The translations under genes were made by a program, and so were the position numbers. From positions 20,336,001 through 20,400,000 of the forward strand of contig NC_091291.1 of NCBI RefSeq assembly GCF_032444005.1: a DNA stretch of 64,000 nucleotides, written 5' to 3'. The notes beneath the pieces were generated by a model. It had not been told where the DNA came from, made no database searches, and was given only the letters and a program-made list of their open reading frames with translations. Below are positions 1 through 64,000 of this stretch, piece after piece; the first letter of the stretch is position 1, and each line of letters starts with the position of its first letter. This DNA comes from Ranitomeya imitator (Eukaryota).

Positions 1-1820
1 TATGTACACAGTGACTGCACCAGCAGAATAGTGAGTGCAGCTCTGGAGTATAATACAGGATGTAACTCAGAATCAGTAATGTAATGTATGTACACAGTGA
101 CTGCACCAGCAGAATAGTGAGTGCAGCTCTGGAGTATAATACAGGATGTAACTCAGGATCAGTAATGTAATATATGTACACAGTGACTGTACCAGCAGAA
201 TAGTGAGTGCAGCTCTGGGGTATAATACAGGATGTAACTCAGGATCAGTAATGTAATGTATGTACACAGTGACTGCACCAGCAGAATAGTGAGTGCAGCT
301 CTGGAGTATAATACAGGATGTAACTCAGGATCAGTAATGTATGTACACAGTGACTGCACCAGCAGAATAGTGAGTGCAGCTCTGGGGTATAATACAGGAT
401 GTAACTCAGGATCAGTAATGTATGTACACAGTGACTACACCAGCAGAATAGTGAGTGCAGCTCTGGGGTATAATACAGGAGGTAACTCAGGATCAGTAAT
501 GTAATGTATGTACAGAGTGACTGCACCAGCAGAATAGTGAGTGCAGCTCTGGGGTATAATACAGGATGTAACTCAGGATCAGTAATGTAATGTATGTACA
601 CAGTGACTGCACCAGCAGAATAGTGAGTGCAGCTCTGGGGGTATAATACAGGATGTAACTCCGGATCAGTAATGTAATGTATGTACACAGTGACTGCACC
701 AGCAGAATAGTGAGTGCAGCTCTGGGGTATAATACAGGATGTAACTCAGGATCAGTAATGTATGTACACAGTGACTACACCAGCAGAATAGTGAGTGCAG
801 CTCTGGGGTATAATACAGGAGGTAACTCAGGATCAGTAATGTAATGTATGTACACAGTGACTGCACCAGCAGAATAGTGAGTGCAGCTCTGGGGTATAAT
901 ACAGGATGTAACTCAGGATCAGTAATGTAATGTATGTACACAGAGACTGCACCAGCAGAATAGTGAGTGCAGCTCTGGGGTATAATACAGGATGTAACTC
1001 AGGATCAGTAATGTAATGTATGTACACAGTGAGTGCACCAGCAGAATAGTGAGTGCAGCTCTGGGGGTATAATACAGGATGTAACTCCGGATCAGTAATG
1101 TAATGTATGTACACAGTGACTGCACCAGCAGAATAGTGAGTGCAGCTCTGGGGTATAATACAGGATGTAACTCAGGATCAGTAATGTATGTACACAGTGA
1201 CTACACCAGCAGAATAGTGAGTGCAGCTCTGGGGTATAATACAGGAGGTAACTCAGGATCAGTAATGTAATGTATGTACACAGTGACTGCACCAGCAGAA
1301 TAGTGAGTGCAGCTCTGGGGTATAATACAGGATGTAACTCCGGATCAGTAATGTAATGTATGTACACAGTGACTGCACCAGCAGAATAGTGAGTGCAGCT
1401 CTGGGGTATAATACAGGATGTAACTCAGGATCAGTAATGTATGTACACAGTGACTACACCAGCAGAATAGTGAGTGCAGCTCTGGGGTATAATACAGGAG
1501 GTAACTCAGGATCAGTAATGTAATGTATGTACACAGTGACTGCACCAGCAGAATAGTGAGTGCAGCTCTGGGGTATAATACAGGATGTAACTCCGGATCA
1601 GTAATGTATGTACACAGTGACTACACCAGCAGAATAGTGAGTGCAGCTCTGGGGTATAATACAGGAGGTAACTCAGGATCAGTAATGTAATGTATGTACA
1701 CAGTGACTGCACCAGCAGAATAGTGAGTGCAGCTCTGGGGTATAATACCGGATGTAACTCAGGATCAGTAATGTAATGTATGTACACAGTGACTGCACCA
1801 GCAGAATAGTGAGTGCAGCT
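1..1820 (+). repeat. 86-bp satellite array 1 (runs off the window start), with 81-bp variants and higher-order periods
   Basis: Tandem unit GTAATGTAATGTATGTACACAGTGACTGCACCAGCAGAATAGTGAGTGCAGCTCTGGGGTATAATACAGGATGTAACTCAGGATCA. The 81-bp variant lacks one GTAAT. The marker CCGG recurs at 661, 1087, 1340 and 1593 (periods 426 and 253). Confidence 0.98.
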
Positions 1821-2766
1821 CATTGTCCTTGCTGTGATTGATACATCATCTTCTTACCTAAGTTGCCTCTTTGTCTTGCAAATATCATAATAATGTTATA
1901 TTCTGCTTTTATACGTTGTGCAACATATTATGTCATATGGTTCCTTCACACCATGATGAGCGCTGCTCTGTGTGACTGCGTGTAGCGACACTTGTTCTGA
2001 TAGTATAATGTCATAACCTGCATCAATGTCTTGAATTGCCAAGTTGATAGGGCACCAGAGCAGAGTAAGGGGCTTAGGAAGCCAGTGGGGGACTGACGAG
2101 GAGCTCCAGCAGTAGACACAGATGAGTAGATAGGTGATTATTGTTTTTTACCTTTTAACAACCCTTTTGTTCAGAAGTAAAAGTTGTGGTTAGATTACTA
2201 ACAATTATTGTGTTCTAGTCTCTTAGGTAGCAATCAAGCTGTTTTCTCTAGATCTTGTAAGTGCTGCTCTGCTGTAACTGGCCATCTTCAGTGCCGTGCA
2301 CTCTTCTGAAGCTGTGTCTGCTTGAAATATTAGAGAGGACAAATTTTGGTCCAGGGATGCAGGTTTGCTGTTGGCCAAAACTATCAATCCATCAAGCAGG
2401 AAACCATGAGGACGTGGAGCGGTGCGCTCCCAAAAAATATTGATGAAAATAACCCTTTGCTCTATTCTAAAACTGCCAACTTCTCCTCTCCAGGCCAGCG
2501 TGACAGTAGACCGTACAGTAGACCGTAGTCGGCCATCTCCTGGGTTTCGACATCTTTTTTAAATACAGGATAGAAAGCTCTTCAGTAACATCAACTCCAT
2601 TGATACAATATTACGACAAATCACATGATCAGCTCCAACCAAGAAAAGACTTCAAAGCCAACAGGAATGAAAGCGAGCAGAAGTCAAAGTCTTTCTTAAA
2701 AAAGACTTGCAAGAAAAAGTCTATAGATAAAAATCGAAGGCGAAAATAAAATTATACATATAGATA

Positions 2767-5030
2767 CAGGTGCACGTCACAAAGTTAGAATAGAATCAAA
2801 AAGTTAATTTATTTCAGTTCTTCAATACAAAAAGTGAAACTCATATATTATATACACTGCGTGCAGAATTATTAGGCAAGTTGTATTTTGATCACATGAT
2901 CCTTTTTATACATGTTGTCCTACTCCAAGCTGTTCAGGCTCGAGAGCCAACTACCAATGAAGTAAATCAGGTGATTGCATCTCTGTAATGAGGAGCTGTG
3001 TTGTCTAATGACATCAGAACCCTATATAAGGTGTGCGTAATTATTAGGCAACTTCCTTTCATTTGGCAAAATGGGTCAGAAGAGATATTTGACGGCTCTG
3101 AAAAGTCCAAAATTGTGAGATGTCTTGCAGAGGGAGGCAGCAGTCTTGAAATTGCCAAACTTTGGAAGCGTGATCAACGAACAATCAAGCGTTTCATGGC
3201 AAAGAGCCAACAGGGTCGCAAGAAGCGTGTTGGGCAAAAAAGGCGCAAAATAACTGCCCATGAATTGAGGAACATCAAGCGTGAAGCTGCCAAGATGCCA
3301 TTTGCCACCAGTTTCGCCATATTTCAAAGCTGCAACGTTACTGGAGTAACAAAAAGCACAAGGTGTGTGATACTCGGGGACATGGCCAAGGTAAGGAAGG
3401 CTGAAAAACGACCACCTCTGAACAAGAAACATAAGATGAAACGTCAAGACTGGGCCAAGAAACATCTTAACACTGACTATTCAAAGGTTTTATGGACTGA
3501 TGAAATGAGAGCGACTCTTGATGGGCCAGATGGACGGGCCAGAGGCTGGATCAGTAAAGGACAGAGAGCTCCACTCCGACTCAGACGCCAGCAAGGTGGA
3601 GGTGGGGGACTGGTATGTGCTGGTATCATCAAAGATGGACTTGTGGGACCTTTTCGGGTTGAGGATGGAGTGAAGCTCAACTCCCAGACCTACTACCAGT
3701 TTCTGGAAGACGACTTCTTCAAGCAGTGGTACAGGAATAAGTCGGTATCGTTCAAGAAAAACATGATTTTCATGCAGGACAATGTTCCATCACATGCCTC
3801 CAACTACTCCACAGCGTGGCCGGCCAGTAATGGTCTCAAAGAAGAAAAAATAATGACATGGCCCCTTGTTCACCTGATCTGGACCCCACAGAGAACCTGT
3901 GGTCCCTCATAAAATGTGAGATCTACAGGGAGGGAGAACAGTCCACCTCTCGGAGCAGTGTCTGGAGGCTGTGGTGGCCGCTGCGCGCAATGTTGGTCGT
4001 AAACAGATCAAGCAACTGACAGAATCTATGGATGGAGGCTGCTGAGTGTCATCATAAATAAAGGGGGATACATTGGTCACTCATTTTGGGGGGTTTTGTT
4101 TTTGAATGTCAGAAATGTTTATTTCTAAATTTTGTGCAGTTATATTGGTTTACCTGGTGAAAATAAACAAGTGAGATGGGAATATATTTGGTTTTTATTA
4201 AGTTGCCTAATAATTCTGCACAGTAATAGTTACCTGCACAAACAGATGTCCTCCTAAGAGCCAAATCTAAAAAAAACCACTCCAACTTCCAAAAATATTA
4301 AGCTTTGATATTTGAGTCTTTTGGGTTGATTGAGAACATAGTTGTTGATCAATAATAAAATAATTCTGCGCACAGTGTAGAGTCATTACAAACAGAGTGA
4401 TGTATTTCACGTGTTTATTTCTGTTAATGTTGATGATTATGGCTTACAGCCAATGAAAACCCAAACATCATTATCTCAGTAAATTAGAATACTTTATAAC
4501 ACCAGCTGAAAAAAGTATTTTAAAATTCGAAATGTTCACCTACTGAAATGCATGTTCAATAAATGCACTCAATACTTGGTCGCGGCTCCTTTTGCATCAA
4601 TTACTGCATCAATGCGGCGTGGCATGGAGGTGATCAGTTTGTGGCACTCCTGAGAGGTTATGGAAGCCCAGGTTGCTTTGTTAGCAGCCTTCAGCTCGTC
4701 TGCATTGTTGGATCTGGTGTCATTCATGTTCCTCTTGATTCTCCATGGGGGTAAGGTGACGCGAGTTTCCTGGCCAATAAAGCTCAGTGATACTCTTGTT
4801 TTTACACCAGGTATTGGTACTTTTGTCAGTGTGGACAGGGGCCAACTCCTGCTGGAGAATGAAATTTCCATCTCCAAAAAGCTTGTCGGCAGAGGGAAGC
4901 ATGAAGTGCTCTATAATGTCCTGGTAGATGGCTGAGCTGACTTTGGTCTTGATAAAACACAATGGACCTCCACCAGCAGATGACACGGGTCCCCAAACCA
5001 TCACTGATTGTGGAGACTTCACACTAGACC
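2767..5030 (-). mobile_element. Truncated Tc1/mariner element (3' TIR plus C-terminal transposase remnant), interrupted by a second Tc1
   Basis: TA then CAGGTG start at 2765-2772. The TIR continues after the insertion at 4380. Minus-strand ORFs give SVMVWG...YQDIIEHFMLPSA...QQELAPVH and RRIDAVIDAKGAATKY, typical of a Tc1 C-terminus, with frameshifts. Confidence 0.9.
2855..4377 (+). mobile_element. Full-length IR/DR-type Tc1 element with frameshifted transposase, nested in the TIR of another Tc1
   Basis: Ends CACTGCGTGCAGAATTA / TAATTCTGCGCACAGTG are flanked by TA (2853-54, 4378-79). Inner DRs lie near 3035 and 4205. Transposase motifs are WTDE, FMQDN and a decayed WP..SPDL.P.EN. The likely ATG at 3070 is out of frame and there is a second frameshift near 3865. 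Confidence 0.93.
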
Positions 5031-5034
5031 TTGG

Positions 5035-5191
5035 AAATCATATCGACCTATATTTACCGTCATCATAACATATAAAATTTCCAGATAAAAGAATCTCAAA
5101 ATCACTGGGATACGTGTAAACATTTTGGAGTTATTTCCACATAAAGTGACACGCAAGATTTGAAAAATTTGGCCTTGTCACTAAGGGGTTA
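5035..5191. mobile_element. End fragment of a TTAA-type (T2/Kolobok-like) MITE
   Basis: Ends in GGCCTTGTCACTAAGGGGTTAA. Similar ...GGGTTAA ends occur near 13018 and 28855. Family assignment is inference. Confidence 0.5.
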
Positions 5192-6074
5192 AAAAGGAGG
5201 CAGCAGTTGCAACTGAGTCCTGCTATGTTAGAAGATACTTGTGTTCCAGGGGGCCAGGGAAGGGCAGAAAAAGGGGACCAGTTACGTCTTTAGAGGAGAC
5301 AGTCCCTAAGAGCGTTATACAGATCCCGAATGCCACGTATATCTACATTGTAATTTCATTGATCCTTTGGTTTCTTATTTTAGCCCTTTGGCTCCTTTAG
5401 TGTCAGACATCACTGCAGTTCTGGAATGCAGTTTAAATGTGAGAACAAAGAATTCTTAGAGAACACATAAAAATGAAATAAATGGAAATCTATTAATCCA
5501 ATAAAAATTGTGAACATCATTAGGAAGCCGAACAACTGCCACCCGGGGGCCCCCCTGGAACTTCAGTAATGAATAATATCACTATGATGTGCCAATGTAA
5601 ACCGAACCAAGAATAGAAATGCAAGTGGAGGAGTTTTATAAATCTCACTGTTGTTTGCTAAGAACAGATGTTAAAATGGAAAAACATGTGAAATTCCAAG
5701 GATTAGAAATCTCTTTTGAGTCTTTATTATTTCTTCTTAATTACAGGGCAGTGGGTTTTGGTGGCACTTGTTTTCCGCAGTTTTTATTCTTTCCCAGATT
5801 GCAGTATATGTATTGACGAAATGCCCTAGGATGCAGACATGTACTAATCCATAAAATGGTTCACATTGCAACACATTCATCAACAAAGCAGACTGCAAAA
5901 TACATTTAGTGGAATTCGCCAGTGCCCCCCTTCAAAATGTAAATGATACAGCATTAGAGGATATATAACTGGGCACAAAGTGACTACATTTACTTCATTG
6001 TATAAGGTGCGAATCCTCACAGTTCAAGATCTGGGTGGACACGTGGGCCATGGCTGTTGGTGCTCCATGTATGT

Positions 6075-6600
6075 GCTGCAACTGGAAAACAGGTAGCAGA
6101 GTTATTGGAAGCTGCAGGCAGACAGGAGACTTCCTGAAGATCGAAAGCAGACAGGAGATGTCCTGGAAACCACAGACCAGAACCAGAATTGCTGGAAGCC
6201 GCAGGCAGATAGGAGACATCCTTGAGACCTCAGACAGGCAGCAGGTTTACTGGGAGCCACATTCAGACAGGAGATGTACTGGAGATCACAGACCAGTACT
6301 ACAATTGCTGGAAGCCGCAGGCAGACAGGAGAAATCCTGGAGACCACAAACAGGAGGCAGGGTTAACAGAAGCTGCAAAAAGACATGAGATGTCTGGGAG
6401 AATTGAGACAGGTAGCAAAGTTCCTGGAATATGCAGGCAGATCGGAGATGTCATGGAGACCGAAGAGAGCCAGCAGTTTTTATTGAAAGTTGCAGGCAGA
6501 CAGGAGATGTCCTGGAGTTATTAATGGTACTGAAAGCCTTAGACAGGTAACTCGGGGACTAGAAACCACAGGCTGGCAAGAAAAATCCTGCAGACTGTGG
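6075..6600. repeat. Degenerate tandem repeat of about 41 bp
   Basis: Recurrent (C/G)TGGAAGCCGCAGGCAGACAGGAGATGTCCTGGAGACCACAGAC-like units with heavy divergence. Confidence 0.75.
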
Positions 6601-8435
6601 ACAGGAATTGTGCATCAAAAAACTGAAAGTCTTACTAGAAAGTCTTAAAGGGAATCTGTCAGCAGGTTTTTGCTATGAAATCTGAAAACAGCATGCTGTA
6701 GGGTTTAAAACACAGATTTCAGCAAGGCCTCTCTTATCAAGCTCTGTGCTTTTGTTTATTTGCAATGTTTGTTTTAGCCCCAGGAGCATTTCATTGCTTG
6801 CACACAGCAGTGTAGGCCTCCTGTGACAAGCAGCTCAGAGTCTATAACCATTGTATATGCAGAGGCAGGTGTGGGCGAGGCTAGCTTTCTCAGCTCTGCT
6901 CCATTGCTAAATCTAAAAACTCTGATTGGGTCAGATTCGCTGCATCCAGTAGGGAACTGAGCCTAGACCCGGGACAGGTGTGTAACAATTGAAATCAAGG
7001 GTCCCATCTGTGGATGCACTCGAATCACATTTTTCAGAGCTTCGGATAAAAGCTCCGACAAAGCCACCGCCGTGTACCAAAGATGAATGTGAACCCAGCC
7101 TTAAACACGTCTCTTGCTCACACCACCTCAAGGCCATAATAAATATAAACTAATAAATTAATGCATTTTATAACTCTTCTTTTTTCGCCCCAAATTTCTA
7201 TAGGGTCCTGTTTGCATAATTCTGTTGCCTTTTTTTTTACATGAAAAACTCCCAATAAAAACCTAGTTTTGTATTGAAGCATCTATTGAGCATGTCCAAC
7301 GATAAATTTAAAGAGAAAATGAGCAGGGTCATGACATATTGTGATTGGTGGATATCAGCTGTGATATCATCTGTGTACGAAAATGGATTTTGTGGGGTGA
7401 TTTAGATTCCTAAGTCATGTGGGTGGTGGTGATAGCTCTAATAGGTGGTGCTAGCCTTCAAGTCTTCCTCTCTGAAAAGTCTATTTGCATACTTAAATTC
7501 CCAAAGGAGCATTGCATGGCCCATAAGTCTCCTAACACTGGCCTAGCACTCCACAAGGAGAAAAGTTCCTCTTAGATCGTCTCTCGTTGTAATCCTGCCT
7601 CTGATGATAAAGAAACTGCTGAAAGCTAATCCTGAAAAGATAGGAAGTAGGAATCTAAACTAATCCTAGCGGCCATTGTGAACATTGCAATATTACTAAT
7701 TTTATTTCTTAATTATTTCTTAATAAAGACCGTGGTATATACAGAAAAAAGTGAACTGGAGTACAAGTTGGTATGCATGCAAAATAGGAGCATGCTCACA
7801 CTGGCTATTAGACAGACAAAATCCATGACAGTTACAAATTGAACAAGTACCCTGCTGTAAAAAGATAAGAAAAAGCAATAGTGCATATAGATAACATTAG
7901 GTATTTAGTAAACACGGTTATTGGTAAAAAAAAATAAAGTAAAAAAGTAAAACCCATCCTACCAATGTCAAGGCGTACTCAAATTCGGCCTGGTCCTATC
8001 TTCTATTATTAAAGCCTTATCGTGCTTCATAGTGACGTTAGTGTGGATAAAGGCTGAGCAAGAGCCGGTCCCAAACCTGGACACGCAGCAAGTGGAGAGC
8101 TTTTTGAATGTCCAGCTCAAAGGAAGGGAAACCACAACCTTACTTGCACTAAATGCTGAAAACTAAAATGAAACTGAAAAAAAAAATGATTTGGAGCATG
8201 TTCACACTGGCCATCAAACAAACGAACACAAGATAAAAAGAAAATGAATGAATACCCTGCTGTAAGTAAATAAGTAAAAGTACTAAAAGTGCATATACAG
8301 GTATTGTACATATGACCAGGTTTTAAATACATCAGATAGGGATTACAGACATTAGTTAGGACTGCTCTGATATGGGTATACCTTGACGTTTGGTAGAGCG
8401 GCTTAATATACATTTTTTGCAAAAAACGTATCAAC

Positions 8436-9140
8436 TAGGGTTGAGCGAAACGGGTCGGCCAGATTCAGAAGTCGCCGACTTTTGGCAAAGTCACGTTTCA
8501 TGAAACCCGACCCGACCCCTGTGTGGGGTCGGCCATGAGGTCGGCGATCTTCTGAACTGGAATCGGAATTCCGATACTGATTCCTGATATGTTTAAGATA
8601 TCGGGAATCGGTATCGGAATTCAGATTTAAGTGTAAAATAAAGAATAAAAATAAAAAATATTGCTATACTCACCCTTGGACGCGCCCTGGTTGTAACTGG
8701 GAGCCTTCCTTCCTAAGAATGAGCGCCTGAAGGACCTTTCGATGACGTCGCGGCTTGTGATTGGTCGCGTGACGCCCATGTGACCGCTCACGCGACCAAT
8801 CACAAGCCGCAACGTCATCGAAAGGTCCTTCAGGCGCTCATTCTTAGGAAGGAAGGCTTCCGGTTACAACCAGGGCGCGTCCGAGGGTGAGTATAGCAAT
8901 ATTTTTTATTTTTATTCTTTATTTTACACATTAATATGGATCGCAGGGCCTGAAGGAGAGTTTCCTCTCCTTCAGACCCTGGGAACCATTAGAAACCCAA
9001 TGCACTGCATTGGGTTTCGTGTTTCGGCCGACCCCGACTTTTCTATAGGATCGGCCGATTTCACTCGACCCAACTTTTGAAAAAGTCGGGTTTCGTGAAA
9101 CCCGACCCGATTCTATAAAAACAAAAGTCGCTCAACCCTA
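8436..9140. mobile_element. hAT-type MITE (705 bp) with an 8-bp TSD and a long central palindrome
   Basis: TIRs TAGGGTTGAGCGA / TCGCTCAACCCTA. TSD GTATCAAC at 8428-8435 and 9141-9148. Near-perfect inverted arms of about 125 bp span about 8645-8915. A paralogous empty site is at about 12311. Confidence 0.92.
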
Positions 9141-9318
9141 GTATCAACCAAATACCCTGTTTTTTCCATCTTTTTACTAGCACTTGCTGTCCACTGTGAT
9201 TTTTTTTGCAACAGAGTCTTTTTGGTTTTACTGTGCTTTTTTGTGTTTTCAAGTCTGTTGGTGGTGTGAACATGTCTCTACGGACTTGTTCACTGTGCGC
9301 GCAGCTCATGTGTTCTGG

Positions 9319-9349
<31 letters not shown>

Positions 9350-9960
9350 GCATTAAGTTCTGATCATTACCAAGTATAAGGTGTCCTACTTCCCCCTTTT
9401 GTTCTCTTGTATTGTGAATGACTATGTTTGTTCTATTGTAAGCTTTGTGTAAAGAAGAATTTTATCTTTTCATATTGAAAGATGATAACCCAAGAGGCCA
9501 CTGTTAATAATACAATATTACTATTTTTTAAATTATTAATTATACCAATGCAGGTCTTAATTAGATGCACCTGGCTAGATTTAATTAAGAACCAGGAAAT
9601 GATTTCACCCTGTGTCAGTCTGCTGGGTGTTGTGCAGAGTGGAGTGTGCTAATGCTGGTGAGTGACCAGCCAAAATGTGAGCCGTAGCTGGGAGAGAGAC
9701 AAGCCAGGGTCTCTCTCTCTGAATGGAGACTGCACGGGTCAGCTAGGAAAGCTGAGCAGTCTGTGTGTTGAAGCTGCAGAGTAACGTGTGGAATCTGTAG
9801 CCTTTTCCGTGTGAATTGCGCCCAAAGTTGAACATTTCTATTTGGAGCTGGAACTCAAGTTGAAAGTGATACCAAGACTGGCAGGACCTTATCTCTTCTG
9901 TGCATAAGTTTGCTCCAGGAGAAGGGAGTGTAATCTGTTTGGGCGACCGGCACTGACATA

Positions 9961-11527
9961 CAGTGGGGCAAAAAAGTATTTAGTCAGTCAGCAATAGTGC
10001 AAGTTCCATCACTTAAAAAGATGAGAGGCGTCTGTAATTTACATCATAGGTAGACCTCAACTATGGGAGACAAACTGAGAAAAAAAAATCCAGAAAATCA
10101 CATTGTCTGTTTTTTTAACATTTTATTTGCATATTATGGTGGAAAATAAGTATTTGGTCAGAAACAAAATTTCATCTCAATACTTTGTAATATATCCTTT
10201 GTTGGCAATGACAGAGGTCAAACGTTTTCTGTAAGTCTTCACAAGGTTGCCGCACACTGTTGTTGGTATGTTGGCCCATTCCTCCATGCAGATCTCCTCT
10301 AGAGCAGTGATGTTTTTGGCTTTTCGCTTGGCAACACGGACTTTCAACTCCCTCCAAAGGTTTTCTACAGGGTTGAGATCTGGAGACTGGCTAGGCCACT
10401 CCAGGACCTTGAAATGCTTCTTACGAAGCCACTCCTTCATTGCCCTGGCGGTGTGCTTTGGATCATTGTCATGTTGAAAGACCCAGCCATGTTTCATCTT
10501 CAATGCCCTTGCTGATGGAAGGAGGTTTGCACTCAAAATCTCACGATACATGGCCCCATTTATTCTTTCATGTACCCGGATCAGTCGTCCTGGCCCCTTT
10601 GCAGAGAAACAGCCCCAAAGCATGATGTTTCCACCACCATGCTTTACAGTAGGTATGGTGTTTGATGGATGAAACTCAGTATTCTTTTCCCTCCAAACAC
10701 GACAAGTTGTGTTTCTACCAAACAGTTCCAGTTTGGTTTCATCAGACCATAGGACATTCTCCCAAAACTCCTCTGGATCATCCAAATGCTCTCTAGCAAA
10801 CTTCAGACGGGCCCGGACATGTACTGGCTTAAGCAGTGGGACACGTCTGGCACTGCAGGATCTGAGTCCATGGTGGCGTAGTGTGTTACTTATGGTAGGC
10901 CTTGTTACATTGGTCCCAGCTCTCTGCAGTTCATTCACTAGGTCCCCCCGCGTGGTTCTGGGATTTTTGCTCACCGTTCTTGTGATCATTCTGACCCCAC
11001 GGGGAGGGATTTTGCGTGGAGCCCCAGATCGAGGGAGATTATCAGTGGTCTTGTATGTCTTCCATTTTCTAATTATTGCTCTCACTGTTGATTTCTTCAC
11101 TCCAAGCTGGTTGGCTATTGCAGATTCAGTCTTCCCAGCCTGGTGCAGGGCTACAATTTTGTTTCTGGTGTCCTTTGACAGCTCTTTGGTCTTCACCATA
11201 GTGGAGTTTGGAGTCAGACAAGTTTAAACAGGTGCCATTACTACAGGTAATGAGTGGAGGAAAGAGGAGCCTCTTAAAGAAGAAGTTACAGGTCTGTGAG
11301 AGCCAGAAATCTTGATTGTTTGTTTCTGACCAAATACTTATTTTCCACCATAATATGCAAAAAAAATGTTAAAAAAAACAGACAATGTGATTTTCTGGAT
11401 TTTTTTTTCTCAGTTTGTCTCCCATAGTTGAGGTCTACCTATGATGTAAATTACAGACGCCTCTCATCTTTTTAAGTGGTGGAACTTGCACTATTGCTGA
11501 CTGACTAAATACTTTTTTGCCCCACTG
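9961..11527 (-). mobile_element. Intact Tc1 transposon (1567 bp) with TIRs of about 208 bp
   Basis: TA|CAGTGGGGCAAAAAAGTATTTAGTCAGTC at both ends in inverted orientation, TA TSD, near-identical TIRs and an uninterrupted transposase. Confidence 0.97.
10177..11199 (-). CDS. Tc1 transposase, 340 aa, DD34E
   Basis: Paired-like HTH N-terminus, [28 protein letters not shown] and [14 protein letters not shown] count 34 residues between the second D and the E. Confidence 0.97.
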
Positions 11528-12083
11528 TATATGTGCTACTGAATGAACTGTTTATTTGCTGTTATACATTTATGCCCATAAGAGGCTGCTTTGGTAATGA
11601 ATCCCTTGGAGTTTTATGAAAGCAATAAAACTTTCATTCTAAATGATGCATTTATTTTTGGATGACAGTGTGAAAAGATTTTCATATTCTCCACCTTTAT
11701 ATATTTGAGCTCCAATGATTACAAAATATAAGGAGTTTATCTTCCCCCTTTTGTTCTCCTGTCCTGTACACATCTATGATTGTTGTGTCATAAATGTCGT
11801 TGAAAGCAGAATTTTATCTTTTTACATTGGAATTTTAGTAATAAGCCACATTTTTGCATTCAGACAGCTTAATTGAGCTTAACGGTGTCTGCTGTTCTTG
11901 TGATGCTAATGTACAACAAATAACAATGACAATTTATTACAAAAGGAAAAAAAGGAGGCTTAGCCTCAGGCAGCTCACCGACAACCACAGGTGCGCGGAA
12001 CTTCCAGGACATGGTGCGCCGGCGCATGCGCACTAATGCTTTTTGGCTTTGCCCGCAGTTGGTCAAAGCATACTGTGCATGCG

Positions 12084-12267
12084 CAAGGTATACCCATATA
12101 GAGCAGTCCTAACCAATCTATATTATCCCTATCTGATGTATTTAAAAACCTGATCATCTGTATAGTACCTGTATAAGCAGGGTTCAGAGAAGGAATATCC
12201 ATGTGGACATGCTGAGTGATAGGGATTATATACATTAGTTAGGACTGCTCTATATGGGTATACCTTG
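12084..12267. repeat. Inverted repeat (arms of about 50 bp) within a dispersed repeat also found at 8290-8435 and 9141-9290
   Basis: CAAGGTATACCCATATAGAGCAGTCCTAACC...CCCTATC versus GATAGGG...GTTAGGACTGCTCTATATGGGTATACCTTG. Confidence 0.85.
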
Positions 12268-13139
12268 ACGATTGGTGGAGCAGCTTAGTATACATTTTTT
12301 TGCAAAAAAAGTATCAACTAAAGACCCTGTTTTTTCTCCATCTTTTGACTAGCACTTGCTTATTACTATTATTTTTGGCCTCATTGTGCACTTTTGTGTC
12401 TTCAACATACTCAATGTAGTAGATTTTGATAAGGTGTGTACTCATTTTCGATTCAACCAATTGAAGTACAACTGAAGATTTTGTAATGAAAGTTGTATTA
12501 TTAACCTTACTTTCATGTTATGGATTAAAAAATGTTCTATGAAACTCTTGTCGAAATTGTGGAGATGGTTCTTACGATGAGTGAGATATCGGTTCAAATT
12601 ATACTTTTCAAAAGGGGTGTACTCATTTATACTGAGCTCTGTACGTAGCTGAAATGCACGAGAAATATCCCCAAAACAAATGCTGATGATGTTTTCACCA
12701 TTTTGCTGCAGTACATTTTTGTTTTTTTCATTTTCTAGTAAAGTATATGACAAAATGAAATGTGTCTTTCAAAATTCCATGTACAATCCATGGCTTTTGA
12801 AAAAAATGTAGGAAAAAAAACCAAAAGGGCAAAAATAAAAATTCACTGAGGTCGGAAGGGGTTAATTTACATGCAGCTCCAAAAAAAACCTCTGAAAAAT
12901 AATCTACAACTCATTTTGCAAAAAAAACAGCCATGTAGATGTAAAAAAAAGAGTTATGGTGGATAAAAAATGCATCGAACAATCAACGCCACGGTTGACT
13001 CAGTCCTCAAAGGGTTAAGGCACAAGAGGATTTCAGACTGGTAAGAAACTTTCTCTGCCTCCTTTATCTGGTGAAATAGCTGATTTCACAATTTATTTTT
13101 TATATATTTGACACCTAACTGGAGATGATTTTCATTTTG

Positions 13140-13194
13140 TAATGAACCAGAAAAGTGAAATTAAGAAGCCGATTCTGGAGAAAAGCAAGTAAGT
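13140..13194 (+). promoter_or_regulatory. Putative non-coding first exon end and splice donor of receptor 1, containing an IRF-E-like motif
   Basis: AA|GTAAGT at 13189 is conserved with the paralogous donor at 29025. GAAAAGTGAAA is at 13150-13160. A matching acceptor TTTGCAG ends at 13876, 40 nt before the ATG. Confidence 0.6.
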
Positions 13195-13916
13195 AGCCGA
13201 TGTAGATGTCATGTAACCACCGGAGGACGTGTAGTGGCGCTGTCGGTGAGAAGACCCGGAGCTGTTATAACCTCATCAGATAAATCTGTTTTTTTCCCCT
13301 CTTATAAGCCACTTCTCCACTCATCTGCCTCTTGACCTAATTTTTTGCTTAGAGAAACTGCTAAAATCAGACTTGAGCTTACTGAGAGATCAGATTACAG
13401 CCGCCAATTGAAGATTTCCCTATGTTTCTGCTGATTATGAAGACATGCTTCATCAAAGACAGGGGAGTAGGAATAACTCATGTCTCACAAAAGTTTATTT
13501 TGAAAGGCAGGTATCGTCTAATAAAAAAGTAAATCCTTCCTATTAGAGGGATAGCGACAAAGATCAGCTGTTGGCCGGGAGCCCTGCTTTTATGGTTCCT
13601 TTTTTGATTCGTCAGCCTGGCTTCAGTGTTGGGGCACGGCGCACACACAAAGTCGCGACAAGCCAGCTAATCGAAACTGTAAATGTGTTATTTATTTTCT
13701 TTAGACAATGTTGTGAATGGTTGGCATGAAAAGTTTTGCTCATTCTTTGGTTTTTCTAGATGCTCTCTAGAGACGGTAAAGCCAATGATAAAATACCAAA
13801 GCCTCTATATTAAGACCATTGGAGATATAGTAGTTTTCAATTATTTTTAATACTCTCTTTACATTTAAATTTGCAGATTTGTTTGACGAACTGTCCAACT
13901 ATCCAAACATAAAGTC

Positions 13917-14927
13917 ATGGAGAACAGCACAACAGCGGCGTATCCAACCTCCGGTATTCCACTCCTGATGGGCACTTCTAATCCCACCGATTATTATTAT
14001 TATGACATAAGTGATGAAGAGCATGCAATATCTTCTATAAATTACTTAGTTTTGGTGATGTACTCTTTGACGCTTCTATTGGGAACTCTCGGAAACGGCC
14101 TGGTTATCTGGATCGCAATCTTCAGGATGAAGAAGACAGTCAACGTCATTTGGTTCCTTAACTTATCAATTGTTGACTTATTCTTCGTATTATTCCTCCC
14201 CTTGCGCATCATCTACATGGCTAATGGTTTCAACTGGCTCTTCGGAAACTTCATGTGTAAGTTTAGCAGCATGGTGGCTTTCATCAATCTATATGTAAGC
14301 GTCTTCCTGCTCACCGCCATCAGTATGGACCGTTGTGCCTCTGTCATCTTCCCAGTATGGTGTCGGAACTACCGAACTCCGAGACTGGCTTTAACCTTTG
14401 TCATAGCTATCTGGATAATGGCTATTTTGTTAAGCTTACCCCATTTTATTTTTCGAGATACCATCAAGCAAAATGATCATATCGTTTGTTATAACAACTT
14501 TGAACTTGATGAGTCCTCAGAAGATGGTATTTACCGCCAAAAAATGACGGTGATGATAAGATTAATTGTGGGATTTTGCATTCCTTTCACCATCATTGTC
14601 ACATGATACTCTGTGATTGCCATACATATCCGAAAAAAACACTTAGCCACCTCTTCGAAGCCCTTCAAAGTCATAATCGCCGTGATAATTGCCTTCTTCA
14701 TATGTTGGGCTCCTTATCATATTTTCTCCATCTTGGAATTTCATTCATATTATCACGAAAATTATTATTTAAATAATAGAATTCGCTTTGGGATTCCTAT
14801 CGTCACCAGCCTGCCGGCCTTCATGAACAGCTGCGTCAATCCTTTTCTCTACGTATTTATTGGTCGGGATTTTAGAGATAAATTCTGTGGCTCTTTCCAG
14901 TCCATTTTGGAAAAAGCTTTTTCTTAA
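13917..14927 (+). pseudogene. CMKLR1/GPR33-like chemoattractant GPCR paralogue 1, with one in-frame nonsense codon in TM5
   Basis: 7TM motifs GNGLVIW, WFLNL, MDRC, CWAPYH and NSCVNPFLYVF. TGA at 14604-14606 sits where paralogue 2 has TGT (Cys). The frame continues to TAA at 14925-14927 with no frameshift. Confidence 0.93.
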
Positions 14928-15675
14928 AACTCTAAATGTCCTGAAGACCAAGTCCAAGGACCATCTAATCCTTAAAGAGTTTGCACAACTTTTCAAACCA
15001 TAGTGATAGAAGCCGGGTGTTCCAATGGTTGGGTTTCTTTTAGAGATTTACCTTTACTTTTTATTTTAATTCAATTATTTGTTGAAAAGACATTTGTGGA
15101 ACCAGTATTGAAACCATCATGGACATCAAAAGAAAGCAATGATTACATTGGTACAATCTTAGCTATTAATATGAACAACAAATTAGTTTATAACCAGAAT
15201 GACGGTGAAAATTTAGAAGATTGCTTGCAACAAAAAATAAAATCAATATAAGGATGATCTGGAGATTGACCTGTTTGTTCTGTTCTTTATTGGAATTTAA
15301 GCGGATTATTGCCCCAAAGAAAAGCGATGGCAAAAAAACATATTTCAGCAATGTAGAATACATCACATCTGCCCAGCTGCAAGGCTCCTCCAGCCTACAA
15401 GTTTTGACCGACCATCTGGACCTACGTTGTGTTTTCTTTTTTTTTGTTTTTTTACTTTACTTTTTCCCGAGAGCCATCACTTTTAGATACTTTCTGTTGA
15501 TAATATCGTATAACAGATCTTTGTTTCTCGGGGACTCGTTTTACTTTTAAACTCTACCATTTAACTCTTTAAATTCCTGTAACATACAGGAAAGTATGAA
15601 GCAACTTCAAGAGACAGGCCGGTTTCATGCTTGACGTGATGGATGTCAGCTATTGCATTTTTTGCCTGTTACTGT

Positions 15676-16564
15676 TGTGGCACCCCTAGGGGTATTTGCC
15701 ACAAAAATAGTTACTGACAGTAAGTACAAATATTAAAATAGCAAGACTGCACTACCACCTCCGGCCAGAAGGGGGAGCTCCAGAGACTCCCCTTGATCCA
15801 TTCTGGTCTGAGAGAAGAAATGGCAGTTGGGCTAAGGAGCTGATAGTGAGAGGTCATACAGTTGAATCTCTAACAGCCCTGTGACTGTTACCAGGCCTAA
15901 ATCACCGGCCTGAGGAGAAGAGGGACAGAGAAAAAGGACATTGTGAGAACCGGGTAGCATTAATCACTACCCAGAACAGGCGCAAAGACGGATACCGGAT
16001 CCGTGGCTGTATTCATTATATATAATACAGCAACCGGAAAAACGTGAGGTGATATCAGCTTCACTAGGGCCAGACGCAGCAACAGACACAGAGTTCAGCG
16101 GTACTCCCAGAGGGGGTAAACCGATAAAAGGACTCGGGTTGCCTGTCGAACCAGGACCCGGAGGGGACAGATTGGGCCGGCAGCCAGTTCACATACAGCA
16201 GCAGGGCCACACAGAAATTGCGCACAATAAGAGGCGAAGACCCCGGCAGGGTCAAAGTAACTCAGAGTTCCCATACAGACTCCGGTGACAGGACTGGTTG
16301 TAAATCCTTTTATGTTAAAGTAAACTGGTTAAACGTTTCAGTGCCTCAGTCTTTCATTTGGACAATAGCCATCTATCCAGGATCGGGATCGTCACCGCTG
16401 GGAGAATCTGCTGCTGATCAAGTAAGTGCCTGTTCCCTCACGATACCCTTTACACTGTGCATTGCCTGAGGCCACAGCACTGGGTCAAGCCACCCGTGAC
16501 ATCCCCCTCAAGAGACAGACTCCATTGGTCCGGTGCTGGGTATCCCGGTCTCCTGGGCGTCACA
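15676..16564 (+). repeat. 5' LTR
   Basis: TGTGGCACCC...GGCGTCACA. I counted 7 substitutions against the 3' LTR by eye. Confidence 0.97.
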
Positions 16565-16566
16565 AT

Positions 16567-16584
16567 TGGCGTCACGAACAGGAT
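16567..16584 (+). other. Primer binding site, complementary to the tRNA-Ser(CGA) 3' end
   Basis: TGGCGTCACGAACAGGAT is the reverse complement of ATCCTGTTCGTGACGCCA, which I recall as a vertebrate tRNA-Ser(CGA) 3' end. It starts 2 nt after the LTR. Confidence 0.85.
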
Positions 16585-17034
16585 CTAGCCAGCCCGTATA
16601 CCGGGTATTGTGTGCCGTGATTGGAGCCCAAAACTGTGAAAACTGGGATGAAAAATCTTGAAAATTGACTTTATTAAAGAAAAATCCATTCCCCATTGAA
16701 AACTATTGAAAGTGACTTTTCCCCATTGGTTATAATGGAGTAAAGATGGCCGCCATCCCCTGAGGTAATCACTTCATAACCGTTAGGCACGAGACTGTTA
16801 ATTGAGCTACGCCATCACCTGAGCCCCAGTCTAACTGAAAAACTTCAGAATCCGCCATTACAGAGCACGGTGGGTGGGAGCAGCAGGGGGCGTGTCATTG
16901 TGGGCGGCACCAAGCTGAGCGCTCTGACATCAGAGCAAGGGGAAAATCGATCCTGCTGCACAGCGGAACGAATCTACACTATCCCGACGGAAGCGGAGGA
17001 CCGGAAGGGTCCGGATTAACTAAGGGGGCACAGT

Positions 17035-18075
17035 ATGTCGCAGCACGGAGACGCCGCAGCGCCCGGCAACGCTAATGCAGCTAAAAGACAGAGTGTCAAT
17101 AGAGAGTCCGGCAGCGCAGCGGTGCAAGGAGTGGCGCCCATCATGCCGGTGCTGATGCCATATACCCCGGGTGGCCCATGGCTTCTAATGTATGAAGGTG
17201 AGCCTAATACCCTTGGCGATTTCAGAGAAAAGATGCTGGCCCATTTTGACATGTTCCCTGTGGGTGAAGTTCAGCGTGTTAGTCTCCTGATGATGCAGTT
17301 AAGTGGCCATGCTAAGCGAGAAGTCACAGCATGGGCAGCTGATCTAAAAGGCACTGTTGAACGCATATTTGCTGGATTAAAAGCTACATTTGAAACCACG
17401 GCCAGCAGCAAAGCTAAAATACGATTCTTTAGTTGCAAACAAAAAGCTAATGAGGGCGTGAGAGACTTTGCCTTAAACCTGCAGGAAGCCCTTAAATCAC
17501 TTACACTGGCTGAACCCATTTTTAACACCGGAGCGGATAAACTGCTAAGAGATCAATTTATTGAGGGACTCTACACCCCTTCTCACCGGGGGCATGTGAG
17601 CATGCTTGTTTTTAAGAACCCTGAATTGACATTTGCCCAATTAAAGGAGAGCGCTATACGTCTCCAGCTGGCAGAGGCACCTCGGGATCAGGATCCTGCA
17701 CAACCCATGGCAGAGGCTCCTCAACAACAGGGAGTGCCAGTGACATCAGCTATGTCCGGGGCCATTGCTAAGCCCCTGGGGCCCAGTACTAATGAGGCTC
17801 TTCAACAAAAGCTTGACTCTTTAGCTGATGTTGTTGCTTCAATGGCTAAAACCATGCAGGAGATGAGAGGACACAAGATGGAGTTGGCAAACTGTAGAGA
17901 GGATGTTCCATGGATGAGACCCCGGAGATACCCGACATGGAGAGGACGACCCCGCGACCGCTACCAACCGGATGGACAGCCCATTTGCCGCCGTTGCCAG
18001 CAGCCGGGCCACTTTGCACGAGATTGTGATTTAAACGGGAATCCCCTGGGAATGCGGGCCGCTTCGCAGGAATGA
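17035..18075 (+). CDS. gag: Gypsy Gag, 346 aa
   Basis: C-terminal CCHC zinc knuckle CRRCQQPGHFARDC and capsid-like LRDQFIEGL. First ORF after the PBS. Confidence 0.93.
   Translation: MSQHGDAAAPGNANAAKRQSVNRESGSAAVQGVAPIMPVLMPYTPGGPWLLMYEGEPNTLGDFREKMLAHFDMFPVGEVQRVSLLMMQLSGHAKREVTAWAADLKGTVERIFAGLKATFETTASSKAKIRFFSCKQKANEGVRDFALNLQEALKSLTLAEPIFNTGADKLLRDQFIEGLYTPSHRGHVSMLVFKNPELTFAQLKESAIRLQLAEAPRDQDPAQPMAEAPQQQGVPVTSAMSGAIAKPLGPSTNEALQQKLDSLADVVASMAKTMQEMRGHKMELANCREDVPWMRPRRYPTWRGRPRDRYQPDGQPICRRCQQPGHFARDCDLNGNPLGMRAASQE
18030..18070 (+). other. -1 programmed ribosomal frameshift signal (slippery T TTA AAC plus a GC-rich structure)
   Basis: The heptamer at 18030-18036 is in gag codon phase (gaT TTA AAC). 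The -1 frame is open (FKRESPGNAGRFAG) straight into the pol ORF MNFQGP. Downstream GCGG-GC-CGC and CCTG/CAGG pairings are possible. Confidence 0.8.
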
Positions 18076-18902
18076 ACTTTCAAGGCCCAACACCCTGGCA
18101 CGACAGGTACATCGGAGGACGACCCATTATCCCTATCGTGCTGGACGGAATTCCCCTCAACGCTTTGCTGGACACAGGTTCCCAGATTTCATCTATACCG
18201 TATATCCTTTATAAGAGGTACTGGGCTGATGCAGATATTGATAAAGGGCCCTCTGATGTTGAACTAGATATATGGGCCAGTAATGGTAAGTTGGTACCGA
18301 AACTAGGATTCAGGGAGATGACCATAAAGATTGGTAAAGTAGAACTGAAGAAACAGGGTATAATTGTTGTTGATGTTGACCGGCGGAACTGTGAACCAAC
18401 TGTATTGATAGGAATGAATGTGTTAGAGAACTGCTTTTCCGAAGTTATTTCTGTCTTACAGCAAATTGCTGAAACTGCCCAATCCTGCCAGCAGAGAGTT
18501 CTCCGGAGGGAAATAAAAGTATTGATGTTAAGGCAACAGGTAGAAGTTGCAGGTGGAGAAATCGGCAGTGTGAGGGTAAGTGATCCAACATCTATTGTAA
18601 TCCCACCAAAAACAGAAATGCTGGTATGGTGTAGAGCAGCCATTGGTACTAAGGGACGAGATTATCAAGCCTTAATAGAACCAGTGTACACCGACAGCAG
18701 GCCCACTATACTCACAGCACGAGGGGTAGTCGAGGTACACCGGGGACGAGTGCCGGTACGACTTTTGAACTGTGGAGAGGAAGAGGTCACTTTGCCAAGG
18801 TATGCTACAATGGCAAAGCTATATACTGTTGACAACAATGCCATCACAACCATTGAGCCCTTAGAACCAACCTGTCAGGTGGAAGGCAATGGCTCAGATT
18901 GA
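18072..18902 (+). CDS. pol: Pol N-terminal part: aspartic protease plus a degenerate dUTPase-like spacer, ending at an in-frame TGA
   Basis: ALLDTGSQIS protease motif and LIGMNVL. TGA at 18900-18902 is in frame with the downstream RT ORF. Confidence 0.88.
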   Translation: MNFQGPTPWHDRYIGGRPIIPIVLDGIPLNALLDTGSQISSIPYILYKRYWADADIDKGPSDVELDIWASNGKLVPKLGFREMTIKIGKVELKKQGIIVVDVDRRNCEPTVLIGMNVLENCFSEVISVLQQIAETAQSCQQRVLRREIKVLMLRQQVEVAGGEIGSVRVSDPTSIVIPPKTEMLVWCRAAIGTKGRDYQALIEPVYTDSRPTILTARGVVEVHRGRVPVRLLNCGEEEVTLPRYATMAKLYTVDNNAITTIEPLEPTCQVEGNGSD

Positions 18903-18905
18903 GAA

Positions 18906-21900
18906 ATGGAGGATTGGTGCCAACAGCTACACGTGGGCATAAATTCAACACCTACCCATCAAAAACAAGGGGTGTATAGGCTAGTGACGGAATATGAACA
19001 AGTCTTCAGTAAACACCCATTGGACTTCGGACGGATAGAAGGGGTAGAACACACAATCCCCACAGGTGACCATCCCCCAATAAAAGAAAGATATAGACCC
19101 ATACCGCCCGCTCACTATCAATGTGCAAAAGATATGCTGAGGGAAATGAAACAGGCCGGGGTAATAAGAGACAGCTGTAGCCCCTGGGCGGCCCCTCTAG
19201 TGATTGTCAAAAAAAAGGACGGAACCATGAGAATGTGCGTAGACTACCGGAAGATTAATAACATCACCCATAAAGACGCCTACCCCTTGCCTAGGATAGA
19301 AGAGTCCTTAACTGCTTTGAAATCTGCTAATTATTTTTCCACCTTAGACTTAACAAGCGGGTATTGGCAAGTCCCTGTGGCTGAGAGAGATAAGGAAAAG
19401 ACGGCATTCACCACACCAATGGGTCTATGTGAATTTAATCGCATGCCGTTCGGACTCTGCAACGCATCCGGTACCTTCCAGCGGCTGATGGAATGCTGCC
19501 TCGGACACAAGAACTTCGAGACCGTCCTCCTGTACCTAGATGATGTGATCGTCTACTCAAAGACTTACGAACAACACTTAATAGACCTGGCAGAAGTGTT
19601 CGAAGCCTTATCCAGGTATGGCATGAAAGTCAAGCCATCCAAATGTCACCTTCTCAAGCCAAAGGTACAGTACCTGGGACACATCGTGAGTTCGGAGGGA
19701 GTAGCACCAGATCCCGAGAAAATAAGCGCCATAAGGGATTGGCCAAGACCTACCAGCGCAAAAGAAGTGAGACAATTCCTGGGATTGGTGGGTTACTATC
19801 GCAGATTTATAAAAGGATTTACCAAGTTGGCAGCACCCTTGCAAGACACCTTGGTAGGGCAGACGAAGAAACCTTCAAACCGAAACCCTCCTTTTCAGTG
19901 GAACGACGAAAGGGAAGACTCCTTTGAACAACTAAAGAAGGCACTAACTGGAGAAGAGGTTCTGGCATACCCAGATTACCATCAACCTTTCATCCTCTAC
20001 ACCGATGCCAGTAATGTGGGACTAGGAGCGGTGCTGTCACAAAAGCAAGAAGGTCGGGAGAAAGTCATCGCCTTTGCAAGTAGAAAGCTCCGGCCTATTG
20101 AAAGAAATTCAGAAAATTACAGCTCCTTCAAATTGGAACTACTGGCAGTAGTTTGGGCTGTGACGGAGCGTTTCAAACACTATCTGGCCGCTGCAGAATT
20201 TATTGTCTATACTGACAACAATCCGTTGACCCACCTGGACACAGCCAAATTAGGTGCGTTAAAACAGCGATGGATAGCCCGGTTATCTAATTACAACTTC
20301 ATAATCAAGTATCGAGCAGGTCGCAAGAATGGAAATGCCAATGCCCTGTCCCGGATGCCACACTTGAGAGATGTAGAAGAGGAAACGGGGGAGCTTGAAG
20401 AAATTGAACTACCAGCCTTCCATCGTCCCAAGGCAAAACATCATCAGTCAAGTACCTATCAGAAACAACAAGAGGTGAATTTTAATCCGTTAGCACACCA
20501 TAGATGGGCTGACACCCAAGACAGCAATCCGGCTGTGAAGTTGGTGAAGGAACTGTTGACTGAGCAAAGTGCATATCCCGATGAGGATGCCCCAGAAGAG
20601 ACGCATCAACTCTGGAAAGAGAGAGGCAAAATGTTCCTGTATCAAGGGAAGCTCTGTAGAAGATACACCAATCCGAAAACACATGAATTGGTTTGGCAGA
20701 TTATTGTGCCTAAACAAGATGTGAAGATGGTCCTCGAAGCTTACCATAATGGTGCTGGTCACTTCGGTTGGAAAAAGTTAGAAGTACTTCTAAGAGAAAG
20801 ATTTTATTGGGTCGGGATGAGAAAATCAATCGAACAGTGGTGCAGAAATTGTGGCCCGTGCAACCTCAGAAGAAACGATCAAAAGAACCAAAGAGCACCA
20901 CTGCAGCCCATAATCACCAAACAACCACTTGAACTTGTAGCCATAGACCACGTGAAGTTGACACCAAGCCAGTCCGGCTATGTCTATGCCTTGACCATCG
21001 TGGACCATTATTCACGCTTCTTGGTAGTAGTACCCGTAAAAGATCTGACAGCAAAAATAGCAGCCAAAGCGTTCCAAACATACTTTTGTAGACCCCATGG
21101 ATATCCGGAACAGGTTCTCACCGACCAAGGTACAGCCTTTGAATCAGAGATCTTCAGAGAATACTGTAATATGTATGGTTGCAAAAAGATCCGGACGACG
21201 GCCTATCATCCACAAAAAAACGGCTTATGCGAGAAGATGAACCATATTGTAATAGAACTACTAAAGACTTTACCTGAGACAGAAAGGAATCAATGGCCAG
21301 AGAAATTGCCTGACTTGGTGGATCTGTATAATCATGTCCCGGTGAGCTCCACCAATTGCACCCCAGCTTACCTTATGCGTGCAAGACCCGGCCAATTACC
21401 AATCGATCTAGAAATGGGAATTCTGAAACCAGACGCAGAAGTTCAAGACTCCAATTGGGATATCATACGGCAAAAGCAGTATCGCCAAGTGCAAGAGAGT
21501 GTGGAAAGAAGCCTTCAGCAAACTAGAGAAAGACAAAAGCGAACTTTCAACCAGAATGCTCTAGCGACCCCATTAAGACCGGGTGACCAAGTGCTCAAGA
21601 GAAATCGTCGAACCAATAAACTGGACAATCAGTGGGAAGCCGTACCCTACACAGTTTTACCAACAAGAGTGGATAATCCTAAAATGTGTCTCATTAGCAA
21701 AAACGGAGGCTTAACATCTGTACTAGTGCCAAGAGACAATCTTAAATTGTGTCCGGAAGCATTGAAAGAGCCAGACGTTGTCCAGCCAGAACCAGAAGTT
21801 ATTCAACCCATACAGGTTCAACCAGTAAAAGAAAAAGAAGAGGAAGTGTATCACACCTGTATAGGAGACTTTCCCAAAACCCTACTAACATACCATGGTG

Positions 21901-22208
21901 CAGTAGTGGTTCCCATGGTGGCCTTTTACCCAACACCGAACCCAATACCAGAAGTCCCAAGACAGGAAGAGGCTGACCCCGTACTACAGGAGGTTCCAGG
22001 CCAGGAAGAACAGATTCCTGGTCAGAGTAATCCCATTCACGGTGGACTTGCCAACTCCATAGTCGTGGAATTATCTTTAGCAGAGCGGGCAGATACTACA
22101 TCCGCAGTAGACAGTAGTACACCACATGAAGAGACACCGCTATTACGTAGATCACAGCGTAGTACCCAGGGTCAATTACCGGCCAGGTATGCAGATTACC
22201 AACTATAA
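18906..22208 (+). CDS. pol: Pol: reverse transcriptase, RNase H and integrase (1100 aa)
   Basis: SPWAAP, CVDYRKIN, LDLTSGYWQV, YLDDVIV, RNase H TDASNVGLGAVL, integrase HHCC (H..GH...C..C), and a D,D35E core (AIDH, TDQG, CEKMN). Confidence 0.97.
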   Translation: MEDWCQQLHVGINSTPTHQKQGVYRLVTEYEQVFSKHPLDFGRIEGVEHTIPTGDHPPIKERYRPIPPAHYQCAKDMLREMKQAGVIRDSCSPWAAPLVIVKKKDGTMRMCVDYRKINNITHKDAYPLPRIEESLTALKSANYFSTLDLTSGYWQVPVAERDKEKTAFTTPMGLCEFNRMPFGLCNASGTFQRLMECCLGHKNFETVLLYLDDVIVYSKTYEQHLIDLAEVFEALSRYGMKVKPSKCHLLKPKVQYLGHIVSSEGVAPDPEKISAIRDWPRPTSAKEVRQFLGLVGYYRRFIKGFTKLAAPLQDTLVGQTKKPSNRNPPFQWNDEREDSFEQLKKALTGEEVLAYPDYHQPFILYTDASNVGLGAVLSQKQEGREKVIAFASRKLRPIERNSENYSSFKLELLAVVWAVTERFKHYLAAAEFIVYTDNNPLTHLDTAKLGALKQRWIARLSNYNFIIKYRAGRKNGNANALSRMPHLRDVEEETGELEEIELPAFHRPKAKHHQSSTYQKQQEVNFNPLAHHRWADTQDSNPAVKLVKELLTEQSAYPDEDAPEETHQLWKERGKMFLYQGKLCRRYTNPKTHELVWQIIVPKQDVKMVLEAYHNGAGHFGWKKLEVLLRERFYWVGMRKSIEQWCRNCGPCNLRRNDQKNQRAPLQPIITKQPLELVAIDHVKLTPSQSGYVYALTIVDHYSRFLVVVPVKDLTAKIAAKAFQTYFCRPHGYPEQVLTDQGTAFESEIFREYCNMYGCKKIRTTAYHPQKNGLCEKMNHIVIELLKTLPETERNQWPEKLPDLVDLYNHVPVSSTNCTPAYLMRARPGQLPIDLEMGILKPDAEVQDSNWDIIRQKQYRQVQESVERSLQQTRERQKRTFNQNALATPLRPGDQVLKRNRRTNKLDNQWEAVPYTVLPTRVDNPKMCLISKNGGLTSVLVPRDNLKLCPEALKEPDVVQPEPEVIQPIQVQPVKEKEEEVYHTCIGDFPKTLLTYHGAVVVPMVAFYPTPNPIPEVPRQEEADPVLQEVPGQEEQIPGQSNPIHGGLANSIVVELSLAERADTTSAVDSSTPHEETPLLRRSQRSTQGQLPARYADYQL

Positions 22209-22681
22209 AGCTCATAATGTGAATTGTATATATGTTATGCCGTATATAGTTAAACAGAAAATGTAGTATAGTCATTGTTATCAGTCTGCAACGTTTAAGC
22301 CCAGTGCCTACAGAGACTTGTCTGTATGAACTTATTGCATATTCTTGAACTTTTTATCAGCCCGGAGGCACTAAATCAAAGCTCCGGAAAGACTGCTTTT
22401 TGAACTTTGCTTTTTGCTCTTTTTGAACTTTCTTTAGACTTTATATTGATAACTCCGTTGGAAAAATGGAACTAAATTCCTGGACACTAAGTACAGTGCC
22501 TTTCCTAATACCTTCAAGGATAGGACTGTATTAATGGACGCTATTTGAAGTGACTTTTTACAGAACTCTATTTTTGTTTCCTTGAGTGGTTTTTGTAACT
22601 TTTCATTTTTAAGACTCTGTACATATTAATTGTTATTTCAAAATGTTATTGTCCCACAGTCCCGGAGTACTGTTCTTAACT

Positions 22682-22690
22682 AAGGGGGAA
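22682..22690 (+). other. Polypurine tract
   Basis: AAGGGGGAA lies immediately before the 3' LTR TG. Confidence 0.85.
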
Positions 22691-23579
22691 TGTGGCACCC
22701 TTAGGGGTATTTGCCACAAAAATAGTTACTGACAGTAAGTACAAATATTAAAATAGCAAGACTGCACTACCACCTCCGGCCAGAAGGGGGAGCTCCAGAG
22801 ACTCCCCTTGATCCATTCTGGTCTGAGAGAAGAAATGGCAGTTGGGCTAAGGAGCTGATAGTGAGAGGTCATACAGTTGAATCTCTAACAGCCCTGTGAC
22901 TGTTACCAGGCCTAAATCACCGGCCTGAGGAGAAGAGGGATAGAGAAAAAGGACATTGTGAGAACCGGGTAGCATTAATCACTACCCAGAACAGGCGCAA
23001 AGACGGATACCGGATCCGTGGCTGTATTCATTATATATAATACAGCAACCGGAAAAACGTGAGGTGATATCAGCTTCACTAGGGCCAGACGCAGCAACAG
23101 ACACAGAGTTCAGCGGTACTCCCAGAGGGGGTAAACCGATAAAAGGACTCGGGTTGCCCGTCGAACCAGGACCCGGAGGGGACAGATTGGGCCGGCAGCC
23201 AGTTCACATACAGCAGCAGGGCCACACAGAAATTGCGCACAATAAGAGGCGAAGACCCCGGCAGGGTCAAAGTAACTCAGAGTTCCCATACAGACTCCGG
23301 TGACAGGACTGGTTGTAAATCCTTTTATGTTAAAGTAAACTGGTTAAACGTTTCAGTGCCTCAGTCTTTCATTTGGACAATAGCCATCTATCCAGGATCG
23401 GGATCGTCACCGCTGGGAGAATCTGCTGCTGATCAAGTAAGTGCCTGTCCCCTCATGATACCCCTTACACTGTGCATTGCCTGAGGCCACAGCACCGGGT
23501 CAAGCCACCCGTGACATCCCCCTCAAGAGACAGACTCCATTGGTCCGGTGCTGGGTATCCCGGTCTCCTGGGCGTCACA
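22691..23579 (+). repeat. 3' LTR
   Basis: Direct repeat of 15676-16564, followed by the TSD CTGT. Confidence 0.97.
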
Positions 23580-24066
23580 CTGTAATAACTGGAACTCGCT
23601 TCTATCAATGCTGTTAAGCAATTTGTATAACGAGAAGGCGGTAACTGAGAACCATAGCGGGTTTCCCGGAGGAGGACAGTGGTCAGTTGTTGCCCACTCC
23701 TCTAGTGAGTAGACGGGACTTTGCAGCTATTTCACGTCCACAAAGTCGTGAACAGAGTTGGTGAAAGCAGAGAGGATTCTGTCGAAGGTTACAGAGTAGA
23801 GGAGGAATCAGCCAAGCAAGAGCAGAACCAAAGAGATCTCGGAGAAGGCTTCACCACCACCACTATTCCTTGCTACAGAAGCTGTTTGCTAACCTTCCTG
23901 TGCAGTTCTCAAAAGGTTTAGACTCTGGGCACTCTCTCACTGAGTTCCTTCCAGTTGTCCAGTATAGATTTCCTTATCCTGCATGTATTTTATTTAAAAG
24001 AAATTTCTGATTTTACTATCGTTTGTCCTTTTTTTTCCCCCCATTTTCACTAAATTCCAACATAAT

Positions 24067-24106
24067 ACTCCTTGAGAAAGCCACTAGGCGAAACGTACGT
24101 TGGAGT
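24067..24106 (+). ncRNA. Variant/decayed type I hammerhead motif (Penelope-like terminal repeat remnant)
   Basis: ACTCC-TTGAGAA-A-GCC-ACTA-GGC-GAAAC-GTAC-GTT-GGAGT. Stems I and II and the palindromic stem III are present, but the core deviates from CTGANGA. A T-rich tail with AATAAA follows. Confidence 0.6.
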
Positions 24107-24377
24107 CACAGGAGCCACGGTCGTGCTGACTACTGTTAAACACAACTTCTTTTACACTTCTTTGTTTTTTATGCCTACTTTATTATGCAAATATCTATAA
24201 TGTCTCTTCACAGAAATATATGTACCTGTTTACAAATGCCATAGGCTATATATGTATGGAAGTTCTTATGATATTGACTCCCTATTCCCATTACCAATAT
24301 TTTGTACAGTGGTTCCCTCTCCCTTCATGTGTTTTTATTGTTCTTATATTTTAATCATTATAATCTAATAAAAACTA

Positions 24378-24380
<3 letters not shown>

Positions 24381-24432
<52 letters not shown>

Positions 24433-24520
24433 TGTTTTCTTTTGCTTTATTCCCTCTTTTTGAGTAGATATATATATATGTACTGTATATATATATATAT
24501 GTGTGTATATATAGATATAT
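24381..24520. repeat. (TA)n microsatellites
   Basis: Interrupted TA runs. Confidence 0.9.
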
Positions 24521-26584
24521 AAGAAAAGTTATATATGTTTTTTATATTTTTTGTGTCTTTTTTTAACATAACTATTTTATAACCCTGGCCCTAAAACTAA
24601 CCCTAGCTCCAACTCTATTATTACCAGTAACCCTATTCCTAGTTTTTGAGATAGTATGTAAAATTTATTGCAATGTTAGAATATTTTTTAGTATTTTTTT
24701 TACAGTGATCAACCTTTTACCTTTTATTTTTTAGTATTTTTTTTTACAGTGATCAACCTTTTACATTTTAGGAAAGATCTCCGAGCAGGACTCTATTCCT
24801 CCTCCCGAAAGATTATAAATGAGAATGAAAGCAGGGAGTTGAGAAGCAGCAGGTGCCAGCTGTGTTAGACATCTGACATCTGCTTGTAAAAGCTATGTTC
24901 TGATTGCTGCTGTTATTTGTTTACTTGCTGCAAATTAATTGCAGCACTAAGGATGCAATGAGATTTCAGGGTCCCAGCGCAATACCATGACAACATGAAC
25001 CCTAGAACCTTTTTTTTTTTTACAAACATTTGATTTTATTTTCAGTAAAATAAAAGCAATTAATGTACAAGTTTGGTGTCGGAATATTCATACTGATCTG
25101 AAGAATCTTGTCGTCGGCTCAATATTAATACACAATGTGTTCTATAAAAAATAAATCCAAAAAATGAACTGAGGAATTGTGTTTTCTTTTAGTTTTAACA
25201 TTTCACTACACTTTAATTTATTTTGGTTTCCAGTACATTAGATGGTAAAATAAAATGAATATTTCTAAACGACATCTCCTCCTGCAATAATTAAACGCTT
25301 ACATGGCTATGTCAATGGAAAAATGAAAAAGTCTTGGCTCTTGGAAGAAAGATGGGGAAAAAAACAATAGCGCAAAAATAAAAAATTGTTGTGGTGGGAA
25401 AGGGTTGACTTATGTGTAGAGTTGAGCGAATATGTTCAGAATCCGTCTCCGAATCAGAATTTGCCATATTCGTGCCATATTGGTATCCTATTTGTGCCAA
25501 ATTTATGTTTGACGATCGGTTCCGAACATATTCGATCATTTCTACACCCATTGACTTCAATGACGTTTGGCTGTGTTCGGCGAACATTGCAAAAACAATA
25601 TTTACCGCCGATCGCAACACGTTCTACATAGAGACAGAAGAGTAGTAATCCAAAATGTATGTGTGTTGTGAATGGGAGACATCAAAGCAGCTGGTCTCCA
25701 TCCACTAGTTGTGAGACAACTGAAAATTAGAAATAGACTGCAGAGGAGAAAACCTGCTGAAAAATGCAAAATGCAATTTATGGAATGACTATAAATTGTG
25801 TCATTCCTCATGTACACGCACCACACCTTATTTTGAATGGTAGGTATGCTCAAACAAAAAAAGTAGATCATGTAAAAAGATTCTGCCCATCTAAAAAGAA
25901 AGTGACAGAGATGAGCTGCTGGCCGGAAGCCCTGCAAACCTGCCAGCTTCTCCAGCTCCAGTTTTGATTATCCGACCTTGTGCAACATCTTCATTGGGGC
26001 ATGACACAGAGACAAAGTCGTGACAAGTCGGGTAATCAAAATTGTAGGTCTTGATCTTGGCAGGTATTGGGAGGTTGTGGAGGATGATGACTTGACCGTT
26101 GGACCAGGGTCTTATTTACTCATCTCTAGTCATGACCCTGTCATCCATAGTGGGAACCTATCATGGAGGTTCTCACCATAATGTGCTCCCACTCCTCAGT
26201 CAGCAAGATCCACCCTCTCCTCGTGAAAGCTTTCCTCTTTATACAGGTTGTCAATGGAAAGGTGGGTGAAGTCCACTCTATAAAATTACCCGAACTTGGC
26301 TCCAGCTGCAGCTCATAAAAATTGTTATGAAAACTACTACGAAACACCAATGAAAACTCTCCATACACATGAAAGTCAATTTTTGGTGGAATCTACTGAT
26401 CATCTAATGTGTCTTGTGACCTCCCGATTCTCCTACCAAAGATGATATCGGGAGAGATAAGGATGAATTAAAATGTCAGATCACTTTGTTCTCTGGGCAG
26501 ATAAGCTGCTATCAGATGAGACTGCCAGAGAACAAGTAAACTCTCAATGCAATAGTTTATTATGGCAATTAGAGTCCTACTGAA

Positions 26585-28328
26585 TCACCTAACTACAATC
26601 TTTAATCTCTCCCTCTCCTCTGGCATTTTCCCCTCCTCCTTCAAACACTCTATCTTTACTCCATTACTAAAGAAACCCGCTCTCGACCCATCCTACCCAA
26701 ATAACTACAGACCAGTCTCCAATCTCCTCTTCATCTCTAAACTCTTGGAGCGCTTGGTCTACTCCCGCCTTACCCGCTACCTCTCCACTCACACCTTCCT
26801 AGACCCTTCACCGTCCAGCTTCCGCCCCCTACATTCGACTGAAACTGCACTCATCAAAGTGACCAACGACCTTCTGACAGCAAAATGTAACGGTGACCAC
26901 TCTCTGCTCATTCTTCTTGACCTTTCTGCAGCGTTCGACACTGTTGACCACCATCTCCTACTCTCTAGGCGCCAGTCACTTGGCATTACGGACACTGCTC
27001 TCTCCTGGTTCTCCTCCTTCCTTTCTGACCGCTCCTTCAGTGTTCTGTTCTCTGGCTCCACTTCATCTCCTCTTCCTCTCACTGTCGGGGTACCTCAGGG
27101 CTCAGTCCTTGGCCCCCTTCTCTTCTCCCTCTACACAGCTCCAATTGGACAGACCATCAGCAGATTTGGCTTTCAGTACCATCTTTATGCCGATGATACA
27201 CAACTATACACGTCATCCCCTGACCTTACTCCCGCTGTACTACAGAACGCCACTGACTGTCTGTCTGCAGTCTCCAACATCATGTCCGCTCTCTATTTGA
27301 AACTCAACTTCTCCAAAACTGAACTTCTTCTGCTCTCGCCATCTACTAACCTCCCTAAATCTGACATTTCCCTCTCCGTGGGTGGCACCATAATAACACC
27401 CCGGCAGCAGGTGCACTTTCTGGGTGTTATGTTTGACTTCGATCTCTCCTTCATATCCCATATACAATCTCTTGCCCGCTCGTGCCGCTTACTCCTAAAG
27501 AACATCTCTAGAATCTGCCCTTTTCTCACCATGGAAACAATAAAAACCCTCACGGTCGCCCTGATCCACTCCCGCCTGGACTACTGTAACGCTCTACTAA
27601 TTGGCCTCCCCCTTATTCGACTTTCCCCTCCCCAGTCCATCCTTAATGCAGTAGCCAGGGTCGTCCATCTGGCTAATCGTTACTCGGACGCGTCCGCTCT
27701 TCGCCAGTCGTTACACTGGCTGCCCATTCATTACAGGATACAATTCAAAGTACTTGTTCTCACCCACAAAGCTCTCCACAGTGCGGCACCCCCTTACATC
27801 TCCTCCCTCATTTCTGTCTATCTGCCTAACCGACCGCTGCACTCTGCAAATGACTTTCGGCTAACCTCTGCACTAATCTGTACCTCCCACTCCCGACTCC
27901 AAGACTTCTCCCGTGCTGCGCCAATCCTCTGGAATGCTCTACCCCAAGATATTAGGACCATCCATAATTTGCATAGTTTTAGGCGCTCGCTCAAAACACA
28001 TTTGTTCAGAGCGGCCTACCATGTTCACTAATCAAAGTCATTTTATGTTTGTGTGTGTGTAGCCCATTCACTATCTCCATCTATTCCCCACCCCCTGAAG
28101 ATGGCTGGACCATCATTGTAAATACATCATTGTAAATGCACACCTGTGCTTTGTATCTCCCCACCTCATTGTAGATTGTAAGCTCTCACGAGCAGGGTCG
28201 TCTTATTTTGCTTTAATTATTGTATTGTTAACATTGTTACTTATGACTGTTGTGTTTGATACTGTTAAACTGTAAAGCGCTGCGGAATATGTTGGCGCTA
28301 TATAAATAAAGATTATTATTATTATTAT
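26585..28328 (+). mobile_element. 5'-truncated L2-clade LINE with an open RT domain, 3' UTR and (ATT)n tail
   Basis: ORF 26562-28031 carries [39 protein letters not shown] and YADDTQLY. The 3' end is AAAGCGCTGCGG...GGCGCTATATAAATAAAG(ATT)n. Confidence 0.95.
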
Positions 28329-28979
28329 CTCCTCTTACCTGCCATCTTGGTCCTCCTGTGAAGCTCATCCACAGGCTGAGCTTCATAGAGCAATAATTTT
28401 ACTAAATACTACCATACACAGTATAGCAGTATATATTATTGCATCTGCCACACTTGCAATAAAAGTGATCAAAATGTTACATGTACCCCAAAATAATTCA
28501 GCTCACAACAGGAAAAACAAGACCTGTCTCAGCTCCATTAGCAGGAAAATAAAAAAGTTATAGCTTTCAAAAATGGCGACACAAATCCGTTTGTTTACCA
28601 AAATGTCAGAATTTTGTTTTACCACTAATTAAATGTCAAGGAGCCTGGAAAAAAAGGGGAGGAAAAGAGGAAAGCACAAAAAAACATGAAAATTATCTGT
28701 AACAGAAAGGGGGTGACTCAAAATATCTAATCTACAACTTATATCACCAAAGCACAGCTCTGAAAAAGCGGAAGCACAAATGTTCCGACTGATAAAATCT
28801 TGTTTAATTAAAAAAAATAAAATAACTGCAATTGGCTCAGTCCTACAAGTGTTAAGGCAAAAGAGGATCTTCTATTAACAATAAGTTTTCGCTGACTCGG
28901 CATCTCATGTAATAACCAATATCACAGCTGAACTTCTTTATACTTGATGTATTTCTGGAGAACATTCGTTTAGAGCGAA

Positions 28980-29030
28980 GAACCTCAAAAATTAAATCAA
29001 GAAATCGATCCTGGAGATAGACAAGTAAGT
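28980..29030 (+). promoter_or_regulatory. Putative non-coding first exon end and splice donor of receptor 2
   Basis: GATCCTGGAGATAGACAA|GTAAGT is paralogous to GATTCTGGAGAAAAGCAA|GTAAGT at 13189. The acceptor TTTTGTAG ends at 32062. Confidence 0.6.
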
Positions 29031-29448
29031 AACCAAAGTTTGAACCATGTATCGGGTAGACGATAAATAAGGACTGGATGTGAGTGAGAAGAAGACTCGG
29101 AGTTGTTACATTTAGTACAGGTAAATGTTATGCATTATATTACATAGTTACTGCAAAGAGTGATTTTTGCTGCCCTAACCCTAATGAAAATATCTATATT
29201 AATGATGAAATAATGTCTTATCTGAGCATTCTCAAGTGTTGTCAGAGTATCTTGTGGTGTGCCATGTGTTCCTGCTGTCTAACAACCCAACAACTGCAAA
29301 TAATGCAACTACAAGAACTCGAACTTAATATATGCCCACCACAAGATACTCTGGCAACACGCGAGCATGATCAGGTAAGACAATATCCAAGCATATTCCC
29401 TCATCACTAATTTAATACATTTAAATGGTAACTATACATACTATATAT

Positions 29449-31208
29449 TATAGAGACAGGAGAGCAGGAGTCCTTCATGTCTGTATGTGCTGAGGATAAG
29501 TAAATAAGGCAGCACACTGCAGCGCTAAAACATGTAAACTTGAAATACGAAATTTGAACTGCATTACTGCACTAGAAATATGAAAAATGAGAGCGTTTAG
29601 CGCATAAAAATGGCCAATTTTATGTGTACCTGGTAGCCCCTTTACGGCATCTCTCTTATACCAGGTCCTAAACTTGCCTTACCTCGCTTTGAAATGTATG
29701 TGCTATGGAGACAGGAGAGCAGGAGTCCTTCATGTCTGTGTGTGCTATAGAGACAGGAGAGCAGGAGTCCCTCATGTCTGTGTGCTATAGAGACAGGAGA
29801 GCAGGAGTCCTTCATGTCTGTGTGTGATATAGAGACAGGAGAGCAGGAGTCCCTCATGTCTGTGTGCTATAGAGACAGGAGAGCAGGAGTCCTTCATGTC
29901 TGTGTGTGCTATAGAGACGGGAGAGCAGGAGTCCTTCATGTCTGTGTGCTATAGAGACAGGAGAGCAGGAGTCCTTCATGTCTGTGTGTGCTATAGAGAC
30001 AGGAGAGCAGGAGTCCTTCATGTCTGTGTGTGCTATAGAGACAGGAGAGCAGGAGTCCTTCATGTCTGTGTGTGCTGTAGAGACAGGAGAGCAGGAATCC
30101 TTCATGTCTGTGTGCTATAGAGACTGGAGAGCAGGAGTCCTTCATGTCTGTGTGTGCTATAGAGACAGGAGAGCAGGAGTCCTTCATGTCTGTGTGTGAT
30201 ATAGAGACAGGAGAGCAGGAGTCCTTCATGTCTGTGTGTGCTATAGAGACAGGAGAGCAGGAGTCCTTCATGTCTGTGTGTGCTATAGAGACAGGAGAGC
30301 AGGAGTCCCTCATGTCTGTGTGCTATAGAGACAGGAGAGCAGGAGTCCTTCATGTCTGTGTGTGCTATAGAGACGGGAGAGCAGGAGTCCTTCATGTCTG
30401 TGTGCTATAGAGACAGGAGAGCAGGAGTCCTTCATGTCTGTGTGTGCTATAGAGACAGGAGAGCAGGAGTCCTTCATGTCTGTGTGTGCTATAGAGACAG
30501 AAGAGCAGGAGTCCTTCATGTCTGTATGTGCTATAGAGACAGGAGAGCAGGAGTCCTTCATGTCTGTGTGTGCTATAGAGACAGGAGAGCAGGAGTCCCT
30601 CATGTATGTGTGTGCTATAGAGACAGGAGAGCAGGAGTCCTTCATGTCTGTGTGTGCTATAGAGACTGGAGAGCAGGAGTCCTTCATGTCTGTATGTGCT
30701 ATAGAGACAGGAGAGCAGGAGTCCCTCATGTCTGTGTGTGCTATAGAGACAGGAGAGCAGGAGTCCTTCATGTCTGTGTGCTATAGAGACAGGAGAGCAG
30801 GAGTCCTTCATGTCTGTATGTGCTATAGAGACAGGAGAGCAGGAGTCCTTCATGTCTGTGTGTGCTATAGAGACAGAAGAGCAGGAGTCCCTTATATCTG
30901 TGTGTGCTATAAGAGACAGGAGAGCAGGAGTCCTTCATGTCTGTATGTGCTATAGAGACAGGAGAGCAGGAGTCCTTCATGTCTGTGTGTGCTATAGAGA
31001 CAGAAGAGCAGGAGTCCTTCATGTCTGTGTGTGCTATAGAGACAGGAGAGCAGGAGTCCCTCATGTCTGTGTGTGCTATAGAGACAGAAGAGCAGGAGTC
31101 CCTTATATCTGTGTGTGCTATAAGAGACAGGAGAGCAGGAGTCCTTCATGTCTGTGTGTGCTATAGAGACAGGAGAGCAGGAGTCCCTCATGTCTGTGTG
31201 TGCTATAG
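29449..31208. repeat. 41/39-bp minisatellite, with the first unit split off by a foreign insert of about 200 bp (about 29492-29692)
   Basis: About 38 copies of GTGTGCTATAGAGACAGGAGAGCAGGAGTCCTTCATGTCT(GT). A lone unit lies at about 29449-29491. Confidence 0.97.
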
Positions 31209-31750
31209 ACTATAAACATAAGGATGAATGATCTCGGGGAGATCAAAACATCCAACACCGTGGAGACATCATCACGTGTTTCTCAACGCAGTGATCCAGA
31301 ACACTTCCCCCATCCCTTATGGGAAATATGCAAATGCATGTAGAAAAGCTGCGGAGACACCATCACGTGTTTCTCAACGCAAGCAATAAATAGCCAGGTC
31401 TTTCACCGGGAAGGAACAACCACGGGAAGGGCAGCATCCAAAAAGGAAAACCACCTATGCCAAAACATTGTATCCATCCACAGACAGCTGTTTCGGGCTA
31501 TTTTCCCCTCATCAGTGTGGAGTAGGAAACTGGCTATTAGGAGCAGTGCCTAGTAAAAGGACTATAAACATAAGGATGAATGATCTTGGGGAGATCAAAA
31601 CATCCAACACTGCGGAGACACCTTCACGTGTTTCTCAACGCAGTGATCCAGAACACTGCTCCCATCCCTTATGGGAAATATGCAAATGCATGTAAAGTAC
31701 GCTGCAGAGACACCATCACGTGTTTCTCAACGCAAGCAATAAATAGCCAG
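31208..31750 (-). mobile_element. Tandem 352-bp monomer (about 1.5 copies) carrying a hammerhead ribozyme: non-LTR retrozyme or Penelope-type terminal repeat
   Basis: GACTATAAACATAAGGATGAATGA starts at 31208 and again at 31560. No ORF. The hammerhead lies in the non-duplicated half. Confidence 0.8.
31478..31520 (-). ncRNA. Type I hammerhead ribozyme with a complete catalytic core
   Basis: Minus strand reads CCACA-CTGATGA-GGG GAAAATAG CCC-GAAAC-AGCT-GTC^TGTGG. Stem I is TCCACA/TGTGGA and stem III is palindromic ACAGCTGT. The predicted cut is after GUC, between 31483 and 31482. Confidence 0.9.
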
Positions 31751-32100
31751 ATCCTTGGAGATATCCCCAAATCCTTTGCCATATAACTTTCTCGACTGTG
31801 ATGATTACATTGATTTCCCAGATATGTAATATTACCAGTGGAGTTATCTGTAGATTTTACTTGTTTTAAAAAATAATTATGAGATCTCGCCAAAAGAAGA
31901 AGAATGAAGTTTATTCATTAGGATTTCCTAAATTCTTTAATGAGACTATAACGCTGATCTAGTGATAAAATACCAAAGCACTAAGGTGTCATGTCTTTAA
32001 TACAAAATGATATATAGTAATTTATAATTGTTGTTATTAGTGTTTTTCTTTACATTTTGTAGCCTTTTGAAGAACTGTCCAACTGTCCACAACTAAAGCC

Positions 32101-33102
32101 ATGGAGAACCATACAACAGCGTATTCGACCTTCAATATTCCACTCCTTGATGGCACTGCTGTTCCCACCGATTATGATTATGATGACTTTATGGAATACA
32201 CAAAATCCTCTGTAGATTATTTTGTTTTGGTGATGTACTCTTTGACTTTATTACTAGGAACTATAGGAAACGGCCTAGTTATCTGGATCGCAGTCTTCAA
32301 GATGAAGAAGACAGTCAACGTCATTTGGTTCCTTAATTTGTCAATTGTCGACTTTATCTTCATATTATTTCTCCCCTTGCGCATCATCCACCTGGCTAAT
32401 GGTTTCAACTGGCTCTTCGGAAACTTCATGTGCAAGTTGAGCAGCATGGTGGCTTTCATCAATCTGTACGCTAGCGTGTTCCTGCTCACCATCATCAGTA
32501 TGGACCGTTGTGCCTCTGTCATCTTCCCGGTTTGGTGTCGAAACCATCGGACTGCGAAACTGGCTAAAATCGTTGTCACTTCTGTTTGGATCCTGGCCAT
32601 TTTATTTAGCTTACTATACTTTATTTTTAGAAAAACCTACCAGGATTATCACTACTCTTTTTGCTATGTCAACTTTGAACTTGGAGAGTCAGAAGAGATT
32701 GGTATTTACCGCCGTAAAACGACAGTGATAATAAGATTCATTATGGGATTTTGTATTCCTTTCACCATCATTGTCACGTGTTACTCTGTGATTGCCATAC
32801 GTATCCGAAGAAACCCCACTTCCACCTCTTCCAAGCCCTTCAAAGTCATAATCGCCGTGATAATTGCCTTTTTTGTCTGTTGGGCTCCTTATCATATTTT
32901 CTCCATTTTGGAATTGCGTACAATTCAGCAGACTGATGATTATCTATTGAAAGAACTTCGCTTTGGGTTTCCTATCGCAACCACCCTGCCGGCCTTCATC
33001 AACAGCTGCGTCAATCCTTTTCTTTATGTATTTATTGGTCGGGACTTTAGGGACAAATTCTGGAGCTCTTTTCCGTCCATATTGGAGAAATCTTTCAGTT
33101 AG
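32101..33102 (+). CDS. CMKLR1/GPR33-like chemoattractant GPCR paralogue 2, 333 aa, intact 7TM
   Basis: N-glycan site NHT, acidic Tyr-rich N-terminus DYDYDD, GNGLVIW, DRC, ECL2 Cys, CWAPYH and NPFLY. A splice acceptor lies just upstream of the ATG. Confidence 0.95.
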   Translation: MENHTTAYSTFNIPLLDGTAVPTDYDYDDFMEYTKSSVDYFVLVMYSLTLLLGTIGNGLVIWIAVFKMKKTVNVIWFLNLSIVDFIFILFLPLRIIHLANGFNWLFGNFMCKLSSMVAFINLYASVFLLTIISMDRCASVIFPVWCRNHRTAKLAKIVVTSVWILAILFSLLYFIFRKTYQDYHYSFCYVNFELGESEEIGIYRRKTTVIIRFIMGFCIPFTIIVTCYSVIAIRIRRNPTSTSSKPFKVIIAVIIAFFVCWAPYHIFSILELRTIQQTDDYLLKELRFGFPIATTLPAFINSCVNPFLYVFIGRDFRDKFWSSFPSILEKSFS

Positions 33103-33676
33103 GACTCTAAAAGACTTGAAAGAGCAAGATAAAGGGCCGTCGAGTTTTTAAAGAGTTTGTGGGACTTTCCAAGTGGAAAAACTTATCGTTGAAGATATCT
33201 TGTAATGCATGCATATTAAATGACCAGAGAGGACAGTTGTCCCAACGATTGTCTATTTTAGAGATTCAACTTTGCTTTTTTTTTCAATTCTAATTGTATG
33301 TCAAAAAGTCGATTTTACAACCAGTACTATAAAAAATATCAAAAATTAAAAAAAGTATTATATTATACATTTCCTAACTCAACCAAAGTGATTGTGGCAC
33401 ACGGGAACAGATCTCCTGCTACACGACAACTGTTTTCCTCAGCAGCAGTAAAATGGAATACCACACATAGATGCTGTAAATAATTTTTGGGTCTTTTCCA
33501 TATATACTGGATGAATTAAAAGGGTATTTCCATCTCCAAGATCCTATCCCAATATGTAGTAGGTGTAATAATAATAATAAAGGCAAAAACCTCCAATTAG
33601 AAATGTAGTCTTTCTGATTCGCAATGTCTCTTTCCTAATGTAAAGGCATTGCATGACCTTAAGTGTCACCATGTGT

Positions 33677-35160
33677 CACCCCTGGGTGAAGCTTTTAATA
33701 GCGAAACGCGCGTCGGGTGTGTTGGGTCCCTGGTTTCCTGCACTGCCGGTAATTTTACACGTATCAAAGGTCTTCTTTATTCATGTTTGTTTTCATGTTT
33801 GGGTTGTTCCTTTCAGTCTTATGTGGATACAATGTTCCTATAAGGATGTAAGACATCACGGCATGTGTCCATCACTACCCCCTTCTTTATAGTGATAGTT
33901 ATATACATTGATGCAGGAACTGTATATTACTCATATTTTTGGTTGAATTTGTTAATATTTCCTTTAATCAAGCTTCTTGTATAACTATCTATAGCACACG
34001 ACCATGTGGTAGGAATAAATTACTTCTCTTTATATTCAAGTTGATCGTTAAAAGATATAGTAGAGCAGCACAAGCTTTTTATCCAGGTAAACCCACCTTT
34101 TTTCCTGTATTTAACCCACCCTGTTCATTATACTGCATATGCTTTTGCATCATAATGTTTTAATAAATTGTCGTAATAAAGATACTTTTAGCCTTCTACA
34201 AAGCTTCATCTTTATAGGTGTTTCAAGCAGCCTCTAACAACGCGTTTCAGGTTTCTCAAAACTGGACCACATATATATCATGTATCTCATGTTCAGTTTT
34301 GATGAAAGGTTCGATACGAACCTGAAACGAGTTAATAAAATCTTATCACACAAGTAATTATTCCTCTTAAGCGTGGCGGTTTACCAGAATGCTTATCTCC
34401 TACTTCTTCTCTACATGTGAGATAATTTGTCTAAGAACACAAATACACCAAAAATTTAAAATAAATTATATTAATATATGTGCAAATAATAATTATTGAA
34501 GCACTAATGGTGTATTGTGAGAAAATAGTGACTGAACATTTAGAGATAGAGAACCAACCACAACTAGAACATGACGAAGGAAGAGATTCTGAAACGCGCG
34601 TCGGGGTGTGCGATAGCGGGACCAGGTGACCCCCTCAAAAGGTATACCGCAGATAGAACTGCCTCTTTTGATCTTATGGTCGGATTTTGTTGCACACCGC
34701 ATTTTATGGGTGTTTGTTCACTGACCCGCTTGTGTACGTAGCATGCCCTGCGGGTGTTTCTATATAGCTGCGTTTTTCTGCACTTTGCACTTTATTTGTA
34801 TTAATTATTATCCCGCAGGTTTTTTCATGTGCCCTGTGGTGTTGCACATATTCTGATTGGATTTTGCACTAATTTTTAAGCAATAATTAATTTTCTTTCA
34901 AACTAGTGGATTTTTTTTGCTTGTGCACTTTATTATTATATTTATTTATTTATTTTTGGCTGTTTTTATTTATTAATTATTTATACCGACCATTTTATTT
35001 TTGGCAAAAAACTGCAAGAGATATTTTTGGGGTCACCTATTTATATCTTATTGATTTTAAATATATATTTTTTATGTCCTGTTATAGTTCGCGTACTTAT
35101 TAATTGTTTATATTGTGCCACTTGTCACCACAAATAAAGGCTATTTGATTAATATCAAAT
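33677..35160 (+). mobile_element. Cluster of decayed Penelope-like terminal-repeat remnants with hammerhead-like motifs
   Basis: GAAAC-GCGC-GTC motifs at about 33703 and 34591, TTGATGAA-AGGTTCG ATA CGAACCT-GAAAC at about 34299, and an inverted AACGCGTTTCAGGTT at 34239. Each motif is followed by T-rich sequence ending in AATAAA. Confidence 0.55.
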
Positions 35161-35599
35161 CCAATATGTGCAATTTAATCCAACCCAACGGAACCCAATT
35201 CAGTCACACCAAATCCAGTCCAATGTAATAATGATGGACTGCTCTGCTGAGTTCCGACCCCTAAAGACAACAGTCGTGCTATGTGTAAAGTGTCATGCAG
35301 TATTACATGTAGTGTGAATGGTGATGTGCATTTTATATAATGGAAATGTACAGCATGAAAGTAATGTAAAGTGTTAATGTATAGTGTGGGTAGGGCAGAG
35401 GGCAGGGTAAGCACAGGATTAGATTAGGGATAGGATAAGTACTGTTTATACAGTAAGTGGTTTAGCAACGGTGTAGGGCATAGGATGAGAACAGTAGGTT
35501 TAGTCTGTAGGATAGGACATAGTTAATAATAGAACTAGCCCAGTGGGTGGGGACTAGTGTTAATAAAAGGTGGGCACTTCCTGGTAGTGGGGGAGATAG

Positions 35600-35913
35600 G
35601 TGCTATGACAAGTTCAAGCTTAAGTCCAGTGGGCTGCTAGGGTCAGCATGTGTCTACCATTTGAGATAGTGGAATGCAACGCAATACTGTAATCCCGAGC
35701 GGACTCTCCTGACCCTCCCGAGCCCAAGATCTGACATAGGGGCTGCCTGGCACATTGTGCTATGACAAGTTCAAGCTTAAGTCCAGTGGGCTGCTAGGGT
35801 CAGCATGTGTCTACCATTTGAGATAATGGAATGCAACGCAATACTGTAATCCCGAGCAGACTCTCCTGACCCTCCCGCGCCCAAGATCTGACATAGGGGC
35901 TGCCAGGCACATT
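35600..35913. repeat. 157-bp tandem duplication
   Basis: GTGCTATGACAAGTTCAAGCTTAAGTCC starts at 35600 and at 35757, and the copies are near-identical. Confidence 0.9.
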
Positions 35914-36952
35914 GTGTTCTTTGGCGAGCAAGGGATGATGGGCAGGGGCCAGCCAAGATAAAAGGTCATGGATCCCAGGTGCACTGCCGAACAGGAAGAG
36001 AGATCCCAAAGGATAACAGAGCCAGCGGGCAAAGGAATGCTCAAGGAGGAACGATTGGTAGGATTGAAGATGTGCTGTGCTAAGAAAGTAAGGAATATGA
36101 ATCACTGTGCCCTATCCAACGTGTTACCACTTGACACTTGAACTTGCATTGACTGCTAAACTTTGCTTGCTGTAATAGAGTTGGTGCCCCCGAATTGTGT
36201 GTGGGGATTCTGAAGATGGAGGCCTGGAGACAATGGAGGTCTGTGGCCTACAAGTGAGTGTGTTGCACCCCACCCCTGAAAACACAAACAATATTTGCCT
36301 GTGAAGTGCCAGAATGCAACCGGACAGTAGCTCGGTCAAGACTACCACTCTCGCGCACAATACACCAGCATAGTGTAACCCGACTTTATACAATTTCATA
36401 ACAATAAATCTAATACCTCACTGAGGCAATACTAATCTAGTCCAATCTAACACAATTCAAGCTAATTTAAATTGAACGGATCCATTCACACTCAATTTAC
36501 TCTAATTCGGTCCATCCAATGTAATCTGTCATCATCTAGCATCAAAATATGATCGTGCTATCATTCCATTTCCTCTTCTACCAGTGATTCATGGGCTCTC
36601 CATCAGTCATCTCTTCATGTTCTTCCCTTTTTTTGTAGATGAAAGGTCAGGAGCTGCAATGTAGAAGTCAATGCTAGGAAACAAAAAATCCACTGAACTG
36701 AACATGTACAGTATGTCAGATCAATCCAATAAACCTATCGAATTAATATTTTGCTTAACACCTGATTATTGCAGACTTTATCTTTTCTTCACAGTCTGTT
36801 CTCTATTAGCGAACCAAATTAAAATGTGCAAGAAGCAGCTAGCATCTTATGAAAGGCCCATTCACAGAATGATGGTGGTACCTTACTGCTGGAAAACTAA
36901 TCAGTAGTTATTGTCCTTGCAGAGGCACAATAGGCTTAGTGGTTGCTCAAGC

Positions 36953-37638
36953 CTAACCATGACATACAAAGCCATCCACAACCTGTCTCCTCCATACATC
37001 TGTGACCTCGTCTCCCGGTACTTTCCTGCATGCAACCTCCGATCCTCACAAGATCTCCTTCTCTACTCCCCTCTTATCTCCTCTTCCCACAATCGCATAC
37101 AAGATTTCTCTCGTGCATCCCCCCTACTCTGTAACTCTCTACCACAACATATCATTCTCTCACCTACCATCGAAACCTTCAAAAAGAACCTGAAGACCCA
37201 CCTCTTCCGACAAGCCTACAGCCTGCAGTAACCACTGATTGACCAAACCGCTGCACAACCAGCTCTACCCTCACCTACTGTATCCTCACCCATCCCTTGT
37301 AGATTGTGAGCCCTCGCGGGCAGGGTCCTCTCTCCTCCTGTATCCTCACCCATCCCTTGTAGATTGTTAGCCCTCGCGGGCAGGGTCCTCTCTCCTCCTG
37401 TATCCTCACCCATCCCTTGTAGATTGTGAGCCCTCGCGGCCAGGGTCCTCTCTCCTCCTGTATCCTCACCCATCCCTTGTAGATTGTGAGCCCTCGCGGG
37501 CAGGGTCCTCTCTCCTCCTGTACCAGTTGTGACTTGTATTGTTCAAGATTATTGTACTTGTTTTATTATGTATACCCCTCCTCACATGTAAAGTGCCATG
37601 GAATAAATGGCGCTATAATAATAAATAATAATAATAAT
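36953..37638 (+). mobile_element. 3' fragment of an L2 LINE with a 4 x 60-bp expansion in its 3' UTR
   Basis: TMTYKAIHNLSPPYI...FKKNLKTHLFRQAY. The 60-bp unit repeats at 37279-37518. The tail is GGCGCTATAATAATAAAT(AAT)n. Confidence 0.92.
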
Positions 37639-37644
37639 ACTACA

Positions 37645-39400
37645 GTAACTTGTACATGTTAGATAATAAATGGAGAACTTTGTCTATGATTGGGATTTAC
37701 CTAAATATTCTCTTCACAAAGCCAGGAGAACTGTACGGCACATCACAAGTCCTAAAGGAGGTCTAGCGGCATCCATGGAACTTGACAACTCTTGCACAAA
37801 CCAACGGTGCAGCTAAAGGTCTCTAGGCGACGCCTTGGAAGATTCTCACAAGCTCTTGGACATTCTCTCCTAAGGGATTCCTCGTGACCACACATACCAA
37901 CAAACATGAACAAAGAATGCAATCCCCACCTAGCACATAAACTCTGCTGCTTTTTATTCCGATACAGCCCCCAATATAGTGTCAGTTTGTATATGAAAAA
38001 TAAAGACAGTCCTAGTAAATTCAGACTCCCAAAAATTCGACAGTATTACCTTCAGATTTGCAATCTCTTAGGCTTTTCATGACATCTCCGAGAACTCCCT
38101 GGTACTCACGGTCTGAATCCATGGGTGACCATGATAGTTTAAATTGATGCTTAACATGGCTGCTATTCTATTCTGCAGCTGTTCATCACAATTTCCTAGC
38201 CAACTTCATCTGCACGCTCGTTGTTAACTCCCTCAGACTTAAGCCCCCGTCACACATAGCGAGATCGCTAGCGAGATCGCTGCTGAGTCACAAGTTTTGT
38301 GACGCAACAGCGACCTCAGTAGCGATCTCGCTATGTGTGACACGTAGCAGCGACCAGGCCCCTGCTGTGAGATCGCTGGTCATGTCGGAATGGCCTGGAT
38401 CGTTTTTTGATCGTTGAGGTCCCGCTGAGTAGCACACATCGCTATGTTTGACACCTTACCAACGACCTCGTTGACAGGACGTCCCATTGAATCGTCATGA
38501 AATAGCATCGTTGTACAGGTCGCTACAGGTCGCCGCATCGCTGCTGCGTCGTTGGGGAGATCTCACTGTTTGACATCTCACCAGTGACCACATAGCGACG
38601 CAGCAACGATCCCTGACAGGTCGGATCGTTGTCGGGATTGCTTAAGCGTCGCTATGTGTGACGGGGCCTTTAGACGTCTGTACTCTTTGTTAGCAGCTTT
38701 CACCCTTATTGTGCACAATCTCACATGCTGACTTCGTTACAGATAATGTTGAGCATGAAGAACCACTCTGCCCTACACGGGTTGCCAGCATAGTCCTTCG
38801 AGCCAGCCAAACCAGGGCAGTCTTCGAGTCTTCTGCCGGCGTCGTAAGCACCTCAGGAGATTACTAGATTCTGGAGTGTCATGGATTCTGGAGCATCCAG
38901 GATGCTAAGGATGCTTGTCGCAGTAGTAAAGCCTGTCCTAGTCCGTCATGGAAGTCCAGACTGGGTGCTTTGAATTTCTTTTCTCAACTCCAATTTTCGA
39001 CACACCTAAACCCCACCAACCCAGTTAGCCCTATAACGTTGACCTTTACATCAGTAGTAGGTAGGAATGTATTGACCTTGTTGACTGAGATACCTCCTCT
39101 TTCTGCAGGATGGAATCTGAGAAACTCATTAACGACTTCATCAAACTGAGAGGAGATGGTGGCTTTACCGATTAGACCAACTCTTACCCAACGCTCAGGA
39201 CTTTCGACTGGCACCAGATAGCAATGTATCTCACAATACACTAGAGTATCACTAAACATTTCTTTGTGAAGGGAACATGAGGGCTAGATCAGGCTCACCC
39301 TCCTAACACACATACTGGGCAATAACGGGGAACCTGGCTTCCTTTACGTGCCAGGAGAAATAGCTTCCATAACATTTGGGGTTTTCCTTCACCTTTCAGG
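37645..39400 (-). pseudogene. Decayed reading frame, candidate endogenous bornavirus-like L polymerase fragment (EBLL-like)
   Basis: Unique, coding-like sequence with many stops and frameshifts, split by a MITE. The ordered motifs CPVC, GLIGK..(24)..ISV..LP, PSLDFH..G..NP, LSWS, VLGGD and CDVPYSSP..KRIFR*I resemble my recollection of the Borna disease virus L C-terminal region. Not verified by search. Confidence 0.45.
38242..38669. mobile_element. PIF/Harbinger-type MITE with a TTA TSD
   Basis: TIRs AGCCCCCGTCACACATAGCGA / TCGCTATGTGTGACGGGGCCT. TTA at 38239-41 and 38670-72. Internal palindromic CGCT/AGCG repeats. Confidence 0.9.
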
Positions 39401-40475
39401 ACTTAAAAAATGTAAAAACATAATATAAAAATTAAATTGTCAGCCATGTGGACAATCTATAATGAGCCATATATAGGGAAGGAAGCCAAACTAACTAGTA
39501 GAGGGACGGGAATAATGAAGGTGGAAAAACCTTAACTCTTGATGCGTTGTGGGGTTGAGAGAACGAGATAATGATACTGATTCCTCCTACTTCCTCCTTC
39601 ACAGACTTTAGTTTTCTCGTTTAGTTCTTAGAATCTCTTATCTCAGGTTTCGGGCTAAGACTCGGAAGATCTGAATTTCACAATTTTTTCTGGTTAAACC
39701 CTCCTCCCAGCTTCCGTGTGCTTCTTGCACATACTGAGATTATCAGTCACACTGCTGATTGAGTGCTAACACTGCGCAGTAGGACAAAGGATGATAAAAG
39801 AGGACCTATCAGAAGGTGAAAGATGATCGGTTTTCTGAATTTGTTTTATTTCCACTGCTTCCTTCAGTATTCCAATTTTTCTTTCTAAAAACCCCTCCAG
39901 TTTCAGACTTTTCATGTATACAGATGAGTCTCATGACACGCCCCAGAGGATCCAGTAAGCACTGTCTCTTTAGTAAAGACCATACAAATCAGCACTGAAA
40001 AAAAAGTATTTTCACTGGTACCATACATAGAATCTTCAAATAAAAAAAGGTAACAAACACTGAAAGGAGCAACGGGAAGAACAAGAAAAACTGTCCACAA
40101 TTAGCCTCGTAATATCTTTAAATTTTGCTTTTAATCACATAAGTTTAGTGACTGGGTGTAATACAAGGAATTAGGAGGCTGATGAAGAGCTTCTAATACT
40201 TTCCAGGAGTAAATCCTGACGTCAGCTTTCCTTTCAGTTAAAATAAAAATTAACAGTGAATATTAGTCCTTTTTAATCAGTTGTTAAGTCAATTTGTACA
40301 ATATTTTTGTTTCTGAGAAAGTTTAATGACATCCAAAATAGTAAAAATGGGAGCCACTCAACTTTTCCAGGATCATTAATACAAAATAAATCAAGTAATG
40401 TTGGAATAAAGAAATGACATGTGTAACTAGGGTGTTTGGTTAGTTTCCTGTTCCGAGGTTTACAGAGCTGGAAAT

Positions 40476-43400
40476 GCTGCTCTGGAGTATAATACAGGAT
40501 ATAACTCAGGATCAGTAATGTAATGTATGTACACAGTGACTGTACCAGCAGAATAGTGAGTGCAGCTCTGGGGTATAATACAGGATGTAACTCAGGATCA
40601 GTAATGTAATGTATGTACACAGTGACTGCACCAGCAGAATAGTGAGTGCAGCTCTGGGGTATAATACAGGATGTAACTCAGGATCAGTAATATAATGTAT
40701 GTACACAGTGACTGCACCAGCAGAATAGTGAGTGCAGCTCTGGAGTATAATACAGGATATAACTCAGGATCAGTAATGTAATGTATGTACACAGTGACTG
40801 TACCAGCAGAATAGTGAGTGCAGCTCTGGGGTATAATACAGGATGTAACTCAGGATCAGTAATGTAATGTATGTACACAGTGACTGCACCAGCAGAATAG
40901 TGAGTGCAGCTCTGGGGTATAATACAGGATGTAACTCAGGATCAGTAATATAATGTATGTACACAGTGACTGCACCAGCAGAATAGTGAGTGCAGCTCTG
41001 GAGTATAATACAGGATATAACTCAGGATCAGTAATGTAATGTATGTACACAGTGACTGTACCAGCAGAATAGTGAGTGCAGCTCTGGGGTATAATACAGG
41101 ATGTAACTCAGGATCAGTAATATAATGTATGTACACAGTGACTGCACCAGCAGAATAGCGAGTGCAGCTCTGGGGTATAATACAGGATGTAACTCAGGAT
41201 CAGTAATATAATGTATGTACACAGTGACTGCACCAGTAGAATAGTGAGTGCAGCTCTGGGGTATAATACAGGATATACAGGATCAGTAATGTAATGTATG
41301 TACACAGTGACTGCACCAGTAGAATAGTGAGTGCAGCTCTGGAGTATAATACAGGATATAACTCAGGATAAGTAATGTAATGTATGTACACAGTGACTGC
41401 ACCAGCAGAATAGTGAGTGCAGCTCTGGGGTATAATACAGGATGTAACTCAGGATCAGTAATGTAATGTATGTACACAGTGACTGCACCAGCAGAATAGT
41501 AAGTGCAGCTCTGGGGTATAATACAGGATGTAACTCAGGATCAGTAATATAATGTATGTACACAGTGACTGCACCAGCAGAATAGTGAGTGCAGCTCTGG
41601 GGTATAATACAGGATGTAACTCAGGATCAGTAATATAATGTATGTACACAGTGACTGCACCAGCAGAATAGTGAGTGCAGCTCTGGAGTATAATACAGGA
41701 TGTAACTCAGGATCAGTAATGTAATGTATGTACACAGTGACTGCACCAGTAGAATAGTGAGTGCAGCTCTGGGGTATAATACAGGATATAACTCAGGATC
41801 AGTAATGTAATGTATGTACACAGTGACTGCACCAGTAGAATAGTGAGTGCAGCTCTGGGGTATAATACAGGATATAACTCAGGATCAGTAATGTAATGTA
41901 TGTACACAGTGACTGCACCAGTAGAATAGTGAGTGCAGCTCTGGAGTATAATACAGGATGTAACTCAAGATCAGTAATGTATGTGCACAGTGACTGCACC
42001 AGCAGAATAGTGAGTGCAGCTCTGGGGTATAATACAGGAGGTAACTCAGGATCAGTAATGTAATGTATGTACACAGTGACTGCACCAGCAGAATAGTGAG
42101 TGCAGCTCTGGAGTATAATACAGGATTTAACTCAGGATCAGTAATGTAATGTATGTACACAGTGATTGCACCAGCAGAATAGTGAGTGCAGCTCTGGAGT
42201 ATAATACAGGATGTAACTCAGGATCAGTAATGTAATGTATGTACACAGTGACTGCACCAGCAGAATAGTGAGTGCAGCTCTGGAGTATAAAACAGGATGT
42301 AACTCAGGATCAGTAATGTAATGTATGTACACAGTGACCGCACCAGCAGAATAGTGAGTGCAGTTCTGGAGTATAATACAGGATGTAACTCAGGATCAGT
42401 AATGTAATATATGTACACAATGACTACACCAGCAGAATAGTGAGTGCAGCTCTGGAGTATAATACAGGATGTAACTCAGGATCAGTAATGTATGTGCACA
42501 GTGACTGCACCAGCAGAATAGTGAGTGCAGCTCTGGGGTATAATACAGGAGGTAACTCAGGATCAGTAATGTAATGTATGTACACAGTGACTGCACCAGC
42601 AGAATAGTGAGTGCAGCTCTGGAGTATAATACAGGATGTAACTCAGGATCAGTAATGTAATGTATGTACACAGTGAGTACACCAGCAGAATAGTGAGTGC
42701 AGCTCTGGAGTATAATACAGGATGTAACTCAGGATCAGTAATGTAATGTATGTACACAGTGACTGCACCAGCAGAATAGTGAGTGCAGCTCTGGGGTATA
42801 ATACAGGATGTAACTCAGGATCAGTAATGTAATGTATGTACACAGTGACTGCACCAGCAGAATAGTGAGTGCAGCTCTGGAGTATAATACAGGATGTAAC
42901 TCAGGATCAGTAATGTAATGTATGTACACACTGACTGCACCAGCAGAATAGTGAGTGCAGCTCTGGGGTATAATACAGGATGTAACTCAGGATCAGTAAT
43001 GTAATGTATAAACACAGTGACTGCACCAGCAGAATAGTGAGTGCAGCTCTGGAGTATAATACAGGATGTAACTCAGGATCAGTAATGTAATGTATGTACA
43101 CAGTGACTGCACCAGCAGAATAGTGAGTGCAGCTCTGGAGTATAATACAGGATGTAACTCAGTATCAGTAATGTAATGTATGTACACAGTGACTGCACCA
43201 GCACAATAGTGAGTGCAGCTCTGGAGAATAATACTGGATGTAACTCAGGATCAGTAATGTATGTGCACAGTGACTGCACCAGCAGAATAGTGAGTGCAGT
43301 TCTGGAGTATAATACAGGATGTAACTCAGGATCAGTAATGTAATGTATGTACACAGTGACTGCACCAGCAGAATAGTGAGTGCAGCTCTGGAGTATAATA

Positions 43401-43675
43401 CAGGATGTAACTCAGGATCAGTAATGTAATGTATAAACACAGTGACTGCACCAGCAGAATAGTGAGTGCAGCTCTGGGGTATAATACAGGATATAACTCA
43501 GGATCAGTAATGTAATGTATGTACACAGTGACTGCACCAGCAGAATAGTGAGTGCAGCTCTGGAGTATAATACAGGATGAAACTCAGGATCAGTAATGTA
43601 ATGTATGTACACAGTGACTGCACCAGCAGAATAGTGAGTGCAGCTCTGGGGTATAATACAGGATGTAACTCAGTA
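40476..43675 (+). repeat. 86-bp satellite array 2 (about 37 units)
   Basis: Same unit and orientation as array 1. There is a 258-bp three-unit period at its start and a decayed unit to about 43740. Confidence 0.98.
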
Positions 43676-43800
43676 TAAGTGCAGTATCCGTAATGTAATT
43701 TATGCACATAGTGACTTTTTCTGCAGAATTGTGAGCATTCATATTATACTTATACTGACAAGGTTAACAACAGTGAATGTCATTTCTTTTGAGGGTTTTA

Positions 43801-44136
43801 GGTATGCGCACACGTGTTCTGGAGGACTGCGTTTTTTTCCGCAGCAGATTTGGAAAAACCGCAGTGCAAAACGGCTGCAGTTTTTCCTGCGGATTTATCG
43901 CGGTTTTTACTGCGGATTCCGCTGCGGCTTTACACCCGCAATTTTCTATTGGAGCAGGTGTAAAACCGCAGCGGAATCCGCACAAAGAATTGACATGCTG
44001 CGAAATGTAAACCGCTGCGTTTCCTTCTGCAGCATGTGCATTGCGGATTTCGTTTCCCATTGGTTAACATGGTACTGTAAACTCATGGGAAACCGCTGCA
44101 GACCCGCAGCAAAATCCGCAGCGTGTGCACATACCC
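43801..44136. mobile_element. PIF/Harbinger-type MITE with a TTA TSD
   Basis: TTA|GGTATGCGCACACG ... CGTGTGCACATACCC|TTA, with internal GCGG/CCGC palindromic repeats. Confidence 0.85.
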
Positions 44137-45029
44137 TTATAAGGAATGATGTATAAAGTTATAGATTTTTTTTGCAGGGAACAATTCAGTTGGACAATAA
44201 TGCACCAATATAAAAAAATGTATATTTTTTTAAATACTCCAAATCTAAAAATATTTTTTTTCTGGTGTCTTGTGTCTGGAGATCTGAGTGTTCTGCTCGT
44301 CATCGTCATGCGCTCATCGCTCTGGACCAGGCTGAGTAGAAGTAAATCCTGATGAATAAGACAATAGGTGTGATTGTTCCCCTCGATAATAAGTTATAGC
44401 GCGGACGTATGTGTTACTTGCCATGAGGCGGACAATATTCACATTTTCTCAGAACTTGTCATCTTCCAGAAGAAAAGAAAGCGTTTTTTTTTTATTTTTT
44501 TCTGGTCTGACTCACTAATTACAGAGTCAAGAAGAACCTCAAAGAGTATAGTGATGCTGTTTCCGCAGAACACACTGAAAAAGGCGCATGTTTAACCCCC
44601 AATTTAGTTAAAAGAAAGAAAAGTTTGGTGCAGTGTTTTAATTTTCATTTTTTTCTTACTCCTATTGGATTAGCCAGTGAAAGTGTTAAAATTTGATAGT
44701 CCCAATATCCATAAATCAAAGCGTATGACCTAAGAACGCTCCACTGTCCAGGACATTCAAAGATAACCTCTTAGGCAAATGTGTTCATTAAAAAATTTAC
44801 AATGTTTAATTAAAATTTTTTTTTTTTAAAAAAAGCAACAAATCATAATTCATGAATTTAAATTCAATATAATATTAACAAGATGTCTCTTGTGTGAGGG
44901 AAGACCTGCCATTAAAAAAAAAGCGTTTATATTGTTTTCAACGTAAATGTCAATAAGAGGATTACATTTAACGGAATCCCATTCACTTTTCAATAGGTTT
45001 GTATGCCAAGTAAAAAAATTCCCAATTTG

Positions 45030-45435
45030 TCAAGCCTTCTATCAAAGCAACCTGGGCTTCCATAACCTCTCAGCAGCGTCACAGACTGATCACTTCTATG
45101 TCACGCCACATTGATGCAGTACTTGATGCAAAAGGAGCCGCAACCAAGTATTGAGGGCATTTACTGAACAGACATTTCAGTAGGCCAACATTTCTCATTT
45201 TATAATCATTTTTCAAGCTGGTGTTATAAAGTATTCTAATTTACTGAGATAGTGACTTTTGGGTTTTCATTGGCTGCCTGTAAGCCATAATCATCAACAT
45301 TAACAGAAATACACTCATGAAATAGATCACTCTGTCTGTAATGACTCTATATAATATATGAGGTTCACTTTTTGTATTGAAGAACTGAAACTAATTAACT
45401 TTGTGATGATATTCTCATTTAGCGAGAAGCACCGG
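45030..45435 (+). mobile_element. 3' fragment of the same Tc1 family as 2767-5030, carrying the uninterrupted TIR
   Basis: Encodes the ...IDAVLDAKGAATKY stop and is followed by a TIR that is the reverse complement of 2767-2854 plus 4380-4480. It ends next to TA. Confidence 0.88.
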
Positions 45436-46577
45436 TAGATGAGTAGACTTTTGGAATTAGGATGAAAGAGATGAGGGATGGCAGTTCTGGAGAAGCAGCA
45501 GAGTCCTGTTTTAATATCGGACTCCTAAAGGGGTACGTTAAAATCTTTGAGTCCCAAATGTAAAACAGGACCCTCAACTATGATGGTCGAATATAAAACT
45601 TGTCTCATTATGCATCATGCTTGGCAGCCAAAGTCGAGGAATGAATTCAACCACAGCACCCTCTCCAGTTACTCCCCTAGTGGCTCCTCTTGATTTATGT
45701 ATTCACCTGAATGCCTTTAAATAAAACCCTTTAGAAGGTGAAAAATGGGCAGTTTTTTTGCTCTTTTTTTACTTCCACTGCTCCCCTAAGAATTCTGGTT
45801 TTTGTAAGTCCACCATATGGTTATAGGGATATGGGGCTTTATTTAGTGTTCATTTTTATGTTTTTTCTTACTAAGGAGGAGTGGCTTCAAGGATCCTCGG
45901 GGGCGTGTCATCAGGCTGATTTGCATTATTATCCTGTGAGTGACGTTCCCCTAGGTGAAGACCATAAAATTAGCACAAAATAAAAAAAATATATAAATGG
46001 GAATAAAACAAGAGCAAAAACAAGAACAACATTATATTTTAGTTGGTGACAGGTCCTCTTTAAGTGAAAAACAAGAGCAAAAACAAGGGCAAAGTTTCAT
46101 CTGGTGACAGGTCCTCTTTAAGTGAAATATTGAAATCTTTGCCAACATCACAACCAGCCAAAGTAACCCGAGACCTTGCCCAGAAAGTCTGGACCATCAC
46201 TCAAGAGTCCTGCAGAGATATGGGTGGTTGGACAACAGGATCCTCGCACTGTATGATATTGTGTTCCGGATACTATTTTTCATTTTTGTAACCACATAAT
46301 TATTCTGCCGATTTCTTAGATTGCAGACTGTTCCTGGAATATATATTTTTTTGATTTGTATCTATAGACCTCTTTCCATTTTCAGTAAATCGACAGGAAA
46401 GACCAAATCTTGACATCTGCCCACAAGTTGTTTGCTGTTTTTTTTTTCAGGTCCTCTTTTAGCTGATTTCGTGAAAAGTCTTTTAAAGTTGTATTTAAAC
46501 CAAACTAAAGGAAAAAGTAGAATGCTTCCCGGGCAGAGTGAAGACAAGGTGCGTCTTCTCTTGATCTTTGTTAATTA

Positions 46578-46623
46578 ATACAACGCATTTCGAAGTTGAG
46601 TTGACTCCTTCATCAGGAGTATG
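46578..46623 (-). ncRNA. Decayed type I hammerhead motif
   Basis: ATACTC-CTGATGA-A-GGAGT CAACTCA ACTTC-GAAA-TGC-GTT-GTAT. The core is intact, while stems I and III are damaged. Confidence 0.6.
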
Positions 46624-48039
46624 TTATACAGAGCCTCCTCCCTTATATAGGGGCGGGAAGAAACTTCTGCAGAACTTAAAGCTCTAAATAATTAAAACCA
46701 ACAATTTATACACGTTACATATGTAAAATTTGTAGCAAAAGAGCCAATTGTTGTACATAAAAGTGAAATATGTTGACTATATGTATGACGTCTTAAAACT
46801 GTATATGAAAAAATAATGCAAAAATTATACATAAAATATATATTTTTTTAATTCTACATATTTGGGGACTTCTTCTGACTGTGGATCTGCTGGAACTTGA
46901 GACGATGTGTAGCACCCTGCGGCGGCCACTATAAGTAGACGGCCAGCTCCATAAGTAAGTACTTCCGGCCGGCCGACCGACACCGATAACAGCTGATCGA
47001 TGGGGGGTGCCGGGTACCGATCAGAAATTGATGACCTATCCTAAGTGTAGGCCATCAATGTAAAAGTAGTGGACAACCTCTTTAAAGTTGTGTCATTGGG
47101 GTTGATGTTTTTTGTTTTTTAAGGGCAATTTTTTTTCTAAAAATGCCGAGAAACACCGAAATGTCTCACTGAACGCTCTACTGTTACAAAGAACTGAGAA
47201 GGGGAAGTTTTTTTTTAAAGATGGAACCTAAATATTCAAATTGCCTCTTCAGAAAGGAAGAGGACTTGATCTCTATCGCCACCTATAGGAAGTAGCAATT
47301 CTAAATGTCAATATGGGCCCCCTCAATGAGCTTTGCCACATGACTTGGAATAAAAGCCAAACCAGAATCTCAGTTTGCAGAAAAGGAAGTGCTTGTGTCA
47401 CGCCCTGTCCCAGCACTAGGAGTGTTCCTTTAAGGCTGTCGCGAGTTGCGTCACCTTTCCAGCATTCATTGATGGGATGGTTGGTAAAGCTGCAGAGCTC
47501 TTCTATCCACAGAGATTTTGTGGTCACAGCTGCGCCTTGTGGCTTCAGGGTCTCTCATTGTCCTGCCGCTGACCGTTCTGTCCCAGGGGCCCTCTTTCTG
47601 CCTCATACCAACTTTTATATTTTGCTTTTTCGATATTTGCTAAAAGAAATGAATCATTCAGAAATAACCCTCTAGCTGCCGGGAAGAGGCCGTCTATTCT
47701 ATGGTGCTATATGGTGGTAATATATGATATCTATATGGAATCTTTATACTATTTGGCACTATATAGTGAGATTATGTAGTATATACACAGTCATATTATC
47801 TTGGGGGTATCATTTGGAATCAGTTTAATATTTGGCAGTATTACGTAGAATCAGTATGACAGTATTAGTTTTGGGAGTATCATTTTTAATCTAGTTTGGT
47901 GTCGGTTTATTATTTGGCAATGTATGGTGCTTGGCAGGGGGTGACCACAGACCATTTCTCTGTTCTCATCCTTTTTGCCTGTTGTTTTGGTAACTTTTGC
48001 ATTTTGTCATTGATCTAAACCCTAGTGGTACTGTAACAT

Positions 48040-48400
48040 TAGGCAGAAGTTGCTCAGGTAGTGCAGCTCATCCAGGATGGCACATCAATGCGAGCTGTGG
48101 CAAGAAGGGTAGATGTGTTTGTCAGCACAGTATCCAGAGCATGGAGCAGATACCAGGAAAAAGGCCGGTACAGTAGGAGACATGGAGGCGGCTGTAGGAG
48201 GGCAACAATTCAGCAGCAGGACCGCCTCCTCCACCTTTGTGCAAGGAGGAACAGGAGAAGCAGTGCCACAGCCCTGCAAAATAACTTTCAGCAGGGCACT
48301 AACATCCATGTGTCTGCTGAAACTGTCAGAATTAAACACCATGAGAGTGGTACGAGGGCCCAAAGTCCACAAGTGGGTGTTCTGCTTATAGCCCAACACT
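48040..48400 (+). mobile_element. Tc1 transposase N-terminal (HTH) fragment
   Basis: [10 protein letters not shown]...[24 protein letters not shown] pattern of a Tc1 paired-like domain. No TIR or DDE part is visible. Confidence 0.8.
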
Positions 48401-48700
48401 GTGCAACAAGTAGATGTTTATATAAGGAATGTCAGCTCAGAATGATGGAGTTAGCTTGATAATGCCAGATAATACTTATTAACACCAGGGCTGAGTTGGA
48501 TAACAGCAAACATCTTTTTTTGTGAGACCCAAAAAGTAAATAGATAAAAGTGCAGATGGAACCATAATGGTAAAAAAGGAAAGGGGAAGGGGTCAACACA
48601 GTTCCTTTGGAACTGTGACTTCAGTAAAACTGAGGGTACACTGGCACAATAAAAAGATGTAAGTATGTTACCTGGATGGAGGAAGGCTCCGCTGCGGTGC

Positions 48701-48738
48701 ACACCCCGACGCGCGTTTCGGACTATGTCCTCCGTCCC
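48701..48738 (-). other. Hammerhead-like remnant of the same family as 34566-34611
   Basis: Minus strand GGAC ATA GTCC-GAAAC-GCGC-GTC-GGGGTGTGC. The CTGANGA part is decayed. Confidence 0.5.
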
Positions 48739-49759
48739 AACTTGCCACCACCACAGAGCAAGTGGGAAGAGCGAGGCTAAGTGTCAGATTTGGTGCATAT
48801 TATTGATGCCCCATTTCTGAGGTGGCAGAGGGCTGATATTGGTAGTCTGGAGGCGATAGCCTTCCTAGGCTATTAATATCAGCCCACAGCTGTCTGTTTA
48901 GCCTTTGCTGTTTGTTTTTTCTAAATTCACCAGAAAAGGCTAAGCAAACAGCTGTGAGCTGTTATTAATAGCCTGGGAACCTTTTGCGATATTGTCCCCT
49001 TTTCCCAGATTATTAAAAACAGCCTTCAGAAGTGGGTTTTGCCTCTGCTGGTTACGAAAATTAGAGCCCGCGTTGCTTTTTAATTTAATTCTTTATTTTA
49101 ACTGAGACACTGATCTCAGGAAGACCAAGTGATAATAATGAGACCCGCCGTTAGCAGTGCGAACTGTACTACTTTGCCAAGGTGCCGCTGCATGTCACAC
49201 GGACAGCACACGGATGCCACATGGATGTGAAGCATGGACACAAGGACATGGACAGCAAGGTGGTTCATATGGGTGGCACACGGATACGGACCATGGACCT
49301 CACCACTACTGTTTTTTTCTGTAGAGGAATCACCAGGTTGTGCGAATGAGGCCTTACTTAGGCATCTCAATCCAGTAGTAGGTTTACCTATAGTCTATGC
49401 AGAACCACAGGCGCCGGCGGCACATGGCAAGGTCAATATGAATAGCGACAACCGTCAAACTCAGATCTGCTTCACGGATGTAGATCTGCTACATCTCTAC
49501 ATGGAAGGTTGTATTTGCTTTGACTTTGCTGAATAAGAAAATGTGTCGGAAAGATTCAAGTCCTGAAGCTGCTTGTAATGTGAGTCCGAGGCTTCTCTGC
49601 CAAAGTAAAGGTTTCCAGGGAAGGGTTACCTTCTGTGAACTCTTACTTTAGGGAGCTGAGAGGAAGAGGAGAGGACAAAGAAAAAGATGTAAAGGCGTCT
49701 GCACCCACCATGGACCACATATATGAAGACAAAGGGATTCGAGAAGGCTCTGTAGTACA

Positions 49760-49870
49760 CACCTCATCTGCTGCAGAACCTCATAATACACCTCAGCTGC
49801 TGTAGAACCTCATAATACATCTCAGCTGCTGTAGAATCTCATAATACACTCCAGCTGCTGCAGAACACTA
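49760..49870. repeat. 29-bp tandem repeat, about 4 copies
   Basis: Unit CACCTCAGCTGCTGTAGAACCTCATAATA. Confidence 0.85.
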
Positions 49871-50809
49871 TAGCATAAGACGTTTGTTGATTTCTTCATG
49901 GACACCTCATCTTCCCTCCCCTACATATATATAATGGCATCTGGTAGCAATGAGTTTTTCTCTTTTCTGGGATGGGTTTAGAACATTTTGTAGATCACGG
50001 AGAAGAGCGGCCGCCAGTAACCACACTTCTTCTGCTCCTTTAAGCTCCTTTCTGTGGCAAGAGGGGGTTATAGTCAGGACGTCTGTGACTCACAAACTAT
50101 TCCAGCCTTGATCTTCCAGCTGATTTTCCTTCCGTCTGTATCCAGGGGAAGAGCATACGATCATTCCTTAGCAGCAGGTAGAGTATTTATTCACACGCTA
50201 CCTTCATCTATAACTAATGCTACATTTTGGGGGTCGTTGTCACTCTCTACATTGTCTTTGTAATATATAATAAGTCTCTGAGTTATTATAATGGAACAGA
50301 TTTACTTGTAGCCCCGCAAAAGACCCCAGTGGTCCATTGTCTTGAAGGTGCTGAGTTGTCTTAGGGTGTCATACTTGGGCGCAACCAAATAATGGGACCT
50401 AAGTCTATGGTGCCAACACACATTCAATTTATGGTCAGCAGATGTTTCAGTCTTGTAGGGGATCATGTAGGAAAGAGGTAGACACTAGACATTGACCAGC
50501 AATGAATGCTATTGATGATGTCTTTCTCATTGACCTTCCTCCTCTCTTACCTGCTGGTGGGCATTGTGCCAGTGTGCAAGGTAACAGTTACAGGACAGGC
50601 AGATCACCACGGTCTTTACGCCAAGAACAAAGTAGATGTAAAGAACCAGGAATTTTGTGTTGAAGAACATAGAAGACTGGTATAAAGTTATACCGTCTTT
50701 GAACGATACCACATTTCTGAATTTCTGACTAGTTTGCAGCGCATATGGTTCCAAGCTTCTGCCTAGCAATCAGGTAGCAGGGTGCTGAGGTTTATTTTCT
50801 TGATACATG

Positions 50810-52230
50810 GCATGGTACTAAAATACTTCTACCTAATTGGTAGGTGGCATGGTGCTGAAGGTCTGCTTTCTCGATAGGTAGCATATTAATGAAGTTCTAA
50901 GTACTACTAAATTGGAGTCCTACCAATGTTCCAAATGCTCTGACATTACCTCACTTGGAAGGTGGCACAATTGGAAAGTTTCCTTCATGAGTATGTGGCA
51001 CAGTACTGGAGTTCGTATTTAGTAGCTGGTATGATACCAATTATCTGCTTACTTGGTAGATGGCATGGTACTAAGATTCTTCAACTTACATGCAAGATGT
51101 TATGAGACTGAAATTCTAATTATTTGATAGGTCACATGTTCTAAAGCTTTACATCTTGGTGATGGCATGATACTGAGGTTCTGCTTACTTGGTAGTTGGC
51201 ATGGTACTATGGTTCTGGTTATGTGGTACGTGGCATGATATCTTTTACTTGGTTCATCTCATGGTACTAAGGTTCTACCTACTTAATAGGTGTCATGGTA
51301 CTAAGTTCTACATAATTGGTAGGTGGCATGGCACCTATTTTCTTCTTACTTGGTGGGTGGAATGGTACTAAAGTTCTGCTTACTTGGCACATGTCAAGGT
51401 ACTAAGGTCCAACCTAATTGGTAGGTGGCATGGTACTTAATTCTACCTACTTGGTAGGTGGCATGGTCTAAGTTCTACCTACTTGGTAGGTGGCATGGTA
51501 CTAAGTTATGCCTACTTGGTAGATGGCATGGTACTAAGTTCTACCTACTTGGTAGGCGGCATGGTACTAAGTTCTACCTACTTGGTAGGTGGCATGTAAC
51601 TAAGTTCTATCTACATGGTAGATGGCATGGTACTAAGTTCTACCTACTTGGTAGGTGGCATGGTACTAAGTTCTATCTACTTGGTAGATGGCATGGTACT
51701 AAGTTCTACCTACTTGGTAGGTGGCATGGTACTAAGTTCTGTCTACTTGGTAGATGGCATGGTACTAAGTTCTACCTACTTGGTAGGTGGCATGGTACTA
51801 AGTTCTGTCTACTTGGTAGGTGGCATGTAACTAAGTTCTACCTACTTGGTCGGTGGCATGGTACTAAGTTCTACCTACTCGGTCGGTGGCATTGTACTAA
51901 GTTCTATGTACTTGGAAGGTGGCATGTTTCTATGTTCTACCTACTTTGGTATGTGGCATTGTATTAAGTTCTATGTACTTGGAAGGTGGCATGGTACTAG
52001 GTTCTACCTACTTGGTAGGTGGCATGATACTAAGCCTACCCACTTGGTAGGTGGCATTGAACTAAGTTCTTTGTTCTTGGTAGGTAGCACAGTACTAACG
52101 TTCTACCTACTTAGTAGGTGGCATGATACTTAAGTTCTTCTTACTTGGTAGGTGGCATGGTACTTAAGTTCTGCTTACTTGATACATCTCAAGGTACTAA
52201 GGTCCTACCTACCTGTTAGGTAGCATGGTT
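50810..52230. repeat. 33-bp minisatellite with a homogeneous core (about 51430-51900) and decayed flanks
   Basis: Unit GGTAGGTGGCATGGTACTAAGTTCTACCTACTT. The GRWHGTKFYLL ORF repeats follow from the 33-bp period. Confidence 0.95.
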
Positions 52231-52690
52231 TTGCTTAGTTCATTGGTAATCTAATTGGGATAATATGAATATTGCCAATCACTTGTGGCATAAATAGAAA
52301 AGAGGGGGCTTAAAGCAAAAATAAAAATATCTTTAAATGCATTGTTTCAGGAGAGGCGAGTCAATGCAGGTTCTCACCACCTTTTAGTATGTAGATTGGG
52401 ATCAGCCATGGTTACGACTGTAGTCACTGAGGGTTATGTACTTATACTTGTATAATCCTGTAAAGAATATTGAGTTACTACTATATATATATAAAATCAG
52501 GAAGCTGAGACATTATTCTAAACTGTAGACGTGAATAGGAACCCACCTCTTTCATTGTCATAACTCAGTGCCGGACTTTACCTGAGATCCGCCATGCAGC
52601 CTCCTCTCTGCTGCGTCATACATTGTTATTCCTTCGTTACGTGATGGTTTGTACTAAGCTCTGACTTGCTCTGTTTCAGACCACCCCACC

Positions 52691-53788
52691 ATGGAGCAGT
52701 CTACATTTTTCCCATCCTCACCCAATCCTTTGGCACTGCAACTGGAGGATGAAGAAGAAGAGTATGTCCCCACAGAAGATCTTCCATTAGAGCTGGAGAC
52801 CACACTCCGGTACATGTCCATTATCATTTACAGCATATCCTTCCTGCTTGGAACCATTGGCAATGGTTTGGTTATCTGGATTGCAGGATTTCGGATGAAG
52901 AGGACTGTAAACACCGTGTGGTTTTTGAACCTCGCCATTGCTGATTTCATCTTCACGTTCTTCTTACCGTTGAGTATTGCCTACACAGCCCTTCGATTTG
53001 ACTGGCCCTTTGGCACCTTACTATGTAAACTCAACAGTACTGTGGCTTTCTTGAATTTATTTGCCAGTGTCTTCCTCCTTACTGTCATCAGTGCAGACCG
53101 TTGTGTCTCCGTGGTAAGGCCGGTATGGGCGCAAAACAATAGGACCATCAAGCTGGCCAACGTCATAGCATTAGCCATTTGGTTAGTTGCCTTATGCCTT
53201 TGTTCACCCTATCTGGCCTTTAGGGACACTATAAGAGACAATGAAACCAATGTGACCCATTGCTATAATAATTATGCTTTTTCCAGTGACTTTGATGATT
53301 TGGAGGTGGTGGCTCTCAGGTCAATGAGGCACCAGGTGATGATCTCTGTACGGTTTCTTTTTGGTTTCCTACTCCCTTTTGGGCTTATTTTAGTTTTTTA
53401 TTCTTTGATGGCTCTCAAGTTGAGGAGGAGTCAACTTTCTTGGTCCAGTAGACCATTCAAGGTCATGGCCACTGTGGTGGTGGCTTTTTTTCTTTGCTGG
53501 TTTCCCTATCACATCCTGTCCGTTTTAGAAGTCGTCATGCACCACTGGGACAACAACACATTAAAAACTGCAGTTCTTATAGGAAGTCCTCTGGCTACAA
53601 GCTTGGCTTTCTTCAACAGCTGCTTGAACCCTTTCCTATATGTCTTCTTGGGGAGGGATTTCAAGGAATCTTTGCGAAGGTCCATACTTATGGCCTTCGA
53701 AAGTGCATTTAGTGAAGAACATGGTAAAAATAATTATAGCCATGGGAAGTCAAGATCAGTCTCTGACCAAGAGTCTCGGCTTACCTGA
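52691..53788 (+). CDS. CMKLR1/GPR33-like chemoattractant GPCR paralogue 3, 365 aa, intact with a full Ser-rich C-tail
   Basis: Acceptor TTTCAG ending at 52679 and Kozak CCACCATGG. Motifs are GNGLVIWIAGFRMKRTVNTVWFLNLA, DRC, CYNNY, RFLFGFLLP, CWFPYH and NSCLNPFLYVFLG. Orthology within the family is not resolved. Confidence 0.96.
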   Translation: MEQSTFFPSSPNPLALQLEDEEEEYVPTEDLPLELETTLRYMSIIIYSISFLLGTIGNGLVIWIAGFRMKRTVNTVWFLNLAIADFIFTFFLPLSIAYTALRFDWPFGTLLCKLNSTVAFLNLFASVFLLTVISADRCVSVVRPVWAQNNRTIKLANVIALAIWLVALCLCSPYLAFRDTIRDNETNVTHCYNNYAFSSDFDDLEVVALRSMRHQVMISVRFLFGFLLPFGLILVFYSLMALKLRRSQLSWSSRPFKVMATVVVAFFLCWFPYHILSVLEVVMHHWDNNTLKTAVLIGSPLATSLAFFNSCLNPFLYVFLGRDFKESLRRSILMAFESAFSEEHGKNNYSHGKSRSVSDQESRLT

Positions 53789-54682
53789 CTGAGCCTGGTC
53801 TCTCTACAATGAATCTTTGGTTGGAAGGATTTGTGTGTCTTTATGTTGACCATCTCCACATTTCTGCTCCAGATCTAAGGATCTTAGACTGCAGCTGCAC
53901 TCGTGCAATATCTTAATGGGCTATGGAACATTTGCTAAATATCTTTCTTTCTAATGTGATGTTGCATTATTGGGTTTTTCTGGAATTTTGGATTGTCTGG
54001 ACTACTCAATCCAAAGGTTACTTGATCCAGAGGGCATCAAAAAGTTGACTGTTTTGCCCTACGATCGCTTGTAGACAACCCCACATAACCAAATATACAT
54101 TATGTGTTATGTAAGATGAGACTTTAGCAGAGCTCAAGTTAATTCTTAGCATTGCGTTGTGCGTTCTGCAATTGCAGTCCTATGTAAAACCACAGGTAGC
54201 ATAAAGTGATACATTGGGTTTGTATCAAGGCAGAATCAGTCATATTTTAGCTTATGCAAATGTGTTTGTCCAGTTCTTGTACATGTGCCATGGAGGCTAT
54301 TATTATGGGGACAGGCAACATCCTACTGCAGAATATTACAATGAGCCTCTCCACAACCACCACTGGCTGATAACTGGGAGCAATAGACTGCATAATGGAA
54401 ATAATTTAGACTTTAGTGTTTGTATTTTTTTTGTGTCCTAAGAGTTTCTAATTTTTCTATTAATGGAAACTGCACTGTGGTATTACTACTAACGTCCTCT
54501 GCTGAGGTCAAACCACAAATATTTTATATCTGCTAGTCCCACTTTGCTATAAATGTGTATATCCACAATCATTCACATTACATTTTAATATGCATTTCTT
54601 GACAATATAATGGACATACATATAATACATAAAGGGGTTGTTCAATATTGTGCTATTAAAGCTTAACCATACTATACTAATA

Positions 54683-56063
54683 CAGTTACATCCTGTACTA
54701 TACTCCAGAGCTGCACTCACTATTCTGCTGGTGCAATCACTGGGAACATACATTACATTACTGATCCTGAGTTACATCCTGTATTATACCCCAGAGCTGC
54801 ACTCACTATTCTGCTGGTGCAGTCACTGTGTACATACATTACATTACTGATCCTGAGTTACATCCTGTATTATACCCCAGAGCTGCACTCACTATTCTGC
54901 TGGTGCAGTCACTGTGTACATACATTACATTACTGATCCTGAGTTACATCCTGTATTATACCCCAGAGCTGCACTCACTATTCTGCTGGTGCAGTCACTG
55001 TGTTCATACATTGCATTACTGATCCTGAGTTACATCCTGTATTATACCCCAGAGCTGCACTCACTATTCTGCTGGTGCAGTCACTGTGTACATACATTAC
55101 TGATCCCGAGTTACATCCTGTATTATACTCCAGAGCTGCACTCACTATTCTGCTGTTACAATCACTGTGTACATACATTACATTACTGATTCTGAGTTAT
55201 ATCCTGTATTATACCCCATAGCTGCACTCACTATTCTGCTGGTGCAGTCACTGTGTACATACATTACATTACTGATCCTGAGTTACCTCCTGTATTATAC
55301 CCCAGAGCTGCACTTACTATTCTGCTGGTGCAGTCACTGTGTACATACATTACATTACTGATCCTGAGTCACATCCTGTATTATACTCCAGAGCTGCACT
55401 TGCTATTCTGCTGGTGCAGTCACTGTGTACATACATTACTGATCCCGAGTTACCTCCTGTATTATACACCAGAGCTGCACTCACTATTCTGCTGTTACAA
55501 TCACTGTGTACATACATTACATTACTGATTCTGCGTTATATCCTGTATTATACCCCATAGCTGCACTCACTATTCTGCTGGTGCAGTCACTGTGTACATA
55601 CATTACATTACTGATCCTGAGTTACATCCTGTATTATACTCCAGAGCTGCACTCACTATTCTGCTGGTGCAGTCACTGTGTACATACATTACATTACTGA
55701 TCCTGAGTTACCTCCTGTATTATACCCCAGAGCTGCACTCACTATTCTGCTGGTGCATTCACTGTGTACATACATTACATTACTGATCCTGAGTCACATC
55801 CTGTATTATACTCCAGAGCTGCACTCGCTATTCTGCTGGTGCAGTCACTGTGTACATACATTACATTACTGATCCTGAGTTACATCATGTATTATACTCC
55901 AGAGCTGCACTCACTATTCTGCTGGTGCAGTCACCGTGTACATACATTACATTACTGATCCTGAGTTACCTCCTGTATTATACCCCAGAGCTGCACTCAC
56001 TATTCTGCTGGTGCAGTCACTGTGTACATACATTACATTACTGATCCTGAGTTACATCCTGTA
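54683..56063 (-). repeat. 86-bp satellite array 3, inverted relative to arrays 1 and 2
   Basis: Reverse complement of the same unit, about 16 copies, with a 339-bp four-unit duplication (55167 versus 55506). Confidence 0.98.
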
Positions 56064-57654
56064 ATTGAACAATGGTCACCTGAATTTGCAGAGACAGATC
56101 GGTATGACTGAGGACTATTTGATTTTGTAACGAGTTAGTGTTAGTTTAGAATCCACCACTGGCAGGTAATGAGGAAAGTGTTTCGCTGATTGAGACCCTA
56201 CAAAGTGTCTACAATATTCATCAGTAGGGACATTTGTGGCATCAGAGATATAATTCCCCTTTTTATTGTATTGGAAATAATGCTTACAAGGATTTAACAA
56301 GTGATGGAGGAAGAATAGCGACCTACAAACCTTTTCCTTTGTCCAGGGTCTGAAGTAGCCCCATTGCTTTTTCAGGGGCTGTAATGTATTGCCCTACCCC
56401 CGCTGTTTCATATTGCCTTATAAATGTCGTTAATATCTCCTTGGTGCTTTTTTCAAGGTGTGATAGACAAGAACAATTTACATTTTGAGCAATTTTACTG
56501 CTAAAAAAATTGTTTTGTTTTGACTTAAAAAATAAACTATTGCTTCCATAAAAATAATTAAGTGTCTTCATAATTTTTGTGATTATATGTACCTTTTGGG
56601 GATTGACCTGTCTAACATTCCATCTTACCTGGTAGGACCCTTTCCAGTACGGAGGACAAAAGGTTCACCTTTCAAAAGAAATTCACGTGCAGCCATCATT
56701 ACGTTCATTTTTTTACTATCATCATCTTTTTAATATTATGATATTTGTTCATTGATTGGGCGCGAATTCTCCCTATAGAATTGGGAACAAAAAGATTTAA
56801 AAAGAAAAAAATTTATATAACTTTATAGCTATATTTTTGTCATTATCCTCATCGCTTGCAAAAAATTAGGATTTATGTGTCTCGCCTCTCAGGGTTGGGC
56901 CTCTGCGCATGATTGGTGTTTATATTTTGAGTTCATATTGAAATATACAGAATGCATTCAGACCATGACAGAGCAGCATTGCTGGTCATACATTTACAGA
57001 CAGGCAATGTTCATAGTGACAAAATCTTGAGGACTGTTTTCTGAAGGTTTATACCTCACAAATAGTTCTATGTTTGTTGTTTTTTTTTATTCTAAAACAT
57101 TGAGGTTCATTTAACCTCTGTCTGCTGTGGACTTATGTACTCCTTGGGAGCTTTTATGTTGTGTGGGTTTATTGCCCATTGTCTGAGGCTTGCCTTGTAT
57201 CTCTGAATCATCTTATCCCACTTGAGGGCAAAGACTGAACCAGAGTTACACATAGTGCAAATCACTATATAAGGCCAGAGAAACATGACTAAGATGGAAG
57301 TAGAAAGTTGGGTAACTGTACTTGTACGTGTACCAGTGTTGTGATACCTGCATAAGTGCTGACGCCCATGCAGTGTTTTGAATTTTCCAGGGGTTCTCTG
57401 TTTTGGTGCTTGCTTCTCTGATATTCCAGATGGATGATATTTAAAAGCTCCTTGGTGACGATGTAAGTATATGTGCTTAATCATTATATGTATTTAATCT
57501 TTATATGTACTTAACCTTTGTATGTTAAAATATACAAAAGTCTATGCAATCATACTATTCCTTGAATTTAGTACTTTGAAATAAAATTGTGTTATATCAC
57601 AAATAGTGGCCTTCTTTGAAACCATATCCAAGCTTTGCTAAAATCTTGGCATTA

Positions 57655-58480
57655 TAGGCTTCTGCACATGATTGGTGTGCCACTGCACAGGGTTGGGCAT
57701 CTGCACAGGATTGGTGTGCCGCTGCACAGGGTTGGGCCTCTGCACAGGATTGGTGTGCCACTGCACAGGGTTGGGCCTCTGCACAGGATTGGTGTGCCGC
57801 TGCACAGGGTTTGGCCTCTGCACATGATTGGTGTGCCACTGCAGAGGGTTGGGCTTCTACACAGGATTGGTCCACCACTGCACATGGTTGGGCCTCTGCA
57901 CAGGGTTGGTGTGCCGCTGCACAGGGTTCGGCCTCTGCACAGGATTGGTCTGTTGCTACAGAGGGTTGGGCTTCTACACAGGATTGGTCCACCACTGCAC
58001 AGGGTTGGGCCTCTGCACATGATCGGTCTGCCACTGCACAGGGTTAAGCTTCTACACAGGATTGGTCTACTGCTGCACATGATTGGGCCTCTGCACAGGA
58101 TTGGGCTCTGCACAGGATTGGTGTGCCGCTGCACAGGGTTGGGCCTCTGCACAGGATTGGTCTGTCGCTGCACAGGGTTGTGCTTCTACACAGGATTGGT
58201 CTGTCGCTGCACAGGGTTGGGCTTCTACACAGGATTGGTCTGCCACTGCACCGGGTTGGGCCTCTGCACAAGATTGGTCTGTTGCTGCACAGGGTTGGGC
58301 TTCTACACAGGATTGGTCCGCCACTGCGCAGGATTGGGCTCTGCACAGGATTGGTCTGCCACTGCACAGGGTTAAGCTTCTACACAGGATTGGTCTACTG
58401 CTGCACATGATTGGGCATCTGCACAGGATTGGCCCTTTGCACAGGTTTGGTGTGCCACTGCACAGTATTGGACCTCTGCA
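57655..58480. repeat. 39-bp minisatellite (open in several frames)
   Basis: Unit GCACAGGGTTGGGCCTCTGCACAGGATTGGTGTGCCACT. A solitary related unit lies at about 56891-56920. Confidence 0.93.
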
Positions 58481-60377
58481 CAAGACTGAGAACACAACAG
58501 GCTGTTGTGTTTCCATCTCACATGAAGGGAAAGGATCATTGACCCAGAAATCAAACCCTGATTCGAGAGTTCCCATGGTCTGGACACCATGTTGTGCACA
58601 GAAAGAAAAGTCGATAGGACTGACAGGGACACAAGAATGGATGGCCGTCATCCAGTCCTGGCCCTTGTGTGCATCATGTATAATATTCACAGTCAAGCAA
58701 GTTTGCCGTAGACTACAGTGATTGGATGCTCTGCAGTATTTGTGATTCGCTGCCAATCCAATGTTTTGGAAAAATTTGGCAAAGATGGAGAATTAGAATT
58801 ACAAAAGACTCAGTCATCTCTAGCATTAATATTTGTGAAAAAGAAACATCTAACCCTTATCATTACTAATCAAGGTTCTGGGAATTTGGTTTGAACATAT
58901 CTAGGAAGTAACACTGAAGCTCCTCAGTGTTTTATCTATGGTGTCCAGAAGACGCTGCCTCTTGATAATCCGTCGATATCTGTTAACCTGGCGTAACTAT
59001 ATACACTGTAAGTTCTAATGTTAGTCAATGATTATGTGTTCATCTGCAATTTTTTTTTCTCAGCTCTTACTAACAAAAAAATTGCAGCATGCTGCGAGTG
59101 ACTGTGTATATCGGACGAGACTCACCAGTGCAAGTCAATGGGTGCAAGAAAAAAATCAACACATGGACCATGCGTGTGCCGTATGAATTTTATGCACCCA
59201 TCTCATAGGAACTCCAATATTTCATCAGTAAATTCACAGCATGAATTGTCAGAATAGAATAGATAGAATAGTTATATACACAGAATAGATAACAGGAAGA
59301 TGTCAGTGACGTCATAGTTTAATGTACATGTATTTAGTTAAAAAAATAGATAACTAAAAGAAAAAAAGGCATGGGGTCCGATAATTTTCTTTAACCAGCT
59401 GAGGGAAAGCAGACAACTGGAGGCAGATGTTTATAGCCAGGGAAGGGGCAATACCCATGGAGCTTCCCAGGCTATTAATGCCAGCTCAAAGCTGTATACT
59501 TAGCCTTTACTGATTATTAACAAGGGGTGACCCCCCAAAAATTATGTGGGGTCCCCCTATAATTAATAACTAGCAAAGGCTAGGCAGACAGCTGCAGGCT
59601 GATATTAATAGCCTAGGAAGGGGCCATGGACATTGGTCCCCTCCCAGACTAACAACATTAGCCCTCAGCATCCCCAGAAATGGTGCATCCATTAGATTAG
59701 CATCCACTCTTCCCATTTGCCCTGATGCGGTGGCAAGTAGGCTATTAAATTAGGGTTGATATCAGCTTTATAATGTCTGGTGACATCAAGCACAGTGGTT
59801 AGTTATGGAGAGGTATCACAGGAAGCAGGGTCCCTGCTGCAGGAAGCTGGTGGGCGGCAGCAGAAATTGGGCTATGCTGCCAGCTCTGGGCAGGAAAAAG
59901 AGGGTGTTGGCGGTGAAGCAGGAGTGAAGTTCCATCATGTGCATTGATTTCCTGGAAGTGGGCTTCAGGAAAATGGCTGCCGGAAGCGATGCATGCACAG
60001 ATTGGGATCTTGGCTCGGTGAAGATCCCAGTCTGCTCATGTGCTGCTTCAGGTGGCCATTTTCCTGAAGCACATTGCTTCAAAAAGTGGCCACCTCTTGC
60101 TATGCTTGCACAGATTGAGATCTCAACACATTCGAGATCTCAACCTGCACATGTGCCACATCCGGCTGCCAGCTTCTCTTTTCTGAAGCCCACCGCCAGA
60201 AAATCATTAAACTCTGCTCTGCCTCACCGTCGACAACCCTCCTTCTGCAGCATTGCCCTACTTCTGCCAGCGCCACTGGCTTCCTGCACCAGGAAATGTG
60301 CATCTGGTGACCCTGCTCAGTATGCTACCATAATTCGGACTATAAAACGGACCCCCATTTTATTAAAAATCTTATTA

Positions 60378-60575
60378 AAAATCTTATATTTTTCCTATTT
60401 TCCTTCCCAAAATTTGGGATCTGTTCTAGGGTCTGGTGTGTCTTATAGTCTGCAAAAAAACAGTAAATAAAAACCCCCCAAAACATTGTGGAGTTGCACT
60501 TTTTTTTTGCAATTTCACCATACCCTAGGACAGACCCCAAATTTTGGGAAGGAAAATAGGAAAAATATAAGATTT
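60378..60575. repeat. Inverted repeat of about 54 bp in a mariner/pogo-like MITE remnant
   Basis: AAATCTTATATTTTTCCTATTTTCCTTCCCAAAATTTGGG...TAGGGT versus ACCCTAG...CCCAAATTTTGGGAAGGAAAATAGGAAAAATATAAGATTT. Confidence 0.8.
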
Positions 60576-61044
60576 TATATGCGCCAGATACATCAATTTG
60601 GGTCTCTCTATTTATTGTATATATTGCATATACAGTATGAATATATTGTCTACATGTGTTCACTAACAGTATGCTCATTTCTTCCATTCCCCTCCAAAGC
60701 AACTTTATGTGCAAGACCCTGGACCGGGTCAAAATATTATCCGCATCTATAATTTTCTCTACACTCTGAGCTTATGTCTACCTGCACTAGAATTTTCAAA
60801 TTAAGAGAAATTGCATTCATCACAAGATTGTGCAGTGAATTTACCTTCCTACACGTCTCAGGGGCTCATAACCTCCTTCCACTAATGTGTGCACGCCAAA
60901 TTGCTTCCACTATGTCTCCTTATAAGCATTTAATAAATGTTGAGCTCTTCTTGATGCATCCACATAAGAGACCACAGGGACAAAACTTAAAATACAGTAA
61001 ACGTCACTGTATCAAACAAACCACATTATCTCAGATGTTTGCAT

Positions 61045-61115
61045 CTGATGCACGTTTCGCCATAGCTTCATCAGGAGTGATTTGCCCCTTGATGAAGCGA
61101 TGGCGAATGTTTACT
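61045..61115. other. Back-to-back inverted pair of hammerhead-like motifs
   Basis: Minus strand CTGATGA-A-GC TATG GC-GAAAC-GTGC-ATC. Plus strand TTGATGA-A-GC GATG GC-GAAT. Confidence 0.55.
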
Positions 61116-61479
61116 GATGTTTACAAGACTGTCTCCATATACATGTTTTAAATGCTAATAAAATTACGTCTTTAATGTATTTATGTTTTCTTTATAGGTT
61201 TAATTATTGTAAATTTGACCACAACCAATATACTTGGTTTACCCTTGGCTCAGTAGCTTCAACAAAATTCTGTAGGTTTTCTTTTAATCATACAGGATAA
61301 AAAAAGTCAGAATGTCCACATATAAATAAAAAAAAAATAATGCTTAAGTGTTTTGGGTAGAAAACATGGGGATATAAATGGCATTCATTTGGCAAAGAAT
61401 ATAATTATTGGACAGAATGGTGCCCGTTCAGGTATTTTTACAAATACTATATCTCTGTTCCACTATAAAATGTGCCAAC

Positions 61480-61716
61480 GTCTCGCTATGAGCGATTGGA
61501 TTGGAAAACATTCTCTGTCCTCCATAGTACACGCCTGTGCAAGGCAAGATTGCCTTGCGCAGGCGTGCACTACGGAGGACAGAGAAAGACCTTCATTCCA
61601 ATATTGCAGCCAGCATGCAGCCAACGGGTAAGGAAAGGGTGAATCAAACACCCGAAAACCCCGCCCCTATGGCTGAAAATTGTTCCCTCCAAATTCAGGT
61701 GACAGAGTCCCTTTAA
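61480..61716. mobile_element. TTAA-type (T2/Kolobok-like) MITE end
   Basis: Ends CCAAATTCAGGTGACAGAGTCCCTTTAA. Family assignment is inference. Confidence 0.55.
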
Positions 61717-62150
61717 ATGCAGGCATTTGAGGCTAAAAATCATGTTTGCAATTGGGTTTCACTAAAAATATTGCACCATTTGGATTTCACAGGGTCTTTT
61801 GTTTCGCCCACATTCAACTTTCATGTGGTCTGTGGTCATACATCTGCTGAGAGGAGCTAAAAAAAAAGATTTAAAAAGTCATCGGCGGTGTCAGAAGACT
61901 AAACAGAGGCAAATGGTGCAAAATTGTTTTCATGAAACCCATACATGGTTCCTAATGGGACTAGAATAAAAAAATGTCACAGTTAAAAATAAAAATTATT
62001 TTTCGGTCGTCAGACCTGGTTCTCCAGTCCTCTTCTAGGTACCTCCGGTCCCCTTCCTTCATCACAGTGGTCTTCCATGTCCCGCGTGATGTCATGATGC
62101 GAATTAAATTACCTGACAGAATTCAAAGTGAATATGCCAATTTATATAGG

Positions 62151-63070
62151 ACTAGCTGAAGAGACCGACGTTGCCCGGGCGTAGAAACTAACTGACGTCC
62201 CGTATTCTCCCTCAGCAGCCCCGCCCTCCGTCCACCATCCCGCTGTCTCCTTCCTCAGCCTCAGTCTCTAATCGCCTTCCTGCATTCTCGCTCCACAGCC
62301 CCGCTCTCTCCCTGAGCAGCCCATGTCTCCACTGGCTGTCCCACTCTCCCTCCACAGCCCCGCTCTCCACTCGCCATCCCGCTCTCTCCCTCCGAAACCC
62401 AGCTCTCCACCCGCCGTCCCGTATTCTCCCTCAGCAGCCCCGCCCTCCGTCCATTATCCCGCTGTCTCCTTCCTCAGCCCCACTCTGTAATCGCCATCCT
62501 GCATTCTCGCTCCACAGCCCATGTCTCCACTGGCCGTCCCACTCTCCCTCCGCAGCTCCGCTCTCCACTTGCCGTCCTGCTCTCCACTCGCCATCCTGCT
62601 CTCTCCCTCCACAGCCCCTGTCTCCGCTGGCCATCCCGCTCTCTCCCTCAGGAGCCGAGCTCTCCACCCGCATCCCCATATCTCCCTTAACAGTCCTGCT
62701 CTCCACCGGTCATCAGGCTCTCTCCTTCCGCAGCCCCGCTCTCCACCCGCCGTCCCGCTCTCTCCCTCTGCAGCCCTGCTCTCCCTGCACCATCCGTTTC
62801 TATCCCTCCACAGCCCCGCTCTCATCCATGTCCCGCTCTCCCTCCACAGCCCCACTCTCTCCCTCCACAGCCGTGCTCTCTTCTCCACAGCTCTCTACAC
62901 GCCTTCCCACTCTATCCCTCTACATCCCCGCTCTCTCTCTCGCAGCTCCACTCTCCACTCACGTCCTGCACTTTCCCTCTGCAACCCCGCTCTCTACCCC
63001 CTGTGGGCGGGGCTATGCAAAGTGGCTTGATACATACACACACATACATGCACTCAGCTTTATATATATA
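62151..63070 (+). mobile_element. Non-autonomous Helitron/Helentron-like element filled by a C-rich minisatellite of about 36-40 bp
   Basis: Starts ACTAGCTGAAGAGACCGACGTTGCCCGGG and ends CACTCAGCTTTATATATAT. Internal CCGTCCCGCTCTCTCCCTCCACAGCCCCGCTCTCCAC-like units. Superfamily call is inference. Confidence 0.5.
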
Positions 63071-64000
63071 TATATGTATATATATATTTTCTCATCTTTA
63101 GTTGTAACATCTACAATAAAGTCATGTTGCCAATTATGGCAAACAGTGGCATATCTAGACTCTGATGGGCTCCGATGCAAAATTTAAGCCTGCCCCCTCA
63201 TACTGTAATAATGTCCCCTGCCCTGTGTTAACGTCACCCATCCTGATCCTCTTCTTGGTATAATATCTGAGATTTGACCCTTTCAGAAATTTGTGTCCCT
63301 CATCCTTGGCCCCTTCTAGTAATAATATCCCCCATCCTCATGTGATGTCCACATCTGTACCCATTTCAGTAATATATGTACGCCATCCTTGGCCCCTTCC
63401 TGATATAATGTCCCACCTCTTCAGCCCATCCTGTAATAATACTCTGTGTTTTACTGCTATTTTCAAACACATTAAAAAAAAAAAAAATTCTACTCTCCTT
63501 CATCTGCTCCCATGACACATGGCATTCTCTTCTTCGAGAGCCGGTGCAGAGGCCAGCAATTGACTTTAGCGTGTTTTTTATGGGCCATACACGACATACT
63601 GCTATGTGCCGCCTGTGACTGTCACGCCGATGTCAGCTGCCCCTCCCAGAGGGTCTCTGCACTACAATACATTTCATATGAAAATGCGGGACGCACATCC
63701 AGCTGAGTAAGCGTTGTCATCAGTGGATTCCACTCGTACATGGGAAGTGTTGCGGTCACTCCCTCTGCGACTGATGATAAACATAAAACTAATAAAAAAT
63801 TTTAAAAATTAAAAAGTAGTAGCATCTTAATATATATTTACCCTGTAATGTCTTCACATCCTGTTCCGTCCAGATGTGTCCGGATCCCAGAATTCCAAGC
63901 GGCGGAAGTTCACCGACCTCCATATTGGGACACCCAAGTGATGGGTGTCTCAATATGGAAACTGCTGGTGGTGCCAGCCTCTTGCATGGTACCACCAGCA

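What the first reader, a model, noticed from the sequence alone, without database searches (positions are those of the whole stretch)
31208..31750. Frog retrozyme candidate: 352-nt tandem monomer with an intact type I hammerhead, in a GPCR intron
Seen: a non-coding 352-bp unit repeated about 1.5 times. Its minus strand folds into a complete hammerhead (CUGAUGA, GAAAC, GUC cleavage triplet, 6-bp stem I, 3-bp stem II, palindromic ACAGCUGU stem III). Known: non-LTR retrozymes such as newt satellite 2 are tandem monomers of about 170-400 nt with type I hammerheads that yield circular RNAs, and Penelope-associated minimal hammerheads with palindromic stem III cleave as dimers. Inference: this is a member of an anuran retrozyme family mobilised by a Penelope RT. 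It is antisense to the receptor 2 pre-mRNA, so it would not cut that transcript. With only one ribozyme, this copy alone cannot excise a monomer.
Basis: partly seen in the sequence, partly recalled or inferred. Interest (0 to 1): 0.85.

Follow-up and report, generated by a model that had tools for sequence, protein, structure and literature searches.

The report
Decayed hammerhead retrozyme copy near GPCR
This is a real but ordinary, slightly decayed copy of a very abundant amphibian-type mobile repeat that carries a self-cleaving hammerhead RNA motif, a kind of element already described in frogs and salamanders.

Summary
A non-coding 351-352-nt unit is present 1.56 times head to tail (31207-31559 full, 31560-31756 partial, 93% alike). 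Its minus strand carries one complete type I hammerhead at 31477-31521: helix I 6 bp, helix II 3 bp, helix III 2 bp with a palindromic AGCU loop, cleavage at 31483|31482.

Rfam Hammerhead_1 matches end to end at 28.5 bits, below its gathering score of 34.

Contigs of public runs show a family of roughly 10^4-10^5 copies in this organism and a close relative. The family majority has a better ribozyme: a 4-bp helix II (GGGG/CCCC) and loop CAAAUA. This copy has two private changes there, so "intact" is overstated.

- The insert is longer than one unit and runs across the cleavage site, so its template was a multimer or a circle.
- A related organism seems to lack the insertion.
- The family appears in RNA-labelled runs, but neither circles nor the transcribed strand could be tested.
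- Penelope mobilisation and "intron" remain untested. The element lies 345 bp upstream of an intact chemerin/FPR-like receptor ORF on the opposite strand.

This kind is known from the newt, the axolotl and Xenopus, including a 2026 catalogue. The scan's first readers noted many hammerhead elements elsewhere in this genome. Interest is low.

The parts
31207..31559 (-). Full repeat unit (351-352 nt). In RNA sense this is the downstream, complete copy, and it contains the hammerhead.
   Evidence: Self-BLAST and alignment. The rise in family depth starts at about 31202-31227.
31560..31756 (-). Partial unit (197 nt, 92.9% identical to 31208-31403). In RNA sense it is the upstream, 5'-truncated copy, and it lacks the ribozyme region.
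   Evidence: Depth falls to the single-copy level after about 31756. The organism B contig stops matching at 31761.
31477..31521 (-). Type I hammerhead ribozyme motif: helix I 6 bp, helix II 3 bp plus a G.G mismatch, helix III 2 bp with a palindromic AGCU loop.
   Evidence: Descriptor scan. Rfam RF00163 at 28.5 bits, E 1.1e-5, model positions 1-45 of 45.
31482..31483 (-). Predicted self-cleavage site: after C17 (31483) and before U1.1 (31482), GUC|U.
   Evidence: Read directly from the sequence and from the Rfam alignment. Cleavage itself was not tested.
31495..31508 (-). Helix II and loop 2. This copy reads GGGG-AAAAUA-GCCC. The family majority reads GGGG-CAAAUA-CCCC. The private changes are at 31498 and 31504.
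   Evidence: Other-letter tables: 31498 C>G and 31504 T>G in about 99.8% of family depth in X1, X2, X7 and the RNA-labelled runs; 31500 A>T in 47%.
31484..31491 (-). Palindromic helix III segment ACAGCUGU, able to form an 8-bp intermolecular helix in a double hammerhead.
   Evidence: The RNAcofold minimum-energy structure of two copies is the double hammerhead, -43.1 kcal/mol against 2 x -18.8.
31328..31335 (.). Perfect octamer ATGCAAAT in a family-invariant stretch of the unit. It recurs at 31680-31687 in the partial unit. It is a possible internal promoter element, a lead only.
   Evidence: Motif positions. No variant of 10% or more is listed between 31270 and 31344.
31353..31381 (.). 29-nt internal sub-repeat with an E-box (CACGTG). 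It occurs twice per unit, 91-92 nt apart. The other copies are at 31262-31290, 31610-31642 and 31707-31734.
   Evidence: the repeat finder family D4, BLAST, CACGTG positions.

Best explanation
This is one dispersed, non-autonomous copy of a very high-copy amphibian-type hammerhead repeat, that is a metazoan 'non-LTR retrozyme' or hammerhead satellite. It sits 345 bp upstream of a chemoattractant-receptor coding exon, on the opposite strand.

How the family most likely works (inferred from the published model):
1. Multimeric minus-strand transcripts are made from arrays elsewhere in the genome.
2. Neighbouring units pair through the palindromic helix III into double hammerheads.
3. [quoted passage not shown]
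4. A tRNA ligase of the RtcB type circularises them.
5. A reverse transcriptase, proposed to be that of Penelope-like elements, copies circles or multimers into cDNA longer than one unit, which integrates.

What is shown at this locus:
- The insert is 1.56 units long and continuous across the cleavage site, so its template was an uncleaved multimer or a religated circle.
- It holds a single ribozyme whose helix II has lost a base pair and whose loop 2 has changed.

This copy therefore cannot release a monomer by itself and is best seen as an inert, decaying insertion. At most it could pair in trans with family transcripts if its minus strand is transcribed.
For: - Motif: complete, beyond chance for this window, and recognised by Rfam.
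- Family size: 8585 and 11300 contigs were laid. Summed depth is 10^5-10^6 against 8.66 (X1) and 17-27 (X2) on unique flanks.
- Family consensus: it restores a canonical 6/4/2-bp hammerhead whose loop 2, CAAAUA, equals the Rfam consensus loop. No variant of 10% or more is listed in CUGAUGA, GAAAC, GUC or helix I.
- Unit junction: contigs from other copies cross it. Examples are X1 at 31477-31597, X17 at 31509-31619, and a 260-nt organism C contig at 31322-31581 with 96% identity.
- Dimer fold: it is the predicted minimum-energy structure.
- Composition: non-coding, GC 46%.
- RNA-labelled runs: depth on the element is in the hundreds to thousands, and zero on the adjacent unique sequence.
- Insertion boundary: a single-copy 790-nt contig of organism B matches 31761-32330 at about 96% and then continues for 219 unmatched letters. 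This is within 5 nt of the element's end, so the insertion is probably lineage-specific.
- Literature: the architecture, unit size and copy number match amphibian retrozymes (PMC7229834), frog repeat-associated hammerheads (PMC3088659, PMC4209133) and the vertebrate catalogue (bioRxiv 10.64898/2026.07.22.740005).
Against: - There is no target-site duplication of 6 nt or more at the ends.
- The Rfam score is below the gathering threshold.
- The circular monomer fold is only marginally more stable than shuffles (z -1.7; 10 of 200 shuffles fold as well).
- Neither circular RNA nor the transcribed strand could be examined, because contigs have no direction. DNA carry-over of a 10^5-copy repeat could also explain its presence in RNA-labelled runs.
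- Conservation of the core is not clearly stronger than that of the rest of this homogeneous unit, so it does not prove selection.
- No covariation could be tested, because no other copies could be fetched.
- No Penelope RT lies in the window.
- In the 2026 preprint only 1 of 9 Xenopus dimer constructs cleaved in vitro.
Confidence: 0.75

Rival explanations
1. It is a piece of hammerhead-bearing satellite DNA that reached this site at the DNA level, by segmental duplication, reintegration of extrachromosomal circular DNA from an array, or recombination. No RNA intermediate was involved.
For: There is no target-site duplication and no poly(A) or other retroposition signature. The ends are arbitrary relative to the unit. 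It abuts another high-copy tandem repeat, the 42-bp array. The two units already differ by 7%, as neighbouring units of an old genomic array would.
Against: The family is dispersed at very high copy number and this copy is isolated in unique, gene-rich DNA. The published biology of the same kind of repeat favours RNA circles and retroposition (PMC7229834). Many of the differences between the units are CpG transitions, which accumulate fast.
Confidence: 0.13
2. It is the terminal repeat (pLTR) remnant of a 5'-truncated autonomous Penelope-like element, not a separate non-autonomous family.
For: Penelope insertions typically show a 5'-truncated upstream copy followed by a full repeat, and they carry type I hammerheads in their pLTRs (PMC4209133). 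Xenopus retrozyme families are reported to be related to pLTRs (bioRxiv 10.64898/2026.07.22.740005).
Against: The two units are directly head to tail with no RT/GIY-YIG ORF between them or nearby. The only RTs in the window are a Ty3/gypsy pol and a LINE. The ribozyme is the canonical 6/4/2 type with a helix III. It is not the Penelope 'min-HHR', which has a long helix II, a short helix I and no helix III (PMC4209133). A copy number of 10^4-10^5 exceeds what is reported for the elements themselves.
Confidence: 0.08
3. The hammerhead is a chance resemblance in an unrelated repeat and has no ribozyme ancestry.
For: The Rfam score is below gathering. About 0.025 chance hits of this quality per 64 kb means hundreds per gigabase-scale genome.
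Against: The family majority sequence is a better hammerhead than this copy, and its loop 2 is identical to the Rfam consensus loop. The unit size, tandem habit and abundance match known hammerhead repeats.
Confidence: 0.02

Closest known systems
Axolotl non-LTR retrozymes Rtz_331 / Rtz_353 (Cervera & de la Pena 2020, PMC7229834) and newt satellite 2 (Epstein & Gall 1987)
   Same: - Non-coding units of about 330-353 nt, head to tail, with GC below 50%.
- On the order of 10^5 copies.
- A type I hammerhead with a weak helix III (1-2 bp) capped by a palindromic tetraloop, which needs a dimer to cleave well.
- Expressed family.
   Different: - By eye there is no sequence similarity outside the catalytic core to the Ax353 and Ax330 constructs printed in that paper's supplement. 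The helix I, II and III sequences differ.
- The host is a different, apparently anuran, genome.
- Circles and cleavage are shown for the axolotl but not here.
Xenopus non-LTR retrozyme families (Li, Clavereau & Pollet 2026, bioRxiv 10.64898/2026.07.22.740005) and repeat-associated hammerheads of X. tropicalis (Perreault et al. 2011, PMC3088659)
   Same: - Frog repeats with type I hammerheads occurring as monomers, dimers and multimers.
- Mean amphibian consensus length of 316 bp.
- About 44% of copies are intronic.
- Proposed dependence on Penelope-like elements.
   Different: Identity with one of the 57 published families (or with REP4_XT) could not be checked. The consensus sequences are not held, and the organism of this window is not disclosed.
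Schistosoma mansoni Sm-alpha hammerhead / Rfam RF00163 consensus
   Same: The family majority has the same loop 2 (CAAAUA), a 6-bp helix I and a 4-bp helix II, as seen in the Rfam consensus line. A UAC bulge lies just 5' of helix I; that this matches Sm-alpha rests on my memory of that structure and was not tested.
   Different: The helix sequences differ. Helix III here is 2 bp with a palindromic loop. The host repeat is unrelated.
Penelope-like element min-HHRs (Cervera & de la Pena 2014, PMC4209133; Lunse et al. 2017)
   Same: Type I topology, a dimer-dependent design, and an association with retroelements in the same genomes.
   Different: Min-HHRs lack helix III, have a 7-8-bp helix II and a 4-5-bp helix I, and sit in pLTRs that flank an RT-endonuclease ORF. 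None of these holds here.

Membership tests
Hammerhead ribozyme type I (Rfam RF00163) | Conserved core: C3-U-G-A-N-G-A9, G12-A-A14, an A15.1:U16.1 pair, and a non-G at position 17 | tested here: met
   CUGAUGA at 31515-31509, GAAAC at 31494-31490 and GUC ending at 31483.
Hammerhead ribozyme type I (Rfam RF00163) | Three helices around the core, with helix I open | tested here: met
   Helix I 6 bp, helix II 3 bp (4 bp in the family majority), helix III 2 bp plus a tetraloop.
Hammerhead ribozyme type I (Rfam RF00163) | Score at or above Rfam's gathering threshold (34 bits) | tested here: not met
   28.5 bits, E 1.1e-5 on 101 nt, and no hit at window scale. The flagged non-standard pair is the G.G at the top of helix II, which is a private change of this copy.
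Hammerhead ribozyme type I (Rfam RF00163) | Site-specific self-cleavage | not testable with these tools
   This needs in vitro transcription of monomer and dimer constructs.
Metazoan non-LTR retrozyme (Cervera & de la Pena 2020) | Non-coding unit of about 170-400 nt with GC below 50% | tested here: met
   351 nt, GC 46%, longest ORF 75 aa.
Metazoan non-LTR retrozyme (Cervera & de la Pena 2020) | Head-to-tail copies, each with a type I hammerhead | tested here: inconclusive
   This locus has 1.56 units but only one ribozyme. Contigs of other copies cross the unit junction, but array lengths elsewhere could not be seen.
Metazoan non-LTR retrozyme (Cervera & de la Pena 2020) | Multi-copy, dispersed family | tested here: met
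   Depth ratio of about 10^4-10^5 to the unique flank in two organisms. This copy is isolated in unique DNA.
Metazoan non-LTR retrozyme (Cervera & de la Pena 2020) | Expression as unit-length linear and circular RNA | tested here: inconclusive
   Family contigs are present in RNA-labelled runs, at zero depth on the flank. There is no strand, end or circle information, and DNA carry-over is not excluded.
Metazoan non-LTR retrozyme (Cervera & de la Pena 2020) | Target-site duplication (present in some copies, not obligatory) | tested here: not met
   No shared k-mer of 6 nt or more lies between the two immediate flanks.
Metazoan non-LTR retrozyme (Cervera & de la Pena 2020) | Co-occurrence with, and mobilisation by, Penelope-like elements | not tested
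   No Penelope RT lies in this window.
Penelope-like element pLTR / min-HHR | Minimal hammerhead without helix III, with a long helix II, flanking an RT-GIY-YIG ORF | tested here: not met
   The architecture is the canonical 6/4/2 type and there is no such ORF nearby (PMC4209133).
Urodele satellite 2 / axolotl Rtz families | Sequence homology of the unit | tested here: inconclusive
   Compared by eye only with the Ax353 and Ax330 constructs in the supplement. Nothing beyond the catalytic core looks alike.

The most novel reading that the evidence does not exclude
The insertion is young, being absent from the close relative. It brings its own promoter elements (octamer ATGCAAAT twice and four E-boxes) to within 350-900 bp of a chemoattractant receptor's coding exon.

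It would be transcribed from an internal promoter on the ribozyme strand through its 3' end into the 42-bp array. A 120-nt contig with one mismatch bridges that junction at depth 503 in run X7, while the right flank has depth zero.

The copy would then be a lineage-specific source of promoter-upstream antisense RNA that can pair in trans with family transcripts into double hammerheads, or a new regulatory module for the receptor.
Probability: 0.06. Interest if true: 0.5.

Novelty: new member of a known kind. Interest (0 to 1): 0.22.

Why it matters
It matters little beyond annotation. It adds one more documented case of an amphibian hammerhead repeat. The insert is longer than one unit, which fits the multimer or circle template model. 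It also hints that the family was active after two close species split.

Its practical value is as a caution. Rfam's gathering cut-off and speed filters miss such decayed copies, so window-scale scans under-report them. A motif that looks 'intact' should be judged against the family consensus.

If the genome is one of those surveyed in the 2026 preprint, the family is very probably already catalogued.

Tried and rejected
- Rfam at gathering on the whole window and at E<=10 on 1 kb gave no hammerhead. Only a 101-nt search recovered it.
- TRF did not list the 352-nt period.
- No other copy of the unit lies in the window.
- Exact-pattern scans of metagenome and viral contigs, using the family hammerhead and the 29-nt sub-repeat, found nothing. 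Other copies could therefore not be fetched, and no covariation test or covariance model was possible.
- The search of earlier findings by sequence was blank.
- The supplement held for the 2026 preprint is only an oligo order form.
- The 2010 papers of de la Pena & Garcia-Robles are not held.
- The circular fold of the monomer is not clearly special (z -1.7).
- No target-site duplication was found.
- The flank consensus of the 42-bp repeat family was not found next to the element, so 'inserted into that repeat's parent element' could not be shown.
- A chance motif and a Penelope pLTR remnant were considered and ranked low, for the reasons given under the rival explanations.

Full report
**What is there**

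The stretch 31207-31756 holds a 351-352-nt unit 1.56 times, head to tail. The full unit is 31207/9-31559. The partial unit is 31560-31756 and is 92.9% identical to 31208-31403. No ORF above 75 aa lies in it, GC is 46% and CpG observed/expected is 0.54. No further copy lies in the 64-kb window. Each unit contains two copies, 91-92 nt apart, of a 29-nt sub-repeat with an E-box, plus a perfect octamer ATGCAAAT.

**The ribozyme**

On the minus strand, 31521->31477 reads as a complete type I hammerhead:
- helix I: UCCACA/UGUGGA, 6 bp
- CUGAUGA
- helix II: GGG/CCC
- GAAAC
- helix III: AC/GU closed by AGCU, so that ACAGCUGU is palindromic
- GUC, with cleavage between 31483 and 31482.

A descriptor scan finds only this site in the window. 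Random sequence of the same composition gives 0.025 such hits per 64 kb. Rfam RF00163 aligns over its whole 45-position model at 28.5 bits, E 1.1e-5, when 101 nt are searched. That is 5.5 bits under the gathering score, and the larger searches missed it. The only non-standard pair flagged is a G.G at the top of helix II.

**The family**

Logan contigs of a DNA run of the same organism (X1) were laid on the stretch. The unique right flank has depth 8.66, and the element has summed depths of 1.3e5 to 2.1e6 from 8585 contigs. A second, closely related organism (X2) gives the same picture, with unique depth 17-27 and element depth up to 1.6e6. The tool warns that summed depth is not a copy number, so I read this only as an order of magnitude: 10^4-10^5 copies.

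The other-letter tables give the family majority:
- 31498 is G and 31504 is G in about 99.8% of depth in every run.
- 31500 is polymorphic (47% T).
- 31469 is G.

On the RNA strand the family's helix II and loop 2 therefore read GGGG-CAAAUA-CCCC. That is a 4-bp helix whose loop is identical to the Rfam consensus loop seen. This copy reads GGGG-AAAAUA-GCCC, so it carries two private changes that remove a base pair and alter loop 2. No variant of 10% or more is listed in CUGAUGA, GAAAC, GUC or helix I.

The whole unit is homogeneous, however (about 36 variable places in 548 nt), so this conservation does not by itself show selection.

The resulting 6/4/2 architecture with a palindromic loop 3 is what Cervera & de la Pena describe as the canonical metazoan type I hammerhead, one that works as a dimer (PMC4209133). 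RNAcofold of two copies gives exactly the double hammerhead with an 8-bp intermolecular helix III as the minimum-energy structure, -43.1 kcal/mol against 2 x -18.8.

**Tandem habit and mobility**

Contigs that differ from this locus by several letters cross the unit junction 31559/31560:
- X1 at 31477-31597
- X17 at 31509-31619
- a 260-nt contig of a third organism, X20, at 31322-31581 with 96% identity, carrying the family-type ribozyme.

Continuity from unit end to unit start is therefore a property of the family and not a local duplication.

In RNA sense, counting from the cleavage site, the insert runs from unit position 79 through the ribozyme and the cleavage junction to position 275. 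It is longer than a monomer and continuous across the cleavage site, so its template was an uncleaved multimer or a religated circle. This follows directly from the coordinates.

In organism B, a single-copy 790-nt contig matches 31761-32330 at about 96% and then has 219 more letters that lie nowhere on 31150-33200. A unitig would break on entering a 10^5-copy repeat, so I infer that B has unique sequence there. The element, and at least the adjacent part of the 42-bp array, would then be absent at this site in B. The breakpoint is within 5 nt of the element's end.

The two units differ by 7%, somewhat more than the roughly 4% between the two organisms. Many of the differences are at CpG sites. 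The units may also have differed already in the template. I cannot separate these possibilities. No target-site duplication was found.

**RNA evidence**

Three runs labelled 'RNA?' show depths of hundreds to thousands on the element and zero on the neighbouring unique sequence. Contigs span the cleavage site: 31414-31495 and 31470-31558, with 1-4 mismatches. This is compatible with expression of the family. Contigs have no strand, circles cannot be seen, and a small DNA carry-over of such an abundant repeat would look the same. The circular monomer folds only marginally better than shuffles (z -1.7).

**Context**

The window holds three tandem rhodopsin-type receptor ORFs on the + strand:
- 13917-14927, with one in-frame stop
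- 32101-33102, intact
- 52691-53788.

The nearest solved relatives are chemerin-like receptor 1 and FPR2. The element ends 345 bp upstream of the ATG at 32101 and its ribozyme is on the opposite strand, so it is not part of a sense transcript of the receptor.

A polypyrimidine-AG acceptor about 40 nt upstream of the ATG is shared with the paralogue. A 5'-UTR intron is therefore plausible, but no upstream exon was identified, and 'intron' remains unproven.

The RTs in the window belong to a Ty3/gypsy element and a LINE, not to a Penelope-like element.

**Comparison with what is known**

Hammerhead-bearing repeats of about 330 nt have been known in newts since 1987. In the axolotl, units of 331 and 353 nt occur with about 126,000 ribozyme motifs. 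They cleave as dimers, give linear and circular RNAs, and are circularised by RtcB (PMC7229834). Repeat-associated hammerheads in X. tropicalis were reported in 2010-2011 (PMC3088659), along with about 9,000 min-HHRs (PMC4209133). A 2026 preprint finds non-LTR retrozymes in all seven amphibians sampled. It also finds 57 families in Xenopus, about 44% of copies in introns, and kinship with Penelope pLTRs. Only 1 of the 9 tested dimers cleaved in vitro (bioRxiv 10.64898/2026.07.22.740005).

The present unit shows no similarity by eye to the axolotl constructs outside the core. Whether it is one of the published frog families could not be checked.

First-stage readers of this scan left 128 unchecked notes mentioning hammerheads elsewhere in this genome. 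These include tandem units of 350 and 357 nt. I treat them as leads only.

**Verdict**

It is an ordinary, slightly decayed, single-ribozyme copy of a known kind of element. Penelope mobilisation, circles and intron status were not tested.

Noticed in passing
window 29697-31206 (solo unit at 29449-29491): A 42-bp minisatellite of about 36 units directly abuts the element's left end. It is itself a high-copy family, with depth about 2e4 against 8.66 on unique sequence. Other genomic copies have different, consistent flanks.
   Followed up: partly
window 31180-31299: In run X7 (library kind unknown) a 120-nt contig with one mismatch bridges the junction between the 42-bp array and the element at depth 503. 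The unique right flank has depth 0 in the same run. Either this composite junction is multi-copy or the locus is transcribed across it. This is unexplained.
   Followed up: no
window 31482: One contig of the RNA-labelled run X17 matches from 31482 rightwards, with 255 unrelated letters before it. The break is 1 nt from the predicted cleavage site, as expected for a copy made from a self-cleaved RNA. It is a single case and only anecdotal.
   Followed up: no
window 13917-14927, 32101-33102, 52691-53788 (+): A tandem cluster of three chemerin/formyl-peptide-receptor-like GPCR paralogues. The first has an in-frame stop at 14604-14606 and may be a pseudogene. Paralogues 1 and 2 are 81% identical from about 90 nt upstream of the ATG.
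   Followed up: partly
window 17035-22208 (+): A Ty3/gypsy retrotransposon with three long open frames: a gag-like ORF of 346 aa with a zinc knuckle, a protease-like ORF of 276 aa, and a pol of 1100 aa with RT, RNase H and integrase. It looks young.
   Followed up: partly
window 26562-28031 (+), tail to about 28330: A LINE reverse-transcriptase ORF (RVT_1, 489 aa) followed by a 3' tail ending in (ATT)n. It is not a Penelope-like element.
   Followed up: partly
window 10177-11199 (-) and 2998-3912 (+): ORFs that look like Tc1/mariner transposases; this is judged from the translations only, with no family search. The first is 340 aa and uninterrupted.
   Followed up: no
window 245-1823, 40273-43440, 54914-55528: Three arrays of another tandem repeat. 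They give near-identical mechanical ORFs (MYIHYITDPELHPVLYP...) and occur in both orientations.
   Followed up: no
window 51458-52133 and 57597-58756: Further short-period tandem arrays that produce long repetitive ORFs on both strands.
   Followed up: no
window 31328-31335, 31680-31687; 31273, 31364, 31625, 31717: The octamer ATGCAAAT and E-boxes CACGTG lie in family-invariant parts of the unit. From memory, newt satellite 2 is transcribed from an snRNA-type promoter, so an internal promoter is a lead worth testing.
   Followed up: no
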